A stretch of 64,000 bases of DNA from an uncultured Alphaproteobacteria bacterium (GTDB taxonomy: Bacteria > Pseudomonadota > Alphaproteobacteria > HIMB59 > GCA-002718135), in assembly GCA_902597015.1 (NCBI GenBank), contig CACJWQ010000001.1, forward strand, positions 4,520 through 68,519. Direction: 5' to 3'. Shown piece by piece: positions 1 through 64,000 of the stretch. Numbering within the stretch: the first letter of the stretch is position 1; every line of letters starts with the position of its first letter. Below the pieces are notes generated by a model. It made no database searches. It was given only the letters and a program-made list of their open reading frames with translations, and was not told the origin of the DNA. The position numbers and the translations under genes were made by a program.

Positions 1-1340
1 ATGGAATTCTTTACTAAAAGATCATCAAATTTCATATGATTCCTAATAGCTAAAAAGAGGTATAGTAATAATGCATTTACCCATGCACTAATTGCTGTTG
101 CAACAGCAATTCCCATTTCTCTCATTGATCCAATTAAAAGTAGCGATAAGACAACATTAGTAATCACACTGACAATGGATATATAGAGTGGTGTTTTTGT
201 ATCTTCTCTTGCAAAGAAACAGGAAACCAAAACTTTAATTATAATGTAAGCTGGTAGGCCTAAGGCAAAGTAACTTAATACTTTAGCAGTATAAAAAGTA
301 TCTTCTTTTACAAATGCACCTCGCTCAAATAAAATTTGGATAATGGGTTCAGCTAAAATAAATAATCCTATGGCTGATGGTAAAGAAATCAATAACGAAA
401 ATTCAATAGACCTATTTTGAATATTATTTGTTGTTTTTTGATCTGATTGTTTAATCGCCTTTGATAAACTTGGTAAAAGAACTATACCAAGTGCTATTCC
501 AAAAATGGCAAGTGGTAATTGGTTAAGACGATCCGCATAATAAATATGACTGATTGCACCAACGGGTAAGAAAGAAGCAATAATTGTTCCAATAACAATA
601 TTTAATTGAATAACACCTGAACCAACAACGCCGGGTAAAAATAATTTGAAAAACTTTTTTAATTTTTCATTTAAAACTGGAAGGGTAATACGTGGTCGAT
701 AAAAATTTAAAACCGCTTTGTATAAATATAAAAATTGTAAAACTCCTCCTATTAATACACCATACGATAATGCGTGACCTGCAGTAGTTACAAAAGGTGT
801 TAAAAAGAATAATGACAGAATAAAACTTATATTCAAAATGGCAGGAGCAAATGCACCAGCTGCAAAACGTTCATGAACATTATTAATTGAGGCAAAGTGA
901 GCAGCTAAGGAAATAAAAATAATATAGGGGAAAATTATTTTTCCAAAATGCACGGCAAGTTCATAAGCCTCTTTATTATCAGTAAAACCAGGCGCTAAAA
1001 CTTGAATGATATAAGGCATCCCAAAGAAAAAAAGGATCGTTAAAACGACCGTAGCAAAAAGTAACATTGAGGTTGTGTTTTCAACAAAATCAGAAGCCTC
1101 CCGTTCATCTTTTGGATTGAGAACAACACCAGAGAAAACTGGGATTAATGCAGCACTGTATGCTCCTTCTGCTAGGACACGGCGAAAAAAATTAGGAATA
1201 CGAAATGCTACGAAGAAGGCATCAGCAATTACTGTCGATCCAAGATATCTTGCTATTAATATGTCACGAATAAAACCTAATACTCGACTTAAAAGTGTAT
1301 AAAAGCTGACAGTAAAGAATGATCTAAAAAGACTCTTCAT
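1..1340 (-). CDS. murJ: Lipid II flippase MurJ/MviN, 5' part (about 446 codons; 3' end lies beyond the window start)
   Basis: The minus-strand frame starts at ATG (cat at 1338-1340) and has no stop inside the window, which is why it is missing from the ORF track. My translation of the 5' end is MKSLFRSFFTVSFYTLLSRVLGFIRDILIARYLGSTVIADAFFVAFRIPNFFRRVLAEGAYSAALIPVF. This is the conserved MurJ N-terminus (LSRxLGFxRD...DAFFVAFxxPNxxRRxxAEGA). Confidence 0.8.
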   Translation of the reverse strand, partial: MKSLFRSFFTVSFYTLLSRVLGFIRDILIARYLGSTVIADAFFVAFRIPNFFRRVLAEGAYSAALIPVFSGVVLNPKDEREASDFVENTTSMLLFATVVLTILFFFGMPYIIQVLAPGFTDNKEAYELAVHFGKIIFPYIIFISLAAHFASINNVHERFAAGAFAPAILNISFILSLFFLTPFVTTAGHALSYGVLIGGVLQFLYLYKAVLNFYRPRITLPVLNEKLKKFFKLFLPGVVGSGVIQLNIVIGTIIASFLPVGAISHIYYADRLNQLPLAIFGIALGIVLLPSLSKAIKQSDQKTTNNIQNRSIEFSLLISLPSAIGLFILAEPIIQILFERGAFVKEDTFYTAKVLSYFALGLPAYIIIKVLVSCFFAREDTKTPLYISIVSVITNVVLSLLLIGSMREMGIAVATAISAWVNALLLYLFLAIRNHMKFDDLLVKNS

Positions 1341-1524
1341 AAGATAGTTTTATAGTTTGAATAGTGATTTGTATAAGTGAATTTTAGGGCTTAATTATGC
1401 CCAAAGCTATAACCTGCAGAACTTACGGTTCTTATTTTACATATTTCTTACAGAAGTATTATTTTTTTATCATATAAAATAATTATCTTTCGAATCTAAT
1501 TGAAAAAAATATAAGGTTCGTAAA

Positions 1525-2484
1525 ATGGAATTAACTTTAATCTATACAGTTATAGGTTTTGGACTTGCAGCATATTCTGTTATCGCAAACGACTCTGTTC
1601 AAACTCTTGGAACATTTATAGCTTCAAACCAACGCTTTAAATGGTACTGGTTAGCTACTGCTGGCTCTGCTGTACTAGCATTTACACTTATATATGGATG
1701 GACAATTTACGATGGTGATATTACTTTTGGACGTTTAAATAAAATTCCATATCAAACTATTCAGTGGTATCATGCTTGTGCTCCATTAATTTTAGTACTT
1801 CTTACAAGAGGTGGAATTCCAGTATCTACTACTTTCTTAGTTTTGTCTGCTTTTGCATCAACAGTCGTATTAGAAAAAGTTCTGATGAAATCTGTAATTG
1901 GATACGGATTGGCAGCAATGATAGCGTATATGGTTTGGATTGGTGTAAGTTATTTTATAAATGAAAAATTTGATAAAGTTCAAGATAAACACAGAAAACC
2001 ATGGGTAGTAGCTCAATGGTGTACAACTGGTTTTCTTTGGTACACTTGGTTAAGTCATGATATTGCGAATATAGCTGTTTTTCTTCCTCGTGAACTTCCA
2101 GTAAATTTATTAATAGCAATAATTGTTTTATTAAGTGTTCTCTTATTTTATATCTTTTGGGATAGAGGTGGACGCATTCAACGAGTTGTCTATTCAAAAA
2201 CTGGAACACGTTATACTCGTTCAGCAACTATAATTGATTTTGTTTATGCAGTCATTCTACTCTACTTTAAGCAATACAATGATATTCCAATGTCAACTAC
2301 ATGGGTCTTTGTTGGTTTATTATGTGGAAGAGAACTTGCGATTTCTACAATGAACAAAGATTACAAACTTCGCTATGTCTTTCCATTAATTGGAAAAGAT
2401 TTTCTTAAAATGATTTTTGGATTAACAGTATCTGTTGGAATTGTTTTATCAATTCATTATGTTTTGATACCAAACGGTTTTTAA
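1525..2484 (+). CDS. Polytopic membrane protein, divergent PiT/PHO4-superfamily-like (function unproven)
   Basis: 319-aa hydrophobic ORF with two internal halves, each carrying PiT-like signatures. The N-half has IANDSVQTLGTF and GIPVSTTF; the C-half has SHDIANIAVFLP and IPMSTTW. For comparison, the bona fide PiT at 5902 has GANDAANVFGT/GLPVSTTQ and GANNIANVMGV/VPVSSSQ. Confidence 0.55.
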   Translation: MELTLIYTVIGFGLAAYSVIANDSVQTLGTFIASNQRFKWYWLATAGSAVLAFTLIYGWTIYDGDITFGRLNKIPYQTIQWYHACAPLILVLLTRGGIPVSTTFLVLSAFASTVVLEKVLMKSVIGYGLAAMIAYMVWIGVSYFINEKFDKVQDKHRKPWVVAQWCTTGFLWYTWLSHDIANIAVFLPRELPVNLLIAIIVLLSVLLFYIFWDRGGRIQRVVYSKTGTRYTRSATIIDFVYAVILLYFKQYNDIPMSTTWVFVGLLCGRELAISTMNKDYKLRYVFPLIGKDFLKMIFGLTVSVGIVLSIHYVLIPNGF

Positions 2485-2978
2485 AGCTTACCTCTATTCT
2501 TTTTGAGTTCTTTTTTTAATTTAGGCCAATCATTATCGCTTAAAATATAACCCACACAATTTCTAGAACCACACTTACAAATGTGATCCACAAAATCTGT
2601 ATCAAAAGGATAACCATAGTTATAAAAAAGTTCGGCACCTTTTTTTATTCGTTTAATAGATGAGATCCAAATTTCATTATCTATGATGTCTACTTCACAA
2701 TTAGGATTACATGAATGATTAATAAATTTTGCAAAATTATAATCAACATCACCGTCGATGTCGTATCGCTTGTTTAATTCAAAAACATAGACCATGCCGT
2801 TATTTTTATCTTTTTTTGCTTTGCGGATTTGTTTATCTGCTCTTTTGTCACCCTCTCTTTTAGTAACTTTATCACCAATATATTGGATTACTTTCTGGCC
2901 TTTTTTAATATTAGTTTTTGCAAATAATCCAGACCCGTGAAGGGGTGATTTTTTTTTAAACCAAATTTTCTGCGTCAT
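2481..2978 (-). CDS. SET-domain protein (putative protein-lysine methyltransferase) with post-SET Cys cluster
   Basis: SET core motifs are present: GSGLFA, NHSCNPNC, ELFYNYG. A post-SET cluster CKCGSRNC follows. The ORF-track start at 3101 adds an implausible Y/I-rich 41-aa leader, so I chose the ATG at 2976-2978 (MTQKIWFKKKSPLHGSG). Confidence 0.8.
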   Translation of the reverse strand: MTQKIWFKKKSPLHGSGLFAKTNIKKGQKVIQYIGDKVTKREGDKRADKQIRKAKKDKNNGMVYVFELNKRYDIDGDVDYNFAKFINHSCNPNCEVDIIDNEIWISSIKRIKKGAELFYNYGYPFDTDFVDHICKCGSRNCVGYILSDNDWPKLKKELKKNRGKL

Positions 2979-3064
2979 ACTGTTATTTTTATACAATACA
3001 CACATATAATAATAAATTGTATTATAAAATGATACTTTTATGTATAAGAGCAATTCTTTAATTA

Positions 3065-3877
3065 ATGAAATTTGATAATAATAAAAAATTTTACCGCACA
3101 ATTTGGATTTCGGATACCCATCTAGGAACTAGTGGTTGTAAAAGCAAAATGCTTTTAGAATTCTTAGAAGAAACAGATTCAGAATATTTATTTTTAGTAG
3201 GCGACATTGTTGATGGTTGGCGCATGCGTAAGAAAATGTATTGGCCACAAGAACATAACGACGTGGTTCAAAAAGTTTTAAAGAAAGCGAAAAATGGAAC
3301 TAAAGTAGTGCTTATTCCAGGAAATCATGATGAAGTATTAAAAGATTTTACAAATTTTTCTTTTGGTGAAATTTCAATCAAAAATGAAGATACGCATCAA
3401 TTAGCTGATGGTAGGAAAGTACTGATTACACATGGAGATGAATTTGATGCTGTGATTATTAATGCAAGATGGTTAGCCAAAGTTGGATCAGCGCTTTATG
3501 AATATTTACTAAAGTTAAATAATATATTTAATTTTATTCGACGAAAAATGGGCTTGTCATACTGGTCATTATCTCAATATTTAAAAAAGAAAACAAAGCA
3601 TGCAACGAACTTTATTAGTAATTTTGAGTTTGCTGTATCTGATAGGGGAAGAAGAGAAAATGCCGATGTTGTTGTATGTGGGCATATACATAGACCAGAG
3701 ATAAAAGAATTAAATGGCGTTCTCTATTGTAATGATGGTGACTGGATAGAAAGTTGTACAGCACTCGTTGAAGATAAAGTTGGAAATTTATCAATTCTTA
3801 ATTGGCCCGAAGAAAGAGAAAAATTAAAATTAATTTCTTTAGAAGAAAGACGAAAAATAAAAGAGGATGCAGCCTAA
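3065..3877 (+). CDS. plcP: Metallophosphoesterase of the LpxH/PlcP family (phospholipase C for P-starvation lipid remodelling)
   Basis: Calcineurin-like motifs are present: ISDTHLG, VGDIVDG, PGNHDE, THGDEFD, CGHIHRP. The gene overlaps the downstream GT4 glycosyltransferase by 11 nt. This is the plcP-agt arrangement described for marine Alphaproteobacteria including SAR11. Confidence 0.75.
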   Translation: MKFDNNKKFYRTIWISDTHLGTSGCKSKMLLEFLEETDSEYLFLVGDIVDGWRMRKKMYWPQEHNDVVQKVLKKAKNGTKVVLIPGNHDEVLKDFTNFSFGEISIKNEDTHQLADGRKVLITHGDEFDAVIINARWLAKVGSALYEYLLKLNNIFNFIRRKMGLSYWSLSQYLKKKTKHATNFISNFEFAVSDRGRRENADVVVCGHIHRPEIKELNGVLYCNDGDWIESCTALVEDKVGNLSILNWPEEREKLKLISLEERRKIKEDAA

Positions 3878-4874
3878 AAAAATCGCGTTAATTAGTGATG
3901 CGTGGTTTCCTCAGGTAAATGGCGTAGTTACGACATTTCAAAGCGTTATACCTCTCCTAGAAAAAAAAGGTTTTGAAATTAAAATATTACATCCTGAAAT
4001 GTTTAATAATTTTAGTTATCCTTGGTACAAAGAAATTAAAATTTCTTTCAATACTAAAAAAATTACAGAAAAATTTTTTAAAGAATTTAATCCAGATATT
4101 GTTCATATAATGACTGAAGGTCCAGTAGGTTTTGCTGGTCGTAAATACTGTCTTAAAAATAAACTACGATACACTTCTTCTTTTCACACCCGTTTTCCTG
4201 ATTATATTAAACAGAGAGCTTATATTCCTAAAAGTTTAACATATTCAATATTAAGAAGACTTCATGATAATTCTATAAATGTACTTGTTCCATCACTTTC
4301 CATGGTCGAAGAATTAGAGCGGTATAATTTCAAAAATTTAAAAGTATGGAATAGAGGAGTTGATACTGAATTATTCAACCCAAATAAAAGAAATAGAAAT
4401 GATAATGACATTCAACTGACATATGTTGGAAGAGTTGCTATTGAAAAAAATATTGAAGAATTTTTAAAACTAAAAGGAAATTATAATAAAACAGTTGTAG
4501 GTGATGGTCCTGAATTACAAAAATATATAAAAAAATATCCTGACGTAAATTTTGTTGGATTGAAACGAGGTAATGAACTTGCAGAATATTATGCGAATGC
4601 GGATGTATTTGTTTTCCCATCTAAAACGGATACTTTAGGGAATGTAATACTTGAGGCTCTTGCTTGCGGAACACCAATTGCTGCATTTCCTGTTACTGGA
4701 CCAAAAGATATTCTAAAAGATTCTAAAATATATACACTTGATGATAGACTAAATAATTCAGTAGAAAAAGCTCTTAAAGTGAATAGAAATGATTGTCGTG
4801 AATTTGCTATGAAATTTACGTGGGAAGATTGCGCTAATGAATTTTTAGATTCACAAATTGATTCTAAAAATTAA
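3867..4874 (+). CDS. agt: GT4-family glycosyltransferase (glucosyl/glucuronosyl-diacylglycerol synthase Agt-like)
   Basis: GT-B signatures are present: N-terminal ALISDAWFPQVNGVV and C-terminal ADVFVFPSKTDTLGNVILEALACGTPI. It appears translationally coupled to plcP. Confidence 0.75.
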   Translation: MQPKKIALISDAWFPQVNGVVTTFQSVIPLLEKKGFEIKILHPEMFNNFSYPWYKEIKISFNTKKITEKFFKEFNPDIVHIMTEGPVGFAGRKYCLKNKLRYTSSFHTRFPDYIKQRAYIPKSLTYSILRRLHDNSINVLVPSLSMVEELERYNFKNLKVWNRGVDTELFNPNKRNRNDNDIQLTYVGRVAIEKNIEEFLKLKGNYNKTVVGDGPELQKYIKKYPDVNFVGLKRGNELAEYYANADVFVFPSKTDTLGNVILEALACGTPIAAFPVTGPKDILKDSKIYTLDDRLNNSVEKALKVNRNDCREFAMKFTWEDCANEFLDSQIDSKN

Positions 4875-4882
4875 TAACTTTT

Positions 4883-5110
4883 CTAAACAAATAAATAGAC
4901 GTACCCAAAAAGAAAAAGAGGTAGTTGTAATCCAAAGTTTGTTAATAACGCTTTATCTCTTGTCATATAACCAACCACTGACCAACCAACTGCACCTGTT
5001 CCATGTATAATAATATTATATGGATATGCATTTAAGTTAGTTAATAATATTCCTGACAAGATTAAAAAGGTACTAAACCACTTAATTCTATTAATTGATA
5101 TATCTGTCAT
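4883..5110 (-). CDS. Small (75 aa) hydrophobic membrane protein, no family recognised
   Basis: The ORF has 2-3 hydrophobic spans. A strong Shine-Dalgarno sits on the minus strand (gaatttAGGAGttttATG). Confidence 0.5.
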   Translation of the reverse strand: MTDISINRIKWFSTFLILSGILLTNLNAYPYNIIIHGTGAVGWSVVGYMTRDKALLTNFGLQLPLFLFGYVYLFV

Positions 5111-5232
5111 AAAACTCCTAAATTCTGAAAATTTTCATTAATATATGTATCCTAAAGATAAAGATATTAATCAAATTGTAACGAATTTTTAACATTTCTT
5201 TATTTTTTTTTGAAAAGTTCTATAAGCACGCC

Positions 5233-5895
5233 ATGTTTGGACTAAAAAGTGCATCTTTATTTGGTGATACCAAGAAACTTGAAAGAGAAATTGATGAGTT
5301 TGTCGATATTGTCTCTGAAGTAGGTTTAGTATTCAAATCGATAGTTCCAACTTATCTCAATCATTCTGCCAACGGTAAATTTGAGGAAATGGTTGAAAAA
5401 GTAAAAGACATGGAAAGTAAGGCCGACAAAATTACGAAAGATGTTGAGCATACTCTTTATGAAGAAACACTAATCCCAGATGCAAGAAGTGATGTGTTAC
5501 GACTTCTAGAACACATCGACGAATTAATTGGAATGTACCAAGGGAATTGTTATCACTTCTCTATTCAAAAACCTAATTTTCCAAAAGAGTTTCACCAAGA
5601 TTTAATTGAGTTAACAGAGACTGTTGTAAATTGTGTTGAATCATTATGTTTAACCGTAAGATCATTTTTTAGAGATATTAAATCTGTTAGAGATAATGCA
5701 CATAAAGTTACATTTTATGAAAAAGAATCTGATATAAAATTTAGTTCTCTTGCAAGAAGAATTTTTGACTCTGAATTACCTCTAGATCAAAAAATGCATC
5801 TTCGATATTTTGTAGAGAAGATTGATCGTATTTGTGATCAAGCAGAAGACATAGCTGACGAGGTTCAAATTTACGCTATTAAACGTTCAGTTTAA
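5233..5895 (+). CDS. DUF47 / PhoU-like phosphate-transport regulator (YkaA/TIGR00153-type)
   Basis: 220-aa helical protein ending 6 nt upstream of a PiT gene, the widely conserved DUF47-PiT pair. Confidence 0.8.
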   Translation: MFGLKSASLFGDTKKLEREIDEFVDIVSEVGLVFKSIVPTYLNHSANGKFEEMVEKVKDMESKADKITKDVEHTLYEETLIPDARSDVLRLLEHIDELIGMYQGNCYHFSIQKPNFPKEFHQDLIELTETVVNCVESLCLTVRSFFRDIKSVRDNAHKVTFYEKESDIKFSSLARRIFDSELPLDQKMHLRYFVEKIDRICDQAEDIADEVQIYAIKRSV

Positions 5896-5901
5896 TTTTC
5901 A

Positions 5902-6954
5902 ATGGAAATTACAATTCTAATTTTTTTATTTGGTGGTCTTTTTTTAGGTTGGTCACTTGGCGCCAATGATGCAGCAAATGTTTTTGGAACTGCAGTTGGA
6001 ACACGAATGGTTAGTTTCACAAGTGCAGCAATAATTTGTAGTGTCTTTGTCATTCTAGGTGCAATTATTAGCGGAGCAGGCACAACAGAAACTTTAGGTA
6101 AGTTAGGTGCTATTAATGCATTGCCTGGTGCTTTTGCAGCATGTGTGGCTGCGGGAATATCTGTATATTTAATGACCAAAGTTGGCTTGCCTGTTTCAAC
6201 AACGCAAGCGATTGTTGGAGCAATTGTTGGTTGGAATTTATACACGGGATCTTCAACTAATCTTCAAGTTTTAATTACTATTTTAGGAACATGGATACTC
6301 TGTCCTATAATTGCAGGAGTTATTGCAATGGGTTTATTTACTTTTACAAAAAGAGTTATACTCAATAGAAAGTTACATATTCTCAGACTTGATGCGTATA
6401 CAAGAACAGCTTTACTTTTAGCGGGTGCTTTTGGTGCTTATAGTTTAGGCGCAAACAATATTGCTAATGTAATGGGTGTCTTCGTACCTATATCACCGTT
6501 TACTGATGTTACTATTGGAAATTTATTTGTCTTTTCTTCAAAAGAACAATTATTTCTGCTGGGTGGTTTAGCAATAGCTGTTGGTGTTTTTACTTACTCG
6601 AAAAGAGTTATGTTTACCGTGGGTAATGATCTCTTAAAAATGACACCAGTGGCAGCATTTATTGTTGTTATATCGCATTCTATTGTTTTATTTTTATTTG
6701 CATCCCAGGGTATAAGTGCTTTTTTACAATCTATAAATCTTCCCTCTATACCTTTGGTACCAGTATCAAGTTCCCAAGCTGTTGTTGGTGGCGTAATTGG
6801 AATTGGTCTTTTAAAAGGAGGAAAAGAGGTTCAATGGTCAATTGCGGGTAGAATTTCTTTGGGTTGGATGACGCTACCTATAATTGCAGCTTTAATTTCT
6901 TTAATTGTTTTATTTATTCTAGAAAATATTTTTAATTTAACGGTCTCTTTTTAA
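5902..6954 (+). CDS. pit: Inorganic phosphate transporter, PiT family
   Basis: Duplicated PiT signatures are present: GANDAANVFGTAVGT with GLPVSTTQAIVGA, and GANNIANVMGV with VPVSSSQAVVGG. About 10 TM segments. Confidence 0.9.
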   Translation: MEITILIFLFGGLFLGWSLGANDAANVFGTAVGTRMVSFTSAAIICSVFVILGAIISGAGTTETLGKLGAINALPGAFAACVAAGISVYLMTKVGLPVSTTQAIVGAIVGWNLYTGSSTNLQVLITILGTWILCPIIAGVIAMGLFTFTKRVILNRKLHILRLDAYTRTALLLAGAFGAYSLGANNIANVMGVFVPISPFTDVTIGNLFVFSSKEQLFLLGGLAIAVGVFTYSKRVMFTVGNDLLKMTPVAAFIVVISHSIVLFLFASQGISAFLQSINLPSIPLVPVSSSQAVVGGVIGIGLLKGGKEVQWSIAGRISLGWMTLPIIAALISLIVLFILENIFNLTVSF

Positions 6955-7475
6955 TTAACTGCTCGATAAGAAAAAATAAAATCTTCTTGGATTTTTGACT
7001 CAATAGCTCCTTTTCTTCTTGATCGTACTAGATCAATAGCTTCTTGTTTTTCATAATTAAATTCAACAAGTAAAATCGCAGCTATAGTGCCAGCTCTTCC
7101 TTTTCCTCCACGGCAATGTAAAACTATATTTTTACCATCTATCAATTCGTTCTTTAATAAAACTTTTGTTGTTTCCCATTTATATTTAAAATCTTTATCT
7201 GGTGCTCCCATGTCATAAATGGGTAAATGGTACCAAAGTAATTTATGTTCATAAATATTTTTGACAAACAAAGTTTTATCACACAATTTTTCAAATTCGC
7301 TATCTTCAACAAAAGAAGTAATAGAACTACAATTATTATTTTTAAATATTTCTAATTCGTTTTCTAAAATTGTTTCTTCAAATAAACCATTAGAGTTAAG
7401 GCCTGGAAAAGAAGTTAATATAATTTTGCCTGCAAATGACTTAGAGTCAATAAAATCATAATTGCTAAATTGCAT
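6951..7475 (-). CDS. Cysteine-dependent (dual-specificity/PTP-like) phosphatase
   Basis: C-x5-R P-loop HCRGGKGRAGT, with an upstream YDMGAPD (general-acid Asp region). No signal peptide. Confidence 0.75.
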   Translation of the reverse strand: MQFSNYDFIDSKSFAGKIILTSFPGLNSNGLFEETILENELEIFKNNNCSSITSFVEDSEFEKLCDKTLFVKNIYEHKLLWYHLPIYDMGAPDKDFKYKWETTKVLLKNELIDGKNIVLHCRGGKGRAGTIAAILLVEFNYEKQEAIDLVRSRRKGAIESKIQEDFIFSYRAVN

Positions 7476-8051
7476 TTACGCTTGTTTAGCTAAAAAAGAC
7501 TGTCTTGCTTCTTCTAAATAGGAACGGAAATGTTCAACATCGGGAGTTTTTTTATCTAGAACTTTTGCTAAATCATCAAATCTTCTAAGCTCTACTGCTT
7601 CATCCATAAAAGGTTTGCTGATAAACGCATCTGCTTCTTCTTTTGTGAAAGGACCACCTTGAACTTTTAACGAAAGTTTCGATGCTTCTGATAGGCTATC
7701 ATAATAACCCTCTTCAACACTTGATAAATATCTTTTTGAATCAACATGTGCTCTAATTGGTAAAATAACATCTTCACCAAAATATTTTTTTAAAAAATCA
7801 GCACCTAAGTTTTCATGATGACCATCTTTCCCTTCATGAATGGGATCGCCGTCCTTATAGATAAGGTGGCCAACATCATGCAGTAATGCTGCAGCAATTG
7901 TTGGTCCTGGTAATTTATGTTTTTCAGCAAGTTCAGCACATTGGAGTGCGTGCTCAAGCTGGGTCACATCCTCATTACCATATTGAATATCAGCACCTTT
8001 TGTTTTCAAAAGATCTAAGAGATAATCTACAATATTTTCTTCCATTCTCAT
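7476..8051 (-). CDS. phnZ: HD-domain protein of the PhnZ family (phosphonate-cleaving diiron oxygenase-like)
   Basis: Motifs LEHALQCAELA, AALLHDVGH, HHENLGADFL, RAHVDSKRYL and SLKVQGGPF are present. They are colinear with the PhnZ motifs as I recall them (QLEHSLQCA, ALLHDLGH, HEKVGADYL, HVAAKRYL, YQGGPM). The gene is divergent from phnW. Confidence 0.65.
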   Translation of the reverse strand: MRMEENIVDYLLDLLKTKGADIQYGNEDVTQLEHALQCAELAEKHKLPGPTIAAALLHDVGHLIYKDGDPIHEGKDGHHENLGADFLKKYFGEDVILPIRAHVDSKRYLSSVEEGYYDSLSEASKLSLKVQGGPFTKEEADAFISKPFMDEAVELRRFDDLAKVLDKKTPDVEHFRSYLEEARQSFLAKQA

Positions 8052-8139
8052 TTATAATTAACTTATTAGAAAATAAATTCAATTACAACTTTAATAAGAT
8101 TGATCAAATTTATAATAATATTTATTAAGTAAATATTTA

Positions 8140-9237
8140 ATGGATAAAAAATTATTAACCCCTGGGCCTCTCACGACATCGATGTCAACAAAAGAGGCTA
8201 TGCTTCATGATTGGGGTTCGAGAGATACAAAATTTATTGATCTCAATGCATCAATTAGAGATTCCCTTGTTAAATTAATAGATGGTGAAGATAAATATCA
8301 ATGTGTTCCAATGCAGGGAAGTGGAACTTTTGCTGTAGAGTCGATGGTGAGCTCTCTTACTCAAAAAGATTCTAAAATTCTGATTCTGATCAATGGTGCT
8401 TACGGACAAAGAATGAAAAAAATGTGCACATATTTAGGGAGAGATTTTATTGAATATGAAGTTGCTGAACATGAAGTTCATGACATCAATAAAATTGAAG
8501 AGTTAATTGATAGCAACAACTTAACACACGTCTTTGCCGTATATTGTGAAACAACATCGGGTATTTTAAATCCTATTGAAGACATTGCAAAATTGGTTGA
8601 AAAGAAAAATTTATCGTTATTCATCGATGCAATGAGTGCCTTTGGTGCATTACCTTTAAGTTCTAAAATAATTAATTTTGATGCTGTAGCCGCTTCATCA
8701 AACAAATGCTTAGAAGGTGTGCCAGGTGTTGGTTTCATTCTTGTTAAAAATGAAGTTATTCAAAATGCAAAAGGCAATAGTCACTCACTAAGTCTAGACT
8801 TATATGATCAATGGCAAGCAATGGAAAAAAATAAACAATGGCGATTTACACCTCCTACACACGTATTGGCTGCATTCAATCAAGCGATTGAGGAACATAA
8901 ACAACAAGGTGGTGTAGAGGGAAGAGGTAAAAGATATAAAAAAAATTGTCAAATTATTTGTAATGGAATGAAAGAGTTGGGATTTGAGCAACTACTTCCT
9001 GATAATTTGCAAGCACCAATTATTATTACGTTTAAACAACCTAATGATCCTAAGTTTAACTTTGAGAAATTTTATAATGCTCTTAGTGAAAAAGATTTTT
9101 TAATTTATCCAGGAAAACTAACAGTGGCAGAAACTTTTAGAATTGGGTGTATTGGTAATTTAGATGAACAAGACATGATGGATACAATAAAAGCTGTAAA
9201 AGAAGTCGTTACTGAATTGGGATTAACATTAAACTAA
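8140..9237 (+). CDS. phnW: 2-aminoethylphosphonate:pyruvate aminotransferase
   Basis: Class-V aminotransferase of 365 aa with the PhnW-type N-terminus LLTPGPLTTSMSTKEAMLHDWGSRDTKF. A PLP-Lys region lies around SSNKCLEGVPG. Confidence 0.85.
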   Translation: MDKKLLTPGPLTTSMSTKEAMLHDWGSRDTKFIDLNASIRDSLVKLIDGEDKYQCVPMQGSGTFAVESMVSSLTQKDSKILILINGAYGQRMKKMCTYLGRDFIEYEVAEHEVHDINKIEELIDSNNLTHVFAVYCETTSGILNPIEDIAKLVEKKNLSLFIDAMSAFGALPLSSKIINFDAVAASSNKCLEGVPGVGFILVKNEVIQNAKGNSHSLSLDLYDQWQAMEKNKQWRFTPPTHVLAAFNQAIEEHKQQGGVEGRGKRYKKNCQIICNGMKELGFEQLLPDNLQAPIIITFKQPNDPKFNFEKFYNALSEKDFLIYPGKLTVAETFRIGCIGNLDEQDMMDTIKAVKEVVTELGLTLN

Positions 9238-9244
9238 CAAAATA

Positions 9245-9877
9245 ATGACAAAAGAAATTGAAATACCATTAGTTAAAGCAACAAATGAAAATCTTAAAGG
9301 ATACGGATATTTAATCGATAGTTTTGAAAATAGTGATATTGAAATTGTTACTTGGCCAAAACAAGGATGGCGCGAAATAGAAGAGGGAACTGGTAATGAA
9401 GGTGGAACTACCGAAGGTTCTTTTGATACATGGTGGCAAGGTGACGTGCTTTATGGACAAAATAATGCTGTCCAACATAAGAGTGATTATGAAGTAGATG
9501 GAAAATATATACTGGGTTATGCCAATAATCCTGATCAAGAATTACAGAAAGATAAATATTCAGATCCAACAAAAATATTTCTATGGCATGCAAATTATCA
9601 TCCTGATGGAGGTCAGCTTTTTTTTCCTACAGAAAATAAACCATTTATTTGTCCTTTAGCCTTACCAACAGACGACATTGAACCAGAACATTTCAAAGCA
9701 TTTTATTGTGACGGATCAAAAGGTTTATATATTCATCCAAATATTTGGCATGAAGGGGTGTTTCCAGTTTCAGAAAAACAATCATTTCAAGGAAAACAAG
9801 GTAAAGTACATGCAAGAGTTAGCATCGACTTAAAGGAAGAGTTTAACAAATATATTTACTTTAAGACTAATATTTAA
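9245..9877 (+). CDS. Ureidoglycolate-lyase-like / cupin-like protein of unknown function, co-operonic with phnW
   Basis: Starts 7 nt after phnW. The N-terminus PLVKATNENLKGYGYLI and the C-terminal block QLFFPTENKPFICPLAL...FYCDGSKGLYIHPNIWHEGVFP resemble AllA-type ureidoglycolate lyase (PLSxEAFxxYGxVI; GVNYHRNVWHHPLF). The assignment is tentative. Confidence 0.5.
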   Translation: MTKEIEIPLVKATNENLKGYGYLIDSFENSDIEIVTWPKQGWREIEEGTGNEGGTTEGSFDTWWQGDVLYGQNNAVQHKSDYEVDGKYILGYANNPDQELQKDKYSDPTKIFLWHANYHPDGGQLFFPTENKPFICPLALPTDDIEPEHFKAFYCDGSKGLYIHPNIWHEGVFPVSEKQSFQGKQGKVHARVSIDLKEEFNKYIYFKTNI

Positions 9878-11319
9878 CTATATTCTTTAGAATAAAAGCT
9901 TGAAAATAAGATTGGTTGATCAAGATTTACATAATCAGTTTTAAGTTGGATAATTTTTTTTAAAACTTTTTCATCATTTCCCATATACGCAATCATAGAT
10001 TTTATATTCTTTTGTTTTAAAATATTTAATTCTTCTAGCTTATCTCTAAGGGTATATTCAATTATTTTAGGATTATAATTTTCAATTATTTCATTTAATG
10101 TATCAAAGTCTTGTCTCCTTAGCATATAATTTAAATTGGGATTAAAATTTATAATATCCATCATTATGTTTTTGTTTTCAGACCAAAAAAAACATTTTTC
10201 TAAATAATTAAATTTATTAATTGTATTAATTACATCATCTACTTTTCCATCTTTAATTTCAGCATATAAATTACCGTTATATAGTTCAACAATTTCTAAT
10301 ATTTCTTCTAATTTGGGAATTTGCTGATTTGTAAAATCTGAATTAAATTTTTTTCCTATTTCAATTTTATCTAAACTTGAAGAAAGAGTTTGATTGACGT
10401 ATCCTTTATAATTTGAAGTTCTATTAAAAGTAGAGTCGTGATTAATTATTAATTTTTTATCTGCTGTTGTTCTAATATCAATTTCTACATGAGAGAAACC
10501 AAATGATAATGCAAGTAAAGTTGATGCCAGTGAATTTTCTGGTGCTAGACTATTAAGTCCACGATGACATACAACTTCAACTGGCCATTCACTATTATTT
10601 TTAAAAATTGGATTAACAAGTTCTGGTTGATTAGAACAAATACCTAATACGGGTAAATTCCTTAATATCTTCATTCTTTCTGGGTTTTCTTCATGCCATA
10701 TAACTACTTTTTGATTTTTCTTTTCACACTTTTGAAAGAAATTATCGTCTAATAATTTTTCAGGATTCTCTAATTTTTCCCAGCACAAATGAATAATATC
10801 AGCACTCTCAGCATACTCAAATGGATTGAAACCAGAAGGAACGAGAATGGCGTAAGGATAAGAACTATCAAGTTTTTTTAATTCCTTTATTAACTCTATA
10901 TTAAATGAACCAATAATTACTCTTTGATAATTATATTTTTTTAGTAATTTAATTAGCAGATTAGAAACATATCTAGCTTTAATGTCGAGATAAATTCCTA
11001 TATTTAGTTTTATTGCAAGTTTAAGAACATCTTCAAAAAGAGGTGCAGTGTTTATAGGTAGCTTAGTTCTTATTTCTTGAAGATACAAATTAATAATATT
11101 TTCACCAGTATCTAGGATTGAATCATGAAAAACAATTAGATGTTTGTCTTTGGTTATTTGTACATCAACCTCCCAAAAATCTGCACCAATTTTAGCAGCA
11201 AAGAAAAAGGATTCTATTGTATTTTCTTGATAATAAGCGCTTGCTCCTCTGTGCGCAATAGAGTAGGGTTTATGAGGACTTAACCAATTTTCATTTGAGT
11301 CTTTTTCCATTTTTATCAA
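9874..11319 (-). CDS. Tandem glycerophosphodiester phosphodiesterase (two GDPD domains in one polypeptide)
   Basis: Two GDPD N-terminal signatures are present: SIAHRGASAYYQENTIESF...EVDVQITKDKHLIVFHD (aa ~20-66) and VCHRGLNSLAPENSLAS...EIDIRTTADKKLIINHD (aa ~251-295). This is the last gene of the Ugp-like operon. Confidence 0.85.
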   Translation of the reverse strand: MIKMEKDSNENWLSPHKPYSIAHRGASAYYQENTIESFFFAAKIGADFWEVDVQITKDKHLIVFHDSILDTGENIINLYLQEIRTKLPINTAPLFEDVLKLAIKLNIGIYLDIKARYVSNLLIKLLKKYNYQRVIIGSFNIELIKELKKLDSSYPYAILVPSGFNPFEYAESADIIHLCWEKLENPEKLLDDNFFQKCEKKNQKVVIWHEENPERMKILRNLPVLGICSNQPELVNPIFKNNSEWPVEVVCHRGLNSLAPENSLASTLLALSFGFSHVEIDIRTTADKKLIINHDSTFNRTSNYKGYVNQTLSSSLDKIEIGKKFNSDFTNQQIPKLEEILEIVELYNGNLYAEIKDGKVDDVINTINKFNYLEKCFFWSENKNIMMDIINFNPNLNYMLRRQDFDTLNEIIENYNPKIIEYTLRDKLEELNILKQKNIKSMIAYMGNDEKVLKKIIQLKTDYVNLDQPILFSSFYSKEYS

Positions 11320-12343
11320 ATAACAGTAAACCTTCTTTCATGATTCCCCAATTAACATCACTGTTTAATTCAACTCTATTTTCTGATGGCTGAATTGATC
11401 TTATGGTTATATTATTATTAAAACTAACATCATACAAATCCTCTCGTCCTTGTGTTTCAACAAATGTAATTTTTCCAGAAACTTTATTTTCATATTGTGG
11501 ACCAAAATGCTCGGGTCTGACACCTAAAACAATTTCTGTATTTTCTGATATATTTAAATTAGTATTTAGATTAATTTTTAAATTGCCAGAAATAAACATT
11601 CCATTATTAAAAACTCCATTAATGAAAGATATTGGTGGATTACCAATGAAGCCAGCAACAAACTTATCTATTGGATTTTTATACATTTCATCTGGAGTAG
11701 ATAATTGAATAATTTTTCCATCCTTCATTAAAGCAATTCTATCGCACATCGACATTGCTTCAACTTGATCATGTGTTACAAGAATTGCAGTGATTCCAGT
11801 TTCTTTTTGTATTCTTTTTATTTCAGAACGCATTTCTAATCTAAGTTTAGCGTCTAGGTTGGCAAGGGGCTCATCCAACAATAATACATCTGGTTCTCTG
11901 ATTAATGCTCTCGCTAATGCTACTCGTTGTTGCTGGCCACCTGAAAGTTGTGCGGGCTTTCTTTTAAGTAATTCGGGTATGTAGACAAGATTAGCTATCT
12001 CTTGAACCTTTTCATCAACAATTTTTGAGTCAAGTTTTTTTAATTTTAATGGAAACGCAATATTTTCGTAAACAGTCATATGTGGATACAAAGCATAGTT
12101 TTGAAAAACCACACCAACATTTCTTTTTTGGGAAGGCACATTTGACATATCTTTTTGATCAAATAAAAGTTTACCTGAATTCATTCTGTAAATTCCACAT
12201 ATAGAAAAAAGTGTTGTAGATTTTCCACATCCTGATGGACCTAAAAGTGCTAACATTTCTCCACTATGTACAGTAAGATCTAAATTTTCAATTACAGAAA
12301 CAGGACCAAAAGATTTACTAAATTTTTCTAAAACTAATTTCAT
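11291..12343 (-). CDS. ABC transporter ATPase, MalK/UgpC type
   Basis: Walker A GPSGCGKST, signature LSGGQQQR, Walker B LLLDEPLANLD. A C-terminal MalK-like regulatory domain is present. Confidence 0.85.
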   Translation of the reverse strand: MKLVLEKFSKSFGPVSVIENLDLTVHSGEMLALLGPSGCGKSTTLFSICGIYRMNSGKLLFDQKDMSNVPSQKRNVGVVFQNYALYPHMTVYENIAFPLKLKKLDSKIVDEKVQEIANLVYIPELLKRKPAQLSGGQQQRVALARALIREPDVLLLDEPLANLDAKLRLEMRSEIKRIQKETGITAILVTHDQVEAMSMCDRIALMKDGKIIQLSTPDEMYKNPIDKFVAGFIGNPPISFINGVFNNGMFISGNLKINLNTNLNISENTEIVLGVRPEHFGPQYENKVSGKITFVETQGREDLYDVSFNNNITIRSIQPSENRVELNSDVNWGIMKEGLLLFDKNGKRLK

Positions 12344-13170
12344 TATCCTTTTGTACCTCCTCCGTATATATTCATTAATTTTTTTTGAAACACTATGTAA
12401 ATAATAATAACTGGAATGGCATAGAATGTTCCAACTGATTTAAATAAATTAAAATCAAACTTGTTGTCATCAAGTATAAGTGCAGAAAGATAGGTTGATA
12501 GTACTTGTACATCACTACTTGGTGCCAGAACTAGAGGTAGTACAAATTCACTCCATCCTGATAAAAAAGAAAAAATTAGTAAAGCGGCAATTCCAGGCTG
12601 TACTTGAGGTAAAATAAGTTTTCGCCAAACAGTAAACCTGCTTGCACCATCTTGAATGCCAGCCATTTCAATTTCCCAAGGAACTGTATCGTAAAATCCT
12701 TTCATTATCCAAACACCGAATGGTAATTCTAAAGCTGATTTCACAAGTATGACGCCTAATAGGGTATTGTACAAACCCATGATTTGTAAGGTTAAAAAGA
12801 TAGCAACTATAAGAGAAATAGTTGGGAAAGCATGCAACATTATTAAACCGGCAAGAAAAATTTTTCTTCCGGGAATATCTAAACGAGAAAGAACATATCC
12901 TGATGTCATGGATAGTGAGGTAACCATAATTGAGGTTGTGCTTGCAAAAATAAAGGTGTTAAAAGTTACAGTCCAAATATAGGACTCACCTGTTTTTGGT
13001 GTTTCCCATAAAAAACGCCAATGCTCTAATGTAAAACTACTTGGCCAAATACCGCCAGGAGCAGGATTTGTGAAATTATCTATTATCTGAAAAATGAACA
13101 TTATTAATAGTGGCAAAGAAATTAATGTAAGTAGCAATGTTATTGGCCAAGAACGATAATAATTATTCAT
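12343..13170 (-). CDS. CUT1 ABC permease (UgpE-like)
   Basis: 6-TM MalG/UgpE-like permease with EAA loop EIEMAGIQDGASRFTVWRKLILP. The start/stop is shared with its neighbours. Confidence 0.85.
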   Translation of the reverse strand: MNNYYRSWPITLLLTLISLPLLIMFIFQIIDNFTNPAPGGIWPSSFTLEHWRFLWETPKTGESYIWTVTFNTFIFASTTSIMVTSLSMTSGYVLSRLDIPGRKIFLAGLIMLHAFPTISLIVAIFLTLQIMGLYNTLLGVILVKSALELPFGVWIMKGFYDTVPWEIEMAGIQDGASRFTVWRKLILPQVQPGIAALLIFSFLSGWSEFVLPLVLAPSSDVQVLSTYLSALILDDNKFDFNLFKSVGTFYAIPVIIIYIVFQKKLMNIYGGGTKG

Positions 13171-14472
13171 TTATCCCTCAATCCTAGGTTTAGTTACTAG
13201 GTCCTTAAAGTTAAAAAATTTCAAATAGAATAAGCTAGCAATTATTCCTATTATTACTAAGACCAAAGCATAAGTAGCGCCTAAGCCATATTGTAAATTA
13301 CCTGCATAATTTTGCAGTGCTGTGTGATACGCAGCTAAAGCCCAAACTTCGGTGGATCTACCTGGTCCTCCATTTGTAGCTAATAAAATGTATTCAAATG
13401 AAGTTAATAATGACAAAGTTTGATAGGCCGTTGTAAACATTATTGGCCATCTTAATTGAGGAATTATTATATTCCATATTTGTTGCCATCTGTTTGCACC
13501 ATCAACCTCAGATGCATATAACATTGATGATGGTATGGCCTTTATTGCCGACGAAAATAGTATCATTCCAAAAGATGCTCCAACAAATCCATTAATTAAT
13601 ACTATAACTGTCCAAGCATGAATTGGAGAATCCATCATCCAATTTTTTGGTGATGCACCAAAGTAAGTTGACATTTGTGAAATAAATCCAGTGTCCCAAG
13701 TGAACCATTTCCACATCAGAACATATAGTACAGGAGGAAGTATCCTTGGCAAAAACCAAATAGTCCTGAAAGTAGAAGCCGTTTTTGATGGTAAATAAAA
13801 CGTAGAAATTGCAAGAAACAAACCAAAAACTACATTGAATGTTAAAGTAAAAGAGACATAAATAAGTGTATAAAATGCAAACTTATAAGAAGATGGTAAA
13901 TTATAAATTAATTTGAAATTATTATTAGTCCAAGACCAACCAGTATAACTTTCTTTAATAATTACTTCTCTATCATTTTGGTTTATTTCAAGCTTTATTA
14001 AATTTTCCTCAAAAATAGACTTGCTAACAAACCTTTCATTAATAATTGATTCTTTAAATATTTCAGCGATTTCTTTTCTATCACGTGTTTTTTTAATTTT
14101 ATTCTTTTTTAATTTTTTAAGTGCTCTCTCTAAATCTTTTCTATTTGAAAATTTGTCACCAAAATATAAAGACTTAATTTCGTTTGATAGAGATTCTTTA
14201 TATTTTTCACTTATAATTTTTAAACCTTCTTCATTAATTGAGTACCCAGCATTTTCAAGTTTTTCAATAGTATCTTTTTGAATATTATATTTTTTTATTT
14301 CTTTAATTGTTTCTTGATTAATTAAATACTCTCCTCCTTTTATGCCTGTTGATGTTGACATATTTGTAAATGAAAAAAAAGCAGTCATAACAACTGGCGT
14401 TAGAAAAAATAATAAAACCATTATTAGTACTGGAGATATAAAAATAAAACCAAACCAGTTTATTCTATTCAT
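13171..14472 (-). CDS. CUT1 ABC permease (UgpA/MalF-like) with ~150-aa K/E-rich insertion after TM1
   Basis: EAA loop YASEVDGANRWQQIWNIIIPQL. At 433 aa it exceeds the usual ~290 aa because of an insert (GGEYLINQETIKEIKK...IIKESYTGWSW) between the first two TM segments. Confidence 0.8.
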   Translation of the reverse strand: MNRINWFGFIFISPVLIMVLLFFLTPVVMTAFFSFTNMSTSTGIKGGEYLINQETIKEIKKYNIQKDTIEKLENAGYSINEEGLKIISEKYKESLSNEIKSLYFGDKFSNRKDLERALKKLKKNKIKKTRDRKEIAEIFKESIINERFVSKSIFEENLIKLEINQNDREVIIKESYTGWSWTNNNFKLIYNLPSSYKFAFYTLIYVSFTLTFNVVFGLFLAISTFYLPSKTASTFRTIWFLPRILPPVLYVLMWKWFTWDTGFISQMSTYFGASPKNWMMDSPIHAWTVIVLINGFVGASFGMILFSSAIKAIPSSMLYASEVDGANRWQQIWNIIIPQLRWPIMFTTAYQTLSLLTSFEYILLATNGGPGRSTEVWALAAYHTALQNYAGNLQYGLGATYALVLVIIGIIASLFYLKFFNFKDLVTKPRIEG

Positions 14473-14529
14473 AATTTTTTATAAAATTAACAGGAGTGAA
14501 ATTCACTCCTGTTTATTATTTGTAAAGTA

Positions 14530-15876
14530 TTATCTAACTAGTAAATCATCTCCAAGTTTTGAAGATAATTCGCTTTCAAGATCATTTACTGCATCAGCGG
14601 CAGATTTAGAACCAGTCCACACAGACTCTAAACCAGCCCACATAGCTTCTGAAAATACACCATATTGTAAATGGTTAGGTTGAGCATTAGCTGACCCTAA
14701 AAGTACTTCAGTTGCTTCTGCAGCCCATTGGTCATTTGCATAAAGTCCAACATTAGATTGTTGTTTAGAAATACCTAAGTGTGCAGATTCAATAGCATGT
14801 AAAGAATTGATTCGAGGCTCAGAAGCAATCTTTACAAGCTGAGATGCGATATCTTGTAAATCCTCATCATTTTGATTTGTTACAAGATAAACTAGAGGAT
14901 GCGTAATGGTATTTGCTCTGCCTCTGTCATTTCCTGCTGGAATAAGAGTGAATTGAATTGTTCCGAAGAAATCATCATTTCCTTCTTTTCCAGTGTATCT
15001 AGCATAGTGCCATGTTCCACCATGCCAAAAAGCAGCTTTACCATTTGCAACTTCATTGTACCATTGTCCCCAATCAGTACCGATATGATTTTTCTTTGTC
15101 ACTCCTGCAGCAACTGCATCCGCAAAGAATTGATAAAATTCTTGCATTGAAGCTTTATCTAACAATAGTTTACCTGATGCAGAGTCCATTAACTCACCTC
15201 CAAACGATTGATAGAATTGAGCATAATCAGGACCATTAGACACTCTAGGGTAAAAACCATAACCCTCTTCTACTAATCCCATTGATACAGCTTTCTTTGC
15301 ATCTTCAAGAACATTAGCTAGAGTATAATCACCAGAAGCAACTTTAGAAGGTAGTGCATCAATATCACTATCCGAGTAACCAATACCTTTTAGATATTCC
15401 TTCCAAAAGAAGAAAGGTCTACTTTCTGCATCTTGAGGAAGACCATATTGTATTCCGTTGTAAGCTGCAATTTCCATTAAATTGTCATAAATATCATTCA
15501 ATGGCCAAGCATCCATATCAAGATAATCTTCCACAGGAACAATGTAACCTGCTTGACTCCATGGTGCTATGTCAAGGTGACTTGTAACAACTATATTAGG
15601 AGCTGATCCATCTTCAGCTGCTAGGGTAACAGCTTGTTTAAACTCTCCCCATCCACCAAAGTCTCTCTTACCTTCTACAGTTATGTTAATCTCTTCCCCT
15701 TGTATTGCCATTTCACGAGTAAGTATATCAGCAGCCATCTTGATTGCTTCCATTCTATAGTAGTCAGCTTCGTTAGTTCCTCCTGCCCATACTGTAATTT
15801 TTACATCTTTAGCTACAGCATAACTAAAACTAAATAGAGTTATAAGAAATGCTATAAAAATTTTTTTAATATTCAT
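14530..15876 (-). CDS. Family-1 periplasmic substrate-binding protein (UgpB-like; glycerophosphodiester/G3P inferred from operon)
   Basis: Signal peptide MNIKKIFIAFLITLFSFSYAVA. 448-aa acidic SBP and first gene of the operon ending in the tandem GDPD. Confidence 0.75.
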   Translation of the reverse strand: MNIKKIFIAFLITLFSFSYAVAKDVKITVWAGGTNEADYYRMEAIKMAADILTREMAIQGEEINITVEGKRDFGGWGEFKQAVTLAAEDGSAPNIVVTSHLDIAPWSQAGYIVPVEDYLDMDAWPLNDIYDNLMEIAAYNGIQYGLPQDAESRPFFFWKEYLKGIGYSDSDIDALPSKVASGDYTLANVLEDAKKAVSMGLVEEGYGFYPRVSNGPDYAQFYQSFGGELMDSASGKLLLDKASMQEFYQFFADAVAAGVTKKNHIGTDWGQWYNEVANGKAAFWHGGTWHYARYTGKEGNDDFFGTIQFTLIPAGNDRGRANTITHPLVYLVTNQNDEDLQDIASQLVKIASEPRINSLHAIESAHLGISKQQSNVGLYANDQWAAEATEVLLGSANAQPNHLQYGVFSEAMWAGLESVWTGSKSAADAVNDLESELSSKLGDDLLVR

Positions 15877-16136
15877 TTAGTACCTCCCATAAATATAAAT
15901 ATTACATAATTAATTAATCACTCAAAAAAATTTTTGTCAAATTCAAAAAAATGACAGTAATTAAGGGTTTTTTGAGTCTTAAAAATCGGGTGGTTCTAAA
16001 AAAGTCAATTTATCATTATAATTTTAAGATATTTAAAATTCCTAAACAAAAGATATTTTTATACAAAAAATGTTAATGAAATTTTTAAAAGTTTTTATCT
16101 TACATGCCAAAGAAATTGTTATAAAAACTGGAATAT

Positions 16137-16934
16137 ATGAAAATATTGCACTTATCAGATCCTCATATTGAACCTGATATTTTACACGGAATAGACTCGC
16201 AATTAAGGTTTAAAAAAGCGTTAGAGCATATTAAAAAAAATCATTTAGACTCAGATTTGTTTGTAATATCAGGAGATATTACACACTTTGGAGGCGAAGG
16301 CGCATACGAGATATTTTTAGACATTGTAAAAGAGGCAGATTTACCGGAAAAACTATTTCCAAAATTAATTATAGGTAATCATGATAACAGAGAGAATTTT
16401 AAAAAATATTTTACTGCAGTTAAAAATGATGAAAATGGTTTCATTCAATACATTGAGACTATTGAAAATAAACTTTTTATTTTTTTAGATACCAATGAAC
16501 CAAAAACAGATAGCGGTTACTTTTGTGAAAGTAGGCAAAGATGGTTTGAAAATCAATTAGAAAAAGGAATAGACAAAAGTATATATATTTTTATGCATCA
16601 TAATCCTCTTGCACTTGCAGATAAAAATAGTGATAAAATAGGTCTTGTTCAAAAAGATAAATTTGAAAAAATATTATTAAAGTATAATAAAAATATCAAA
16701 CACTTATTTTTTGGACACCAGCATATTACTGTATCAGGTCAATACTTAGGTATTACATTTTCTTCACCACGAAGTACATGGTCTCCTTTAGTTTCAAACT
16801 TCTCAAATAAATATCGTTTAGGAACAGCAAATACTGATCCAAATTATAATGTTGTTTTAATAAAAGAAAATTCTTTAGTAGTGCATAGCGAAGACTTTTT
16901 AAAAACAGAAGTCAATTGGTTCGAGAGTGAATAA
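16137..16934 (+). CDS. Class-III metallophosphodiesterase (CpdA/Icc/GpdQ-like)
   Basis: Motifs HLSDPHI, ISGDITHFG, IGNHDNRE, FMHHNP and FGHQHIT are present. Confidence 0.8.
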   Translation: MKILHLSDPHIEPDILHGIDSQLRFKKALEHIKKNHLDSDLFVISGDITHFGGEGAYEIFLDIVKEADLPEKLFPKLIIGNHDNRENFKKYFTAVKNDENGFIQYIETIENKLFIFLDTNEPKTDSGYFCESRQRWFENQLEKGIDKSIYIFMHHNPLALADKNSDKIGLVQKDKFEKILLKYNKNIKHLFFGHQHITVSGQYLGITFSSPRSTWSPLVSNFSNKYRLGTANTDPNYNVVLIKENSLVVHSEDFLKTEVNWFESE

Positions 16935-16936
16935 TG

Positions 16937-18043
16937 TTATTTTTTTTCAATTACGAAAATTTCGTTATTAAAATAAAGACCTTTATTTTTTGAAACTATT
17001 TTCTGAACTACTTTTTCATAATTTCTTGTTTTTTCTACCTTCATTACTTTATCATCATCCATTTGATTGACATATATGGAAGCATTCCAAGCAGAAAAAA
17101 CTAATGATGTCGCTATACCTCCGCTGATTTCTGTTGGTAGAGCTCTCAGTTTACATTTAATAATTCTTTTTTCTCCAAAAGATAATCTTCTTAATAAATC
17201 TTTATCTAAATTTTTCTTAAGATAAGAAATGATACTATTTCCAAGAGAAGGAAATGGGTCCTCTTTTGGCCAAATTTTACGAATTATTTCATTAGCAGGA
17301 TCTTTTCCTGAAGCATGAATAGTTAATAATTTCCCTTTTGATTTTAACGCTCTAATCATTGGTTCGATGACATATTTTGATTTCTTTTCTGCTGTGATTC
17401 TTGAACGATAAGGCTGTGAAGCAATAATAAGATCAAATTTATTATCTGATTTTTTTTTGGTAGGTATTAATTCATTTACATTAAATTCTTGATCTTCGCG
17501 GTAGATAACCATGACTGAGGGCTCTTTATAAGTATGGTTACCTGACTTTTTATTAATTTCTATATTCCATTTTTTTTCTAAAAATTCATTTTGTTTTCTT
17601 AATTGTTGGGCAAATTCAAGAGAGGTATCTCCTTTTAATTTAATAATATTCCAATTAATTTTTTTCTGTTTAACGTCATTTTTTGATTTTAGGTTTGCAG
17701 CTTCAGCGTAGTGTAGATTTGAAATGACAAAAACCGTATTCTTATGTTCAACAAACCTGTCGGGTAATTTTTCTAAACCTAATCTTACATCTTCTATGCT
17801 TATTTCTTTTGTGCAAACTAATAGAGGTACGTTAGGCTTAGCCTCGTGGCACTGACGCATAACATTCATAAGTAAAGAACCATCTCCCATACCAGCATCA
17901 AATATTTTTATGCCAGGTTTTTGAGGTTTAATTTTATTTATGTGAGGACGTATCGCATCTGCAATTTGATTTTTTTCATTTGTTGTTGTGACAAATAATA
18001 AGTATTTTTGTCTGTTATCATAAAACCTGAAATTTTTTTTCAT
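16937..18043 (-). CDS. Hypothetical protein with split class-I SAM-methyltransferase-like motifs
   Basis: Motif I-like IKIFDAGMGDGS lies at aa ~45-56. FDLIIASQPY (motif IV-like) and GKLLTIHASG lie ~160 aa downstream. It begins 2 nt after the Fe-ADH gene. Confidence 0.45.
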   Translation of the reverse strand: MKKNFRFYDNRQKYLLFVTTTNEKNQIADAIRPHINKIKPQKPGIKIFDAGMGDGSLLMNVMRQCHEAKPNVPLLVCTKEISIEDVRLGLEKLPDRFVEHKNTVFVISNLHYAEAANLKSKNDVKQKKINWNIIKLKGDTSLEFAQQLRKQNEFLEKKWNIEINKKSGNHTYKEPSVMVIYREDQEFNVNELIPTKKKSDNKFDLIIASQPYRSRITAEKKSKYVIEPMIRALKSKGKLLTIHASGKDPANEIIRKIWPKEDPFPSLGNSIISYLKKNLDKDLLRRLSFGEKRIIKCKLRALPTEISGGIATSLVFSAWNASIYVNQMDDDKVMKVEKTRNYEKVVQKIVSKNKGLYFNNEIFVIEKK

Positions 18044-18045
18044 TA

Positions 18046-19158
18046 CTAATAAAGTCCCATTGATTTAGCTGAAGAGATGAAGGCTTCTTTATTGCCAATA
18101 AAGTTTTTACCTCGTTCCCCTAAAAAAGCATCATCTACTATATTATTCCATTCTTGAACAGGAACTTTTATTTCATTTAAGTTAAGAGGAACCTCTAAAG
18201 AACGCATAAATTCACTCAGATGATTTGCAGCATTCTCTAGATTATCGTTAAAAATTAATTTTAGTCTTTCCTCAGCGACACTATCAATTCCAACCATACT
18301 TTTAGTAATCATGGGTAATGTAAATGAGCAAGCAATACCATGTTGAATGCCGTAATTGAGCGTCACAGGGTATGATAGATTGTGCGCAATAGCAGTTTTT
18401 GTATTGGAAAACGCTAAGCCGGCATGAACGCATGCTAGTGCAATGTTTGAACGTAATTCAATGTTTCTTAAATCTTTAGCGAGAAGTGGTAAATTTTCTA
18501 ATACTAATTTTGATGCTTGTATTGCATGAGAAGCAGAAACTGGATTTGCATTAATATTCCAAATACTTTCCATTGAATGAGAGAGAGCATCTAGACCTGT
18601 TGAAATGGTCAAGCCTAAAGGCTTATCAACCATAATAGATGGGTCGATAATTGCTTTTTCTGCATAAAGAGATTTATGCGCCAAAGATAATTTATTATTT
18701 TTTTCTTTATCCCATATTGTGGCCCAACACGTAAGCTCACTTGATGTTCCTGAAGTTGTAGGTATCGCAATAATCTTGATTGGATTTTCTACTCTTGGAC
18801 TTTTCTTATTACGAACGAAATCTGTTAGATATTCTTGTTTATCTTTAAATGCAGCAATTGCTTTAGCTGTGTCTGTAACAGAGCCACCACCTATAGCTAA
18901 AATATAATCTACCGATTCATTGATTGAAGAAAATTTATTTTGTAGCTCTAAAATATCCTTATAGTCTGGATTAGGCTGAACATCCGTCATAATGGATAAA
19001 GGTGGATTTGAAGAAGATTTTAATTCATCGCTATATTTTTTAAAAATTTCTTCTGGATGAGTGATTATGATGTAGTTCTTATTTTTAAGAGCATCATGTA
19101 CTTCTTTAAATCTATTTTCTCCAAAGATAATTTCAACAGGGTTAAAATAATTCCACAT
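18046..19158 (-). CDS. Group-III iron-containing alcohol dehydrogenase (candidate phosphonoacetaldehyde/2-hydroxyethylphosphonate oxidoreductase)
   Basis: AIGGGSVTDTAKA nucleotide-binding motif, plus metal-binding His cluster LDALSHSMES and AIAHNLSYP...HGIACS. Substrate is inferred from context only. Confidence 0.8.
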   Translation of the reverse strand: MWNYFNPVEIIFGENRFKEVHDALKNKNYIIITHPEEIFKKYSDELKSSSNPPLSIMTDVQPNPDYKDILELQNKFSSINESVDYILAIGGGSVTDTAKAIAAFKDKQEYLTDFVRNKKSPRVENPIKIIAIPTTSGTSSELTCWATIWDKEKNNKLSLAHKSLYAEKAIIDPSIMVDKPLGLTISTGLDALSHSMESIWNINANPVSASHAIQASKLVLENLPLLAKDLRNIELRSNIALACVHAGLAFSNTKTAIAHNLSYPVTLNYGIQHGIACSFTLPMITKSMVGIDSVAEERLKLIFNDNLENAANHLSEFMRSLEVPLNLNEIKVPVQEWNNIVDDAFLGERGKNFIGNKEAFISSAKSMGLY

Positions 19159-19162
19159 TACC

Positions 19163-20242
19163 TTAAATTGATTTTGCCGCTTTAGTTAAAATTGTCATTT
19201 TCTCAATTGCTTGTTCTCGCGTAAAGAAACCTAAACCACAATCTGGCGCAGCTATTAAACGGTGTTCATCAATATGTTCAAGTGAATCTTTGATACGAAC
19301 TCTTACTTCTTCAACAGACTCCATTCTACTTTTTGCAATATCAATAAATCCAAAAATTACTTTTGTTTTAGTAAATTTTTCTAAAAGATTTAAATCATTA
19401 TGCCTATGTGAATCTTCCAAAGATACTTCATCAATGGTTGAATCATCTACAAGTGATGCAATTCTATCATAAGCATCTAGATCAGCCTTTTTATACCCTT
19501 CTGAATCTAGTGAGTTGGGATAACCACAACAAATATGGCAAACGCGTTGCACTTCTTTAGGAATACCATGCATCATTCTTTCTAAATTTTCCATACCATA
19601 TGAATGAGCTTCATCAGGCTTTCTAGCAAATACTGGTTCATCAATTTGAATATACTGACAACCTGCATCTACAAGTGCCTTGATTTCTTTATTGAGAGCT
19701 AATGCTAAATCAAAACCAAGTTTTTTCATGTCATCATAGTAATTGTTGGCAATTGAATCTGTAATTGTCATTGGTCCAGGTAGCGTAATTTTAACTGGGT
19801 TTTTTGTAAATTGTTGTGCACTCTTCCAGTCTAAATGCATACGTATTTCTTTACTTGAAATCGGTGCAACAATAGTTGGAAGATCAGCTTCGAACGCGCC
19901 TTGTCTTACTGACTTATGTGTAACTTCTTTAAAACTTATTCCATTTAAAAATCGACATTGATATAATACGTAACTCTCACGTCTGACTTCTCCATCTGTT
20001 GGAACATCAATACCCGCATTTACTTGATCAGTTATAACTTCTTTAATTGCTGCTAAAAATAATTTTTCAGCATCTGCACCTGCAGACTCTAATGCTTTTT
20101 CATATGCGCCAGGTGACCAATTTGATAATAATCCTTTTGATGCTTTTCTCTCTTCTTCTGATTTTGTCCCTAAAAACCAATCTTGAATGGGTGTTTGTTT
20201 AGGTTTTGGATAAGCACCTATTGTAGTTGTTGTAAGAGGCAT
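19163..20242 (-). CDS. Stand-alone MetE C-terminal-domain-like (Meth_synt_2) Zn-dependent methyltransferase
   Basis: 359 aa. Zn-ligand pattern is H-x-C (VCHICCGYP), E (VSLEDSH) and C (APDCGLGF). There is no N-terminal MetE domain. Confidence 0.7.
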   Translation of the reverse strand: MPLTTTTIGAYPKPKQTPIQDWFLGTKSEEERKASKGLLSNWSPGAYEKALESAGADAEKLFLAAIKEVITDQVNAGIDVPTDGEVRRESYVLYQCRFLNGISFKEVTHKSVRQGAFEADLPTIVAPISSKEIRMHLDWKSAQQFTKNPVKITLPGPMTITDSIANNYYDDMKKLGFDLALALNKEIKALVDAGCQYIQIDEPVFARKPDEAHSYGMENLERMMHGIPKEVQRVCHICCGYPNSLDSEGYKKADLDAYDRIASLVDDSTIDEVSLEDSHRHNDLNLLEKFTKTKVIFGFIDIAKSRMESVEEVRVRIKDSLEHIDEHRLIAAPDCGLGFFTREQAIEKMTILTKAAKSI

Positions 20243-20274
20243 CTATTTTTACTCCCATTTAAATTTAAAATAAA

Positions 20275-20299
20275 ACAGCGGCTTTTATAAAGCCGCTGT
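20275..20299 (-). terminator. Rho-independent terminator/attenuator after the binding-protein gene
   Basis: Perfect inverted repeat ACAGCGGCTTT / AAAGCCGCTGT. On the minus strand it is followed by UUUUAUUUU. Confidence 0.65.
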
Positions 20300-20329
20300 A
20301 ATAAAAAGTTAATAATAAATAATCTCAAA

Positions 20330-21583
20330 TTACATAAGATCGTTTATTTCTTCCATCATTTCTTCTTGAAGATCTGCCATATCATCAGCGTCGCCTGTAG
20401 CAATTTCTTCCGTGAAATCATAGATTACCTGTGTAACAGCTAATCCATTTTCTCCAGGATACGCAAACCAATCAGCAAGAAGTGGAAGTTGTTCAACAGC
20501 AGTAAGTTTATTAGGGTTTTGACTATAGAAGTCACCTAATAAATCATTCGCTGCTTTGTTTGGTGGAACATATCCAGTTGTTTCAGCAACCAATGCAGCA
20601 CCAATACCTGATGTAATGAACTTTAAGAAAGTCCATGCAGCATCAACTCTTGCTGGGTCATCAGATGTAGACACTAACATTGCAGCGTTTCCACCTGCTG
20701 GTAATCTTGCTGGTGTTCCATTGTTAACTCCTGCCATTCCAGGGAATGGTGCAGTTTTTAAAACAAAGTCTGCCTTTGCTGCATTAACTGAGCCCAAGCT
20801 TGAAGTAGACCAGAACATCATACCAATAGTACCTGCGTTAAACGCAGCTTGACCATCAGCAATTGAATAGTTTGGCATATTACATCCACTCATGATTGCT
20901 TTCATTTGCTCTAACGTTGCAAGTCCTGCATCACCACCCATATTTACAGCTCCATCCTTAACCATTGGAACATTCTGAGTATGCATTAATGCTTGGTGGA
21001 ACCAGTTACCTGTGATGTTCCAACCAAAGTATAGAGTTCCTTTACCTGCTGCTTCCAATTTATTACATGCTGCAATAACTTCGTCCCAGTTAGTTGGAAT
21101 ACTATCTACACCTGCTTCAGCTAATAGATCCATGTTGTAATATCCGACTGGCGTTGATACAGAAAATGGTAATCCATAAACTTCACCACCGAATGTTGAA
21201 AGACTTAACATAGCAGAATGGTAACCATCTTTTTCAAAAGCTGCTTCTTTTGCGATAAATGGCTCTAAAGACTTAGCAATACCTTTGTCAACTAGAGGTG
21301 CCTGTCTGTTAAGACCTTGCATTGTTACATCTGGTAAATTACCTGAAGTAGACTCTCTGAAGATTGTTGCAGTTGCATCCTCATAGTTTTCATAAGTTGC
21401 TCTAAATTTAACTTGAATATCTGGATGTGCTTTTTCAAACTCTGGCATAATAGCTTGAAACGTTACATCGAATAATCCTGAATAAGGATAAGCTACTTCT
21501 ATTTCAATAGACTTAGCTGAATTAACAGAACCATAAAAACCGAAAGCTAATACGGCTGCCAATCCTGTAATTAATTTTTTCAT
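20330..21583 (-). CDS. Family-1 (CUT1-type) periplasmic substrate-binding protein linked to phnY-phnA
   Basis: Signal peptide MKKLITGLAAVLAFGFYGSVNSA. 417-aa acidic SBP with GC/codon usage typical of highly expressed genes in this window. Confidence 0.8.
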   Translation of the reverse strand: MKKLITGLAAVLAFGFYGSVNSAKSIEIEVAYPYSGLFDVTFQAIMPEFEKAHPDIQVKFRATYENYEDATATIFRESTSGNLPDVTMQGLNRQAPLVDKGIAKSLEPFIAKEAAFEKDGYHSAMLSLSTFGGEVYGLPFSVSTPVGYYNMDLLAEAGVDSIPTNWDEVIAACNKLEAAGKGTLYFGWNITGNWFHQALMHTQNVPMVKDGAVNMGGDAGLATLEQMKAIMSGCNMPNYSIADGQAAFNAGTIGMMFWSTSSLGSVNAAKADFVLKTAPFPGMAGVNNGTPARLPAGGNAAMLVSTSDDPARVDAAWTFLKFITSGIGAALVAETTGYVPPNKAANDLLGDFYSQNPNKLTAVEQLPLLADWFAYPGENGLAVTQVIYDFTEEIATGDADDMADLQEEMMEEINDLM

Positions 21584-21718
21584 TTAATCCTCCCGATTGA
21601 ATATAATAATTTAATCTAACATGTAGCTAGAAAGGGTTACAATTTTATTACGAAAAAATTACTAAAAAATAAGCTTATTTTTCCACAGAAATAAAAAAAT
21701 TAGAGAAAAACTTGTTTT

Positions 21719-23161
21719 TTACCAAGGTAGTGAGAAAGTTTTTACATTAGTAAAGCTTTTCATTGCTTCAATTACACCTTCTTTATAACCAAGACCTGAA
21801 TCTTTAATTCCTCCAAAAGGTGACATTTCAATTCTATAGCCTGGAACCTCCCAAATATTTACAGTGCCAACATTTAAACCTTGAATATATTTTTTTGCTC
21901 GCATGAAGTTATTTGTACATACACCAGATGATAATCCAAATGCGGTTGAATTAGATATTTTCATTACAGCTTCATCGTCATTAGGCACACGAATGATTGG
22001 TATAACTGGACCAAATGTTTCTTCTAAAACTAATTCACTTTTAGGATCAACATGATCTACAACTATTGGAGGTAACAAAGCGCCTTTTCTTCCAGGGTGA
22101 TATAAAATTTTTGCACCATCTTCTTCAGCCATAGAGACTCTTTTGTCAAAAAGTTCTGCAGCTTCAGCATTAACAACAGTACCTAAGTCTGTTTCCATAT
22201 TCATAGGATCACCAAATTTAATTTTCTTAGCACGCTCAAGAGCCATTTCAACAAATTGATCTGCAATGGATTCTTGAACCAATATTCTTTTAACAGCTGT
22301 ACAACGTTGACCAGAATTTTTCGTTGCTCCAGTAACAGCTAGTTCAACAGCTTTTTTAAGATCATCACCATCTAAGTCATTTAAAACAATTAAAGGGTCA
22401 TTACCGCCAAGCTCTAGTACTGTTCTTTTGTATCCAGCTTGTTCAGCAATTAATTTTCCTACACCCACACTGCCTGTAAAAGTAATTAGATCAATATTTG
22501 GATTTTTGATCATTTCTGATCCGATATCTTGAGGCCATCCAGTTACAACTGAAAACATTTCTGGTGGTAAACCTGCTTCATATAAAACATCAGCAAGTAC
22601 CATTGCTGTTAAGGGTGTTAATTCTGTTTGTTTACATACAGTACAATTATTAGTTGCAATTGAAGGTGCAATTTTATGCGCTACCATATTCAAAGGATGA
22701 TTAAATGGAGTTATTGCTGAAATTGCCGTTAAAGGTTCTCTTATGGTAAATATTTTTCTCGCTTTTCCATGTGGAGTTAAATCACAAGAAAATATTTCTC
22801 CATCATCATGAATACAAAGTTGAGCCGTTAATGAAAATACATCGAAAGCTCTTCCTACTTCGTATAAAGAATCTTGTTTTGAGATACCAAGTTCTAAAGT
22901 AATAATATCAGAAATTTCTTCTTTTCTTTTAACAAGTACTTCCGCAGCAGTTTGAAGAATTTTTTGTCTCTCATATCTTGTAAGTTTAGGCTGATAATTT
23001 GCAGCTATATCTAAAGCCTTTCTTGCATGCTCTGCAGTACCGGCTGGAACCGTTCCGATTACTTCACCTGTAAAAGGGTACTCAACATTTATTGTTTTAT
23101 CTGAAGTAACTTTTTCTCCAGCTATACGCATTGCTTCATTAATCATTTTTTTGTGCATCAT
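21719..23161 (-). CDS. phnY: Aldehyde dehydrogenase; phosphonoacetaldehyde dehydrogenase by context
   Basis: ALDH motifs ELGGNDP, GQRCTA (catalytic Cys) and EETFGPV are present. It has a 4-nt ATGA overlap with the upstream phnA. Confidence 0.75.
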
Positions 23162-24399
23162 AGGGCTCCATTTATTGCATAATAAAATGCATCATAGTTA
23201 TATAATTGTTTGCTAGTATCTAAGTTTTGTAATTTTAAATTTGATATGAATGGCACTTCTCTTTCATGGAGTCCTCCATGAGAACGTAAAGGTTCATTTA
23301 ATCCAGAAAGATTGTGTTTATCTTCCGATGAACCAATAGTCATAAATTCTGAAGACATACATATAATATCTCCCATTCTATCAGGAGGTAAATTGTAAGT
23401 AGAGCATCCTTCATCTTTTGTTAAAACAACTTCTATATCTTTTATTTCTTTAATAGCATTTACAACTGAATCTACCTTGCTCTTGTCTTCTAAATAAATT
23501 GTTGCAAAAGAACCAAGTGAACCATGATGAACAACATATGGATCTGTAATTGGTAGGATGACTTTAGCCATGTTTGGTTCAAATTTTTTATCTAAATAAT
23601 CTTGTAAAAATATTGCATTAGGTGAACCATCTTCTTTTGATTTTGGTTTCATTCCGTGATCTGCTGTAATGATTATAGAAACATTCTCCTTATTTAAAAG
23701 ACCAATATATTTATCAAACATTGCATAAAATTTATTTGCTGTTTCGTTTCCTGGTGCATATTTGTGTTGAATATAATCCGTAGTCGATAAATACATGATA
23801 TTTGGTTTGAACTCTTCAAGAAGCTTGACACCTGCAGCCATTACAAATTCAGAAAGTCCTTCAGAGTATACTTCTGGCACTGGCATCCCTAACCAATCGT
23901 TTACATTATCTATACCATTGAGATCTTTTGTTGCTTGATCAGATTTTTCAGCAGAAAAACAAATAGCTCTCTCATCATCAAAACTTAATCCATTTCCTAA
24001 AAGTGTTCTCAGCTTATCTTTTGCAGTAACGAGAGCAATTTTAGAACCAGAATTATAAAATTTTTCAAAAATAGTTGGTGCTCGCATATATTTTGGGTCA
24101 TTCATCATTACTTCTTCACCGGTCTCGGGTGTATAAAAGAAGTTTCCGCATATACCGTGAACAGAACTTGGTTGGCCTGTTACAATCGAAATGTTATTTG
24201 GATTTGTAAAACTTGGAATAGCGCTGTGAACAAGTAGGTTTTCACCACTTGCAATTAATTTATCAAGATTTGGTGTAAGATTAGATTTTGATGCTTCTTC
24301 GAGATACTCTTTTTGACTACCATCAAGGCATATAACAATAGCAGTTTTTGAGAAAGAGCTTGGATATTCTCTTTTATTAATTTCTAAATTACCGGACAC
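23158..24399 (-). CDS. phnA: Phosphonoacetate hydrolase (alkaline-phosphatase superfamily)
   Basis: Motifs [38 protein letters not shown] (nucleophile-Thr region) and ITADHGM are present. At 413 aa it is the typical PhnA length. Confidence 0.85.
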
Positions 24400-24575
24400 G
24401 ATTTCAACTAATATATATTATTAAAAATACGAATTTATAGTTATCTGCTAGGTAAACTCAATCATAATTTGAATATTTGTTAATAAAATTGAAATAAAAC
24501 TGAAATAAATATATTTAAAATATTCTCAAATTTAATAAAATTTTGTAGATTAAAGTTAAGATACAGGGGGAATGA

Positions 24576-25709
24576 GTGGGAACAATATCGCTTAAAAATA
24601 TTTCAAAGGCATTTGGGTCTACACAAGTACTTAATAATTTGAATGTTGATATAAACGATGGAGAATTCTTAACATTAGTTGGTCCATCTGGTTGTGGTAA
24701 ATCTACATTACTTAGAATAATTGCAGGATTGGAACAGCAGACTTCAGGTGATGTATTAATAGATAATAAAAATGTAAATAGAGTTAGAGCCAGTGAAAGA
24801 GATTTGGCAATGGTATTCCAATCATATGCTCTTTATCCTCATCTCACAGTAAGAAGAAATTTAGAAACTCCATTAAGACTGAGAGATTATAATGCATTTG
24901 AAAGACTACCCTTGATTGGTAATTTTTCTCCAAGCAAAAAAGAGAAAACAGAATCTATTAATCAATTAGTAAATAAAACTTCTGAAACTCTAAAAATTTC
25001 AGAACTATTAGATAGAAAACCAGGACAATTGTCAGGTGGTCAAAGACAAAGAGTTGCTCTTGGTCGTGCCATGGTTAGAGAGCCTGTTGCTTTTTTAATG
25101 GATGAACCTCTTTCAAATTTAGATGCGGCTCTGAGAGTTCACATGCGATCTGAATTATCTGAACTTCATAATTCACTTAAAACTACTTTTGTGTACGTAA
25201 CACATGATCAAGCAGAAGCGTTAACTATGTCTTCTCGAATGGCTGTGATGATTGATGGAAATTTATTACAACTAGATACACCTCAAGAAGTATATGACAA
25301 TCCTTCCTCATTAAGTGTAGCTCAATTTGTTGGAAGTCCAAAAATAAATATATTTAAAGGAACTGCGGACTCTAGTGGGACGATAAGTTTTCTCAACGTT
25401 AATCTAAAAAGAAAAAGTTCTGAAAGTAATACAGATTTACATATTGGTATTCGACCAGAACATTTAGAAATTACAAATGAAAGTAATGAAAATACATTTA
25501 GTGGAACAGTTGCATATAGAGAAAATTTAGGTTCAGATATTTTCTTTCATGTAAATATTGAAGACGGTTCAAATAAAATAATTGTAAGAGGCTTACCACA
25601 ATTTACACACCAAATTTCAAATGGTTCTAGTGTAAATATAAAAAGAGTTTCAGATAAAGCATTACTATTTAATCAAGCAGGAATGAGGGTTCAATTTACT
25701 AATGCATAA
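24576..25709 (+). CDS. ABC transporter ATPase, MalK type
   Basis: GTG start with SD AGGGGG. Walker A GPSGCGKST, signature LSGGQRQR, Walker B FLMDEPLSNLD, plus a C-terminal regulatory domain. Confidence 0.85.
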   Translation: MGTISLKNISKAFGSTQVLNNLNVDINDGEFLTLVGPSGCGKSTLLRIIAGLEQQTSGDVLIDNKNVNRVRASERDLAMVFQSYALYPHLTVRRNLETPLRLRDYNAFERLPLIGNFSPSKKEKTESINQLVNKTSETLKISELLDRKPGQLSGGQRQRVALGRAMVREPVAFLMDEPLSNLDAALRVHMRSELSELHNSLKTTFVYVTHDQAEALTMSSRMAVMIDGNLLQLDTPQEVYDNPSSLSVAQFVGSPKINIFKGTADSSGTISFLNVNLKRKSSESNTDLHIGIRPEHLEITNESNENTFSGTVAYRENLGSDIFFHVNIEDGSNKIIVRGLPQFTHQISNGSSVNIKRVSDKALLFNQAGMRVQFTNA

Positions 25710-26658
25710 TTCAAAAGCTCACATATGGTTTATTGCACCAGCAATCATACTGATGATAATTATTTTAATTTTTCCTCTTTTTCTTGCAGGAGGAATTTCT
25801 TTTACTGACTATAATTTAGGAAACAAAACATTCGAGTGGGTTGGACTAGAAAATTATGACAAGATGTTCAATCGAAAAACATATGTCAAAATGATTTGGG
25901 CCACAGCGACGTATGTTATTGTTGTCGTTCCAATTTCTGTTGTACTTGGATTATGTGCTGCTATGCTCTTAAATTCACTAAGGTTTGGCGCTGATATATA
26001 TAAAACAATTTTCTTTCTTCCAGTTATGGCAACTCTTCTTGCAATGGCAATTGCATGGGAATTTACTCTTCATCCAACATTAGGAATTGTAAATAGTTTT
26101 TTAGCAAATGGGTGTGGAGGAGTTAGGGAATTCATTCTTGGTTTTCATTGGTTGCCATGGGTAGACTCACAAGAAAGCTGGTACGCTGTAGCATGTGCAA
26201 ACAACATGGATTTTCCATATTGGTTAAAACAAAAAAATACCGCGATTTGGACAGTATGTTTCATAGGAATTTGGCAGGCATTTGGTTTTAACATGGTTTT
26301 ATATTTAGCTGGTTTAACAAGCATACCAAGAGAGTTATACCAAGCTGCAGAAATGGATGGAGCTAAATCTACTTGGGAACAATTTAAGCTTGTTACATGG
26401 CCAATGCTTGGTCCAACAACGTTGTTTGTTGTCACTATTACTACAATTAGAACGTTTCAAGTATTTGATACCATCGAAATACTCACCAAGGGTGGTCCAT
26501 CAAAAACAACGTATGTCATGATGTATGCGATCTTTGAAAAAGCTATTCAACAAAACTTAACAAGTATCGGTGCAGCAATCACAGTTGTCTTTATTGGATT
26601 TATTCTCGTGTTAACGTTTTTCCAAAGATATGTCATTGAGAAGAGAGTTCATTATTAA
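25702..26658 (+). CDS. CUT1 ABC permease (MalF/UgpA-like)
   Basis: EAA loop ELYQAAEMDGAKSTWEQFKLVTWPML. Overlaps the ATPase gene by 8 nt. Confidence 0.85.
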   Translation: MHNSKAHIWFIAPAIILMIIILIFPLFLAGGISFTDYNLGNKTFEWVGLENYDKMFNRKTYVKMIWATATYVIVVVPISVVLGLCAAMLLNSLRFGADIYKTIFFLPVMATLLAMAIAWEFTLHPTLGIVNSFLANGCGGVREFILGFHWLPWVDSQESWYAVACANNMDFPYWLKQKNTAIWTVCFIGIWQAFGFNMVLYLAGLTSIPRELYQAAEMDGAKSTWEQFKLVTWPMLGPTTLFVVTITTIRTFQVFDTIEILTKGGPSKTTYVMMYAIFEKAIQQNLTSIGAAITVVFIGFILVLTFFQRYVIEKRVHY

Positions 26659-27551
26659 TGGAAGCTAAACAATATATTGGGGAAGGTTGGAAACATGCAA
26701 TCTTAATTATCGGTGCTATCGTAGTGATGCTCCCTTTTTATATGATGGTTTCTATGTCATTAAAATCTCAGCAAGAAATCCAATCAATTTCTGGTGGTCT
26801 TATTGGTGCGCAAGAAACTCAAACGTTTCCTGTATGTGTTAAAACTGGTTATTCAGAAGAAACATGTACAATGAAGCCATATCAATACAACTATTGGTTT
26901 GCTTTTGAGAAAGCTCCTATTCCTAGATACTTAATGAATGGTGTCATTGTTACTTTATCAATCTTCATCATTCAGGTTCTAGTCGCCTTACCGTGCGCGT
27001 ATGCACTCGCCAAGTTACGTTTTTACGGACGAGAATTTGTTTTCTCGATGGTTTTATTTTGCTTGCTCATTCCAGTTCACGGAATTGCACTTCCATTATA
27101 TGTTATGTTGGCCCAGGCAGGATTAGTTGACACCTATTCCGCCTTAATACTCCCCTGGACCATATCGGTGTTTGGAATCTTTTTAATGCGGCAATTCTTT
27201 ATGACTGTGCCCGATGAGTTAATTGATGCCGCCAGGATGGACGGCATGGGAGAGTACGCAATCGTATGGAAAGTAATGCTTCCAACTGCAATACCAGCGT
27301 TACTTGCTTTTGCAATATTCTCAGTTGTTGCGCACTGGAATGATTATTTCTGGCCTCGTATGGTAATAACAGGAAATAGAGATCTCTTTACTCCGCCACT
27401 TGGTATAAGGGAATTCAGAGGTGGAATTGATAGTGACGAATTTGGTCCTATGATGGCTTCGATAGTTACAGTAACAGTTCCCCTTATTGTTGCTTTTATA
27501 ATCGCGCAAAAACGATTTATTGAAGGAATTACTTTGACAGGCATGAAGTAA
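26658..27551 (+). CDS. CUT1 ABC permease (MalG/UgpE-like)
   Basis: EAA loop ELIDAARMDGMGEYAIVWKVMLP. It has a TAATG-type 1-nt overlap with the upstream permease. Confidence 0.85.
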   Translation: MEAKQYIGEGWKHAILIIGAIVVMLPFYMMVSMSLKSQQEIQSISGGLIGAQETQTFPVCVKTGYSEETCTMKPYQYNYWFAFEKAPIPRYLMNGVIVTLSIFIIQVLVALPCAYALAKLRFYGREFVFSMVLFCLLIPVHGIALPLYVMLAQAGLVDTYSALILPWTISVFGIFLMRQFFMTVPDELIDAARMDGMGEYAIVWKVMLPTAIPALLAFAIFSVVAHWNDYFWPRMVITGNRDLFTPPLGIREFRGGIDSDEFGPMMASIVTVTVPLIVAFIIAQKRFIEGITLTGMK

Positions 27552-27565
27552 ATTCTTATCTACTG

Positions 27566-28414
27566 ATGACATTGTCAGTAAATTTTATTTTTATCTTAAT
27601 TCTTGTATCTGCTCTATGTCATGCAGTTTGGAGTGCAATAATAAAATCAAGCAAGAACCCTTTATCGTTAATGGGTATAACCTCTGTCTTGGAAGTTACT
27701 ATTTTTTTACCTTTAACATTTACTGTTCCATTTCCAACTTTAGAGGTTTGGTATTTTTTAATAGCAACCGTAATCATTCATGTCTTCTACAGACTAAATG
27801 TTATCTACTCATATAGGTACGGTGATCTCTCTTACATATATCCAATTTCTAGAGGAAGTTCATGTTTGTTTGTAGCGATCATCAGTATTTTATTTTTAAG
27901 TTCTGATATTAGTGTTGCTGGTTTTGTTGGAATATTAATTGTTTGTATTGGTTTATTTTTAATTTCTTATTCTAAAAATTTATCTTTTAACTTCAGAGGT
28001 TTTGCTCTCGCAATATCAACGGCTATTCTAATTACTGCTTACACTTTAGTTGACGGGGTCGGGGTTAGACTTTCTGAAAATGGTTTTTCCTATATTTACT
28101 GGCTCTTCACACTTAATGGAATACCTTTACTAATTATTGGTTTGATCTCGAAAGATGGTTTACGAAAAAGAGAAACATACACATTTAGATCAGGCATTGC
28201 TGCTGGTGTATTTGCAACAAGTAGTTACGCAATTGTTGTTTGGAGTATGCAATTTATAGAAATAGCTTATGTCTCTAGTATTAGAGAAATAAGCATTGTG
28301 TTTGCTGCAATTATTGGAATGCTTTTCTTATTTGAGGAGAATGCAAAATCTCGAATAATACCTTCTATTTTAATAGTGAGTGGTATTTCGGTTGTTTATT
28401 TTCAAATTCTATAA
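27566..28414 (+). CDS. EamA/DMT-family membrane transporter
   Basis: 282 aa, ~10 TM segments, with a two-EamA-repeat architecture. Confidence 0.65.
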   Translation: MTLSVNFIFILILVSALCHAVWSAIIKSSKNPLSLMGITSVLEVTIFLPLTFTVPFPTLEVWYFLIATVIIHVFYRLNVIYSYRYGDLSYIYPISRGSSCLFVAIISILFLSSDISVAGFVGILIVCIGLFLISYSKNLSFNFRGFALAISTAILITAYTLVDGVGVRLSENGFSYIYWLFTLNGIPLLIIGLISKDGLRKRETYTFRSGIAAGVFATSSYAIVVWSMQFIEIAYVSSIREISIVFAAIIGMLFLFEENAKSRIIPSILIVSGISVVYFQIL

Positions 28415-28449
28415 GGAAAAAATATAGACTTTTTACACGAAAATTTTAT

Positions 28450-28620
28450 ATGACTTTTATGACTGAGGATATTGTGGAAGTAAATCCAAAAACCGAAACT
28501 ATCTCTTGCGATGGTGGTGAAGATGGTTTAGGACATCCCGCAGTTTATTATACCTTCAATAATGAGAACAAAATTGTATGTGGTTATTGTGGTAAAATAT
28601 TTATTAAAAAAGAAGAGTAG
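28450..28620 (+). CDS. Small zinc-finger protein, zf-CHCC (NDUFS6-like) type; not in the ORF track (56 aa)
   Basis: My translation is MTFMTEDIVEVNPKTETISCDGGEDGLGHPAVYYTFNNENKIVCGYCGKIFIKKEE. The C-x(n)-H ... C-x2-C pattern (CDGG..GHP...CGYCG) matches this family. Confidence 0.65.
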   Translation: MTFMTEDIVEVNPKTETISCDGGEDGLGHPAVYYTFNNENKIVCGYCGKIFIKKEE

Positions 28621-28622
28621 AA

Positions 28623-28976
28623 ATGTATAAAGAATCTTGGGGTTTAAAAAGAATATGTCCAATGTGTAGTAAGCAATACTACGACTTAGGAAGAACGGAA
28701 CTGGAATGTCCTGAGTGTGGTAAAGAAATTGAAGTTACTACCATGACTAGACCAAGACGTGGAAGAAAACCTGGAAGTACTAATGCTGCTCCTTTAACTA
28801 ATCCTATCCCTCCAAAACCAAAAGAAAAAGATGATGATCTTGATATCGATAATTTGGATTTGGATAACAACGAAGACAATCTTGAGGATGATACTGTTTT
28901 ATTAGAAGATGAAACAGAAATTGATCCAATAGCCGAAGGTATTAAACCTAAAGAAGACGGCGAAGAAGAATACTAA
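28623..28976 (+). CDS. TIGR02300 (FYDLN_acid) family Zn-ribbon protein with acidic tail
   Basis: N-terminal CPMCSKQYYDLGRTELECPECG and a D/E-rich C-terminus. Confidence 0.75.
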   Translation: MYKESWGLKRICPMCSKQYYDLGRTELECPECGKEIEVTTMTRPRRGRKPGSTNAAPLTNPIPPKPKEKDDDLDIDNLDLDNNEDNLEDDTVLLEDETEIDPIAEGIKPKEDGEEEY

Positions 28977-28998
28977 AATTTCAATAAAAATTTAGAAG

Positions 28999-30237
28999 AT
29001 GTTTAAGGTACTACAAAACACTTGGGCCCTTTTTTTTGGCTTTGCTTTAATTAGTCTTGGTCACGGTTTGCAAGGAACACTTATCGGTGTTCGTTCTGTT
29101 TTAGAAGGTTTTAGTTTTTTTGCATCAGGACTTATTATAGCTGGTTATTACGTTGGATACTTAACTGGCGCATTAACAATTCCAATTTTTTTACAACGTG
29201 TTGGTCACATAAGAGTTTTTGCCGCTTTAGCATCGCTTGCTTCTATCGCTATATTATTACACTCAGTATTTGTTCATCCTTATTCATGGATGTTTATACG
29301 AATATTAACTGGTTTAAGTCTTGCTGGAATTTATGTAATCATGGAGAGTTGGTTGAATGAAAAATCAACTAATCAAACTCGCGGTCAATTACTTTCCGTT
29401 TACATGATTATTACTTTTGTATTTGTTGGGGCAGGACAATTTTTATTAAATTTAGGTGATCCAGCTAAAGTTGATTTATTTATTTTAGTATCAATCTTAT
29501 TATCATTCGCACTTCTTCCTATTCTTTTATCTTCAACAGAACAACCTAATACAGAAAGTCCTAAATTTTTTTCTTTAAGAGAATTTTATACTGTTTCACC
29601 TTTAGGTTTTGTTGGCGCGTTAGCAACTGGTTTATCGCATAGTGCAGTTTTTGGGTACGGTGCTATTTATGCATCATCTATTAATTTAAGCTTATTTGAA
29701 ATTTCTCTGTATATGATGATTATAACGTCAGCTGGCGCCCTATCTCAATGGCCTATTGGATATTTGTCAGATAGAATTGATAGACGTGTTATTCTTATTG
29801 GTGTTTCTTTTATGGCTTCAGGTTTGAGTTTATTTTTTGTTTTTGCAAACTTTATGCCGCTAACATTATTCTTAATTTTTACTGGTCTTTTTTCAGTTGC
29901 ATGTTTACCAATGTATTCACTTACGGTTGCTCATACAAATGACTTTTTACAACCTAATGAGATAGTATCAGCAAGTGCAACCTTTGGTATACTTATTGGT
30001 ATTGGATCAATTATTGGACCTTTGTTTGTTTCTGGATTCATGGAAATTTTGGGAGCGGTAGGTTTTTACATCTATTTATTTTTAATACACGGACTGCTAG
30101 GACTGTTTGGTTTGTATAGAATGACACAAAGAACTAAACCACGTGATCTTGAATCGCAATACAATCCTTTACCACGAAATATTAGTCCTGCCGGTATGGA
30201 AATGAACCCTGTTACTGAGCCAACTGAGGACGAGTAA
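28999..30237 (+). CDS. MFS transporter
   Basis: 412 aa, 12 predicted TM segments, with loop motif SDRIDRRV. Confidence 0.75.
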   Translation: MFKVLQNTWALFFGFALISLGHGLQGTLIGVRSVLEGFSFFASGLIIAGYYVGYLTGALTIPIFLQRVGHIRVFAALASLASIAILLHSVFVHPYSWMFIRILTGLSLAGIYVIMESWLNEKSTNQTRGQLLSVYMIITFVFVGAGQFLLNLGDPAKVDLFILVSILLSFALLPILLSSTEQPNTESPKFFSLREFYTVSPLGFVGALATGLSHSAVFGYGAIYASSINLSLFEISLYMMIITSAGALSQWPIGYLSDRIDRRVILIGVSFMASGLSLFFVFANFMPLTLFLIFTGLFSVACLPMYSLTVAHTNDFLQPNEIVSASATFGILIGIGSIIGPLFVSGFMEILGAVGFYIYLFLIHGLLGLFGLYRMTQRTKPRDLESQYNPLPRNISPAGMEMNPVTEPTEDE

Positions 30238-30817
30238 GTCTTTTAAATATTCTGTGAAGTAACAAGAGGATAATTATTCCCATATAAATGACTGGTTCAG
30301 TTTTATCAGCGCGAACTAGAACATAAAAATGCATACTAGCCAGAATGGCTACTGGGTAAATTAAATAATGAATTTTCTTCCATAATTTAAAACCTAATCG
30401 TTTAATCATATTGTTTGTTGAAGTGCTAGCGAGCGGGATTAAAAAAAGAAAACTTATAAATCCAAAAGTTATAAATGGTCTTTTTATAATATCTTGTATG
30501 ATAAATTGCATATCTAAAAAATGATCTAAAACTATGTAAGTGGAGAAATGTAAACAGACATAATAAAAAGCAAAAAGTCCAATCATTCTTCGTAATACAA
30601 CAATCGATTTTAAAGGTTTAATATTTGATAGAGTAGTAATCATAAGAGTTATTATTATTAATCTAAGTGCCATTAGACCTAACTCATCCATTAGTTTTTC
30701 AATTGGATTTACTCCAAGATTACCAGTAACAAATTGGTACGCCCAGAGAAGACTTGGGAAAAGAATTAAAATAAATAAGACAGGTTTACTGCGATTAAAA
30801 TTTCTTGTTGAAAACAT
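30212..30817 (-). CDS. msrQ: Protein-methionine-sulfoxide reductase heme-binding subunit MsrQ (YedZ)
   Basis: Ferric-reductase-like 6-TM protein with N-terminal GNLGVNPIEKLMDELG. It lies immediately downstream of msrP. Confidence 0.8.
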   Translation of the reverse strand: MFSTRNFNRSKPVLFILILFPSLLWAYQFVTGNLGVNPIEKLMDELGLMALRLIIITLMITTLSNIKPLKSIVVLRRMIGLFAFYYVCLHFSTYIVLDHFLDMQFIIQDIIKRPFITFGFISFLFLIPLASTSTNNMIKRLGFKLWKKIHYLIYPVAILASMHFYVLVRADKTEPVIYMGIIILLLLHRIFKRLTRPQLAQ

Positions 30818-30820
30818 TCA

Positions 30821-31738
30821 TTAATAAAATTTAGTCAAATCTAAATCTTTATAGAGATGTGCTACTTCTTTTTCATAGCCATTAAACATAAGTGTTTCTC
30901 TTCTTTTAAACTCTCCAATTCGTCTCTCTGTTCCTTGACTCCATCTTGGATGATTAACATTAGGATTAACATTGGCATAAAAACCATATTCCCAAGGAGC
31001 TAAAGTTTCCCAGGATGTTTCAGGTTGAGTATCTAAAAATCTAATTTCCACAATTGATTTAATTGATTTGAAACCATACTTCCATGGTACAACTAATCTT
31101 ATGGGTGCACCATTTTGATTAGGCATTTCGTGGCCATACAATCCAGTTGCTAATATTGTTAGAGGATTCATTGCTTCATCCATTCGAAGTCCTTCTCTAT
31201 ATGGCCAAATAATTGTTCTCTTTTGCTGACCTGGCATTTCTTCCGGTCTGAACACAGTTACAAATTGAACATACTTTGCTGAACTTAAAGGTTCGGCCAT
31301 TTTTATAAGTTCAGATAACTGAAAACCTTGCCAAGGAATAACCATGGACCATGCTTCAACACATCTCAATCGATAAACCCTATCTTCTATTGTTACGTTT
31401 GATAAAATTTTTTCTAAGTCAAATGTTTGAGGTTTTTTCACGAGACCATCTATTTTTATTGTCCATGGTCTAGGTTTAAAATTTCCAGAGTTTAAATGCG
31501 GATGTTTTTTATGAGTCCCAAATTCATAAAAATTATTATACGTTGTGATTTCTTCGTAAGAATTGAGTTTATCGTTCTCATTTAAATATTTATTATAAAT
31601 TGAAGAATTATTATCATGATTAGCAAAAGCTGATGATGATACTGTCGCCAACAAAGCACTTGCTAATGAGCCCTTAATAAACTTGCGTCTATTTAAATAG
31701 GTTTTATATGGTGTAATCTCAGAGCTTAAAATCTTCAT
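30821..31738 (-). CDS. msrP: Protein-methionine-sulfoxide reductase catalytic (molybdopterin) subunit MsrP (YedY)
   Basis: Tat signal RRKFIKGS. The sulfite-oxidase-family core [16 protein letters not shown] is present. Confidence 0.85.
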
Positions 31739-31824
31739 ATTTTAGATATATATTAATAAATCTAAAATTGTAGTAATGTTAAGAACATCTTTATCAAATC
31801 CATTTAAATTGTTAGTGTAAATCT

Positions 31825-33615
31825 ATGAAAAATCTTTCGATCTTACTACTTAGTGCTTTCTTATTTTTATTACCTTTAAAGTTTGCATCTGCAGAAAAAG
31901 TTCATGGAATTGCAATGCATGGTACACCAAAATATAGCAATAATTTTACACACTTAGATTATGTTAATCCAAATGCACCTAAAGGCGGAACAGTAAAATT
32001 TGGATCATATGGATCTTTTGATAATCTAAATAGGGTAGCTTTTAAAGGTTCTAAAGCCGCTGGTCTTGGGTATGTTAATGATACGTTAATGAGAAGAGTA
32101 TGGGATGAAGCATTCTCTCTCTATGGTTTAATAGCTGAAAAAGTAGAATTGCCAGAAGATAGATCGTCTATTACTTTTTATTTAAATTCAAATGCAACCT
32201 TTCATGATGGATCACCAATAACACGCGATGATGTATTGTTTAGTTTAGAAACGTTTCAAACAAAAGGTACTCCAAATCAGAAAAAAACATATGGCAAAGT
32301 TATTAAAACTGAATTGATTGGAAATGATGGAATAAAAATGATTTTTGAAAATAATGAAGATAAAGAATTACCTCTTATTATTGCAGGTTTTCTTCCTATC
32401 ATTCCAAAAAAGTTTTATGAAGATCTTGATGTTACAAAAACATTTTTAGATATCCCTCTTGGCAGTGGTCCGTACCAAGTTGATAGTCTCGATCCAGGAC
32501 GTCAAATAAAATACAAACGCGTAGAAGATTACTGGGCAAAAGATTTGCCTGTAAATAAAGGTCTCTATAATTTTGATACAATTATTTATGATTATTACAA
32601 AGACTCAAATGTATTAGTTGAAGCTTTTAAGGTTGGTGAATACGACTTTAGAAGGGAGTACAACGTTAAACGTTGGTTATCAGAGTATGATTTCAAAGCT
32701 GTCCAGAATGGTGAGGTAATACTGACAGAAATGAATAACGATAGACCTGTTGGAATGAATGGTCTTGTGATGAATACAAGACGTGACATTTTTAATAATA
32801 GAAATGTAAGACTTGCTTTAAGTTATGCCTATGATCATGAATGGATTAATAAAACAATATATCAAAATGCATATGTGAGAACAGATAGTTATTTTGACAA
32901 TTCTCCATTAGCTTCTTCAGGCTTACCGTCAAAAAATGAGTTAGAATTATTGAATGTATGGAAAGATGAAATTCCAGCAGAGGTATTTACGGAATCATTT
33001 ACCCCACCTATTACAGATGGCAGTGGTAATGACCGTAAAAATTTATTGAAAGCAAAAGAAATACTCGAAAAAGAGGGATGGTTTGTTGAAGATGGAAAAC
33101 TGGTAAAAGATGGAAAAGAATTCAAGTTTGAGTTCTTGATTGTCAGTCCATCTGATGAGAAAATTGCCTTAGCCTATCAAAGTAATTTAAAAAAACTTGG
33201 CATTACAATGGATGTAAGAACTGTTGATTCATCACAGTATCAAGAACGTTTGTTAAGTTATGATTTTGATATGATTAAAAGATATTGGGGAGTCAGTCTA
33301 AGTCCAGGAAATGAGCAACAATTTTATTGGGGATCAGAAGTTGGTCAAAAAGATGGAAGCAGAAATTATCCTGGTATCAATAGTCCAGCAGTTGATGCAT
33401 TAATTGAAAAATTAATTAGTGCAACAAATAGAGAAGAATTAACAACAGCGATCCACGCACTTGATAGAGTATTGTTATGGGGTCACTATGTAGTTCCTCT
33501 TTATCATAGCAACAAAGACAGAATTGCTTATTGGGATTTTTTTGAATACCCAGACGAAATTCCACTTTACGGAATTGTAATTGAGTCTTGGTGGATTAAT
33601 AAAGATAAACAATAA
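31825..33615 (+). CDS. Family-5 ABC substrate-binding protein (YejA/oligopeptide-like), orphan
   Basis: Signal peptide present; 596 aa. The N-terminal HGIAMHGTPKY...NPNAPKGGT is typical of YejA-like SBPs. No cognate permease genes are adjacent. Confidence 0.75.
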   Translation: MKNLSILLLSAFLFLLPLKFASAEKVHGIAMHGTPKYSNNFTHLDYVNPNAPKGGTVKFGSYGSFDNLNRVAFKGSKAAGLGYVNDTLMRRVWDEAFSLYGLIAEKVELPEDRSSITFYLNSNATFHDGSPITRDDVLFSLETFQTKGTPNQKKTYGKVIKTELIGNDGIKMIFENNEDKELPLIIAGFLPIIPKKFYEDLDVTKTFLDIPLGSGPYQVDSLDPGRQIKYKRVEDYWAKDLPVNKGLYNFDTIIYDYYKDSNVLVEAFKVGEYDFRREYNVKRWLSEYDFKAVQNGEVILTEMNNDRPVGMNGLVMNTRRDIFNNRNVRLALSYAYDHEWINKTIYQNAYVRTDSYFDNSPLASSGLPSKNELELLNVWKDEIPAEVFTESFTPPITDGSGNDRKNLLKAKEILEKEGWFVEDGKLVKDGKEFKFEFLIVSPSDEKIALAYQSNLKKLGITMDVRTVDSSQYQERLLSYDFDMIKRYWGVSLSPGNEQQFYWGSEVGQKDGSRNYPGINSPAVDALIEKLISATNREELTTAIHALDRVLLWGHYVVPLYHSNKDRIAYWDFFEYPDEIPLYGIVIESWWINKDKQ

Positions 33616-33636
33616 AATAATAAATCAAATATTTTT

Positions 33637-34521
33637 ATGAGTCATACAAGAGCTAACATACTTATGTTAATTGCCTCACTTATATGGGGAACAGCTTTTG
33701 TAAGCCAAACTACTGGAATGGGAGCCATAGGTCCTTTTACTTTTAGCTTTGGAAGATTCTTTTTTGCTTTTTTAACAGTAATTCCATTTGCGATTTATCT
33801 AGAACAACAAAATATTTTTAAAATATTAAGTGATAGAAAAAAAGTTTATCTTTGTTTGGCTACAGGTTTTTTTCTTTTTGGTGGTATGGGGCTTCAACAA
33901 TACGCTTTACAAAAATCATTAATATCAAATGCTGCTTTTCTTAGCACTCTTTACGTTCCCTTTGTTGGAATAATTTCAAGATTCATAATTAAAAAGCAGG
34001 TACACTGGATTATCTGGATTGCCATTTTACTTTGTTTGTATGGATCATATCTTTTGTCCTCTAATCAATCAGTTGAAATTCAACAATCAGATTCACTCTT
34101 GTTTATTGCTGCTTTGTTTTTTGCCTTACATATTATTTGTATCGATATTTTTATGAAAGAACTTAACAGTCCTTTTTTATTTGGAAGCATTCAGTACTTT
34201 ATTGTTTTTATTTTATCTATGATCCTAGCTTTTATGTGGGAGGAACCAAAGCTCTCCAATATGCAAATTGAGTGGTTTGAAATTTTATACACGGGTATTT
34301 TTTCTGCTGGCATTGGATATACACTTCAAATTATTGCTCAACATAAAGCTAATCCTGCTCCTGCTGCTATTATTTTATCAATGGAGTCAGTCTTTGCAGC
34401 AATAGCGGGTTGGATACTTTTAAATCAAGTTTTAGACACACAAAAAATACTTGGATGCCTTGCAATATTTGTTGGAGTCATTATAGTACAATTAGTACCA
34501 ATAATTATTAAACAAAAATGA
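33637..34521 (+). CDS. EamA/DMT-family transporter
   Basis: 294 aa, 10 TM segments, duplicated EamA domains. Confidence 0.7.
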   Translation: MSHTRANILMLIASLIWGTAFVSQTTGMGAIGPFTFSFGRFFFAFLTVIPFAIYLEQQNIFKILSDRKKVYLCLATGFFLFGGMGLQQYALQKSLISNAAFLSTLYVPFVGIISRFIIKKQVHWIIWIAILLCLYGSYLLSSNQSVEIQQSDSLLFIAALFFALHIICIDIFMKELNSPFLFGSIQYFIVFILSMILAFMWEEPKLSNMQIEWFEILYTGIFSAGIGYTLQIIAQHKANPAPAAIILSMESVFAAIAGWILLNQVLDTQKILGCLAIFVGVIIVQLVPIIIKQK

Positions 34522-35492
34522 GTGATAAATTAGACGTAGTTGGAATTGGAAATGCTATGGTAGATGCCATAATTCCTTCCAATCAAAGTGAAATTGAAAA
34601 ACATGAAATTAATAGAGATTCTATGAACCTTATTGATGAAAATTTAAAAAATAATTTACATGAAAGTTATTCCATCAGAGAAATGGCTGGTGGAGGTTCC
34701 CTTGGTAACTCCATGTTTGGTATCACCTCTTTTGGCGGTAATGGAAGTTTTATTGGAAAAATTAAAAATGATGAAATTGGAGTATACCTTCAAAAAGATA
34801 TGATCAGGGAAGGACTAAAATTTCCATTGGGATTTACATCTCCTGATATTTCAACTGGATGTTGTACAATTTTTGTTGAAGAAGATGGAACAAGAACAAT
34901 GTGTACATTTCTTGGTGCTGGAACATTAATAGGACCTGAAGATATAAAAGAGGATGATATTAAAAATCATAAGATTGCATATTTGGAAGGCTACTTGTGG
35001 GACAATGAAAATGCAAAAAAGGCTATGAAAAAAATGGTGGATATTTGCAAAGCTGATAATCAAAAAATTGCATTTACTTTATCTGATCTTTTTTGTGTTG
35101 ATAGACATAGAGATTCTTTTAAAGAATTAATAACTGAGAATGTTGATATTCTTTTTGCTAACGAAGATGAAATCAAAGCAATGGCACAAACAGAAAGTTT
35201 TGAAGAAGGTCTAGAATATGCAAAATCATTAAATATAATTGCTGCGATTACTAAAGGAAGTAGTGGATCAGTTATTGTATCTGGTAATGACATCACTGAA
35301 GTTGCTGCAAAAAAAGTAGAAAAAGTTGTAGATACAACTGGAGCTGGAGATTTATTTGCAGCTGGTTTTTTATTTGGTTATTCTAAAGGTAAAGCAATGG
35401 ATGAATGTGGTAATTACGCATCAATTGCTGCCGCAGAAATTATTTCGCATTATGGTGCAAGACCATTAGTAAAATTATCTAGTTTAATTTAG
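34518..35492 (+). CDS. PfkB-family carbohydrate/nucleoside kinase (adenosine kinase-like)
   Basis: N-terminal VVGIGNAMVD and the PfkB signature DTTGAGDLFAAGFLFG are present. Confidence 0.75.
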   Translation: MSDKLDVVGIGNAMVDAIIPSNQSEIEKHEINRDSMNLIDENLKNNLHESYSIREMAGGGSLGNSMFGITSFGGNGSFIGKIKNDEIGVYLQKDMIREGLKFPLGFTSPDISTGCCTIFVEEDGTRTMCTFLGAGTLIGPEDIKEDDIKNHKIAYLEGYLWDNENAKKAMKKMVDICKADNQKIAFTLSDLFCVDRHRDSFKELITENVDILFANEDEIKAMAQTESFEEGLEYAKSLNIIAAITKGSSGSVIVSGNDITEVAAKKVEKVVDTTGAGDLFAAGFLFGYSKGKAMDECGNYASIAAAEIISHYGARPLVKLSSLI

Positions 35493-36459
35493 CTAATAAT
35501 TTATTTTTATTTTCATCATCACAAAAAGAATACTTAATTGCGTTATGAGTAAGGGAGGTTAGTTCTTTTTCATTTAAACCTAAATCTTCCATAACTTTGT
35601 ATTCACCATTTATCGTAGCATTAAAAAAAGGAGGGTCATCCGAATTGACTGTTACTTTTACTCCTTGATCAAATAATTTTTTCACAGGATGATCTACATA
35701 ATCTTTGTAAATTTTAGTTGCAATATTACTTGTTGGACAAGTTTCTAGAATAATATCTTTTTCAATTATTTCTTTGACTAAATCAGGATCCTCTATTGAT
35801 CGAACTCCGTGGCCTAATCTTGTTGGATGGAGAAGATTAATAGCATTCCTTATATTTATAGGTCCATCCCATTCACCTGCATGAACTGTAATTGGAAAAT
35901 TTTCTTTTTTTAACATATCAAATGTTTCAACAAATAAGTTTGGAGGAAAATGCAATTCATCCCCAGCCAAACCAAAACCAACTAAACAAGGATGGGGATT
36001 ATTTAAAACTTCCTCTGCAGTTCCTTGTACTGACTCTGGCCCTAAATGTCTGATCCCATTCATTATATAACGTGAAACAATTCCAAAATCCTCCTCAGCT
36101 TTTTTAGAAGCTTCATAAACTCCTTCAATAAAAGAATGATAGGTCATGCCTTTTTCTTTAGCATGAGTTGAGGAAATCATCGCTTCGACATAAAGAACAT
36201 TGTTAGCTGCGCAATCTTTTAAATATTCATACGTTAATTCAAAATAATCTTCTGGTGTATGTATAACAGAAGTAACAATGTCATATTTTTTTATAAAATC
36301 ATAAAAATCATCCCATTGGTATGCGTACTTTGAACCAAACATTTCTTCAGCTATTTCATAGTTGTTTCGTTTGGCAAATTTTTTACATAAAGTTGGCGTT
36401 ATAGTTGCCTCTAAATGAACATGGATTTCTGCTTTTTTGACTGAATTAAAAATATTCAT
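35479..36459 (-). CDS. add: Adenosine/adenine deaminase
   Basis: Motifs KAEIHVHLEA, VHAGE and NSDDPPFF are present. Confidence 0.8.
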   Translation of the reverse strand: MNIFNSVKKAEIHVHLEATITPTLCKKFAKRNNYEIAEEMFGSKYAYQWDDFYDFIKKYDIVTSVIHTPEDYFELTYEYLKDCAANNVLYVEAMISSTHAKEKGMTYHSFIEGVYEASKKAEEDFGIVSRYIMNGIRHLGPESVQGTAEEVLNNPHPCLVGFGLAGDELHFPPNLFVETFDMLKKENFPITVHAGEWDGPINIRNAINLLHPTRLGHGVRSIEDPDLVKEIIEKDIILETCPTSNIATKIYKDYVDHPVKKLFDQGVKVTVNSDDPPFFNATINGEYKVMEDLGLNEKELTSLTHNAIKYSFCDDENKNKLLAKLN

Positions 36460-36487
36460 ATAAAAAAAATACCTATATAATAATAAT

Positions 36488-37399
36488 ATGGAAGCAAGAA
36501 TAAACAGAAGAAGCTTTGTTTTTGGCGCTAGTTGCTCTTTATGTGGTTCTATGATTTTACCTTCTTGTACACAAGTACCATTAACAAATCGAAGTCAACT
36601 TAATTTATATGATAGCAACCTACCTATAATTTTAATGGGTGGTGGTGTAGCTGGTCTTCCAAAGATTTATCCTAATGAAAGAGCTCTTAATCAAGAAGTT
36701 GATAAAACATATTCAAGATTTTTATCAAAAGCTAAAGAAGATAAAATTCTTTTAGATAACACAGATGAATCTAAAAAAATTGAAGAAATCGGAAAGGAAA
36801 TTTATACCTCTCTAGATACATTTTATATTAATAAGCGTGAAAAAAATCCTGTAGAAAATTTTAATTGGCAATTTGCTCTAATTGAATCTGATACAAAAAA
36901 TGCTTGGTGTATGCCTGGTGGAAAAATTGCTTTCTACACTGGTATACTTCCTGTTTGTAAAAATGATGACGGGATTGCTGCAGTGATGGGCCATGAAATT
37001 GCGCATGCATTTGCTAGACACACTGTTGAAAAATTAACCCAAGCATCTATGATGCAAATGGCAACAATTGGAATATCGCGAAGTAAATACGCTGAACTTT
37101 TAAATAAATCTTTCAGAGTTGGTAACGTAGGTGGTAATGTATACAACTCAGTGGTTAAGTATGGAATTTTTCTTCCATTTAGTAGAAAAATGGAAAGTGA
37201 AGCTGATTATTTAGGTATGGGATTTATGAATCTTGCTGGATTTAATATTAAAGAGCCTGCTAAGCTATGGCAAAGAATGATGGCAGGTCAAGAAGGAAGA
37301 GTGCCTGAATTTATGGGATCACATCCAAGTCCTGATAATAGATCTAAAAAGTTTCTTGAATGGGAAAGTGAAATTATAGATAAATTTCCTCAAGTTTAA
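36488..37399 (+). CDS. M48-family Zn metallopeptidase, lipoprotein
   Basis: Lipobox-like LCGSMILPSC, HExxH motif GHEIAHAF, and a downstream glutamate (ESEADY). Confidence 0.8.
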   Translation: MEARINRRSFVFGASCSLCGSMILPSCTQVPLTNRSQLNLYDSNLPIILMGGGVAGLPKIYPNERALNQEVDKTYSRFLSKAKEDKILLDNTDESKKIEEIGKEIYTSLDTFYINKREKNPVENFNWQFALIESDTKNAWCMPGGKIAFYTGILPVCKNDDGIAAVMGHEIAHAFARHTVEKLTQASMMQMATIGISRSKYAELLNKSFRVGNVGGNVYNSVVKYGIFLPFSRKMESEADYLGMGFMNLAGFNIKEPAKLWQRMMAGQEGRVPEFMGSHPSPDNRSKKFLEWESEIIDKFPQV

Positions 37400-37420
37400 T
37401 TTTAGTGTAATAGGTATTTT

Positions 37421-38467
37421 ATGTTAGCAGTTGAAGTTCAAAATCTTACACACTCAATTAATAATAAAAAAATTTTAAATAATATTAATTTTAATTTAAA
37501 TAAAGATAGTATCTCGTGTATTTTGGGACCATCTGGAAGTGGCAAAACTACATTACTAAAACTTATTGCAGGACTTGGGAAAGTACAATCTGGTAAAATC
37601 TTAATCAATGGTGAAGAAGTTAGTAGCGCAAATAAACATTTACCAACTGAAAAAAGAAAAATTGGCTTCTTGTTTCAGGACTATGCTTTGTTTCCACACT
37701 TAACAGTAAAACAAAATTTAGAATATCCAATTAATTATAAGAATTCAGAATATAAAATTGAAGATATTATTGATTTAATAAAACTTCCAAACTCTTTGAA
37801 TAAATTTCCTCATGAATTGAGTGGAGGTGAACAACAAAGAGTTGCATTAGCAAGATCAATAATTTCTCAACCAGATTTACTACTTTTAGATGAGCCATTC
37901 TCTAGTCTTGACTTAAATCTTCGAGAAGAAGTGCGTGATGAAACATTACATTTATTACAAAAATCAAATATCTCCGTAATCATTGTTACCCATGATCCTT
38001 TTGAAGCAATGTTTATTTCTAATCAGATAAATATTATGGATACATCAGGGTATATTATTCAGTCAGGAAGTCCCGCTGAATTATATAAAAATCCAAAGAA
38101 TTCTTATGTGACTGAATTTTTTGGAGAAACAAATAGATTTAATGGAATAGTGAGTAATTCTTTTGTGCAAACTCCAGTTGGAAAAATAAAAGCACCTAAT
38201 GAATTTGAAAACAAGAATGTTGAAGTGCATGTAAGGCCACAAGGTATTAAATTAAAACAGCAGCCAACACCCGTTAATGGTATCAAAGGTACTGTCATGG
38301 CTTCAAAATTAATGGGATCCTTTAGTTTTATTCATTTGTCAGTGCTCAATGATAATAATGAGGTCGTCCATGTACACAGTCATATGCCTCCTGAATTTAA
38401 CCCTCAGCAATCATCAGCAGTAGAAATCGAAATAGATCAATCTCAAGCTTTTATTTTTAAAAATTAA
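37421..38467 (+). CDS. fbpC: Fe3+ ABC transporter ATPase (FbpC/SfuC-like)
   Basis: Walker A GPSGSGKTT, signature LSGGEQQR, Walker B LLLDEPFSSLD. It is convergent with fbpB, with a 4-nt overlap. Confidence 0.75.
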   Translation: MLAVEVQNLTHSINNKKILNNINFNLNKDSISCILGPSGSGKTTLLKLIAGLGKVQSGKILINGEEVSSANKHLPTEKRKIGFLFQDYALFPHLTVKQNLEYPINYKNSEYKIEDIIDLIKLPNSLNKFPHELSGGEQQRVALARSIISQPDLLLLDEPFSSLDLNLREEVRDETLHLLQKSNISVIIVTHDPFEAMFISNQINIMDTSGYIIQSGSPAELYKNPKNSYVTEFFGETNRFNGIVSNSFVQTPVGKIKAPNEFENKNVEVHVRPQGIKLKQQPTPVNGIKGTVMASKLMGSFSFIHLSVLNDNNEVVHVHSHMPPEFNPQQSSAVEIEIDQSQAFIFKN

Positions 38468-40095
38468 TTACTTTCTTTTTTTTGTGAAACTCTTTGAAGT
38501 GTAGAGTTTAAAAATATAACTGGTCCAAGACCAACAACAATAATTATTAATGCGGCAAATGAAGATTCTTGTAAAAGCTCGTCTGATGCGTATTGATAAA
38601 CATACGTAGCTAAAGTTTCAAAATTAAATGGACGTAGTAATAAGGTGATGGGAAGCTCTTTTAAAATATCAACGAATACAAGAATTCCACCAATTAAAAT
38701 ATTAGTATAAATTAATGGTAAAACAATTACTCTAATTGTGTTTAAGAATCCTTTTCCCATTGTTTGTGAGGCATCTACCGCATTTGGGTGAACTTTTAAT
38801 ATTCCAGATCTTAGTGCTGCGTTTCCAACTGCTAAAAACCTTGTTGTATACGCAAAAATTAAAACTAAAAAACCACCTGCAACATAACTAATTTCAACAT
38901 TAATAATACTATTTAGCCAGCCAAAAAATATTACAATTCCAACTGCTAAAATTGTGCCTGGCAATGCATAACCGCATGACGCCACAAATATTAGTCCTTT
39001 TTGAAAAGTATTTGATCTGTAATTAGATACAATAATTAAAATTATAGAAACCAACATTACTGTTACGGCTCCACCAAGAGCCAAGGAAATACTTGTTGTT
39101 GCAGCAAAAGTAACCTCACTAAAATTAATTATAGAAAATCCATTTAGTACAAAGTTAAGAAGAATAATTACTGGAATGATAAAACCTAAAGTTATTGGAA
39201 GCAAACATATGATAAAACAAATTAACTTTCCTGTAAAAGTTATTGTCTCAGATTGTAACATATTTTGACCACTACTTTTTTCAAAAAATCTTTGTCGACG
39301 TCTAGCTAGATATTCAATGGTTAAAAGAACAACAACGAATATAAAAAGAACTGAAGATATCTGTGAAGCACCGGAAAGGCTGTTCATACCCAACCAAACA
39401 TTAAAAACACCAAGTGTTAATGTTTCTAAAGCGAAATAATCAACTGTTCCAAAATCTGAAATTGTTTCCATCAACACCAATGCTAAACCAGCAAATATTC
39501 CTGGTCTTGCAAGAGGTAGAGCAACTGAAAAAAAACTATTACGTCCATAAATCAAACTTGTTTGGTAGAACGATAATGGCACAGTTAAGAATGATGCTCT
39601 CGTCATCATATAAATGTAAGGGTACAACACACAGGACATAACTAATATGGCACCACCCATGGAACGAATTTCAGGAAACCAATAATCGTTTGGTGAGCTC
39701 CAGTTAAAAATTTCTCTTAAAAATTTTTGAAGTGGTCCAGCATATTCTAAGAAGTCCGTGTAAGTGTAAGCTATTATATATGCTGGTACTGCCGCCGGTA
39801 ATAGTAAAGCCCATTCAAAAAATTTTTTTCCTAAGAAATTATATCTTGTTACAACCCATGCAGAAGAAACACCAAAAATTGTACTTAGAATACCAACCCC
39901 TATCATCAGTACAATCGTATTATATACATATCTTGGAAGTACAGTTGAGAAGAGATGAGGCCAAAGACTGGTATCCCCTAAAAATGCGGAGTAAAAAATA
40001 GCAACTATTGGACTTATAATAAATAAAGCAAGTAACGTTGCCAGTGTTGATGAACTATTCCAATTGTACAAATTCACTTGCTTATAAACTACCAA
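38464..40095 (-). CDS. fbpB: Fe3+ ABC transporter permease, fused two-domain type (FbpB/SfuB)
   Basis: 543 aa with a duplicated 6-TM permease architecture. It lies downstream of fbpA with a 7-nt overlap. Confidence 0.85.
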   Translation of the reverse strand: MVVYKQVNLYNWNSSSTLATLLALFIISPIVAIFYSAFLGDTSLWPHLFSTVLPRYVYNTIVLMIGVGILSTIFGVSSAWVVTRYNFLGKKFFEWALLLPAAVPAYIIAYTYTDFLEYAGPLQKFLREIFNWSSPNDYWFPEIRSMGGAILVMSCVLYPYIYMMTRASFLTVPLSFYQTSLIYGRNSFFSVALPLARPGIFAGLALVLMETISDFGTVDYFALETLTLGVFNVWLGMNSLSGASQISSVLFIFVVVLLTIEYLARRRQRFFEKSSGQNMLQSETITFTGKLICFIICLLPITLGFIIPVIILLNFVLNGFSIINFSEVTFAATTSISLALGGAVTVMLVSIILIIVSNYRSNTFQKGLIFVASCGYALPGTILAVGIVIFFGWLNSIINVEISYVAGGFLVLIFAYTTRFLAVGNAALRSGILKVHPNAVDASQTMGKGFLNTIRVIVLPLIYTNILIGGILVFVDILKELPITLLLRPFNFETLATYVYQYASDELLQESSFAALIIIVVGLGPVIFLNSTLQRVSQKKESN

Positions 40096-41108
40096 CCTAC
40101 TCGATCAATTATCTTTTGTGCCTCTGGGGCTAATTCTGCTATTTTGACAATTGGAAGAGTATCTTCACGGAAACTACCCCAACTTTTTAACTCATCACCA
40201 GGTTCTATTTTAAGATTTGCAGGATATTCAAAATTAATCTCTCCGTAAAGTTTCTGTGCTTTTTCACTGGTCAAAAATTCCAAAAGTTTTTGAGCCTCTT
40301 CTTTATTCTTTGAAAATTTTGCTATACCGCCTCCTGATATATTAACATGAGCACCTCTGTCACCTTCAGCTTGATTTGGAAAAACCAATCTAACACTTTC
40401 AACCCATTTTCTTTGTTCAGGATCTTCTGAGAATTTTAATTTTCCAAAATAATAATTATTTATTAGAGCAATTTCACACTCACCTTCATGAATTGCCTTA
40501 ACCTGAGCTCTATCATTTCCTTGTGGTCTTTTAGCAAAATTAGCAACCATATCCTTTGCCCATTTTTCTGCTTCTTCTTCACCAAGAGCTGCTAAAACTG
40601 AAGCCATAATACCTCGATTATAAACATGACTTCCAGGTCTTGAGCAAATTTTGCCTTTCCATTTAGGGTTAGCTAGATCTTCAATTCTCGTTATTTCCCC
40701 TTCCGCAATCTTATCTTTGTGAACTACGATGACTCTAGCTCTTTTGGATAAACCAAACCATGTATTATCAGGACTTCTTAAATAATTTGGAATATTATTT
40801 TTAAGTTTTTTCGAATCTATTGGAGCCAAAAGATCAAGATCATCATAAACGTACAATCTTCCAATATCGACCGTAAGTATAACATCTGCTGGACTATTTT
40901 CACCTTCTGCCTTTAGTCTTTGGGCAAGACCTTTTTTAGAGTAAACAACATTAGTTTTAATTCCTGTTTCTTGTGAAAATAAATCTAAAAAGGGATTTAT
41001 TAAAAAAGGCTGTCTATGGGAATAAATGTTTATTTCTTTTGCATTAAGATAAGGTGCAAAAATAAAAACAATAAATATAAATAAAAGGCGTAGTAGATTA
41101 GTTTTCAT
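40089..41108 (-). CDS. fbpA: Periplasmic Fe3+-binding protein (FbpA/SfuA/IdiA family)
   Basis: Signal peptide present. INIYSHRQPFLINPFLDLFSQETGIKTNVVY...ADVILTVD is typical of FbpA. Confidence 0.85.
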   Translation of the reverse strand: MKTNLLRLLFIFIVFIFAPYLNAKEINIYSHRQPFLINPFLDLFSQETGIKTNVVYSKKGLAQRLKAEGENSPADVILTVDIGRLYVYDDLDLLAPIDSKKLKNNIPNYLRSPDNTWFGLSKRARVIVVHKDKIAEGEITRIEDLANPKWKGKICSRPGSHVYNRGIMASVLAALGEEEAEKWAKDMVANFAKRPQGNDRAQVKAIHEGECEIALINNYYFGKLKFSEDPEQRKWVESVRLVFPNQAEGDRGAHVNISGGGIAKFSKNKEEAQKLLEFLTSEKAQKLYGEINFEYPANLKIEPGDELKSWGSFREDTLPIVKIAELAPEAQKIIDRVGW

Positions 41109-42108
41109 TTAATGATCTCCATTTTAAGTTGATTAAATTAATTTTATTTTTAATTTTAAGAAATTTTTTTAAAAAATAATTTTTAATTTCTACAAAAGGA
41201 TTTATGTACAAATATTTTAGATCATGACTCTCATCTTTTTGATTTTTCTCAATTCCTAGTTCAAGAGTATCAAATTCAACAGAATGATGTAGTGATCCAA
41301 ATAACCAATCCCAAACAGCAAGTGCAGCTCCAAAATTTTTGTCATGATGTTCTCTAGCAATCGAGTGATGAAGCTGATGTTGAGCTGGTGAAATAAATAT
41401 ATATTCTACCCATCTCCAATATCTAATACCTACATGGGAATGACGAAGATTAGAGCCAAGAATATTAAAAATAAAAACAAAGATATTTACTCCTAATACT
41501 GTGTACAAACTTACAGTATTACCAAACAGAAATATAAATGAAGATATACTGATTGCTTGAGTGACAGAACTTCTGAGTGAAAATATAATGCCTTCTAAAG
41601 GATGTGTTCTAAAAACTGTCATTGGTGTAAGCACTGTTGCTGAGTGGTGTACTTTATGAAGCGACCATAAAATTGGCCACTTATGCATAAAACGATGAAT
41701 AATATATTTACTAAAATCATCAATTAAGAATTGGAAGGTAGTAAAAGATATAATTACAATTATTGGCAATGTACTATTGAACATTCCAACGCTTAACCAA
41801 TCAATTGTATGGAAATAGAAATAAAGTGCTGTAGCAATCGTTAATTGAGTAATTAAAAATGGTGACACAGTCATCATAATCAATTGATTGATTAAAAATA
41901 CTTTGTAGTCTGACTTTGCTGACTTTGAAAAAAATATCTTTTTATCGAAAATTTTTTTTAGTGCGCCTACAAAAGAATATTTTTTATTTAAAATAAACCA
42001 CACAGTTGCAATAGCTATTGAGATTGCAATATAAGCAATAAAAATTCTTTTCTTAGGATCAATAAATTGATTTCCTATATTTGATATATAATCAGTAATT
42101 ATTTCCAT
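41098..42108 (-). CDS. Membrane diiron fatty-acid-hydroxylase/sterol-desaturase-superfamily protein
   Basis: His boxes HRFMHKWPILWSLHKVHHS, HVGIRYW and HQLHHS are present, with 4-5 TM segments. Its 3' end overlaps the fbpA start by 11 nt. Confidence 0.8.
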   Translation of the reverse strand: MEIITDYISNIGNQFIDPKKRIFIAYIAISIAIATVWFILNKKYSFVGALKKIFDKKIFFSKSAKSDYKVFLINQLIMMTVSPFLITQLTIATALYFYFHTIDWLSVGMFNSTLPIIVIISFTTFQFLIDDFSKYIIHRFMHKWPILWSLHKVHHSATVLTPMTVFRTHPLEGIIFSLRSSVTQAISISSFIFLFGNTVSLYTVLGVNIFVFIFNILGSNLRHSHVGIRYWRWVEYIFISPAQHQLHHSIAREHHDKNFGAALAVWDWLFGSLHHSVEFDTLELGIEKNQKDESHDLKYLYINPFVEIKNYFLKKFLKIKNKINLINLKWRSLNEN

Positions 42109-42119
42109 TCCAAATTAGT

Positions 42120-42146
42120 AAGTGTGGCTCATATTAAGCCACACTT
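42120..42146 (-). terminator. Hairpin terminator/attenuator downstream of the 459-aa periplasmic protein gene
   Basis: Inverted repeat AAGTGTGGCT / AGCCACACTT with a 7-nt loop. The U-tract is weak. Confidence 0.45.
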
Positions 42147-42158
42147 TATTTATGTAAT

Positions 42159-43538
42159 TTAATCGTTTTCTGCAGAGTCAGAGCTTCCCATAGTGCTAGC
42201 AAGTTCTTCCATAGCAGCTAACTGATCATTGTTTCTTGCAGTAACTCCAAATTCATCAACCATAAGTTTTTGAATTTTAATCATGTGGAGTTTAAATTCT
42301 CCCCAATCTTGAGCTTGATCTTTAATAAAGTTACCGTTTGAATCAACTCCAACAACCTGAGAAGCATTTAATAGAACTGGTCCAAAACCCATCATTCTAT
42401 TCATTTTTTCTGCAGTTTCACCTAGATCTTCTGGTCCACATTGAAGAGCTAAAGCAAAGCCTTTAAGTTCTCCCCAATGTTTCGCATATTTTCTAAATGC
42501 GTCTGTAGTATCACCATTTGCTTCCATAATTGTTTCAAGTGCTACAATATCTTTATATGTAGAACCAGCATACTTAAACACAGATTCAGCAATAACTTTT
42601 TGCCAATTTTCTCTGATAGTATCTCTAGCCTCTAACATTTTGGTTCTTTCAGAAAAATTTAAATTTCTACCGCCAGCATCTCTGATAACTTTTCTACCAT
42701 CAATGAATGCTTGATTAACAGTAGCTAGATAATTAGTCTTACCACCTTTGTCATAACTTGATGCGTAGTAAGCATGTGCAAATAACATCTCAGAATATAA
42801 ATCTACAACACCATCACCATTATAATCAGCAGCAGCTAAATCCTTCATCTTAGCAACATTATAATTCTGTTCTGCTGTTAATGTTAAAGAATGTGCTGGA
42901 GCACCCCAATATCCAAATGCTTCATCCCAGCTATGTTCTTTTCCAGTATAATAAGCACCTTCTTTATAAGGTTTACGATTTTCTTTTTGACCAATCTCCA
43001 TTTTTTTACCAAGATAATTATTTACACCTTGGTTATAAAAAACAGCACCCATTGCAAACTTAGATATTAACTGAGTGTAATCAAATCCTGTTGCAGGATC
43101 AAAATCACCACCAATTTCACTAGCTTTCTGCATCATATGTTCTAATGCTTCGGGTCCAGATAGTCCACCCCAACCTGGAATTGCACCTTTGTACATTTTA
43201 CCAGATAAGTTTCCACTACCTATTTCTGAAACCATAGTTTGCATAATAGGAAAACCATCTTTAGATTTTGGAGCAATAATCTCTAAACCATCTTCTCCAT
43301 TATAATAGGCCATCATTTTATCTAGATCACCAGTTTTAACAAGTTTCTTCAAACTATCATGTAAAACTTGTCTGGCCATTTGACCTGTATATTTTACTGA
43401 ATTTGTTTCATCGCCATCATAACCTTTTAACGTAATTGGGTATGGGCCATAAATTTCTGGACCATGACCATCTGCAAAAGATTTAGAAAAACTAAAAGAG
43501 AAAACTAATGCAGTAGCAATCAGTAATATTTTTTTCAT
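42159..43538 (-). CDS. Secreted/periplasmic protein of unknown function (possibly DUF4856/imelysin-associated type), putatively iron-regulated
   Basis: Signal peptide MKKILLIATALVFSFSFSKSFA. 459-aa acidic protein with the motif EHSWDEAFGYWG. The family assignment is from memory and uncertain. ICE-like boxes lie upstream. Confidence 0.5.
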   Translation of the reverse strand: MKKILLIATALVFSFSFSKSFADGHGPEIYGPYPITLKGYDGDETNSVKYTGQMARQVLHDSLKKLVKTGDLDKMMAYYNGEDGLEIIAPKSKDGFPIMQTMVSEIGSGNLSGKMYKGAIPGWGGLSGPEALEHMMQKASEIGGDFDPATGFDYTQLISKFAMGAVFYNQGVNNYLGKKMEIGQKENRKPYKEGAYYTGKEHSWDEAFGYWGAPAHSLTLTAEQNYNVAKMKDLAAADYNGDGVVDLYSEMLFAHAYYASSYDKGGKTNYLATVNQAFIDGRKVIRDAGGRNLNFSERTKMLEARDTIRENWQKVIAESVFKYAGSTYKDIVALETIMEANGDTTDAFRKYAKHWGELKGFALALQCGPEDLGETAEKMNRMMGFGPVLLNASQVVGVDSNGNFIKDQAQDWGEFKLHMIKIQKLMVDEFGVTARNNDQLAAMEELASTMGSSDSAEND

Positions 43539-43563
43539 ATTTTTTTCCTTAATTATAAAATTT

Positions 43564-43660
43564 CTTAGTTTATGGTTGTGGAGATAAGTGAAAACCTGTG
43601 AGGTTAAGATGCGCCTTTACCCTTAAAATAGATTACTTATCTCCACGTCCTATTACTAAG
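43564..43660 (-). other. Candidate structured 5'-leader RNA (12-bp perfect stem + outer 6-bp stem, 45-nt interior)
   Basis: GTGGAGATAAGT (43578-43589) pairs with ACTTATCTCCAC (43635-43646). CTTAGT (43564-43569) pairs with ACTAAG (43655-43660). The element lies between ICE-like box 1 and the start codon at 43538. Confidence 0.35.
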
Positions 43661-43742
43661 GATCTAAAATTCTTTTATATTAATTAAAAATCATTATATT
43701 TTTATTTAAAATATAAAGTTATTTTGGGAAAAATTTACCTTT

Positions 43743-43759
43743 TTTAGAGTTATTCTAAT
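43743..43759. promoter_or_regulatory. Irr-type iron control element (ICE)-like box 1
   Basis: TTTAGAG-TTA-TTCTAAT matches the ICE consensus TTTAGAA-N3-TTCTAAA at 12/14 positions. Confidence 0.5.
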
Positions 43760-43778
43760 TTAAAGAAATTTTAAAGTA

Positions 43779-43835
43779 GGTGGTTAATAATCGTAATATT
43801 AAATGTGAGTTATAATGTTATAAAAATTAACCACC
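43779..43835 (-). other. Second long hairpin in the same spacer (10-bp perfect stem, 37-nt loop)
   Basis: GGTGGTTAAT (43779-43788) pairs with ATTAACCACC (43826-43835). Confidence 0.3.
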
Positions 43836-43926
43836 ATGGAACGGAAGTAAAGTTTTAATTAATTAAAAAAAAAATATTTTGTAAAAAAAATTTTAATTCA
43901 ATATTTCGAAACAATTATGAAGTGTT

Positions 43927-43943
43927 TTTAGAACTATTCTAAT
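43927..43943. promoter_or_regulatory. Irr-type iron control element (ICE)-like box 2
   Basis: TTTAGAA-CTA-TTCTAAT matches TTTAGAA-N3-TTCTAAA at 13/14 positions. It is near-identical to box 1, 184 bp away. Confidence 0.55.
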
Positions 43944-43951
43944 TAAAAAAA

Positions 43952-44539
43952 TTATATAATTAAATAGAATCCAAAAATTGCACATCCAATACCAAGTACT
44001 CTCAATATTATATTTAAAAAATTATTTCTAATAAGTACGAGTCCTATACCAACACCAAACAGATGTAGCACTGCTGTGCCAGATGAAAAACCTAGAGCAA
44101 ATAATAGTGGATTTGCTGCCCATGGCATTTCAATACCGTGAGCTAATCCATGAAACGCACCAAAAAATGCAACTGCTATCATTATAATAATTGTTGGTAA
44201 TTTTTTTTCTATAGCAACGGATAAACCTAAAAAAATTACTGAAAAAATAATTCCCCATTCAATAATATCAGAGAAAGTAATGGCTAGAATTTCTATGAAT
44301 AAACCTGCTGCACCTCCTACAATCATAAATAGAACAAACAAGGAGGGGACTGTCCATATGGCTCTTCCGCCAATTTGTGAACTTACAACTCCGACGCATA
44401 CCATTGCCAAGAAATGATCTAACCCTAAAACAGGATGAGAAAGACCGTCATAAAAACCATTCATGCCAGTAAAAGTATGAGCGTAAAGAGGTTTAATAAT
44501 TAAAAGTGTACTAATTAAAAAAAATAATCTTAGAAACAT
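43952..44539 (-). CDS. HupE/UreJ-family metal (Ni/Co-type) permease
   Basis: Signal peptide followed by LYA|HTFTG, then LSHPVLGLDHFLAMV (the HPxxGxDH motif). 195 aa, 6 TM segments. Confidence 0.8.
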   Translation of the reverse strand: MFLRLFFLISTLLIIKPLYAHTFTGMNGFYDGLSHPVLGLDHFLAMVCVGVVSSQIGGRAIWTVPSLFVLFMIVGGAAGLFIEILAITFSDIIEWGIIFSVIFLGLSVAIEKKLPTIIIMIAVAFFGAFHGLAHGIEMPWAANPLLFALGFSSGTAVLHLFGVGIGLVLIRNNFLNIILRVLGIGCAIFGFYLII

Positions 44540-44547
44540 ACTCCGTT

Positions 44548-45222
44548 CTATGCCTTTCTTCTAAAAAATATTCTTTTTATTAAAAAATAAATAATTGTTA
44601 TTAAAACTAAAAGAGCAATATGAGGAATATAAGCACGAATATCAAATTTTTGCCAATGTACAATATCCATGAACGGGCCTATATAAAGAATGATAGGTGT
44701 CCAAGTTAAAATTTGTTCCCACAGATTGGATCCAAAAAATTCTGCCTCACCAACTGCTAATGAATAATGTCCGGTGTTATCTTCGTTAAATACTTTTATA
44801 TAATAAGTTCCAGCATTAATCATAAAACTTGTTTTAAATTCTTCGTTTCTTTCAGTTCCTATTTCAGGACCTTTCCAATACCAATCCCTAGCATAAGGTT
44901 CATACCACTCATTCCAATTAAAATCTTCGCCATCTGCATTATAAATAACTTCTTTGTTTTCATTTAAAACTTCAATGGATAACCATTTATAATTATCATT
45001 TACTTTTGGACTTAAAATGCCTGTATAAAATAAAAAATCACGTTCGCTTTCTATTTTATAATAATGTGGCTCACCTTCTAATTTAGAATAATAAGCTTTT
45101 GAAATTTCTGGATATACGACGTCATGCGGGTTATCAAATGATGGTGAATAATTTATTAATTTAGGTTGATGGGCGAAAACTGATAACGGATAAAATACAA
45201 AAAGAAAAACTAATATTTTCAT
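44548..45222 (-). CDS. Exported, C-terminally membrane-anchored protein of unknown function with predicted mature N-terminal His
   Basis: Signal peptide MKILVFLFVFYPLSVFA|HQPK. A beta-rich domain (GTYYIKVFNEDNTGHYSLAVGE) and two C-terminal hydrophobic spans follow. It ends 8 nt upstream of the HupE-like gene. Confidence 0.5.
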   Translation of the reverse strand: MKILVFLFVFYPLSVFAHQPKLINYSPSFDNPHDVVYPEISKAYYSKLEGEPHYYKIESERDFLFYTGILSPKVNDNYKWLSIEVLNENKEVIYNADGEDFNWNEWYEPYARDWYWKGPEIGTERNEEFKTSFMINAGTYYIKVFNEDNTGHYSLAVGEAEFFGSNLWEQILTWTPIILYIGPFMDIVHWQKFDIRAYIPHIALLVLITIIYFLIKRIFFRRKA

Positions 45223-45265
45223 AATTACTTATAAAAATTAAAATTATACTTTTCAACAATTGTAA

Positions 45266-45298
45266 AGTTTGGGGCCACTTTGGGCCCCTATCCAAACT
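45266..45298 (-). terminator. GC-rich hairpin at the Hsp20 stop codon (possible terminator)
   Basis: GGGGCC (45271-45276) pairs with GGCCCC (45083+200=45283-45288), with outer pairing AGTTT/AAACT. The downstream U-tract is weak. Confidence 0.35.
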
Positions 45299-45734
45299 AC
45301 TTTATTGAGATTAGTCTAGCTTTTTTTTCTTCTGGAATAATTCTCTCCAAATCAATCGCTAAAAGTCCATTTTTCAATTCAGCATCTTTGACTTTGATAT
45401 CTTCTGAAATAGTGAACGATCTTTCAAACTGTCTTGTTGAGATTCCTTTATGAATTACACCATTACCATTTTCATTAACTACTTTTTCTTTAGGTTTATT
45501 TCTAACAGTTAGGTTGTTTTCTTTTAATTCAATCTCAATGTCTTCTTTACTATATCCAGCGAGAGCAACTTCAATTTTATAGTTATGCTCATCGACTCGA
45601 TGAATATTGTAAGGTGGATAATTTGTATTGTATCGTTCCGTAGACTCCAACATTCTATCAAATTCGTCAAAAATTGAGTCAAATCCAACAGAGAATGGTC
45701 TTAGAGAATTCCAAACGGATAGGTTTCTAGTCAT
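45297..45734 (-). CDS. Small heat-shock protein, Hsp20/alpha-crystallin family
   Basis: Alpha-crystallin domain (YNIHRVDEHNYKIEVALAGYSKEDIEIELKENNLTV ... GLLAIDLERI). I chose the start at the ATG at 45732-45734, which has SD AAGGAG 7 nt upstream, rather than the track start at 45776. Confidence 0.85.
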   Translation of the reverse strand: MTRNLSVWNSLRPFSVGFDSIFDEFDRMLESTERYNTNYPPYNIHRVDEHNYKIEVALAGYSKEDIEIELKENNLTVRNKPKEKVVNENGNGVIHKGISTRQFERSFTISEDIKVKDAELKNGLLAIDLERIIPEEKKARLISIK

Positions 45735-45737
45735 AAT

Positions 45738-45758
45738 AACTCCTTTATTAAGCAAGTT
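45738..45758 (-). promoter_or_regulatory. ROSE-like SD-sequestering hairpin (candidate RNA thermometer)
   Basis: The minus-strand RNA is AACUU-G-CUU AAUA AAGGAGUU. The UUGCU stretch pairs with the SD, leaving a bulged G, as in ROSE elements upstream of alphaproteobacterial sHSP genes. Confidence 0.4.
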
Positions 45759-45797
45759 TATTTTGTCCGCACCCACAATGGCATACAGACAATTATT

Positions 45798-45825
45798 ATG
45801 TGGGGATGATTGTGTTTAATTCAAG
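45798..45825 (-). promoter_or_regulatory. Sigma-32 (RpoH)-type heat-shock promoter
   Basis: The minus strand reads CTTGAAT-N13-CCCCACAT, against the consensus CTTGAAA-N13/14-CCCCATNT. It sits in the 97-bp spacer upstream of the Hsp20 start. Confidence 0.55.
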
Positions 45826-45831
45826 TCTTTA

Positions 45832-46488
45832 TTATTTTTTTCTTATAAACGATAATCCATCAGATAATGGCAGAAGAGAAAATTCCACTCTTGTGTCATT
45901 TTGTATTTTTAAATTTAAATTACGGATAGTTTTTGTTTGAGAGTCTTGTTTAGTTTCGTCAGCAACATCACCGTGCCAAAGCATATTATCAATAATTATT
46001 ATTCCATTTGAAACTAATAGGTTTAGTGACAATTCGTAATAATTTGGATAATTATTCTTATCTGCATCTATAAAAATTAAATCATAACTTTGTTGACGGT
46101 CTATCATGCTTTGCATTACCTCAACACCATCTCCAATAATCGATTCAATTTTTGAGCTCATATTATCTAATTCCCAATATTTTTTTGCTAAGGGTAAAAA
46201 TTCATCTGAATTATCAACAGTTACAATTTTTCCTGATTCAGGTATACCTCTAGCCAAAAACAAAGTGCTCATTCCTGTAAATCTTCCAATTTCTAAACAG
46301 TTTTTAGCATTGGAAATTTTAGTTATCATTTCTAAAAACTGACCTTGTTCTTTTGCAATCTGCATTTGGGAAACACTACCAAGTTTTAAAGTTTCATTTT
46401 CTAGTTCAGTAATTATTTTATCTTCTCGGTAACCTACACTTTGTAAGTATTGCACAAGTGCTTCATTAATTTCAGTTTGAGTGCTCAT
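45832..46488 (-). CDS. Class-I SAM-dependent O-methyltransferase (caffeoyl-CoA OMT-like, PF01596-type)
   Basis: 218 aa. Contains LEIGRFTGMSTLFLA (motif I) and DLIFIDADKNNY, typical of cation-dependent OMTs. Confidence 0.75.
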   Translation of the reverse strand: MSTQTEINEALVQYLQSVGYREDKIITELENETLKLGSVSQMQIAKEQGQFLEMITKISNAKNCLEIGRFTGMSTLFLARGIPESGKIVTVDNSDEFLPLAKKYWELDNMSSKIESIIGDGVEVMQSMIDRQQSYDLIFIDADKNNYPNYYELSLNLLVSNGIIIIDNMLWHGDVADETKQDSQTKTIRNLNLKIQNDTRVEFSLLPLSDGLSFIRKK

Positions 46489-47798
46489 TAATTTATGGTT
46501 TCAAATATTTCAGATAGTTTTTGAGTTTTTTTATCTGAAATAATGAAACAGGCTTTTATTTTATTTATTAAATTATCATCTATATTTTTACTTGAGTATA
46601 AACTTAACAGAGGAGTTGAGGAATTTACTTCATCGCCTATATTGAGAACATTATTATATCCAACTCCGTAATCTATTTTATCGGTAACCTGTTTTCTTCC
46701 ACCTCCAAGTTCAATAAGTATAAGGCCTAATTCTCTGGTATGAATTTTTTCTATCCACCCTTCCTCATTACAAAATACATCTTTTCGAACGGAGGTATTT
46801 ATTAAATCTTTTTCAAAAGATGATAAAATATTTTTTGGTCCACCCAAGGCTGCAACCATCATTTCAAATTTTTCTGCAGCTAGTCCATTATTAATAACCG
46901 TATTAATTTTATTATATGCTTCTTCTTTCGAAATTTTATAAATGTTTACTAATAGCGAAGATATTAATTCATTAGTGATCTTCTCTAATCGGTGATCCTT
47001 TAAATCATTTTTAATATATTTTATGCATTCTAATATTTCTAGTGTATGACCAGCGCTTTTACCTAAGACCTGATTCATATCTGTTAGTATAGCTTCACAA
47101 TGTAAACCTGCTCCTTTAGCGACTCTTACTAATGAGTTGGATAAATTTCTTGCTATATCAATAGTGCTATTAAAAGATCCATTACCAACTTTTACATCAA
47201 GTACTAAAGATGAAAGACCGCTTGCAATTTTTTTTGAAAGAATAGATGATGTTATTAAAGGTAAAGATTCTACTGTACCTACAATATCCCTTATAGAATA
47301 TAATTTTTTATCAGCTGGTGCTAAGTTAGAGGTTTGACCAATAATTGCACAACCAACGTCTTTTACAACTTTTTTAAAAGTTTCTAAATCAGGCTTTGTA
47401 TTGTACCCAGGTATTGAGTCAAATTTATCTAGAGTACCCCCGGTATGACCCAAGCCTCTACCTGAAATCATAGGTACATACAGTCCACAAGCTGCAAGTA
47501 TTGGTGCTAATATAACACTCGTCTTGTCTCCAACACCACCAGTAGAGTGCTTATCACAAACCAACTCAGAATCTACAATCTCAGACCAATTCAGTGTATC
47601 GCCTGAGTTCGTCATCGCCTCAGTTAAACAAACAGTTTCTTCAGGAGTCATTCCATTTGCAAATATTGCCATGCTCATTGCTGCAATTTGCGCGTCTGAA
47701 AAAGATCCATCTGTTAAACCGTCTACAAAAAAGTTGATATCTTCTTTTGATAGATCTTGGTTATCTCTTTTTTTTCTAATTATCTCTTGAGGTATCAT
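46488..47798 (-). CDS. deoA: Thymidine/pyrimidine-nucleoside phosphorylase
   Basis: N-terminal IIRKKRDNQDLSKEDINFFV...AQIAAMSMAI and DKHSTGGVGDKTS are present. Confidence 0.85.
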   Translation of the reverse strand: MIPQEIIRKKRDNQDLSKEDINFFVDGLTDGSFSDAQIAAMSMAIFANGMTPEETVCLTEAMTNSGDTLNWSEIVDSELVCDKHSTGGVGDKTSVILAPILAACGLYVPMISGRGLGHTGGTLDKFDSIPGYNTKPDLETFKKVVKDVGCAIIGQTSNLAPADKKLYSIRDIVGTVESLPLITSSILSKKIASGLSSLVLDVKVGNGSFNSTIDIARNLSNSLVRVAKGAGLHCEAILTDMNQVLGKSAGHTLEILECIKYIKNDLKDHRLEKITNELISSLLVNIYKISKEEAYNKINTVINNGLAAEKFEMMVAALGGPKNILSSFEKDLINTSVRKDVFCNEEGWIEKIHTRELGLILIELGGGRKQVTDKIDYGVGYNNVLNIGDEVNSSTPLLSLYSSKNIDDNLINKIKACFIISDKKTQKLSEIFETIN

Positions 47799-48606
47799 CG
47801 AATTGAACTTCTTGTATAAATTGTTTAATTAAATTTAAAACATTGTTCTCTGCTAAACTTGCATTCTCTAAAGTTTCTTGATGACTTAATTTTGTTTTAT
47901 TCATACCAGCAGCTAAGTTGGTGATTACACTGATACCAATAACAGGAAGTCCGCAATGATTAGCAACTAAAACTTCTGGTACTGTAGACATTCCAACTGC
48001 ATTTCCGCCTATTACTTTTAAGGCATTGATTTCAGCAGGTGTTTCAAAGTTTGGTCCTGAGTACATACAATAAATACCTTCATAAATTTTTTGATCTATT
48101 TTTTTAGCGACTTGCATTAACTGATCTCTATAAAACTTATGATACCCATCACTCATATCATGAAAGCGAGGGCCATACTCTTCAGCATTGGGTCCAATAA
48201 GTGGATTGAAACCACTCCAGTTAATATGATCTTTAATTGCCATTAGACTGCCAGCCGGCATAGCTTCATCTAAACTACCTGCTGCATTTGTAACAACTAA
48301 TAACTTGCACCCAATGTCTTTTAATACTCTTATGGGTGAAGCTAAGCTTTGAGGATTGTGTCCTTCATAAATATGGGATCTTCCATACATACAAACAACA
48401 TTTAAAGTATTTATTTTTCCTAAAACTAATTTACCTGCGTGACCTTTGACAGTTGGCTGTGGAAAATCAGTTAACTGTTCATATGAAATTGATTCTTGAA
48501 TATCTTTTTCTTCAAAAAAATTAGTCAGTCCACTTCCTAAAATTACGGCAATATCAGGTGAAGTATTATTTGTTATGTCTAAAAATTTTTTGGCCGAAGG
48601 TAGCAT
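47776..48606 (-). CDS. Purine nucleoside phosphorylase (PNP-I, inosine/guanosine type)
   Basis: Motifs ILGSGL, GHAGKLVLG, GRSHIYEG, VTNAAGSL and AVGMSTVPE are present. Confidence 0.85.
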   Translation of the reverse strand: MLPSAKKFLDITNNTSPDIAVILGSGLTNFFEEKDIQESISYEQLTDFPQPTVKGHAGKLVLGKINTLNVVCMYGRSHIYEGHNPQSLASPIRVLKDIGCKLLVVTNAAGSLDEAMPAGSLMAIKDHINWSGFNPLIGPNAEEYGPRFHDMSDGYHKFYRDQLMQVAKKIDQKIYEGIYCMYSGPNFETPAEINALKVIGGNAVGMSTVPEVLVANHCGLPVIGISVITNLAAGMNKTKLSHQETLENASLAENNVLNLIKQFIQEVQFDDTSRDN

Positions 48607-49022
48607 TAAAGATTCTCTGGGCCAAAAGAATCTGGAAGTAATTCTTCGAGCGTAGATGTTTTCATATGACCATTTTCGTTACACATATGAATCTTAGTAT
48701 CTAAAGTAGCAAATTCTCTTAACCTCTGTCTACAACCGCCACAAGGTGAGCATAATAATTCACCTGAACCTATAACCACAACTTCTAAAATTTTTTTGTT
48801 TCCATTAGATATCATATTTCCAATTGCTGTTGCTTCGGCACACTGGGATTGAGGATAGGCTGCATTTTCAACATTACAACCAGTAATAATTTTACTATCT
48901 TCTGTTAGAAAAGCTGCTCCTACTTTGAAATTTGAATATGGCACATGAGCTTGCTCTCTAACTTTTTTTGCAGCCTTGAATAAACTATCAAAATTTTCTG
49001 AAACCATATTCTTGTTTAACAT
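48606..49022 (-). CDS. cdd: Cytidine deaminase
   Basis: Zn-binding motifs CAEATAI and PCGGCRQ are present. 138 aa. Confidence 0.85.
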   Translation of the reverse strand: MLNKNMVSENFDSLFKAAKKVREQAHVPYSNFKVGAAFLTEDSKIITGCNVENAAYPQSQCAEATAIGNMISNGNKKILEVVVIGSGELLCSPCGGCRQRLREFATLDTKIHMCNENGHMKTSTLEELLPDSFGPENL

Positions 49023-49048
49023 GAAATTACTAAAAAAATTATTTATTT

Positions 49049-50200
49049 CTAAATCTTAAACAAATCTTGAGACAAATCAGGAAGTTCATCTCCCCAAAAA
49101 ACTTCTTTACGTAAAAATTCTGGATCTTGGTTAAAACAAACAGACATTGCAGAATTATAAACAGCCCTTGAGTCAATAGTCGAATTTAGATCTCTTCCCT
49201 CAAACAATTCTTTCTTTTTTAGTCCAGGCCAATCTGTATAAACTTGAGATTTTTTTAACAAACCTCCAGCCATAAGTATTGCACTTCCATATCCGTGCTC
49301 AGTTCCATAACCTCCATTTTGTTTTATAGTTCGGCCAAATTCAGTCAGAGTAAGAATTAATGTATTATCAAATGCTTGGCCAAGATTTTCATGTAGAATA
49401 GTAACAATCTTATTTACTTCTTCTAGTTCATCGGCATGTGCTCCATCAACACCTCCTTGAGCAGCATGGGTATCAAAACCATCTAAATCAAATACAGCAA
49501 CTCGAGGACCACTTTGATCTTTTAATTGTTTAGCAGCTTCAAGAGCAAGTTTTTTTCTATCATCAGAGTCAGTAGCTATTTGCATAGACAATGGTCTTTG
49601 TCTTATTGTATCAAGTGTAGATTTAATTAGCTCGTTATGCTCACCCTTAAATTCATTATAAATTTGATCTATTAACTTTGTTTCAACAAAATCTGGTGAT
49701 GGGAAGAAATTATTATTCTGTGGCACACCTCTTAGTAAAAGTGGCATTGGTAAAGATATTGCCAAACCTTTTCCTATAATATTTGAAGCTAGTAACCCCC
49801 TACCAAGCCATCCTGTTTTTTCTTTGTATGGAATGTGCGCTCCAGTTTCCATTAAATTTTGTCCATCAAAATGTGATCTGCCTGTGTAAGGAATATTTGT
49901 TGCATGAACAATTGCCGCTTGATTTTTTTGCCAGAGTTTATGAAAAATTTCTAATTTAGGATGAAGGCCGAAGTCACTGTTCAAATTAAGAACGTCTTCC
50001 AGAATGAGTTTTTTTCTTAATTTTTTGAGACGTTTATCTCCAATAACAGGAACAGCTGTTAAACCATCCATTCCTCCACGAAGTGATATGATAATTAGAT
50101 TTTTTTTCTGCATTGAAGCAAAACTTATTTTTGGAAAATATCCAGAAAGAAACAATGTTGTTGATCCTCCAATTAAAAAATTTCTTCTTGTGCAGTTCAT
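49049..50200 (-). CDS. DUF1501-family protein (Tat-exported, alkaline-phosphatase/sulfatase-like fold)
   Basis: Tat-like N-terminus TRRNFLIGGSTTLF and the motif DLDGFDTHA. It has a 4-nt overlap with the upstream DUF1800 gene. Confidence 0.7.
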   Translation of the reverse strand: MNCTRRNFLIGGSTTLFLSGYFPKISFASMQKKNLIIISLRGGMDGLTAVPVIGDKRLKKLRKKLILEDVLNLNSDFGLHPKLEIFHKLWQKNQAAIVHATNIPYTGRSHFDGQNLMETGAHIPYKEKTGWLGRGLLASNIIGKGLAISLPMPLLLRGVPQNNNFFPSPDFVETKLIDQIYNEFKGEHNELIKSTLDTIRQRPLSMQIATDSDDRKKLALEAAKQLKDQSGPRVAVFDLDGFDTHAAQGGVDGAHADELEEVNKIVTILHENLGQAFDNTLILTLTEFGRTIKQNGGYGTEHGYGSAILMAGGLLKKSQVYTDWPGLKKKELFEGRDLNSTIDSRAVYNSAMSVCFNQDPEFLRKEVFWGDELPDLSQDLFKI

Positions 50201-51633
50201 ATTTTTAATACTCCTGGCAAATTACAAATGACTCCATACTTTTGCCCTAAATCATAATCTGATGTGCCAAATCTAAAATTATCAATAAGTGATGCCATAT
50301 TTTCATGTTCTTCAAAATTATTTTTAAGACAAGATAAAATAAAACCATGGGATCTGTTTCCAGATTTAACAAGCATTGGAAGTTCGACTGAAGCAAACCA
50401 AAAGCGACGTAATAATAATTCTGGCGATACCCAATCTACCTCCAAATCACTCCAACCATTAGGTTGTTTAGCACGATAAGGTGAATGACCTATTTCTCTA
50501 AGTATCCAAGATAACTGTCTTTGTCTATTATTTGGCTTTATCTTAAAAGTATAATTCATTTTTTCAAATGAAAGCGGAATATTTAAATCAAACATTCTAG
50601 ATAATTGCATTAACCATATTTCAGGTGGATGAAATTTATGTGTAATCTCATTATACTTATAAGCTTGCGTTATAACTGCTTTGTGAATTTCAATCAGGCT
50701 ACCGTTGGATTTGTTCCATGCATCTATAACTGGGTTTATCATTTCATCTGTTGGTTCATCTGTAATAAAATGCCTGCATAATTTTGTTGAAACAAATTTG
50801 ATACATATTGGGTGTGTTGCCAAATCATGAATTACCTTTGCAAGTTCTCTTTTTGCATCATTTTTATATTTAACTCCTAAAACTACTTTATCTCCTTTTT
50901 GATGCATTTCCTGATCAAACCATATATCCCCGGTTTCTAAATTTTTTCTATCCCATTTGTGCGCCCAACCTGTCATGATATAGGCTAACTGAATCACATC
51001 TTCCTGAGTGTATCCAGCATTTGGAGATACTGTATGTAATTCTAATAATTCTCTTGCATGATTTTCGTTTATCGTTTCTCCCCATTCCATTCCTTTTTTA
51101 GAATTGGGGCCAAAAGATTCTGAATTATCAAGGTGGTGAATCATACACCATGAAGTTGTAACTGACTGAACCATCTCTTCAAAAGTTTTAACCATGTTAG
51201 GTCTAATAATTTCACGTTGATAGGGTCCGGTACTAAACTCTGCTAAAAAATCTTTTTCACTTATTGCAAAATGATTTCCCCAAAAAAGCCAGAAACGCTC
51301 GAAAACGGGTTGTTTGGAATACTTTGTTTGAAAATGACGAATGGCATGTTCATTTAATTCAAAATATCTTTCTCCAGTTTTTATTCTTAATTCATCTTTT
51401 GCTTTCCTATAGGCATGTTTATCATTTTTAAATTTTTTTCTTAAAACTTCTCTATCTCCGTAGACCCATTCACCATATTTTTTTCTTAAATCTTTTTCTG
51501 TTGGGATTGTTCCAGGCCACAAGAGATCAGGTATGGTATCTAATTGATTTATTGCCCAATTAAGAGGATCTTTATCTGGTTTTTCATGTGGCGACAGGCC
51601 AAACGCTACTCGTCTATAAAAATTTAATGACAT
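50197..51633 (-). CDS. DUF1800-family protein
   Basis: 478 aa, forming the conserved DUF1800-DUF1501 gene pair. Confidence 0.65.
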   Translation of the reverse strand: MSLNFYRRVAFGLSPHEKPDKDPLNWAINQLDTIPDLLWPGTIPTEKDLRKKYGEWVYGDREVLRKKFKNDKHAYRKAKDELRIKTGERYFELNEHAIRHFQTKYSKQPVFERFWLFWGNHFAISEKDFLAEFSTGPYQREIIRPNMVKTFEEMVQSVTTSWCMIHHLDNSESFGPNSKKGMEWGETINENHARELLELHTVSPNAGYTQEDVIQLAYIMTGWAHKWDRKNLETGDIWFDQEMHQKGDKVVLGVKYKNDAKRELAKVIHDLATHPICIKFVSTKLCRHFITDEPTDEMINPVIDAWNKSNGSLIEIHKAVITQAYKYNEITHKFHPPEIWLMQLSRMFDLNIPLSFEKMNYTFKIKPNNRQRQLSWILREIGHSPYRAKQPNGWSDLEVDWVSPELLLRRFWFASVELPMLVKSGNRSHGFILSCLKNNFEEHENMASLIDNFRFGTSDYDLGQKYGVICNLPGVLKI

Positions 51634-51685
51634 ATATAAAAAAAAATAGTTTACATATATTTATAATTTTTAAAAATAAAATTTA

Positions 51686-52336
51686 ATGAAAAATATACCT
51701 CTAAAAATTTGTGGCATAACAAATGTAAAATCTGTTGAAGTGGCACATAAAAATAAAATAAAATCATTGGGTTTTGCAAGTAAAAATTTGAATGGACCAA
51801 ACACAGTTAGTGATAAAAAAATACAATCATTAATTAAAGAATGTAAAAATTATAAGATAGAATCAGTACTTCTGACTCGGTATGTCTCTTTAGACAAGCT
51901 AATAGAACAAATAGATTTTACAAAACCAAAGACAATTTCATGTTCATATCATTTTCCCAAAAAAGATTTATTAAAAATAAAAAAAATATTTAAAAGATTA
52001 AAAATTGGTATTGCTATTAATCCAGAAAATTTTGATAAAAAGTACATTGAATCAATTAGAAAATTTGTTGATGTTATTTATTTTGATATGAATGTTTACA
52101 GAAAAAAGAGTATTAAAAAATATTCATTGAGAAAAAGTATTAAACAAATACAATTTATAAAAAGTAAAAATATTCCAGTTTATATTGGTGGTGGTATAGA
52201 CAAAAAAAATGTTTCAAACATTCTAAAACAAATAATACCTTTTGGATTAGATATTTCTAGAAGTTTGAAAAATCAGAGAAATTTAATTTCTAAATCAAAA
52301 CTCAAAGATTTTTTAAATCAAATTTCGGTAGGATAA
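51686..52336 (+). CDS. trpF: Phosphoribosylanthranilate isomerase (TrpF)-like protein, divergent
   Basis: N-terminal LKICGITN...SLGFA and C-terminal YIGGGIDKKNV...GLDISRSL match the TrpF layout (KICGIT, LAGGLxxxNV, GVDVSSGVE). It is very K/I/N-rich. Confidence 0.55.
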   Translation: MKNIPLKICGITNVKSVEVAHKNKIKSLGFASKNLNGPNTVSDKKIQSLIKECKNYKIESVLLTRYVSLDKLIEQIDFTKPKTISCSYHFPKKDLLKIKKIFKRLKIGIAINPENFDKKYIESIRKFVDVIYFDMNVYRKKSIKKYSLRKSIKQIQFIKSKNIPVYIGGGIDKKNVSNILKQIIPFGLDISRSLKNQRNLISKSKLKDFLNQISVG

Positions 52337-52813
52337 TCTTTTAATAATATATTTATTTTGCAACTCTTTCGATAATACTTTTATTGATTTTTTTTCGATC
52401 GGATGTCTGAGAAAAGGATCAATATCAAGTATTGGATATAACACGAAGTCTCTTTCAGCTGCTCTAGGGTGAGGAATTATTAAATTTTTTTTATTAAATA
52501 TTTGTTTGCCAAAAAAAATAATATCTAAATCAATAATTCTTGGACCATTGATTATTTTTTTATTTTTTTTTAATTTTTTTTCAATTTCATAAATATTATT
52601 TATTAATTCTAATGGCTGCTGATTGGTTAATAGTTTAATTGCGGTGTTAAAAAAATTACTTTGCGATTTGTATCCATAAGGAGAAGAAATATAAATATTA
52701 GCAATTTTTTTTATATTACCAATATTTTCTAACTCTCTAACGGCAGAGCGTAAATTAAATATAGTATTACCTAGATTTGAGCCAAGTGCGATTATTGTTT
52801 CAGTTTGATACAC
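52313..52813 (-). CDS. folK: 2-amino-4-hydroxy-6-hydroxymethyldihydropteridine diphosphokinase (HPPK)
   Basis: Motifs IALGSNLGN, SSPYGYKSQSNFFN, GPRIIDLDII and IIPHPRAAERDFVLYPILDI are present. Confidence 0.8.
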   Translation of the reverse strand: MYQTETIIALGSNLGNTIFNLRSAVRELENIGNIKKIANIYISSPYGYKSQSNFFNTAIKLLTNQQPLELINNIYEIEKKLKKNKKIINGPRIIDLDIIFFGKQIFNKKNLIIPHPRAAERDFVLYPILDIDPFLRHPIEKKSIKVLSKELQNKYIIKRLSYRNLI

Positions 52814-53144
52814 TTAGTGATTCAGCTCCATATTTTTTTGCTACAGCTGTTTTATTAATTGTAATTTTAGCTTTTTTTATTTTAAATTTTTTTTCAAGAG
52901 CATTGGATGTTTTTATTATTAAATTCTCAAGAGTATGTGATTGAGATTCCTTTATGAAAGTTTTTAAATATTTAGTAATAGATGAATAATCCTTCACATT
53001 ATTTATATTATTTAAATCTAGTGAGTTTTTAATAGGATAACTAAATTCTAATGTTACCTTTAATAACTGTTTTTTCTTTCGCTCTTGAGCAGTGATACCT
53101 ATGTTTGCACTGATGGATAAGTTTTTAATTTCTACTTTGAACAT
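52800..53144 (-). CDS. folB: Dihydroneopterin aldolase
   Basis: 114 aa. The N-terminal IKNLSISANIGITAQERKKKQLLKVTLEF fits the FolB pattern. It sits between folP and folK with overlaps. Confidence 0.7.
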   Translation of the reverse strand: MFKVEIKNLSISANIGITAQERKKKQLLKVTLEFSYPIKNSLDLNNINNVKDYSSITKYLKTFIKESQSHTLENLIIKTSNALEKKFKIKKAKITINKTAVAKKYGAESLSVSN

Positions 53145-53950
53145 AGTTTTTCAAAAATTTTTAATGATTGAGACGTTTCTTTTATGTCGTGAACTCTAAA
53201 TATATCAACTCCCTTTTGATAACAATATAATGCAGAAGCGATTGAACCTCCCAATCTTTGATTTGTTTCACTCTTATCTATGAAGTTGATCCAGCTTTTT
53301 CTAGATGATCCTAATAATAATCCATACCCCTTAAACTTAAACTGATTAATTTTTTGCATAATTTCTATATTTTGTTTTAAATTTTTACCAAAACCAATAC
53401 CTGGGTCAAACCAAACTTTGGATGAAGGAATTTTTATTTTTTCTAATTGTTTAATTTTCTGAAGAAATATCTTTTTAATATCTTGTACAACATTATTATA
53501 TGAGTGTATTTTCTTTTGCATTGTTTTGGGTGGTGCAGGTGTGTGCATTAAAATTAAACCAGTTTTAAATTTTTTAGTTAAAAAGAATAAATCTTCTGAG
53601 CCACCGAAGACATCATTTATAATATGTGCTCCCATATTCAATGCATATTCTTGAGTTTCAATTTTATTAGTATCAACCGATATGACAAATTTATTTTTTG
53701 GCAATTTTTTTAATATTGGTTCTAATCTTTTAACTTCTTCTTTGTGTGTCAATGGATCTGAGCCAGGTCTTGTACTTTCTGCCCCAATGTCAATAATACT
53801 TGCTCCATTTTTGACCATTTCTTTAATATTTTTTAGTGCATCTAAACTTTTAAAACTCTTTCCACCATCACTAAAAGAGTCAGGAGTAACATTGCATATT
53901 CCCATTACCGTTGGGCTAGTTAGTTTAAAATTATATTTCCCTAATTTCAT
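53132..53950 (-). CDS. folP: Dihydropteroate synthase
   Basis: Motifs MGICNVTPDSFSDGG, IIDIGAESTRPG, SVDT, IINDV and GIGFGK are present. Confidence 0.85.
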   Translation of the reverse strand: MKLGKYNFKLTSPTVMGICNVTPDSFSDGGKSFKSLDALKNIKEMVKNGASIIDIGAESTRPGSDPLTHKEEVKRLEPILKKLPKNKFVISVDTNKIETQEYALNMGAHIINDVFGGSEDLFFLTKKFKTGLILMHTPAPPKTMQKKIHSYNNVVQDIKKIFLQKIKQLEKIKIPSSKVWFDPGIGFGKNLKQNIEIMQKINQFKFKGYGLLLGSSRKSWINFIDKSETNQRLGGSIASALYCYQKGVDIFRVHDIKETSQSLKIFEKLCSK

Positions 53951-54702
53951 TTCAATAATATTTTTGAATATTTTTTTGATAAAAAATTATATATTTTCAT
54001 TGAAGACCTATACCAATTAAATTGTTTAATAAAAGAAATACTAACCACGCCTTTACCAGAGCCAACTAAAAGTATTTCACTAAATTGATGTAAGCTAGAA
54101 ATATTAATATCTGTTCTATAAATTTTATAAGGTAGATTTTTAATTAAGTATTCTAGAGTAATTCCATAATAATAGTAATTTTTTGGAATAAATAATTTAT
54201 TACCATTTACAAAAATTAGATTGGTTGTCGAGCCTTCTAAAATTTTATTGTTAAAGTAAAAAAGAATCTCTTCTTTTTGTAAATTAATTTTTTTTTGTAA
54301 AGAAATTATTTTTTTGTACTGTAAGTTTTTGAAGTTAGGTAAAGCTCGTTGGAATCTAAAAAATTTTGCAGTAAAATACTTATGATCTTTGTTTCGTTTA
54401 CGTACAGATAATGAGATTATTTTTTTTGTGACTGCAATTCTTAATAGGTGGTCATAATTTTTAATTTTAGAATATTTATTTAAAAAATTAGTTAAAAAAT
54501 TTTTTGAAATTTTAACATCAATTCCAAAGTATCTTAAATCTTTATTTAGTTTTTTTAAATGCTGATCAACTAAGATAAAATTTGGCTCTTTGCCAAATAG
54601 TCTAATGGTTGTAAAGATACCCTTATACCCCCAAAGAGAATTGAACTTAAGTAATTTAAAATTCTTAGCGTGAAAGGATTTTTTTAATAAGATATTTTCC
54701 AT
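53947..54702 (-). CDS. pabC: Class-IV aminotransferase-fold protein, aminodeoxychorismate lyase-like
   Basis: 251 aa with ILEGSTTNLIFVNGNKLFIP...GITLEYL (fold-type IV signature region). It is placed between pabA and folP. Confidence 0.55.
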   Translation of the reverse strand: MENILLKKSFHAKNFKLLKFNSLWGYKGIFTTIRLFGKEPNFILVDQHLKKLNKDLRYFGIDVKISKNFLTNFLNKYSKIKNYDHLLRIAVTKKIISLSVRKRNKDHKYFTAKFFRFQRALPNFKNLQYKKIISLQKKINLQKEEILFYFNNKILEGSTTNLIFVNGNKLFIPKNYYYYGITLEYLIKNLPYKIYRTDINISSLHQFSEILLVGSGKGVVSISFIKQFNWYRSSMKIYNFLSKKYSKILLK

Positions 54703-55222
54703 GTGGAGTTAAAAATGAATCTGGGTGAAACTGTAATCCATAGACTTTATTAATATCATCTTCAACCGCCATTGCTACATTTGTTTTTACACAACGCATT
54801 GTAATTATCATTGATTGAGAAACAAATGGTTCAGCCATTTTTAAGGAATGATATCGACCTCCTAAAAAATTAAAATTTTTTTTAAAAATTGATTTATCGT
54901 TAGTAACTTTAATATGACTCTGATAACCATGGAGGATATTTTTTTGTTGAACTATTTTAGCTCCTTCACAAAAAACTATTTGTTGGAAACCTAAACATAT
55001 TCCTAATATTTTTTTCTTTCCTTTATATTTATTGTAAATCTTAGTTGTTAATGGATAATCTTTTGGTTCACCAGGGCCTGGCGAAAGAACGATGGTCGAA
55101 GATTTTTCTAGTTTTGTTTGATCTATTTCATAATAATTTGAAACAAATGTTGGCTCAATACTATCTAGTAGATGAGCTAAATTGTATGTGAATGAGTCTT
55201 CGTGATCAATAAGATAAATCAT
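54665..55222 (-). CDS. pabA: Aminodeoxychorismate/anthranilate synthase glutamine amidotransferase component
   Basis: N-terminal IYLIDHEDSFTYNL, catalytic LGICLGFQ, and LQFHPDS are present. Confidence 0.8.
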   Translation of the reverse strand: MIYLIDHEDSFTYNLAHLLDSIEPTFVSNYYEIDQTKLEKSSTIVLSPGPGEPKDYPLTTKIYNKYKGKKKILGICLGFQQIVFCEGAKIVQQKNILHGYQSHIKVTNDKSIFKKNFNFLGGRYHSLKMAEPFVSQSMIITMRCVKTNVAMAVEDDINKVYGLQFHPDSFLTPHGKYLIKKILSR

Positions 55223-56427
55223 TAGTTAAAAAGATCTAAAAGTGATTTAGCTTTAATATAATTTTCATTATATTCTTTTTTTGCGGTACTTCCTAAGATC
55301 ACACCACTAGCAACTGATAATTCAATATCATTTTTAAAATTAAGTAGTGTTCTAATCATTATGTTAAATCGCATATCACCATTTGAATGTATAATTCCAA
55401 AACTGCCTGTATAAATATTTCTGTTAAATTTTTCTTTTCTATTTAGAAGTTGAATGGTACTAATTTTTGGACAACCAATGACTGAACCACCTGGCATTAA
55501 AGAAGAAATTATATCATGGTTACTCATTTTATTTTTTATAACTCCCTTGATTGTCGTAACGTAATGAAAAAGATCTCGATATTCCTCAACCTTTTTTAGT
55601 TTATCTATTTTGACAGATCCTGTTTTACAAATTTTAGACAGATCATTTCTTTCCATATCAACAATCATATTATGTTCTTTTGTTTCTTTTTCATTTCTGC
55701 TAAAGAATGTGAGAGCTTTATTTTTATTTAAATTTTTTGTTTTTCTTAATGTTCCAGCAATAGGTTTGGTTCTAATTGTGTTATCTTTTTTCAATATGAG
55801 TGTCTCTGGTGAACAACTTACAATATTATAGTCTTTTTCCCTTATAAGAAAACTTTCAGGTGATTCATTCATTTTCATTAACTTCCAAAAAAGATCAATA
55901 GAATTGATATTGCCTTTTTTCGAATATGTTTGAGCTATTTTAATTTGATAAGTTTTTCCCTGTTTAATATTTTTAGAGAAATCATTAAATATTTTAGAGT
56001 ACTGCTTTAAAGATAAATTGAGATTAAACTTTTTATTTAACTGTAAATATTTTTTTGTATTTGTACTTATATTTCTAAAATTGGGTTTAATACTTTTGAT
56101 TATTATTTTTTTACCAATACTAATTTTGGTTTGTGGCTTGTAAAATACACCGCTATGAAAATTTTTAGATCGCTGTTTTGGAAACTTTATTCCTATATTT
56201 TCACAAAGAAGTTTATAACCAAAGAAACCAACATAACAATTCAATTCTTCAATCTTAGATTTTTTTAATTTTGATTGGATATTAAGAAAATATTTTAGAT
56301 TTTTTTTATTAATAATAATTCTTCTAGAAAAATCAGTATAGATGTCATAACCCTTATCAGTTTTATAAATTATAAGAGGTTTATCTGATTGATATAGTCT
56401 ATTTAGATATTCTTTATTGTTCAGCAC
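55222..56427 (-). CDS. pabB: Aminodeoxychorismate synthase component I (chorismate-binding)
   Basis: Motifs SCSPETL, TKPIAGT, KEHNMIVDMERNDLSKI and PGGSVIGCPK are present. Confidence 0.75.
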   Translation of the reverse strand: MLNNKEYLNRLYQSDKPLIIYKTDKGYDIYTDFSRRIIINKKNLKYFLNIQSKLKKSKIEELNCYVGFFGYKLLCENIGIKFPKQRSKNFHSGVFYKPQTKISIGKKIIIKSIKPNFRNISTNTKKYLQLNKKFNLNLSLKQYSKIFNDFSKNIKQGKTYQIKIAQTYSKKGNINSIDLFWKLMKMNESPESFLIREKDYNIVSCSPETLILKKDNTIRTKPIAGTLRKTKNLNKNKALTFFSRNEKETKEHNMIVDMERNDLSKICKTGSVKIDKLKKVEEYRDLFHYVTTIKGVIKNKMSNHDIISSLMPGGSVIGCPKISTIQLLNRKEKFNRNIYTGSFGIIHSNGDMRFNIMIRTLLNFKNDIELSVASGVILGSTAKKEYNENYIKAKSLLDLFN

Positions 56428-56455
56428 TTGATTCTATTATAATTAGGATACTTAT

Positions 56456-56878
56456 ATGAAAAGTTTTTTTACTAAAATATTCTTTTTTGGCTTAACAGTC
56501 ACATGGTCTTTAGGTCTTTTTGCACATGGAACTATCATTTTTCCAAATGTAGAACATGGTGATGGCTACATTGATGTTAAGATATATGACTCAAAAGATA
56601 GCTTTTTGGATGAAGAATTAGCAATTGAGAGCGTTAGAAAAAGAGTTCAAAAGGGTGAGGTTGTCGTTCCTTTGAGTAAAATACATGAAGGAAAGATAGC
56701 AATAGTTGCCTATCACGATGAAGATTCAGATGGAAAATTAAAGACTGGATTATTCTGGAGACCAAAAGAAGGTTTTGCCTTTAGTAATAATTATCAACCA
56801 AAAGGTCCTCCATCATTTGAAAAAGCCGCAATCATTTTAGTTCATGGCGAACCCGTGGTAATAGAACTTAATTATTAA
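56456..56878 (+). CDS. DUF2141-family exported protein
   Basis: Signal peptide present. AYHDEDSDGKLKTGLFWRPKEGFAFSNN is the DUF2141 hallmark. Confidence 0.7.
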   Translation: MKSFFTKIFFFGLTVTWSLGLFAHGTIIFPNVEHGDGYIDVKIYDSKDSFLDEELAIESVRKRVQKGEVVVPLSKIHEGKIAIVAYHDEDSDGKLKTGLFWRPKEGFAFSNNYQPKGPPSFEKAAIILVHGEPVVIELNY

Positions 56879-56889
56879 AAATTATATTG

Positions 56890-58272
56890 ATGTCATTACA
56901 GTTACAAAACACATTAAGTGGTAAAAAAGAATTTTTTAAACCAGTTAATCCAGATCATGTAAGAATATATGCTTGCGGTCCAACTGTTTACAATTTTGCG
57001 CACATAGGTAATGCGCGTATGGCAGTTGTAAATGATTTATTAGTCCGTGTATTAAAAACACAATTTAAACAAGTGACCTATGTATCTAATATTACTGATA
57101 TTGATGACAAGATAATAGAAGCTTCTAAAGAAACAGGTGAGGACATTAGTGTTATCACAAATAAATATACAGAGATTTACAATAATGACATGAGTGCACT
57201 CGGTGTTAATCTTCCTGATATTCAACCAAGGGCAACTGATCATATTAAAGAAATGATCGAGTTGATAAAAAAATTAATTGATGAAAATAAAGCTTATGAA
57301 AAAGAGGGTCATGTTTTATTTCATGTGCCAAGTTTTGATAATTATGGAATTCTTTCAAAAAGAAATAGAGATGAACAAATAGCTGGAAGCCGTGTTGAAG
57401 TAGCGCCGTTCAAAAAAGATCCAGCAGATTTTATTTTATGGAAACCATCTCCCTCACCCTTACCAGGTTGGGAATCACCTTGGGGATTTGGAAGACCAGG
57501 ATGGCATTTAGAGTGCTCAGTTATGTCAGAAAAATCATTAGGTCTTCCTTTTGATATCCATAGCGGTGGTATTGACTTGGTGTTTCCGCATCATGAAAAT
57601 GAAATAGCACAAACTTGTTCTATATCTGAAAATAAAGATCCTAAAGATTTTGCAACTTATTGGTTTCATAATGGATTTGTTAATGTTGAGGGAGAAAAAA
57701 TGTCAAAGTCAATTGGCAATATTAGACTCGTTCATGATCTCAATAAAAAATACAAGGGAGAGGTTTTGCGATTAACATTGTTGTCAGCTCATTACAAACA
57801 GCCATTGAACTGGACAGAAGAAATCATTGAACAAAATAGCAAAATGATAGATCGACTTTATAGAGTTCTATTAGAGCTGTCAGAAGTTGAAATAGATTCT
57901 AACTTACCTTCTGATTCTATAATGGAATCATTTTTAGATGATTTGAATACACCTAAAGTCATTGCAAAACTTAATGAGGAAGCAAATGATGCTTCATCTG
58001 CATCTGATGAAAGAAAAAAAGAAATCAAAAAAAATCTTCTTTCTGCCGGTAAAATATTAGGTATTCTTGAAGATGATCCAGGAAATTGGTTAGGTTATAA
58101 TCAAAAAGATACTGAAAATGCTAAAGAAATTGAAAGGTTGATAAATGAACGTAATGAAGCTAGACGCAATAAAAATTTTAATTTGGCAGATACTATTAGG
58201 GACACATTAAAAGATAAAGGTATAGAAATAGAAGATACTGATAAAGGAACGATTTGGCGGAAATCTAGATGA
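56890..58272 (+). CDS. cysS: Cysteine--tRNA ligase
   Basis: Contains [15 protein letters not shown] (HIGH region) and KMSKS. I preferred the ATG at 56890 to the TTG at 56887. Confidence 0.9.
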
Positions 58273-60194
58273 GTGAAAAGATAATAATTACATTTCCAGA
58301 TGGAAATAAAAAGGAAGTTGATAAAGGCATCAATGGTCTTGAATTGGCATCGCAAATTTCTAAATCTCTTGCCAAAGAATCAGTTGCTATAAAAATTAAT
58401 AATGAGATAAAAGATATTAGTTTACCTATTAATGGTAATGCATCTGTAGCGATTTTAAAAAGAGATAGCGAGGAAGCACTTGAATTAATACGACATGATT
58501 GTGCTCATGTAATGGCAGAAGCTGTCCAGGAATTATTCCCTGGAACACAAGTTACAATTGGTCCAGCAATTGAAAATGGTTTTTATTATGATTTTGCAAG
58601 AGATGAACCTTTTACTGTTGCAGATCTTCCAAAAATTGAAAAGAAGATGCACGATATCATTCAAAGAAATAAAAATTTCATAAGAGAAGTGTGGTCTAAA
58701 GAGGAAACAATAAAATATTTTAAAGACAAAGGTGAAGACTATAAAGTTGAACTAATTGATGATCTGCCTGATAATGAGGAAATTAGTATTTACAAACAAG
58801 GTGATTGGTTAGACTTGTGCCGAGGCCCTCATATGGTTTCAACAAAACAAATTGGTAAAGCATTTAAATTAATGAAAGTTGCTGGCGCTTACTGGCGAGG
58901 TGACTCATCTAATACAATGCTAACAAGAATTTATGGAACGGCCTGGGCAACAGAAAAGGATCTTGAACAACACCTTTTACAAATTGAAGAAGCAGAAAAA
59001 AGAGATCACCGAAAACTAGGAAGAGAAATGGATTTATTTCATTTTCAGGAAGAGGCTCCTGGAGCGGTGTTTTGGCATCCTAAGGGTTGGACATTATTCC
59101 AATCGCTAATAAATTATATGCGAAACAGACAAGACAAGGCAGGTTACGTAGAAACTAATACGCCAGACATGATGGATAAGTCTCTATGGGAAACGTCTGG
59201 TCACTGGGACAAATTTAGTGACATGATGTTTAGAACTGAAGCAAAAGACGATAAAATTTATGCTATCAAACCAATGAATTGCCCTGGTGCTGTAGAAATT
59301 TTTAAACAAGGATTAAAAAGTTATAGAGACTTACCGTTTCTATTATCTGAATTTGGAAAAGTACATCGTTATGAACCATCAGGTGCTCTTCATGGATTAA
59401 TGAGGGTTAGAGCATTCACGCAAGATGATGCACATATATTTTGTACAGAAGATCAAATTACACAAGAGAGTAAAACGGTATGTGATTTGATACTTAGTAT
59501 CTATAAGGACTTTGGTTTCGATAATGTTAGAATTAAATTTTCTGACCGTCCTGAAAAACGCGTAGGGGATGATGCTATTTGGGATAAAGCTGAGGCTGCA
59601 TTAATGCAAGCCATGGAAGCAACAGGTCTTGAGTATACACTCAACCCAGGAGAAGGTGCATTTTACGGTCCAAAATTAGAGTTTGTTTTACGTGATGCAA
59701 TTGGCAGAGACTGGCAATGCGGAACACTGCAAGTAGATTTAAATTTACCTGGAAGATTGGGAGCCACTTATATTGGAGAAGATGGTAATAAAAAAATACC
59801 AGTCATGTTGCATAGAGCTCTATTTGGTTCCTTAGAGAGATTCACTGGCATTCTAATTGAACATTATGCAGGCCATCTTCCGTTTTGGCTTTCACCATTG
59901 CAAGCTGTAATTGCTACAATTACATCTGATACAGATGAGTATGCTTATGAGGTACAAAAGGCATTAGTATCAAAAGGAATTAGGGCCGAAATAGACACAC
60001 GTAATGAAAAAATTGGTTATAAAATACGTGAACACAGTAATTGTAAAGTGCCAGCAATTATTGCTGTTGGAAAAAAAGAGGCTGAAGATAAAACAGTATC
60101 TGTTAGAAGAATTGGATCCTCTGAAACAAAGACCTTTAAATTAGAAGATATTGTTACTAGCTTATCTAAAGAAGCAAAATCACCAATAGAATAA
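58269..60194 (+). CDS. thrS: Threonine--tRNA ligase
   Basis: 641 aa with a TGS domain N-terminus and class-II core motifs (FRTEAKDD..., [11 protein letters not shown]). Confidence 0.9.
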
Positions 60195-60197
60195 AAA

Positions 60198-61199
60198 ATG
60201 ATTAACATGCAAGGCAAGTTTCCAAGTACAAGACTTAGACGTAATAGAATGAAAGAATTTTCTCGTCGTTTAGTTGCTGAAAATACACTTAGTGTTAATG
60301 ATTTAATCTTGCCTCTATTTGTATGCGAGGGAAACAAGGTTGATGATCCTATTAATTCGATGCCTGGTGTAAGCAGATACTCTATTGATAAACTTTTAAG
60401 TGAAGTAGAAAAAGCTGTTAAATTTAATATTCCTGCTATTGCAATTTTTCCGCAAATTGAAAGTGGCCTTAAAAATTCTGAAGGAAGTTTAGCTGTAGAT
60501 GAAAACAATTTGGTATGCAGATCAATTAAAAGTATCAAAAAAGATTTTCCAAATATTGGTATTGTATGTGATGTTGCGTTAGATCCTTTTACGGACCATG
60601 GGCATGATGGTTTAGTTATAAATGATAAAATAGATAATGATAAAACTTTGGAGGTTTTGGAACAACAGGCTCTAGTCCAAGCGAATGCTGGTTGTGATGT
60701 AATCGCCCCGTCGGATATGATGGATGGAAGGGTGGGAAGAATAAGAACTGTATTAGATTCAAACAATTTAGCAGATACCCTTATTCTCTCTTATGCTGCA
60801 AAATATGCTTCGGGTTTTTATGGACCTTTTAGAGATGCTATAGGTTCTGGTTCTAATTTGGGTAAAGATGGTAAATTAACATATCAAATGGATCCATCAA
60901 ACAGTGATGAAGCGATTAGAGAAGTTGGATTAGATATAAGTGAAGGTGCAGATATGGTAATGGTTAAACCTGGTATGCCTTATCTTGATATTATTTCTAG
61001 AATAAAATCAGAATTTAAAGTTCCAACTTTTGCCTACCAAGTATCCGGTGAATATTCGATGATAAAAGAGTCAATTAATAAAGGTTGGCTTAATGAAAAA
61101 GTTGTAATGGAATCTCTTTTATCTTTTAAAAGAGCTGGGGCAAATGGTATACTGACTTACTTTGCATTAGAAGCTGCTGAAAAATTAAAAAATGGATAA
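60198..61199 (+). CDS. hemB: Porphobilinogen synthase (delta-aminolevulinate dehydratase)
   Basis: N-terminal RLRRNRM, plus [24 protein letters not shown] and [10 protein letters not shown]. Confidence 0.9.
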
Positions 61200-61665
61200 C
61201 ATTCAATTTGAAAAAAGAAAATCTATAGAACAAGTTGAAGAGTCAAATGAACTGGCTCCAAAATTTGATTCAAATGGTCTAATACCAGTTGTAACAACAG
61301 ATTTTTCATCTGGTGAACTACTTATGCAAGGTTATATGAATGAAGAAGCTTTTAAAAAAACTATAAGTTTGGGCGAAGCTGTTTATTTTTCCAGAAGTAG
61401 AAATACACTTTGGCATAAGGGTAAAACAAGTGGATTAACGCAGAAGATAAAAGAAATAAGAATTGATGATGATCAAGATTGTGTTTGGTTAAGGGTTGAT
61501 GTCAAAGGTGGTGCTAGCTGTCATGTAGGATATAGATCATGTTTTTATAGAAGTATTCCTTTGGATAATACTAGCTCTAAAGTTGTTCTTAAATTTGAAG
61601 AGAAAGAAAAGGTTTTTGATCCTGAAGAAGTATATAAAGGTGCCCCAAATCCTACTAAACTATAA
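61192..61665 (+). CDS. hisI: Phosphoribosyl-AMP cyclohydrolase (monofunctional)
   Basis: Motifs [39 protein letters not shown] and [12 protein letters not shown] are present. Confidence 0.85.
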
Positions 61666-62255
61666 TGTCAGACAAATTAAAGTTTATTGAAACTAGCAAA
61701 CTTCCTACAGACATGGGGGAGTTCACAGTACATGCCTTTACAGATGAAAATGAATCAAAAGATCATTTAGCAATATGTATGGGTGACTTGCTTACTGATG
61801 AGCCAGTTTTATCAAGAATTCATTCGCAATGTATTACAGGGGAATCTTTTTTTAGTATGAGATGTGATTGTAGATTCCAACTAACTGAATCATTAAAACA
61901 AATTGCTCAGATTGGAAGAGGGGTTATTTTTTATCTCCAACAAGAAGGGAGGGGCATTGGTCTTTCAAATAAAATTAAAGCATATAGTTTACAAGATAAG
62001 GGACTAGATACTGTTGAGGCTAATCATCAACTAGGTTTCAAAGATGATGAAAGAACATATGAAAATATTGCTGGAATGATAAAATATTTAGCAATCAAAG
62101 AATTAGATTTGATGACCAATAATCCAAAAAAAATAAAAGCGCTTGAAGATATGGGTATCAAAGTAAATCAAAGAATTCCTATTTTCTCAGACACCAATAA
62201 ATATAATGAAAAATATATCTCTACTAAGAAAAGTAAACTTGGTCATTTAATTTAA
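61665..62255 (+). CDS. ribA: GTP cyclohydrolase II (stand-alone)
   Basis: Motifs RIHSQCITGESFFSMRCDCRFQL, QEGRGIGLSNK and MTNNPKK are present. It has a TAATG 1-nt overlap with hisI. Confidence 0.85.
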   Translation: MSDKLKFIETSKLPTDMGEFTVHAFTDENESKDHLAICMGDLLTDEPVLSRIHSQCITGESFFSMRCDCRFQLTESLKQIAQIGRGVIFYLQQEGRGIGLSNKIKAYSLQDKGLDTVEANHQLGFKDDERTYENIAGMIKYLAIKELDLMTNNPKKIKALEDMGIKVNQRIPIFSDTNKYNEKYISTKKSKLGHLI

Positions 62256-62660
62256 GTGAAAGCAGATAATTTAATTAAAAAACTCAATATGATTAGTCAT
62301 CCTGAAGGAGGACATTATGTTGAAAATTTTAAGAACAACAATGTTAGTCAAATTTATTACCTATTAAAAAGGAATGAAAAATCACATTGGCATCGATTAA
62401 CTAAAAATGAAATATTACATTTTTATTCAGGAGATCCTCTAGAAGTTTTCACATCGAATGACGGAGTTAATTATGAAGTTTTTTCTTTAGGGTCAGACCA
62501 TAATTATATTTACACCGTAACAGCAAACACATGGTTCGCTATGAGATCTTCTGGTGCTTTCAGTTTAATTGGATGCACTGTCGCACCTGCTTTTGATTTT
62601 GATGATTTTGAACTTGCACCTGCGACGTGGCGACCTGAAAATTTCAAAATTGAGTTATAG
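62256..62660 (+). CDS. Cupin-fold protein (DUF985-like)
   Basis: 134 aa with a GTG start. Contains HPEGGHY...SHWHRL...EILHFYSGDPLEV (cupin motifs). Confidence 0.6.
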   Translation: MKADNLIKKLNMISHPEGGHYVENFKNNNVSQIYYLLKRNEKSHWHRLTKNEILHFYSGDPLEVFTSNDGVNYEVFSLGSDHNYIYTVTANTWFAMRSSGAFSLIGCTVAPAFDFDDFELAPATWRPENFKIEL

Positions 62661-62720
62661 TTTTCACTTTTCTTTAATTTAAATTCTTTATATATTAGTA
62701 TTAAATAACGGAGGTTCTAA

Positions 62721-64000
<1,280 letters not shown>

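What the first reader, a model, noticed from the sequence alone, without database searches (positions are those of the whole stretch)
7476..9877. PhnZ-like HD oxygenase next to phnW with no PhnY*-type hydroxylase; a ureidoglycolate-lyase-like cupin sits in the operon instead
Seen: an HD-domain ORF colinear with PhnZ motifs is divergently transcribed from phnW. A 210-aa protein follows phnW after a 7-nt gap. Its N- and C-terminal blocks resemble AllA-type ureidoglycolate lyase, and it carries His-rich beta-barrel-like motifs (WHANYHPDGG, IHPNIWHEG). No 2-oxoglutarate/Fe(II) (PhyH-like) dioxygenase is present anywhere in the window.

Established: PhnZ and TmpB cleave the C-P bond only of 1-hydroxylated 2-amino(alkyl)phosphonates, which are made by a partner 2OG dioxygenase (PhnY*, TmpA).

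Inference, three options:
- the cupin-like protein supplies the missing activating step (a new partner type);
- this HD enzyme acts on an environmentally supplied 1-hydroxyphosphonate;
- the partner is encoded elsewhere.

The cupin could also act on a PhnW product or substrate analogue.
Basis: partly seen in the sequence, partly recalled or inferred. Interest (0 to 1): 0.65.

Follow-up and report, generated by a model that had tools for sequence, protein, structure and literature searches.

The report
Unknown cupin in aminophosphonate operons
A small barrel-fold enzyme of unknown job shares an operon with phosphonate-degrading genes in SAR11-type ocean bacteria and many other lineages, so it is probably an undescribed helper in aminophosphonate breakdown rather than a stand-in for the "missing" hydroxylase.

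Summary
An HD protein (7476-8051, -) has all six PhnZ/TmpB diiron ligands and the YxxE substrate loop. It is divergent from a bona fide phnW (8140-9237, +), and a 210-aa AllA-fold cupin (9245-9877, +) follows 7 nt later. No 2OG/Fe(II) oxygenase lies in the 64 kb.

The interpretation needs revising in three ways.
- **PhnW is not orphaned.** PhnY (phosphonoacetaldehyde dehydrogenase), PhnA and a PhpC-like HEP dehydrogenase lie 9-15 kb downstream.
- **A lone HD is ordinary.** Its closest relatives sit alone in C-P lyase or PhnWAY clusters, so it most likely uses pre-hydroxylated (R)-1-hydroxy-2-aminoethylphosphonate.
- **The cupin is not a true AllA.** It scores 22-34 bits against equivalog cut-offs of 160-315. 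It belongs to a large clade (at least 597 species) found repeatedly in operons with aminophosphonate genes: phnW (SAR11, Betaproteobacteria), tmpA-tmpB (Rhodobacteraceae), pbfA/phnW, the AEP transporter, PhnX-like and FAD oxidoreductases.

Because the cupin sits beside a genuine TmpA hydroxylase, and also occurs with PhnW but no HD, it is unlikely to replace PhnY*. The best reading is an uncharacterised metal-dependent lyase-type accessory enzyme of aminophosphonate catabolism. Its substrate is unknown, and no paper in the searched library links it to phosphonates.

The parts
5233..6954 (+). PhoU_div regulator-like gene plus PHO4/PitA-type phosphate transporter; left edge of the phosphorus-scavenging island
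   Evidence: Pfam PF01865 79.3 bits and PF01384 207.4 bits. Syntenic in SAR11-type loci.
6951..7475 (-). Dual-specificity/PTP-type phosphatase, directly downstream of the HD gene with no intergenic gap
   Evidence: Pfam PTP-SAK 47.5 bits. The HD stop codon at 7476-7478 abuts the ATG at 7475. Conserved next to the HD gene in SAR11 loci.
7476..8051 (-). PhnZ/TmpB-family HD-domain mixed-valent diiron oxygenase (TIGR03276 type) with no adjacent 2OG oxygenase
   Evidence: TIGR03276 201.2 bits against cut-off 214.6. PDB TmpB 7e-31 and PhnZ 6e-29, both full length. Ligands H34, H58, D59, H79, H102, D159 and the Y24-x-x-E27 loop are present (roles from PMC8177086).
8052..8139 (.). 88-nt AT-rich divergent intergenic region between the HD gene and phnW
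   Evidence: Sequence read. Promoter-like matches are no more frequent than in shuffled sequence.
8140..9237 (+). phnW, 2-aminoethylphosphonate:pyruvate transaminase
   Evidence: NF010006 512.5 bits (cut-off 296) and TIGR03301 467.4 bits (cut-off 360.8).
9245..9877 (+). 210-aa AllA-fold cupin of a distinct clade, probably co-transcribed with phnW; proposed accessory enzyme of aminophosphonate catabolism
   Evidence: PF04115 41.9 bits over residues 119-182 only; AllA equivalog models 22-34 bits against cut-offs 160-315. AF2 pLDDT 93.2 and Foldseek best hits are AllA structures. More than 4152 homologues. At least 597 species, with recurrent phosphonate contexts.
9593..9616 (+). NYHPDGGQ, the family signature. 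It is the cupin motif-1 equivalent, with invariant H119, nearly invariant D121 and Q124 (invariant in the narrower 16-sequence set), and N117 conserved in at least 90% of that set
   Evidence: Alignments A1 and A2. Aligns to AllA E-R-H-P-L-G-T-Q. Coordinates.
9731..9757 (+). IHPNIWHEG, containing the invariant W168-H169 (cupin motif-2 equivalent, shared with AllA 'VWHH')
9874..15876 (-). Tandem-GDPD glycerophosphodiester phosphodiesterase plus Ugp-like ABC transporter. This is a variable cassette inserted between the cupin and the metallophosphoesterase
   Evidence: Pfam GDPD 165.8 bits and SBP_bac_1. Present in the window, L006, L023 and L037; absent in most close relatives, where the cupin is followed directly by the metallophosphoesterase.
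16137..16934 (+). Calcineurin-like metallophosphoesterase. In most SAR11 relatives it is the gene immediately after the cupin on the same strand
   Evidence: Pfam Metallophos 57.3 bits; SpdA model 170 bits against cut-off 400. Synteny.
18046..19158 (-). PhpC-like iron alcohol dehydrogenase (phosphonate-associated; probable 2-hydroxyethylphosphonate dehydrogenase)
   Evidence: TIGR03405 367.1 bits against cut-off 423.7. Function of the class from PMC13576164.
21719..24399 (-). phnY (phosphonoacetaldehyde dehydrogenase, 21719-23161) and phnA (phosphonoacetate hydrolase, 23158-24399). They complete the PhnW-PhnY-PhnA route
   Evidence: TIGR03250 798.4 bits (cut-off 635.65) and TIGR02335 468.1 bits (cut-off 407.55).
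24576..28414 (+). ABC transporter (ATPase and two permeases) plus a phn_DUF6 EamA-type membrane protein associated with phosphonate use
   Evidence: NCBIfam UgpC/PhnT2-like 387 and 305 bits; TIGR03340 141.8 bits, below its cut-off.

Best explanation
The region is part of a SAR11-type phosphorus-scavenging island with three separable elements.

1. PhnW feeds phosphonoacetaldehyde to PhnY and PhnA, encoded 12-15 kb downstream. A PhpC-like dehydrogenase probably brings in 2-hydroxyethylphosphonate. This is the known PhnWAY hydrolytic route, and it does not need the HD enzyme.

2. The HD protein is a PhnZ/TmpB-family mixed-valent diiron oxygenase that works without a dedicated 2OG hydroxylase. It most likely cleaves imported, already hydroxylated (R)-1-hydroxy-2-aminoethylphosphonate, or an N-methylated analogue, to glycine (or a betaine) plus phosphate. 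This is inferred from the conserved ligands, the amine-binding YxxE loop and the stand-alone contexts of its closest relatives.

3. The 210-aa protein is not an AllA orthologue. It belongs to a separate, very widespread clade of the AllA/PF04115 cupin superfamily that behaves as a recurrent accessory gene of aminophosphonate catabolism. It is operonic with phnW, with tmpB (tmpA present), with pbfA/phnW, with the AEP ABC transporter, and with PhnX-like and FAD oxidoreductase genes.

By analogy with Ni-dependent AllA and the related accessory cupins DUF4867 and KdgF, I infer a metal-dependent lyase. Its probable metal site is H119, D121, Q124 and H169. It would break a C-X bond at a hydroxyl-bearing carbon of an AEP-related compound, for example a hemiaminal, hydrate or 1-hydroxy species, releasing an aldehyde.

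Shown: the gene identities, the fold and the co-occurrence. Inferred: the metal site, the reaction type and the substrate.
For: PhnWAY route in the window. HEP dehydrogenase class.

HD protein:
- Motifs and structural homologues. The roles of the YxxE loop and the ligands come from PMC8177086.
- The closest HD relatives (47-52% identity) stand alone. They occur in C-P lyase operons of Variovorax and Nostoc, next to a phospholipase C, or in a PhnS2T2U2-PhnW / PhnA-PhnY cluster (L044).
- The literature already draws phnZ in hydrolytic clusters as an R-HAEP enzyme.

Cupin, family and fold:
- AllA equivalog models are failed by a factor of 5-10.
- Distinct conserved set: R43, Y88, H119, D121, Q124, W168, H169, Q185, H189, E199.
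- AllA fold.
- AllA is Ni-dependent (PMC3793230). DUF4867 is an accessory metallo-cupin in sulfoglycolysis (PMC11968277).

Cupin, genomic context:
- At least 597 species carry it.
- phnW-cupin with a 4-12 nt gap or a 4-nt overlap in SAR11, L039, L044 and L063.
- tmpA (597-599 bits, cut-off 400) - tmpB (341-362 bits, cut-off 300) - cupin in Ruegeria, Leisingera and Amylibacter; tmpB and the cupin overlap by 4 nt in Ruegeria L066.
- MttB-like - DMGDH-like - cupin next to phnW - pbfA (pbfA 670 bits, cut-off 525).
- Cupin followed by PhnS2T2U2 (L046).
- PhnX-like - cupin - FAD oxidoreductase (L057) and phnW - cupin - TIGR03364 (L063).
- 18 of 43 non-SAR11 loci are phosphonate-linked, and these are scattered over all major clades of the cupin tree.

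Aldehyde-handling partners elsewhere:
- A Glyoxalase/VOC fusion (P0234).
- A GFA-family protein and a succinate-semialdehyde dehydrogenase as neighbours.
- A GhrA-like reductase as neighbour.
Against: - No substrate or activity is known for any member of the cupin clade. The reaction type rests on fold analogy only.
- More than half of the non-SAR11 loci show no phosphonate gene nearby. Some contexts suggest other chemistry. Examples are allantoate-amidohydrolase-type M20 and dihydropyrimidinase genes in Sneathiella-like genomes, a PLP decarboxylase, and a GNAT.
- No single chemical species is common to all the phosphonate contexts. PhnW handles AEP and phosphonoacetaldehyde; TmpB handles OH-TMAEP and glycine betaine.
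- I could not read the model coordinates, so the proposed metal site was not checked in three dimensions.
- For the HD protein, a PhnY*/TmpA gene elsewhere in the genome cannot be excluded. Its TIGR03276 score also falls just below the cut-off.
Confidence: 0.5

Rival explanations
1. First reader's option 1. The cupin is a new kind of activating partner. It generates the 1-hydroxyphosphonate that the HD oxygenase cleaves, by 2OG-independent hydroxylation or by a non-oxidative route. HD plus cupin would then form a complete two-enzyme C-P cleavage pathway.
For: - TmpB-equivalog HD plus cupin pairs have no TmpA within 10 kb in L050, L064 and L082.
- HD and cupin share one island in SAR11 and L044, with no 2OG oxygenase.
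- tmpB and the cupin overlap by 4 nt.
- The clade has an H119-x-D121 ... H169/H189 pattern that AllA lacks, since AllA has Leu at the Asp position.
Against: - Seven loci carry a bona fide TmpA in the same operon as TmpB and the cupin. TmpA plus TmpB is described as catalysing the whole pathway, with no third component mentioned (review statements in PMC8177086 and PMC10574752).
- The cupin is paired with phnW where no HD lies within 10 kb (L037, L043) or within the shorter stretch sampled (L039).
- HD proteins of this type often have neither a 2OG partner nor a cupin.
- There is no hit to any oxygenase family. The closest fold is a lyase.
- No conserved basic residue follows the distal His, where 2OG oxygenases bind their co-substrate.
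Confidence: 0.12
2. The cupin conditions the 1-hydroxy-2-amino(alkyl)phosphonate pool for the R-specific enzymes PhnZ-like HD, TmpB and PbfA. For example it could act as a racemase or epimerase on the S-enantiomers, as a non-homologous counterpart of PbfF.
For: - The well-sampled phosphonate loci nearly all contain an enzyme that consumes an (R)-1-hydroxy compound. These are the HD protein (SAR11, L044), TmpB (10 Rhodobacteraceae loci) and PbfA (L071, L081).
- A dedicated S-HAEP racemase, PbfF, exists in other AEP clusters, so the need is real (PMC12366243).
- The fold belongs to the RmlC-like cupins, which include epimerases.
Against: - The C1-H of a 1-hydroxyphosphonate is not acidic. PbfF needs transient NAD-dependent oxidation to racemise it (PMC12366243; the proton-acidity point is from general chemical knowledge).
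- The cupin has no nucleotide-binding domain.
- L039, L043 and L046 show neither an HD protein nor PbfA.
- AllA itself is a lyase, not an epimerase.
Confidence: 0.1
3. The cupin is simply a divergent ureidoglycolate lyase of purine/ureide catabolism, and its position next to phnW is incidental gene packing in a streamlined genome.
For: - Pfam PF04115 is above its gathering score.
- The fold is AllA.
- In Sneathiella-type genomes the upstream gene matches an allantoate-amidohydrolase subfamily model (687 bits, cut-off 452), and a dihydropyrimidinase lies nearby.
- In L070 a GhrA-like glyoxylate reductase follows the cupin.
Against: - All eight AllA models are failed by a wide margin (22-34 bits against cut-offs 160-315).
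- Only 64 of the 162 profile positions match, and the protein is about 45 residues longer than AllA.
- The Glu two residues before the conserved His is Asn, and the Leu two residues after it is Asp.
- No ureide gene is present in the window.
- Operonic linkage to phosphonate genes recurs in at least 7 unrelated lineages. Chance would give well under one such locus. That expectation is my own estimate, not a computed value.
Confidence: 0.07
4. This rival concerns the HD protein only. Its PhnY*/TmpA-type partner exists elsewhere in the genome, so the pathway is the ordinary two-step oxidative route with unlinked genes.
For: - It cannot be excluded from a 64-kb window.
- Unlinked partners do occur in streamlined genomes (general knowledge).
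- TmpB-type genes without an adjacent TmpA (L050, L064, L082) could have the same explanation.
Against: - No PhyH/TauD/GBBH-type hit was found in the window or in about 40 SAR11-type loci, each spanning up to 20 kb.
- HD proteins of this clade recur without a partner in unrelated genomes.
- Characterised PhnY*-PhnZ and TmpA-TmpB pairs are adjacent.
Confidence: 0.2

Closest known systems
AllA, Ni2+-dependent (S)-ureidoglycolate urea-lyase (EC 4.3.2.3; Pfam PF04115; PDB 1xsq, 1yqc, 2bdr)
   Same: - Same fold: Foldseek E 1e-9 to 5e-8.
- Shared core motifs H-P-x-G-x-Q and W-H, plus an N-terminal 'P..a....YG..i' block.
- Probably a metal-dependent lyase that acts at a hydroxyl-bearing carbon (inference).
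   Different: - 13-16% identity in the structural alignment.
- About 45 residues longer.
- Fails every AllA equivalog model.
- Asn replaces the Glu two residues before the conserved His, and Asp replaces the Leu two residues after it.
- Additional conserved residues: R43, Y88, Q185, H189, E199.
- The genomic context is aminophosphonate catabolism, not ureide catabolism.
DUF4867 (SqvB/SftX), a cupin metalloprotein of sulfoglycolysis clusters (PDB 9gyy)
   Same: - Next-best structural match (E 1e-4).
- Also an AllA-related cupin that recurs in catabolic clusters for an organo-sulfonate where every core step already has an enzyme.
- Function still enigmatic (PMC11968277).
   Different: - A different family, with a 2His-2Glu metal site.
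- Associated with sulfosugar pathways.
- No detectable sequence similarity by phmmer or profile search.
[quoted passage not shown]
   Same: The window's HD protein shares the whole fold, the six ligands, H62 and the YxxE loop (PMC8177086).
   Different: - About 36-38% identity to either characterised enzyme.
- No adjacent PhnY*/TmpA.
- Belongs to the TIGR03276 core clade, whose members sit alone in C-P lyase or PhnWAY clusters.
- Substrate not established.
The 'Pbf' ancillary enzymes of AEP clusters (PbfA lyase, PbfB-D FAD enzymes, PbfF racemase, PbfG/PhpC dehydrogenases)
   Same: The same genomic behaviour. The gene recurs, taxonomically scattered, inside phnWX/phnWAY-type clusters. Genes of this kind widen the range of AEP-related substrates (PMC8154272, PMC10590968, PMC12366243, PMC13576164).
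   Different: - Unrelated fold and no organic-cofactor domain.
- Also linked to the oxidative tmpAB operon.
- Not mentioned in any of these papers, nor in the one supplementary file that could be searched.
PhnY* / TmpA, the 2OG/Fe(II) hydroxylases that make the HD substrates
   Same: Only the position in the operon next to an HD oxygenase, and an HxD...H-like residue pattern.
   Different: - No PhyH/TauD/2OG-FeII_Oxy signal.
- Different fold neighbours.
- Coexists with a genuine TmpA in one operon.

Membership tests
[quoted passage not shown] | HD-domain fold with the H...HD...H...H...D diiron ligand set | tested here: met
   PF01966 34.1 bits. H34, H58, D59, H79, H102 and D159 are in register with PhnZ and TmpB.
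[quoted passage not shown] | YxxE substrate-gating loop (Tyr binds Fe2; Glu binds the substrate amine) | tested here: met
   Y24-G-N-E27 aligns with PhnZ Y24/E27 and TmpB Y30/E33. Residue roles from PMC8177086.
[quoted passage not shown] | Score above a curated family cut-off (TIGR03276, TmpB or PhnZ1 equivalogs) | tested here: not met
   TIGR03276 201.2 bits against 214.6 (marginal). TmpB 151.6 and PhnZ1 153.4 bits against 300. The 52%-identical L044 homologue passes TIGR03276 with 235.6 bits.
[quoted passage not shown] | Adjacent 2OG/Fe(II) hydroxylase partner (PhnY* or TmpA) | tested here: not met
   None in 64 kb. The characterised systems have it adjacent.
[quoted passage not shown] | O2-dependent cleavage of a 1-hydroxyphosphonate to a carboxylate plus phosphate | not testable with these tools
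   Needs an enzyme assay.
PhnW (for ORF 8140-9237) | Score above the equivalog cut-offs for AEP:pyruvate transaminase | tested here: met
   NF010006 512.5 bits (cut-off 296), TIGR03301 467.4 bits (360.8), TIGR02326 461.4 bits (400.8).
AllA ureidoglycolate lyase, EC 4.3.2.3 (for ORF 9245-9877) | Pfam PF04115 above the gathering score, matching over the whole domain | tested here: inconclusive
   41.9 bits is above the 23-bit threshold, but only profile positions 76-139 of 162 match. The N-terminal block is detected only weakly.
AllA ureidoglycolate lyase, EC 4.3.2.3 (for ORF 9245-9877) | Score above the NCBIfam AllA equivalog or subfamily cut-offs | tested here: not met
   Eight models give 22.0-34.1 bits against cut-offs of 160-315. 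The Ruegeria homologue scores 48 bits against 230.
AllA ureidoglycolate lyase, EC 4.3.2.3 (for ORF 9245-9877) | AllA-type cupin fold | tested here: met
   AF2 pLDDT 93.2. Foldseek top five hits are AllA structures, E 1e-9 to 5e-8, target-normalised TM 0.62-0.73.
AllA ureidoglycolate lyase, EC 4.3.2.3 (for ORF 9245-9877) | Core motif E-x-H-P-x-G-x-Q ... W-H-H as in E. coli AllA | tested here: inconclusive
   H119, P120, G122, Q124, W168 and H169 are kept. The Glu two residues before the His is Asn117, Leu is Asp121, and the second His of WHH is Glu or Gln. Which AllA residues bind Ni is not known to me.
AllA ureidoglycolate lyase, EC 4.3.2.3 (for ORF 9245-9877) | Genomic association with allantoin/ureide catabolic genes | tested here: not met
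   None in the window. Seen only in the Sneathiella-type lineage.
AllA ureidoglycolate lyase, EC 4.3.2.3 (for ORF 9245-9877) | Ni2+-dependent release of urea and glyoxylate from (S)-ureidoglycolate | not testable with these tools
   Needs an enzyme assay (method in PMC3793230).
2OG/Fe(II) oxygenases of the PhnY*/TmpA type (considered for ORF 9245-9877) | Match to the PhyH, TauD or 2OG-FeII_Oxy families | tested here: not met
   No such Pfam or NCBIfam hit at E <= 0.01. tblastn with PhyH-, TauD- and GBBH-type queries does not hit this ORF.
2OG/Fe(II) oxygenases of the PhnY*/TmpA type (considered for ORF 9245-9877) | HxD/E...H facial triad plus a conserved Arg/Lys after the distal His for the 2OG C5 carboxylate | tested here: inconclusive
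   H119-P-D121 and H169/H189 are conserved. R191 after H189 is not (the consensus there is Cys). The only invariant Arg is R43. The three-dimensional geometry was not checked.
Ancillary 'phosphonate breakdown factor' genes (operational class) | Recurrent, taxonomically scattered presence inside aminophosphonate catabolic clusters | tested here: met
   Operonic with phnW, tmpAB, pbfA, phnS2T2U2, PhnX-like or TIGR03364 genes. Lineages: SAR11, Beta- and Deltaproteobacteria, Arenicellales, Rhodospirillaceae, Rhodobacteraceae and a cyanobacterial MAG.

The most novel reading that the evidence does not exclude
The cupin founds a new class of metal-dependent lyases that act directly on 1-hydroxy-2-amino(alkyl)ethylphosphonates. 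It would use AllA-type chemistry: deprotonate the C1 hydroxyl, collapse to a carbonyl and expel the neighbouring group. This would cleave the C-P bond non-oxidatively, giving an aldehyde plus phosphite.

If true, SAR11 and roseobacters would have an O2-independent route alongside the HD oxygenase, and it would be a biological source of marine phosphite.

The evidence does not exclude this. The cupin co-occurs with three different enzymes that use 1-hydroxy compounds (HD, TmpB, PbfA). Aldehyde-handling partners appear elsewhere: a VOC-domain fusion, and GFA-family, GhrA-like and succinate-semialdehyde dehydrogenase neighbours.

Nothing positively supports it either. No PtxD-like gene lies in any fetched locus (with a query recalled from memory).
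Probability: 0.06. Interest if true: 0.9.

Novelty: new variant of a known kind. Interest (0 to 1): 0.55.

Why it matters
2-Aminoethylphosphonate and its relatives are a major pool of organic phosphorus in the sea. One marine survey attributes 45% of marine phnZ sequences to Pelagibacterales (PMC9381506).

This cupin is translationally linked to phnW in those genomes and is very abundant. The search returned more than 4152 clusters at 90% identity, some with over 1000 member sequences. Yet it is annotated as 'ureidoglycolate lyase' or 'hypothetical', and no phosphonate paper I could search mentions it.

- **Pathway maps.** If it is a catabolic accessory enzyme, current pathway maps and metagenomic marker sets for marine phosphonate turnover lack a step or a substrate.
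- **The tmpAB system.** The operon of the biochemically characterised TmpA/TmpB system has an unexamined third gene in Leisingera and Ruegeria. These organisms are cultivable and probably open to genetics, so the question can be tested directly.
- **Lone phnZ genes.** The lone HD oxygenase is a warning against reading every marine 'phnZ' as evidence of the PhnY*-PhnZ route from AEP.

Tried and rejected
1. **First alignment too diverse.** A 35-sequence alignment could not seed search for related loci. It was rebuilt with 16 sequences sharing NYHPDGGQ.
2. **Literature.** Searches for any link between PF04115, ureidoglycolate lyase or a cupin and phosphonates found nothing relevant. The original TmpAB paper is not held, so I could not check whether its authors noted the third gene.
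3. **Phosphite idea.** tblastn with a P. stutzeri PtxD sequence recalled from memory gave only a 31%-identity partial hit, to the L070 dehydrogenase. That protein is closest to GhrA (38% identity). So there is no PtxD link, and no clear PbfF link either.
4. **HEPD/MPnS-like reading.** This would run PhnW to PhpC to cupin to hydroxymethylphosphonate to HD. I considered it because of the possible His/Gln/His site. I set it aside because no HEPD or MPnS structure is among the top 50 fold matches, the HD protein keeps the amine-binding Glu, and the cupin occurs with TmpAB and without an HD protein.
5. **DMSP-lyase-like beta-elimination.** TMAEP or AEP would give vinylphosphonate. I considered this but found no DddK/Q/W-type fold match and no hydratase partner.
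6. **Promoter and terminator scan of 6900-10000.** Nothing beyond chance.
7. **Model coordinates.** They are not exposed to scripts, so residue clustering around a metal site could not be measured.
8. **Fusions.** Four other long, poorly matching homologues I inspected look like frameshifted gene calls (Arg-rich tails). Only P0234 is a credible fusion.

Full report
**What is in the window.**
The region has about 31% G+C. Loci encoding the cupin at 88-99% amino-acid identity, in the same gene order, come from marine 'uncultured Alphaproteobacteria' single-cell genomes; more distant Pelagibacteraceae copies reach 62-77%. It is therefore a SAR11-type genome. Around the finding the genes read as follows.

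| Coordinates | Strand | Gene |
|---|---|---|
| 5233-6954 | + | PhoU_div and PHO4 phosphate transporter |
| 6951-7475 | - | dual-specificity phosphatase |
| 7476-8051 | - | HD protein |
| 8140-9237 | + | phnW |
| 9245-9877 | + | 210-aa cupin |
| 9874-15876 | - | tandem-GDPD phosphodiesterase and Ugp-like ABC transporter |
| 16137-16934 | + | metallophosphoesterase |
| 16937-18043 | - | 368-aa unknown protein |
| 18046-19158 | - | PhpC-like iron alcohol dehydrogenase |
| 19163-20242 | - | MetE-like protein |
| 20330-21583 | - | solute-binding protein |
| 21719-23161 | - | phnY (phosphonoacetaldehyde dehydrogenase), 798 bits against cut-off 636 |
| 23158-24399 | - | phnA (phosphonoacetate hydrolase), 468 bits against cut-off 408 |
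| 24576-27551 | + | a further ABC transporter |
| 27566-28414 | + | phn_DUF6 membrane protein |

This is a phosphorus-scavenging island.

**Checking the observation.**
The HD gene and phnW are divergent across 88 nt. The cupin starts 7 nt after the phnW stop codon. Both quoted motifs are present.
- The HD protein aligns end to end with the solved TmpB and PhnZ structures. It carries Y24, E27, H34, H58, D59, H62, H79, H102 and D159 in register.
- These residues are the six diiron ligands and the YxxE gating loop that define the oxygenase branch of the HD superfamily (PMC8177086).
- phnW passes three equivalog cut-offs.
- No 2OG/Fe(II) oxygenase is present. Profile scans of nearly every larger ORF gave no PhyH, TauD or 2OG-FeII_Oxy hit.
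- Six-frame tblastn gave nothing at E <= 1e-3. The queries were a PhyH-type PhnY*-like protein and an unassigned 2OG-oxygenase-domain protein from a Rhodococcus phnZ-type locus, plus three TmpA/TauD/GBBH-type proteins.

**PhnW is not an orphan.**
In fact the window encodes the complete PhnW, PhnY, PhnA hydrolytic route. It also encodes a PhpC-like dehydrogenase, a class recently shown to oxidise 2-hydroxyethylphosphonate to phosphonoacetaldehyde (PMC13576164). In more compact relatives these genes lie only 1.7-4.5 kb from the cupin (L001, L029, L033).

**The lone HD oxygenase is ordinary.**
- The closest annotated relatives of this HD protein (47-49% identity) lie inside C-P lyase operons in Variovorax and Nostoc. 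Neither locus has a 2OG oxygenase.
- A Novosphingobium copy sits next to a phospholipase C.
- A betaproteobacterial copy (52% identity, above the TIGR03276 cut-off) lies in a PhnA-PhnY / PhnS2T2U2-PhnW cluster (L044).
- Partnered versions do exist. They are PhyH-HD in Rhodococcus, TauD-HD in Labrenzia and GBBH-HD in Phyllobacterium.
- Recent literature already draws phnZ in hydrolytic clusters as the enzyme for (R)-2-amino-1-hydroxyethylphosphonate. The existence of PbfA and PbfF shows that bacteria meet pre-formed HAEP (PMC8154272, PMC12366243).
- Because the amine-binding Glu is retained, I infer that the enzyme salvages imported (R)-HAEP or an N-methylated analogue. A partner gene elsewhere in the genome cannot be ruled out from 64 kb.

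**The cupin is an AllA-fold protein but not AllA.**
- Pfam PF04115 matches only residues 119-182. The eight NCBIfam AllA models score 22-34 bits against cut-offs of 160-315.
- An AlphaFold model built on 35 diverse homologues is confident (pLDDT 93.2). Its best structural matches are the four AllA structures, then DUF4867, then RmlC-like cupins.
- The family is large. The first search returned more than 4152 clusters at 90% identity. The representative library holds 67 clusters at 50% identity below E = 1e-30.
- Invariant residues are G50, F60, H119, W168 and H169. Nearly invariant residues are W37, P38, R43, Y88, P120, D121, Q124, Q185, H189 and E199.
- Against AllA (E-R-H-P-L-G-T-Q ... V-W-H-H) the clade keeps His, Pro, Gly, Gln and Trp-His. 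It has Asn for the Glu two residues before the His, and Asp for the Leu two residues after it.
- AllA is Ni2+-dependent (PMC3793230). The related DUF4867 protein binds its metal through 2 His and 2 Glu at the equivalent motif positions (PMC11968277).
- A metal site made of H119, D121, Q124 and H169 is therefore a reasonable inference. It is unverified, because I could not read the model coordinates.

**Where the cupin lives.**
A scan of one genome per species found at least 597 species encoding the NYHPDGGQ signature, and the 80 best loci were fetched.

*SAR11-type loci.* In every SAR11-type locus that includes the upstream region, phnW immediately precedes the cupin. The HD gene is usually 1.8 kb away, but it is displaced in L036 and absent within 10 kb in L037.

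*The 43 more distant loci (51-58% identity).*
- Ten Rhodobacteraceae loci (Ruegeria, Leisingera, Amylibacter and one MAG) have a TmpB-equivalog HD gene (341-362 bits, cut-off 300) directly before the cupin; in Ruegeria L066 the two genes overlap by 4 nt.
- Seven of those ten also have a TmpA equivalog (597-599 bits in the two scored, cut-off 400), and six of the seven show a divergent LysR gene. An eleventh locus (L060) has a frameshifted HD remnant.
- L044 and L063 (Betaproteobacteria) and L039 (Pelagibacteraceae) have phnW directly before the cupin. L043 (Arenicellales) has phnW and phnY beside it.
- L071 and L081 (Rhodospirillaceae) have MttB-like, DMGDH-like and cupin genes next to phnW and a PbfA equivalog (670 bits, cut-off 525).
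- L046 (Deltaproteobacteria) has the cupin followed by the AEP transporter PhnS2T2U2.
- L057 (a cyanobacterial MAG) has PhnX-like, cupin and FAD oxidoreductase genes. L063 has phnW, cupin and a TIGR03364 oxidoreductase.

In total 18 of 43 loci are phosphonate-linked. On a neighbour-joining tree these contexts are scattered over all major clades.

*Loci without phosphonate genes.*
- Lineage-specific neighbours include an M20 carbamoylase or 'allantoate amidohydrolase', a dihydropyrimidinase, a PLP decarboxylase, a GNAT and PhaC. Other loci have nothing informative.
- Two observations hint at an aldehyde product. One homologue is fused to a Glyoxalase/VOC domain. In Paraburkholderia the gene lies beside a GFA-family protein and a succinate-semialdehyde dehydrogenase.

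*Option 1: the cupin replaces PhnY\*.* This is disfavoured for four reasons.
- The cupin coexists with a genuine TmpA in one operon.
- TmpA plus TmpB is described as the complete pathway, with no third component mentioned (PMC8177086, PMC10574752).
- The cupin pairs with phnW where no HD gene is near.
- HD proteins of this clade often have neither partner.

The option is not dead. Three TmpB+cupin loci lack TmpA within 10 kb, and the clade has gained an HxD pattern. I give it about 0.12.

*Option 2: an environmentally supplied 1-hydroxyphosphonate.* This is the best reading for the HD protein.

*Option 3: a partner elsewhere.* This remains open, at about 0.2.

**Most likely mechanism.**
I file the cupin as an undescribed accessory enzyme of aminophosphonate catabolism. 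It is probably a metal-dependent lyase of the AllA type: HO-C-X gives O=C plus HX. Its substrate would be an AEP-related compound.
- **Theme among the best-sampled loci.** Most contain an enzyme that consumes an (R)-1-hydroxy-2-amino(alkyl)phosphonate: the HD protein, TmpB or PbfA. A 1-hydroxy species is therefore a prime candidate substrate or product.
- **Alternative substrates.** Hemiaminal or hydrate forms of phosphonoacetaldehyde are the alternative, given the phnW, PhnX-like and FAD-oxidase contexts.
- **Parallel case.** The situation resembles DUF4867 in sulfoglycolysis. That protein is also an AllA-related metallo-cupin, recurrent in clusters whose core steps are all assigned, and still without a function.
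- **Confidence.** About 0.6 that the clade functions in aminophosphonate metabolism. About 0.2 for the specific reaction type.

**Novelty and verdict.**
The HD and phnW parts are known biology. The cupin clade, and its repeated operonic linkage to phnW, tmpAB and pbfA, is not reported in any paper I could search. It is best described as a new variant of a known kind: an AllA-superfamily enzyme recruited to phosphonate catabolism.

It is abundant in the ocean and directly testable in cultivable roseobacters. I score interest at 0.55. It is a solid, unreported lead for specialists, but without a demonstrated new mechanism.

Noticed in passing
window 9874-15876 (compare L001, L004 and most SAR11 loci): The tandem-GDPD phosphodiesterase plus Ugp-like ABC transporter is a variable cassette. 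It is present between the cupin and the metallophosphoesterase in the window, L006, L023 and L037. It is absent in most close relatives, where the cupin is followed directly by the metallophosphoesterase.
   Followed up: partly
window 16937-20242; L089 1136-2287: A 368-aa protein with no clear family (weak methyltransferase hit) and a MetE-like 'cobalamin-independent methionine synthase II' protein flank the PhpC-like dehydrogenase upstream of phnY-phnA. A MetE-like protein (24% identity, E 7e-11) also lies 3 kb upstream of the PhyH-HD pair on a Rhodococcus plasmid. Its role in phosphonate clusters is unexplained.
   Followed up: partly
window 6951-7475: A dual-specificity/PTP-type phosphatase abuts the HD gene with no intergenic gap. 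It is conserved there in SAR11-type loci, which suggests co-transcription with the HD oxygenase. Its substrate is unknown.
   Followed up: no
L087 4823-7406 (Labrenzia plasmid): In Labrenzia the tmpA-tmpB pair is followed by a 281-aa 'alkaline phosphatase family protein' (no NCBIfam hit) in the position that the cupin occupies in Rhodobacteraceae. So the third gene of this operon varies between lineages.
   Followed up: partly
L050, L064, L082 (about 9350-10600 in each): TmpB-equivalog HD genes are followed by the cupin, but no TmpA lies within 10 kb. In L050 the LysR gene sits directly where tmpA lies in related genomes.
   Followed up: partly
protein P0234 (418 aa, from the representative library): A homologue of the cupin is fused to a C-terminal Glyoxalase/VOC domain (PF00903, 59.4 bits). 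Its N-terminal extension and high G+C suggest a eukaryotic or distant origin. Several other homologues also have N-terminal extensions that look like targeting peptides.
   Followed up: partly
window 49049-51633; L090 8281-10549: A DUF1501/DUF1800 gene pair is present in the window. The same pair also lies about 2.7 kb downstream of the GBBH-HD pair on a Phyllobacterium plasmid. This may be coincidence or another phosphorus-related module.
   Followed up: no
L060, about 9560-9870: The HD gene upstream of the cupin appears frameshifted (two tblastn segments in different frames), while the cupin ORF is intact.
   Followed up: no
window 51686-56427: A markedly AT-rich stretch (25-26% G+C against about 31% elsewhere) covers a putative PRAI-like gene (weak Pfam hit) and the folate and p-aminobenzoate biosynthesis genes (folP, pabC-like, pabA and pabB-like; folK and folB recognised by eye).
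   Followed up: no
window 62256-62660: A second, unrelated small cupin (DUF985/Cupin_5, 114.9 bits) lies near the right end of the window. It has no connection to the phosphonate genes.
   Followed up: no

Follow-up and report, generated by a model that had tools for sequence, protein, structure and literature searches.

Three open reading frames lie almost end to end among the phosphonate genes of a marine bacterium, and their arrangement raises the question of whether they encode a single pathway. They specify a MetE-like protein, an iron-dependent alcohol dehydrogenase (ADH) and a protein of an uncharacterised family, X. Within the window, i.e., the whole stretch of 64,000 nucleotides that was analyzed, the trio is made up of three pieces that have been inherited separately, all within the phosphorus-scavenging island of a SAR11-type bacterium. 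The overall view that we favor, at a probability of roughly 0.5, is a mosaic of three modules in such an alphaproteobacterial island: an ADH acting on 2-hydroxyethylphosphonate (HEP), an importer-linked MetE-like methyltransferase, and X as a protein of the methyl cycle.

The trio and the island around it

The genes of the trio are co-directional, with gaps of 4 nt (19159-19162) and 2 nt (18044-18045), and are probably co-transcribed. The trio reading frames are real genes and not chance; database relatives number 5157 for X and 4645 for the MetE-like protein. A preliminary description had reported the minus-strand order with its short gaps, a hairpin ahead of the trio and several motifs, and these were reproduced in the coordinates and translations: HICCGY, SLEDSH and PDCGLG in the MetE-like protein; GGGSVTDTAKA and histidines 194, 259 and 273 in ADH; IFDAGMGDGS (residues 47-56) and LIIASQPY (205-212), about 160 aa apart, in X. 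The hairpin is terminator-like (11 pairs, 6 of them G-C, then a T-run), and a stem-loop with a U-tract occupies the same place, with different stem sequences, in seven other loci of the neighbourhood survey (L001, L020, L107, L116, L089, L092 and L093).

Table 1. Features of the island in the window (positions 1 to 64,000)
Feature	Assignment	Coordinates	Strand	Basis or remark
MetE-like	putative MesD-related "core" Zn homocysteine S-methyltransferase (MetE catalytic domain only)	19163..20242	-	359 aa; Meth_synt_2
ADH	putative PhpC-type Fe-ADH-family HEP dehydrogenase	18046..19158	-	370 aa; TIGR03405
X	predicted class-I methyltransferase-fold protein with ~95-aa insertion, uncharacterised family	16937..18043	-	368 aa; AF2 + Foldseek
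SBP_bac_1 (CUT1)	UgpB-like substrate-binding protein of importer	20330..21583	-	family matches
PhnY	phosphonoacetaldehyde dehydrogenase	21719..23161	-	TIGR03250, 798 bits (cutoff 636)
PhnA	phosphonoacetate hydrolase	23158..24399	-	TIGR02335, 468 bits (cutoff 408)
ABC genes	importer ATPase (24576-25709) and permeases (25702-26658, 26658-27551)	24576..27551	+	divergent from binding-protein gene
Phosphodiesterase	calcineurin-like (SpdA/CpdA-like)	16137..16934	+	convergent with X; family matches
PhnW	2-aminoethylphosphonate:pyruvate transaminase	8140..9237	+	NF010006, 512 bits (cutoff 296)
Hairpin	intrinsic-terminator-like, putative internal attenuator between binding-protein and MetE-like genes	20275..20299	-	

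The preliminary description took the trio for one dedicated operon unit and the binding protein for a component serving phnY-phnA, and neither idea withstood comparison of related strains. The three ABC genes are missing from strains 95-99% identical to the window, and so is the pair of binding-protein and MetE-like genes; all of these are jointly absent in L007 and L018. The ABC segment and the binding-protein/MetE-like segment are separate stretches that vary together among near-identical SAR11 strains. One such strain has additionally lost ADH, and X is kept in all of them. Since near-identical strains hold subsets of the trio, it is not a fixed unit, and the binding protein groups instead with the divergent ABC genes and the MetE-like gene, all five being gained and lost jointly.

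The dehydrogenase and the putative importer-linked methyltransferase

The best NCBIfam match of ADH is TIGR03405 (367.1 bits, below the cutoff of 423.7), with the next family at 159 bits, and Pfam assigns the Fe-ADH and ADH_Fe_C domains. The published metal ligands of PhpC are Asp191/His195/His260/His274, and its substrate residues are Lys157, Thr256, Tyr264 and Arg349 (PMC13576164); the Tyr is given there as PhpC-specific (section 2.8). With a constant offset of 1, D190, H194, H259, H273, K156, T255 and Y263 of the window protein match these residues, and R349 stands one position off that register, as judged by residue spacing and not by alignment to the P. fungorum sequence. PhpC-type genes cluster with phnX or with phnY-phnA, and ADH adjoins phnY-phnA in every SAR11 variant that carries the ADH gene. 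The family match, the retained ligands and Tyr, and this adjacency bear out the earlier proposal that ADH converts HEP to phosphonoacetaldehyde and feeds PhnY and PhnA. That idea is correct yet already published: the route through a PhpC-type dehydrogenase has been shown experimentally (Piazza et al. 2026, PMC13576164), so the earlier statement that no pathway with this trio had been described fails for the ADH part. Family and context are established for the window protein itself; its activity we infer from the homologues in that paper. Thus, ADH would oxidise HEP to phosphonoacetaldehyde, PhnY would convert the latter to phosphonoacetate, and PhnA would release acetate and phosphate; PhnW of the same island would provide a second entry, bringing 2-aminoethylphosphonate (AEP) into the PhnY/PhnA trunk.

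The MetE-like protein matches Meth_synt_2 only in Pfam (121 bits, residues 53-357); the N-terminal MetE domain, Meth_synt_1, scores 16.8 bits, below the Pfam cutoff of 27, and the protein falls below every NCBIfam methionine-synthase cutoff. Among proteins of known structure, MesD of Shewanella (3RPD) is its best match, with 153 bits and 33% identity across 289 residues. The alignment to 3RPD, together with the motifs, indicates that the His/Cys and Tyr of HICCGY, the Glu of SLEDSH, the Cys of PDCGLG, the Glu of TDGE and the Asp of IDEP are kept. Ser22, which binds homocysteine in MesD along with Glu73 and Asp188, appears to be replaced by Ala (TTTIGA), a position read from the motif, beyond the HMMER alignment. 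As far as its sequence tells, the protein is a core zinc homocysteine S-methyltransferase, akin to MesD and dependent on neither folate nor B12. The line for MesD orthologues has been drawn at at least 390 bits and about 55% identity to ACIAD3523, and MesD requires a partner protein, MesX (Price et al. 2021, PMC7857596). With MesD of 3RPD as a proxy for ACIAD3523, the window protein is short of that orthologue level. Neither the window neighbours scanned with Pfam nor the annotated surroundings of orthologues yielded MesX (DUF1852); for the remainder of the window, coverage was by NCBIfam at most.

We compared gene neighbourhoods in about 170 loci, which are not an unbiased sample, and the functional links drawn from them are guilt by association. 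Orthologues of the MetE-like protein (55-72% identity) directly follow the gene for the binding protein of this same importer in L089, L090, L092-L097, L105 and L116. The same order is found in L098 and L101, with one Metallophos gene, a relative of the window phosphodiesterase, in between; another relative follows the MetE-like gene in L120. The binding proteins upstream are 72-79% identical to the UgpB-like one of L087 in L089, L090, L092-L098, L101 and L105, and L116 has the window's own type. The importer of L087 is divergent, across a Zn-ADH gene, and in other lineages orthologues of the ABC genes (58-75% identity) lie ahead of those for the binding protein and the MetE-like protein. Alcohol dehydrogenases recur as neighbours: Zn-type enzymes in L087, L090, L097 and L104, for which the best family is TIGR03366 ("phosphonate catabolism associated"; 271-295 bits, below the cutoff), and Fe-type enzymes in SAR11 and L116 and, 5.5 kb away, in L085. 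PhnA (480-521 bits) and/or PhnY (793 bits) are encoded near the MetE-like gene in L093, L104 and L116. MetK adjoins it in L104 and lies a few genes away in L116, where it was assigned by clustering with the MetK of L104. Within 8 kb, no PhnA, PhnY or PhnX was found in L087, L089 and L090, and close orthologues in L083, L091 and L110 have no importer or phosphonate genes nearby. The suggested tie of the MetE-like protein to phosphonate catabolism therefore stands in part, as a matter of gene context: orthologues occur beside both classes of HEP dehydrogenase and beside PhnA/PhnY.

Functionally, the MetE-like protein would go with the UgpB-like ABC importer: its gene comes after that of the binding protein, with the conserved attenuator hairpin between the two. 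The importer may bring in an esterified or methylated HEP-type organophosphonate, and the enzyme may transfer a methyl group from the imported compound, or from a close derivative, to homocysteine, yielding methionine. A HEP-type alcohol would be left for ADH, and the neighbouring phosphodiesterase could handle larger ester groups. The identity of the methyl donor in this scheme is a guess. A limited literature survey documented no natural methylated HEP derivative, and we know of no chemistry by which a homocysteine methyltransferase would connect to the steps that lead from HEP, via phosphonoacetaldehyde, to phosphonoacetate.

Homocysteine methyltransferases of another family, BHMT and MmuM (PF02574), take the methyl group from onium donors. 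An alternative for the MetE-like enzyme is an onium-type donor that stems from imported lipid head groups. An imported glycerophosphodiester (glycerophosphocholine or a sulfonium analogue) would be cleaved by the phosphodiesterase, ADH and a betaine-aldehyde-dehydrogenase-like enzyme would oxidise the choline-type alcohol to a betaine or thetin, and this would methylate homocysteine, the phosphonate genes being mere neighbours in a phosphorus island. The UgpB-like binding protein and the recurrence of phosphodiesterase genes in the module fit this scheme, as do aldehyde dehydrogenases with BADH as their best family (439-541 bits, below the cutoff) in L093, L097 and L104; the series of alcohol dehydrogenase, aldehyde dehydrogenase and homocysteine methyltransferase mirrors the established conversion of choline to betaine and dimethylglycine. 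However, both types of ADH fit phosphonate-associated families far better (367 bits for the window ADH, versus 124 bits for the choline dehydrogenase family), and the Zn-ADH of L104 adjoins PhnA on the same strand. In addition, the window ADH keeps the PhpC-specific Tyr (PMC13576164). We consider this lipid-derived onium donor improbable.

The methyltransferase-fold protein X

The statement that X could not be placed in any family was borne out by Pfam and NCBIfam profile searches, in which no family rose above threshold. Its AF2 model (pLDDT 91, pTM 0.90) has a class-I methyltransferase fold, in which a seven-stranded Rossmann-type core bears motif I (GxGxG in this class) and strand 2 is followed by an acidic residue. 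The best Foldseek match is histamine N-methyltransferase (E 7e-10, TM about 0.5); among 133 hits at E<=0.001, the best 50 listed are all methyltransferases or methyltransferase-fold enzymes. Motif I (DAGxGDG) is conserved in the family alignment, A50/G51/G53 and K79/E80 are nearly invariant, and the insertion of about 95 aa lies between strands 3 and 4. The window protein starts at FRFYDN, 2 nt past the ADH stop codon, and no DNA-binding domain is fused to it.

The neighbourhoods of X do not sustain its reading as a phosphonate enzyme. Of 41 SAR11-type loci sampled, 22 lacked ADH, PhnA and any close relative of PhnY within 10 kb of X, as did every one of the 39 non-SAR11 loci, and the neighbours instead belong to the methionine/SAM cycle. 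Outside SAR11, X adjoins a divergent MTHFR-like gene, MetK, AhcY, a PfkB kinase or a MetE-like gene in 28/39 loci, with FolD and Fhs as further companions; in other SAR11 clades its gene comes after metY and a hydrolase gene, or has fhs as a neighbour. Its MetE-like neighbours come from three different clades, and in L171 the MetE-like gene overlaps the start of X. The N-terminal domain of X folds as an XRE helix-turn-helix (HTH) in 15/39 non-SAR11 loci. An XRE-type HTH is also present in L092 and L094, where X lies 200 nt upstream of an ABC/binding-protein/MetE-like operon.

These observations suggest that X, with its methyltransferase fold, binds SAM/SAH and serves the methionine/methyl cycle, without being specific to phosphonates. 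The XRE-fused forms that head SAM-cycle or methionine-synthase operons would most simply be SAM/SAH-responsive regulators. It should be noted that SAR11 X has no DNA-binding domain, and therefore the regulator reading is not directly applicable to it; it may act as a methyltransferase that uses SAM, or else sense SAM/SAH as a partner of methionine-cycle enzymes. Because X is kept when ADH and the MetE-like gene are both lost, its role in the window may be unrelated to either.

A closer bond is conceivable if X is an obligatory partner of core methionine synthases, as MesX is for MesD (PMC7857596), and forms or carries the donor, e.g., S-methylmethionine from methionine and SAM, in a cycle closed with MetK and AhcY. 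The adjacency of X to three MetE-like clades, MetK, AhcY and the PfkB kinase accords with this, and in L002, a strain without the MetE-like gene, a PF02574 homocysteine methyltransferase gene directly follows X. However, a donor derived from SAM yields no net methionine, the MetE-like gene has no adjacent X in L087, L089, L090 and L106, most SAR11 loci have X and no MetE-like gene, and the HTH fusions point to sensing and not to catalysis, which makes the partner role quite improbable.

Even less credence is due to an integrated pathway, in which the MetE-like enzyme would strip N- or O-methyl groups (e.g., from trimethyl-AEP, in the manner of BHMT), X would modify the same substrates and ADH would finish the route to phosphonoacetaldehyde. 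The tight same-strand spacing, the recurrence of the MetE-like clade beside phosphonate genes and of X with MetE-like genes, and a Foldseek match of X to the phosphonate O-methyltransferase HvrF (E about 1e-6) would speak for it. But that match is no better than those to dozens of other class-I methyltransferases, X persists where ADH and the MetE-like gene have been lost, many genomes inside and outside SAR11 carry it with no phosphonate gene nearby, and the link to ADH is left unexplained, since demethylation of trimethyl-AEP gives an amine, not an alcohol. Least probable is the absence of any coupling: recurrent insertions and deletions in a hypervariable island would have placed the trio side by side, and the MetE-like protein would be no more than a spare methionine synthase of the ordinary kind; near-identical strains do differ in gene content and some MetE-like orthologues have unrelated neighbours, but the same associations recur in unrelated lineages, in other gene orders and with non-orthologous ADHs, and the binding-protein and MetE-like genes have kept the attenuator that separates them.

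Wider reading and known systems

The mosaic of three modules can be extended to a more specific proposal, which we hold tentatively and consider rather unlikely: the MetE-like clade would be a new kind of methionine synthase, supplied with methyl groups by an imported organophosphonate, and X would define a new family of SAM/SAH sensors that govern methyl-cycle operons and in many bacteria are fused to an XRE domain. Two donors are conceivable: an onium phosphonate, or an O-methyl ester of a phosphonate, on which the zinc-homocysteine thiolate would act as in Ada-type demethylation. If true, an organophosphonate donor would link the scavenging of phosphorus to the supply of methionine in bacteria that abound in the ocean, and would point to a donor class for MesD-like enzymes.

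Among known systems, the window ADH shares with PhpC-type HEP dehydrogenases the fold and best family, and the D/H/H/H ligands and the PhpC-specific Tyr at the published spacing, but its score remains below the NCBI cutoff (PMC13576164). The phnA-phnY-ADH arrangement, with phnW outside this operon, is that of the characterised degradative clusters; in the window, however, ADH is preceded by a methionine-synthase relative and followed by X, neither of which is mentioned in the main text of that paper.

Like MesD (PMC7857596; 3RPD), the MetE-like protein has the Meth_synt_2 core only and, as far as the alignment and motifs show, the Zn ligands, the homocysteine-binding Glu and Asp and an equivalent of the MesD-specific Tyr226; it occurs in aerobic bacteria, and its donor is probably not folate, judged by domain content. 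It differs in its gene neighbourhood, which ties it to an ABC importer and HEP dehydrogenases, in some cases also to X, with no MesX found nearby. Zinc-thiolate methyl transfer to homocysteine would be common to this protein and to BHMT/MmuM, although PF02574 and Meth_synt_2 are unrelated fold families.

X resembles histamine N-methyltransferase and other small-molecule class-I methyltransferases in its Rossmann-type core, motif I, the acidic residue after strand 2 and an extra substrate-side subdomain. The identity is 12-14% at a TM of about 0.5, however, and the insertion between strands 3 and 4 and a conserved N-terminal FRFxDNRxKY helix have no counterpart in these enzymes.

In their primary paper, the regulators SahR and SamR are said to carry a methyltransferase-like effector domain. 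They respond to SAH or SAM and control methionine and SAM-cycle genes (PMC4239095). The X family differs from them in that its DNA-binding domain, absent from the window protein, is XRE-type and not ArsR-type, and its ligand domain has about 370 aa, with a large insertion and no detectable sequence family. Yet, as in SahR/SamR, a methyltransferase-fold ligand domain is joined to a DNA-binding domain in many bacteria, and the genes adjoin metK, ahcY, metF-like and methionine-synthase genes.

Gene order and phosphorus-related setting

ORF coordinates confirmed the three closely packed minus-strand genes of the preliminary description, separated by 4 and then 2 nt and here referred to as the MetE-like, ADH and X genes, together with the hairpin in front of them. 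All motifs quoted in that description are present in the translations, and Pfam agreed with its family calls, including the lack of one for the third protein. The hairpin lies between the MetE-like gene and the gene of a UgpB-like substrate-binding protein (SBP) of an ABC importer. A stem-loop followed by a U-tract is found in this gap in seven loci of different lineages, with differing stem sequences; this recurrence fits a single operon with an internal attenuator. Rfam searches at gathering thresholds revealed no riboswitch anywhere in the window; none was found near X in seven related loci, nor upstream of metY in the SAR11 locus L022 at E <= 1.

The G+C content of the window is ~31%, and the genomes closest to it, obtained from single cells, carry the label uncultured Alphaproteobacteria or Pelagibacteraceae; from these labels and the base composition we infer a SAR11-type genome. 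The region is a phosphorus-scavenging island, with genes for phosphonoacetate hydrolase (PhnA), phosphonoacetaldehyde dehydrogenase (PhnY), 2-aminoethylphosphonate:pyruvate transaminase (PhnW) and two UgpB-like importers.

Features of the trio and of its phosphorus-related surroundings
Feature	Position	Strand	Description
MetE-like	19163-20242	-	359 aa; Pfam Meth_synt_2 only
ADH	18046-19158	-	370 aa; Pfam Fe-ADH and ADH_Fe_C
X	16937-18043	-	368 aa; Pfam, nothing above threshold; NCBIfam, no family
Hairpin	20299-20275	-	textbook intrinsic-terminator shape; 11 pairs (6 G-C), then T-run
PhnA		-	upstream of trio, first in order; TIGR02335, 468 bits
PhnY		-	after PhnA; TIGR03250, 798 bits
UgpB-like SBP		-	after PhnY
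ABC ATPase and two permeases			transcribed divergently from PhnA-PhnY-SBP
PhnW			elsewhere in window; NF010006, 512 bits
PhoU- and PHO4-type genes			names from annotation of orthologues in related locus L001
Second UgpB-like ABC operon	9874-15876		closes with double-GDPD protein
Double-GDPD protein	9874-11319	-	481 aa; two tandem GDPD domains; final gene of second operon
Cupin-type ORF	9245-9877	+	210 aa; directly after phnW; NCBIfam, no family
PhnZ-like HD-domain oxygenase	6951-8051	-	TIGR03276, 201 bits (cutoff 214.6)
Metallophosphoesterase and glycosyltransferase	3065-4874	+	side by side

Several other genes of the window deserve mention. The orthologue of the cupin-type ORF in the related locus L003 has a weak Ureidogly_lyase match (40 bits), and in SAR11 loci a copy of this family adjoins a 365-aa Aminotran_5 gene of the same size and position as the phnW of the window; the cupin-type gene may take part in aminophosphonate catabolism. 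The partner of the PhnZ-like gene is not the usual PhnY*-type dioxygenase but a 174-aa ORF, tyrosine-/dual-specificity-phosphatase-like according to the annotation of its L001 orthologue. We take the metallophosphoesterase/glycosyltransferase pair to resemble the PlcP-Agt lipid-remodelling pair of phosphate-starved marine bacteria.

Proposed oxidation of 2-hydroxyethylphosphonate and modularity of the trio

The top family of the ADH is TIGR03405 (phosphonate-associated Fe-ADH), with 367 bits, under the NCBI cutoff of 423.7; the runner-up family reaches 159 bits. Experiments published in 2026 identified PhpC-type homologues whose genes cluster with phnY-phnA or phnX as catabolic dehydrogenases of 2-hydroxyethylphosphonate (HEP), and the unrelated Zn-ADH class PbfG (pf00107) performs the same oxidation (PMC13576164). 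The metal ligands of PhpC are Asp191, His195, His260 and His274, and its substrate residues are Lys157, Thr256, Arg349 and Tyr264, the last being PhpC-specific (PMC13576164). By spacing, not alignment, the ADH of the window has D190, H194, H259, H273, K156, T255 and Y263 at a constant offset of one, while its R349 is one position off the PhpC spacing. The earlier proposal that this enzyme converts HEP to phosphonoacetaldehyde is thus well supported at the sequence level by family, residue spacing and published homologues; such a role is already described and is not new.

Using tblastn, we mapped 41 SAR11-type loci, which fall into four arrangements: (a) that of the window, ABC genes followed by phnA-phnY-SBP-MetE-like-ADH-X; (b) phnA-phnY-ADH-X, with the three ABC genes, the SBP and the MetE-like gene all missing (L002, L007 and L018); (c) phnA-phnY-X; and (d) X alone, with ADH, MetE-like, PhnA and PhnY not found within 10 kb (L022-L039 and L041-L043). 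The ABC genes are physically separate from the SBP and MetE-like genes; their joint absence in (b) argues that the MetE-like gene is tied to the importer, not to the ADH or X. In arrangement (c), L021 has no trace of the ADH, and L019 carries a 35-aa C-terminal ADH remnant between phnY and X (6342-6446), which is direct evidence for a recent loss. It should be noted that the L019 strain is 95-98% identical to the window, and that L007 and L018 show 93-98% identity to it across shared proteins. Only X, of the three genes, is always retained across these loci, and a separate metagenome contig (L106) carries MetE-like and ADH genes without X. Since near-identical strains carry subsets of the trio, the single dedicated three-gene pathway envisaged earlier is not supported.

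The MetE-like protein, its importer and the methyl donor

The MetE-like protein scores under every NCBIfam methionine-synthase cutoff. Among solved structures, 3RPD comes closest to it (153 bits, 33% identity over 289 residues) and is identified as a MesD by Price et al. (PMC7857596). Retained in the MetE-like protein of the window are the Zn ligands, the Glu and Asp gripping the homocysteine amino group and the Tyr described as MesD-specific (Price et al., PMC7857596); Ala probably takes the place of the carboxylate-binding Ser. MesD requires oxygen and its partner MesX, a DUF1852 protein (PMC7857596); the neighbours scanned around the MetE-like gene of the window and around its orthologues included no DUF1852 gene. 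Judged from its sequence, the protein is a core homocysteine methyltransferase that is related to MesD and falls outside the definition of MesD in PMC7857596. In L002, a SAR11 strain without the MetE-like gene, X is followed by a PF02574 homocysteine S-methyltransferase gene (11318-12223), which may be a functional replacement.

Outside SAR11, orthologues of the MetE-like protein are 55-72% identical. The MetE-like gene directly follows the SBP gene of the same four-gene importer in L089, L090, L092-L098, L101, L105 and L116, with one Metallophos (calcineurin-like phosphodiesterase) gene separating the two in L098 and L101; in L120 a calcineurin-like phosphodiesterase gene comes after the MetE-like gene, and in L087 the importer is divergent, beside a Zn-ADH and MetE-like pair. 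The Zn-ADHs found by the MetE-like gene in L087, L090, L097 and L104 match best TIGR03366 (271-295 bits, cutoff 328), titled 'putative phosphonate catabolism associated alcohol dehydrogenase', and are of the PbfG type of PMC13576164. The Fe-ADH is the neighbour in SAR11 and in L116; in L085 an Fe-ADH (421 bits) lies 5.5 kb away, adjoining a PhnD-like binding protein. That ADHs of two unrelated classes, with one proposed substrate in common, stand beside the same methionine-synthase relative is the strongest single argument for a functional link to HEP catabolism. L093, L104 and L116 have phosphonate genes nearby, for PhnA (480-521 bits) and/or PhnY (793 bits); the order in L104 is aldehyde dehydrogenase, MetK, MetE-like, Zn-ADH and PhnA, and in L116 MetK is a few genes away. 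However, L083 (with its duplicate L084), L091 and L110 are counter-examples with none of these importer, ADH or phosphonate associations. Clustering of the neighbours of this clade yielded no additional recurrent partner gene.

The SBP of the window is nearest to UgpB-type and sugar-binding proteins, with low scores. The known 2-AEP transporters AepX and AepS were ruled out as the importer, because their binding proteins are of another family, pfam13343. Yu et al. reportedly found in 2014 that HEP occurs in phosphonoglycans as hexose and glycerol esters; HEP esterified with glycerol would be compatible with both a UgpB-like SBP and a phosphodiesterase. We suggest, with low confidence, that the MetE-like protein would transfer a methyl group from an imported organophosphonate, or a close derivative, to homocysteine. 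For the idea of a methyltransferase acting on a methylated phosphonate, the comparison of gene contexts supports the phosphonate link but singles out no donor.

HEP esters are considered a large share of marine dissolved organic phosphorus (PMC13576164), and the island illustrates a way in which a SAR11-type cell may take them up and mineralise them. The three proteins are each abundant in ocean metagenomes, where single 90%-identity clusters hold ~870 to 1000 sequences. The methyl donor of the aerobic 'core' methionine synthases has been in question since 2021, and an importer- and phosphonate-linked sister clade offers a short list of candidates. This importer-linked MesD-like clade and the X family are new here.

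X as a putative methyl-cycle protein

X has 5157 relatives in a 90%-clustered database, and clustering at 50% leaves 779 representatives; among full-length members, identity goes down to 26-29%. The AF2 model (pLDDT 91, pTM 0.90) predicts a class-I methyltransferase core that is interrupted between strands 3 and 4 by an insertion of ~95 residues, which accounts for the 'split' motifs noticed previously. In Foldseek, histamine N-methyltransferase came out on top (E 7e-10, TM ~0.5, identity 12-14%). Motif I, a Lys-Glu after strand 2 and many polar residues are nearly invariant in the family. The family profile had no sequence match in the PDB, X had no match in 72,556 plasmids, and its exact sequence is absent from the contig index. 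An EgtD-like N-terminus was dropped, as 23 members gave no EgtD-/MetW-type family even at E <= 1. The protein P0215 is a fusion of a PEMT/ICMT-like membrane methyltransferase domain with the N-terminal half of an X-like protein.

We recovered 39 non-SAR11 X loci, from Steroidobacteraceae, Woeseiaceae, Tardiphaga, Acidimicrobiia, Rhodothermales, Haliangium and others, grouped the neighbours by clustering and checked representatives against Pfam. None of the 39 has an ADH or PhnA gene near X, and the sole PhnY-type matches are aldehyde dehydrogenases with 27-33% identity, at least 3 kb off (L045, L046 and L049). A divergent MTHFR-like gene (24 bits to PF02219, N-terminal part missing) stands directly after X in 16 loci, often with PfkB kinase, MetK, AhcY, FolD and Fhs genes after it and GcvT-like genes close by. 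The MTHFR-like protein of L064 (11071-12057) and of 15 other loci is similar to what PMC7857596 describes for ACIAD1783/PP_4638. Other SAR11 clades have X after metY (NF006004, 665 bits) plus a hydrolase gene, or next to fhs, with gshA and gshB close by; in L022, an IMES-2 RNA motif (163 bits; 1497-1637) precedes metY-hydrolase-X by ~6 kb. In L171 the start of X is overlapped by a MetE-like gene.

Six Steroidobacteraceae loci have a MetE-like gene directly before X; further members of these clusters are a second MetE-like paralogue and genes for a TonB receptor, a VOC protein and ring-cleavage dioxygenases. They look like aromatic catabolism using core methionine-synthase-like proteins, perhaps in folate-independent O-demethylation. 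A hydroxyquinol 1,2-dioxygenase is present in L046, L051, L057, L066, L070 and L072 (~4000-12000), and related loci have extra PnpD-like and FAD ring-hydroxylase genes.

A conserved N-terminal domain of ~60 aa, followed by a low-complexity linker, is present on X in 15 of the 39 loci. This extension has no Pfam match and no PDB sequence match; its model (pLDDT 91) has a predicted XRE/lambda-repressor HTH, found by fold search only, with HipB, SinR and C-proteins as matches (TM 0.6-0.7, probability 0.9-0.99) at the weak E-values to be expected for a domain of 63 residues. An X with such an HTH precedes the ABC/SBP/MetE-like operon by 200 nt, on the same strand, in L092 and L094. X forms a large family that occurs in methionine and SAM-cycle operons of several phyla, and its SAR11 form without the HTH could be either an enzyme or a sensing partner. 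As precedent for the HTH-fused X, SahR/SamR come nearest; these regulators respond to SAH or SAM and control metK, ahcY, metF, metH, metE and bhmT (PMC4239095). Given this precedent, the fusion and the methyl-cycle neighbours, the description that fits X best is that of a putative SAM/SAH-binding module of the methyl cycle; the forms fused to an HTH point to a third type of SAM-cycle regulator.
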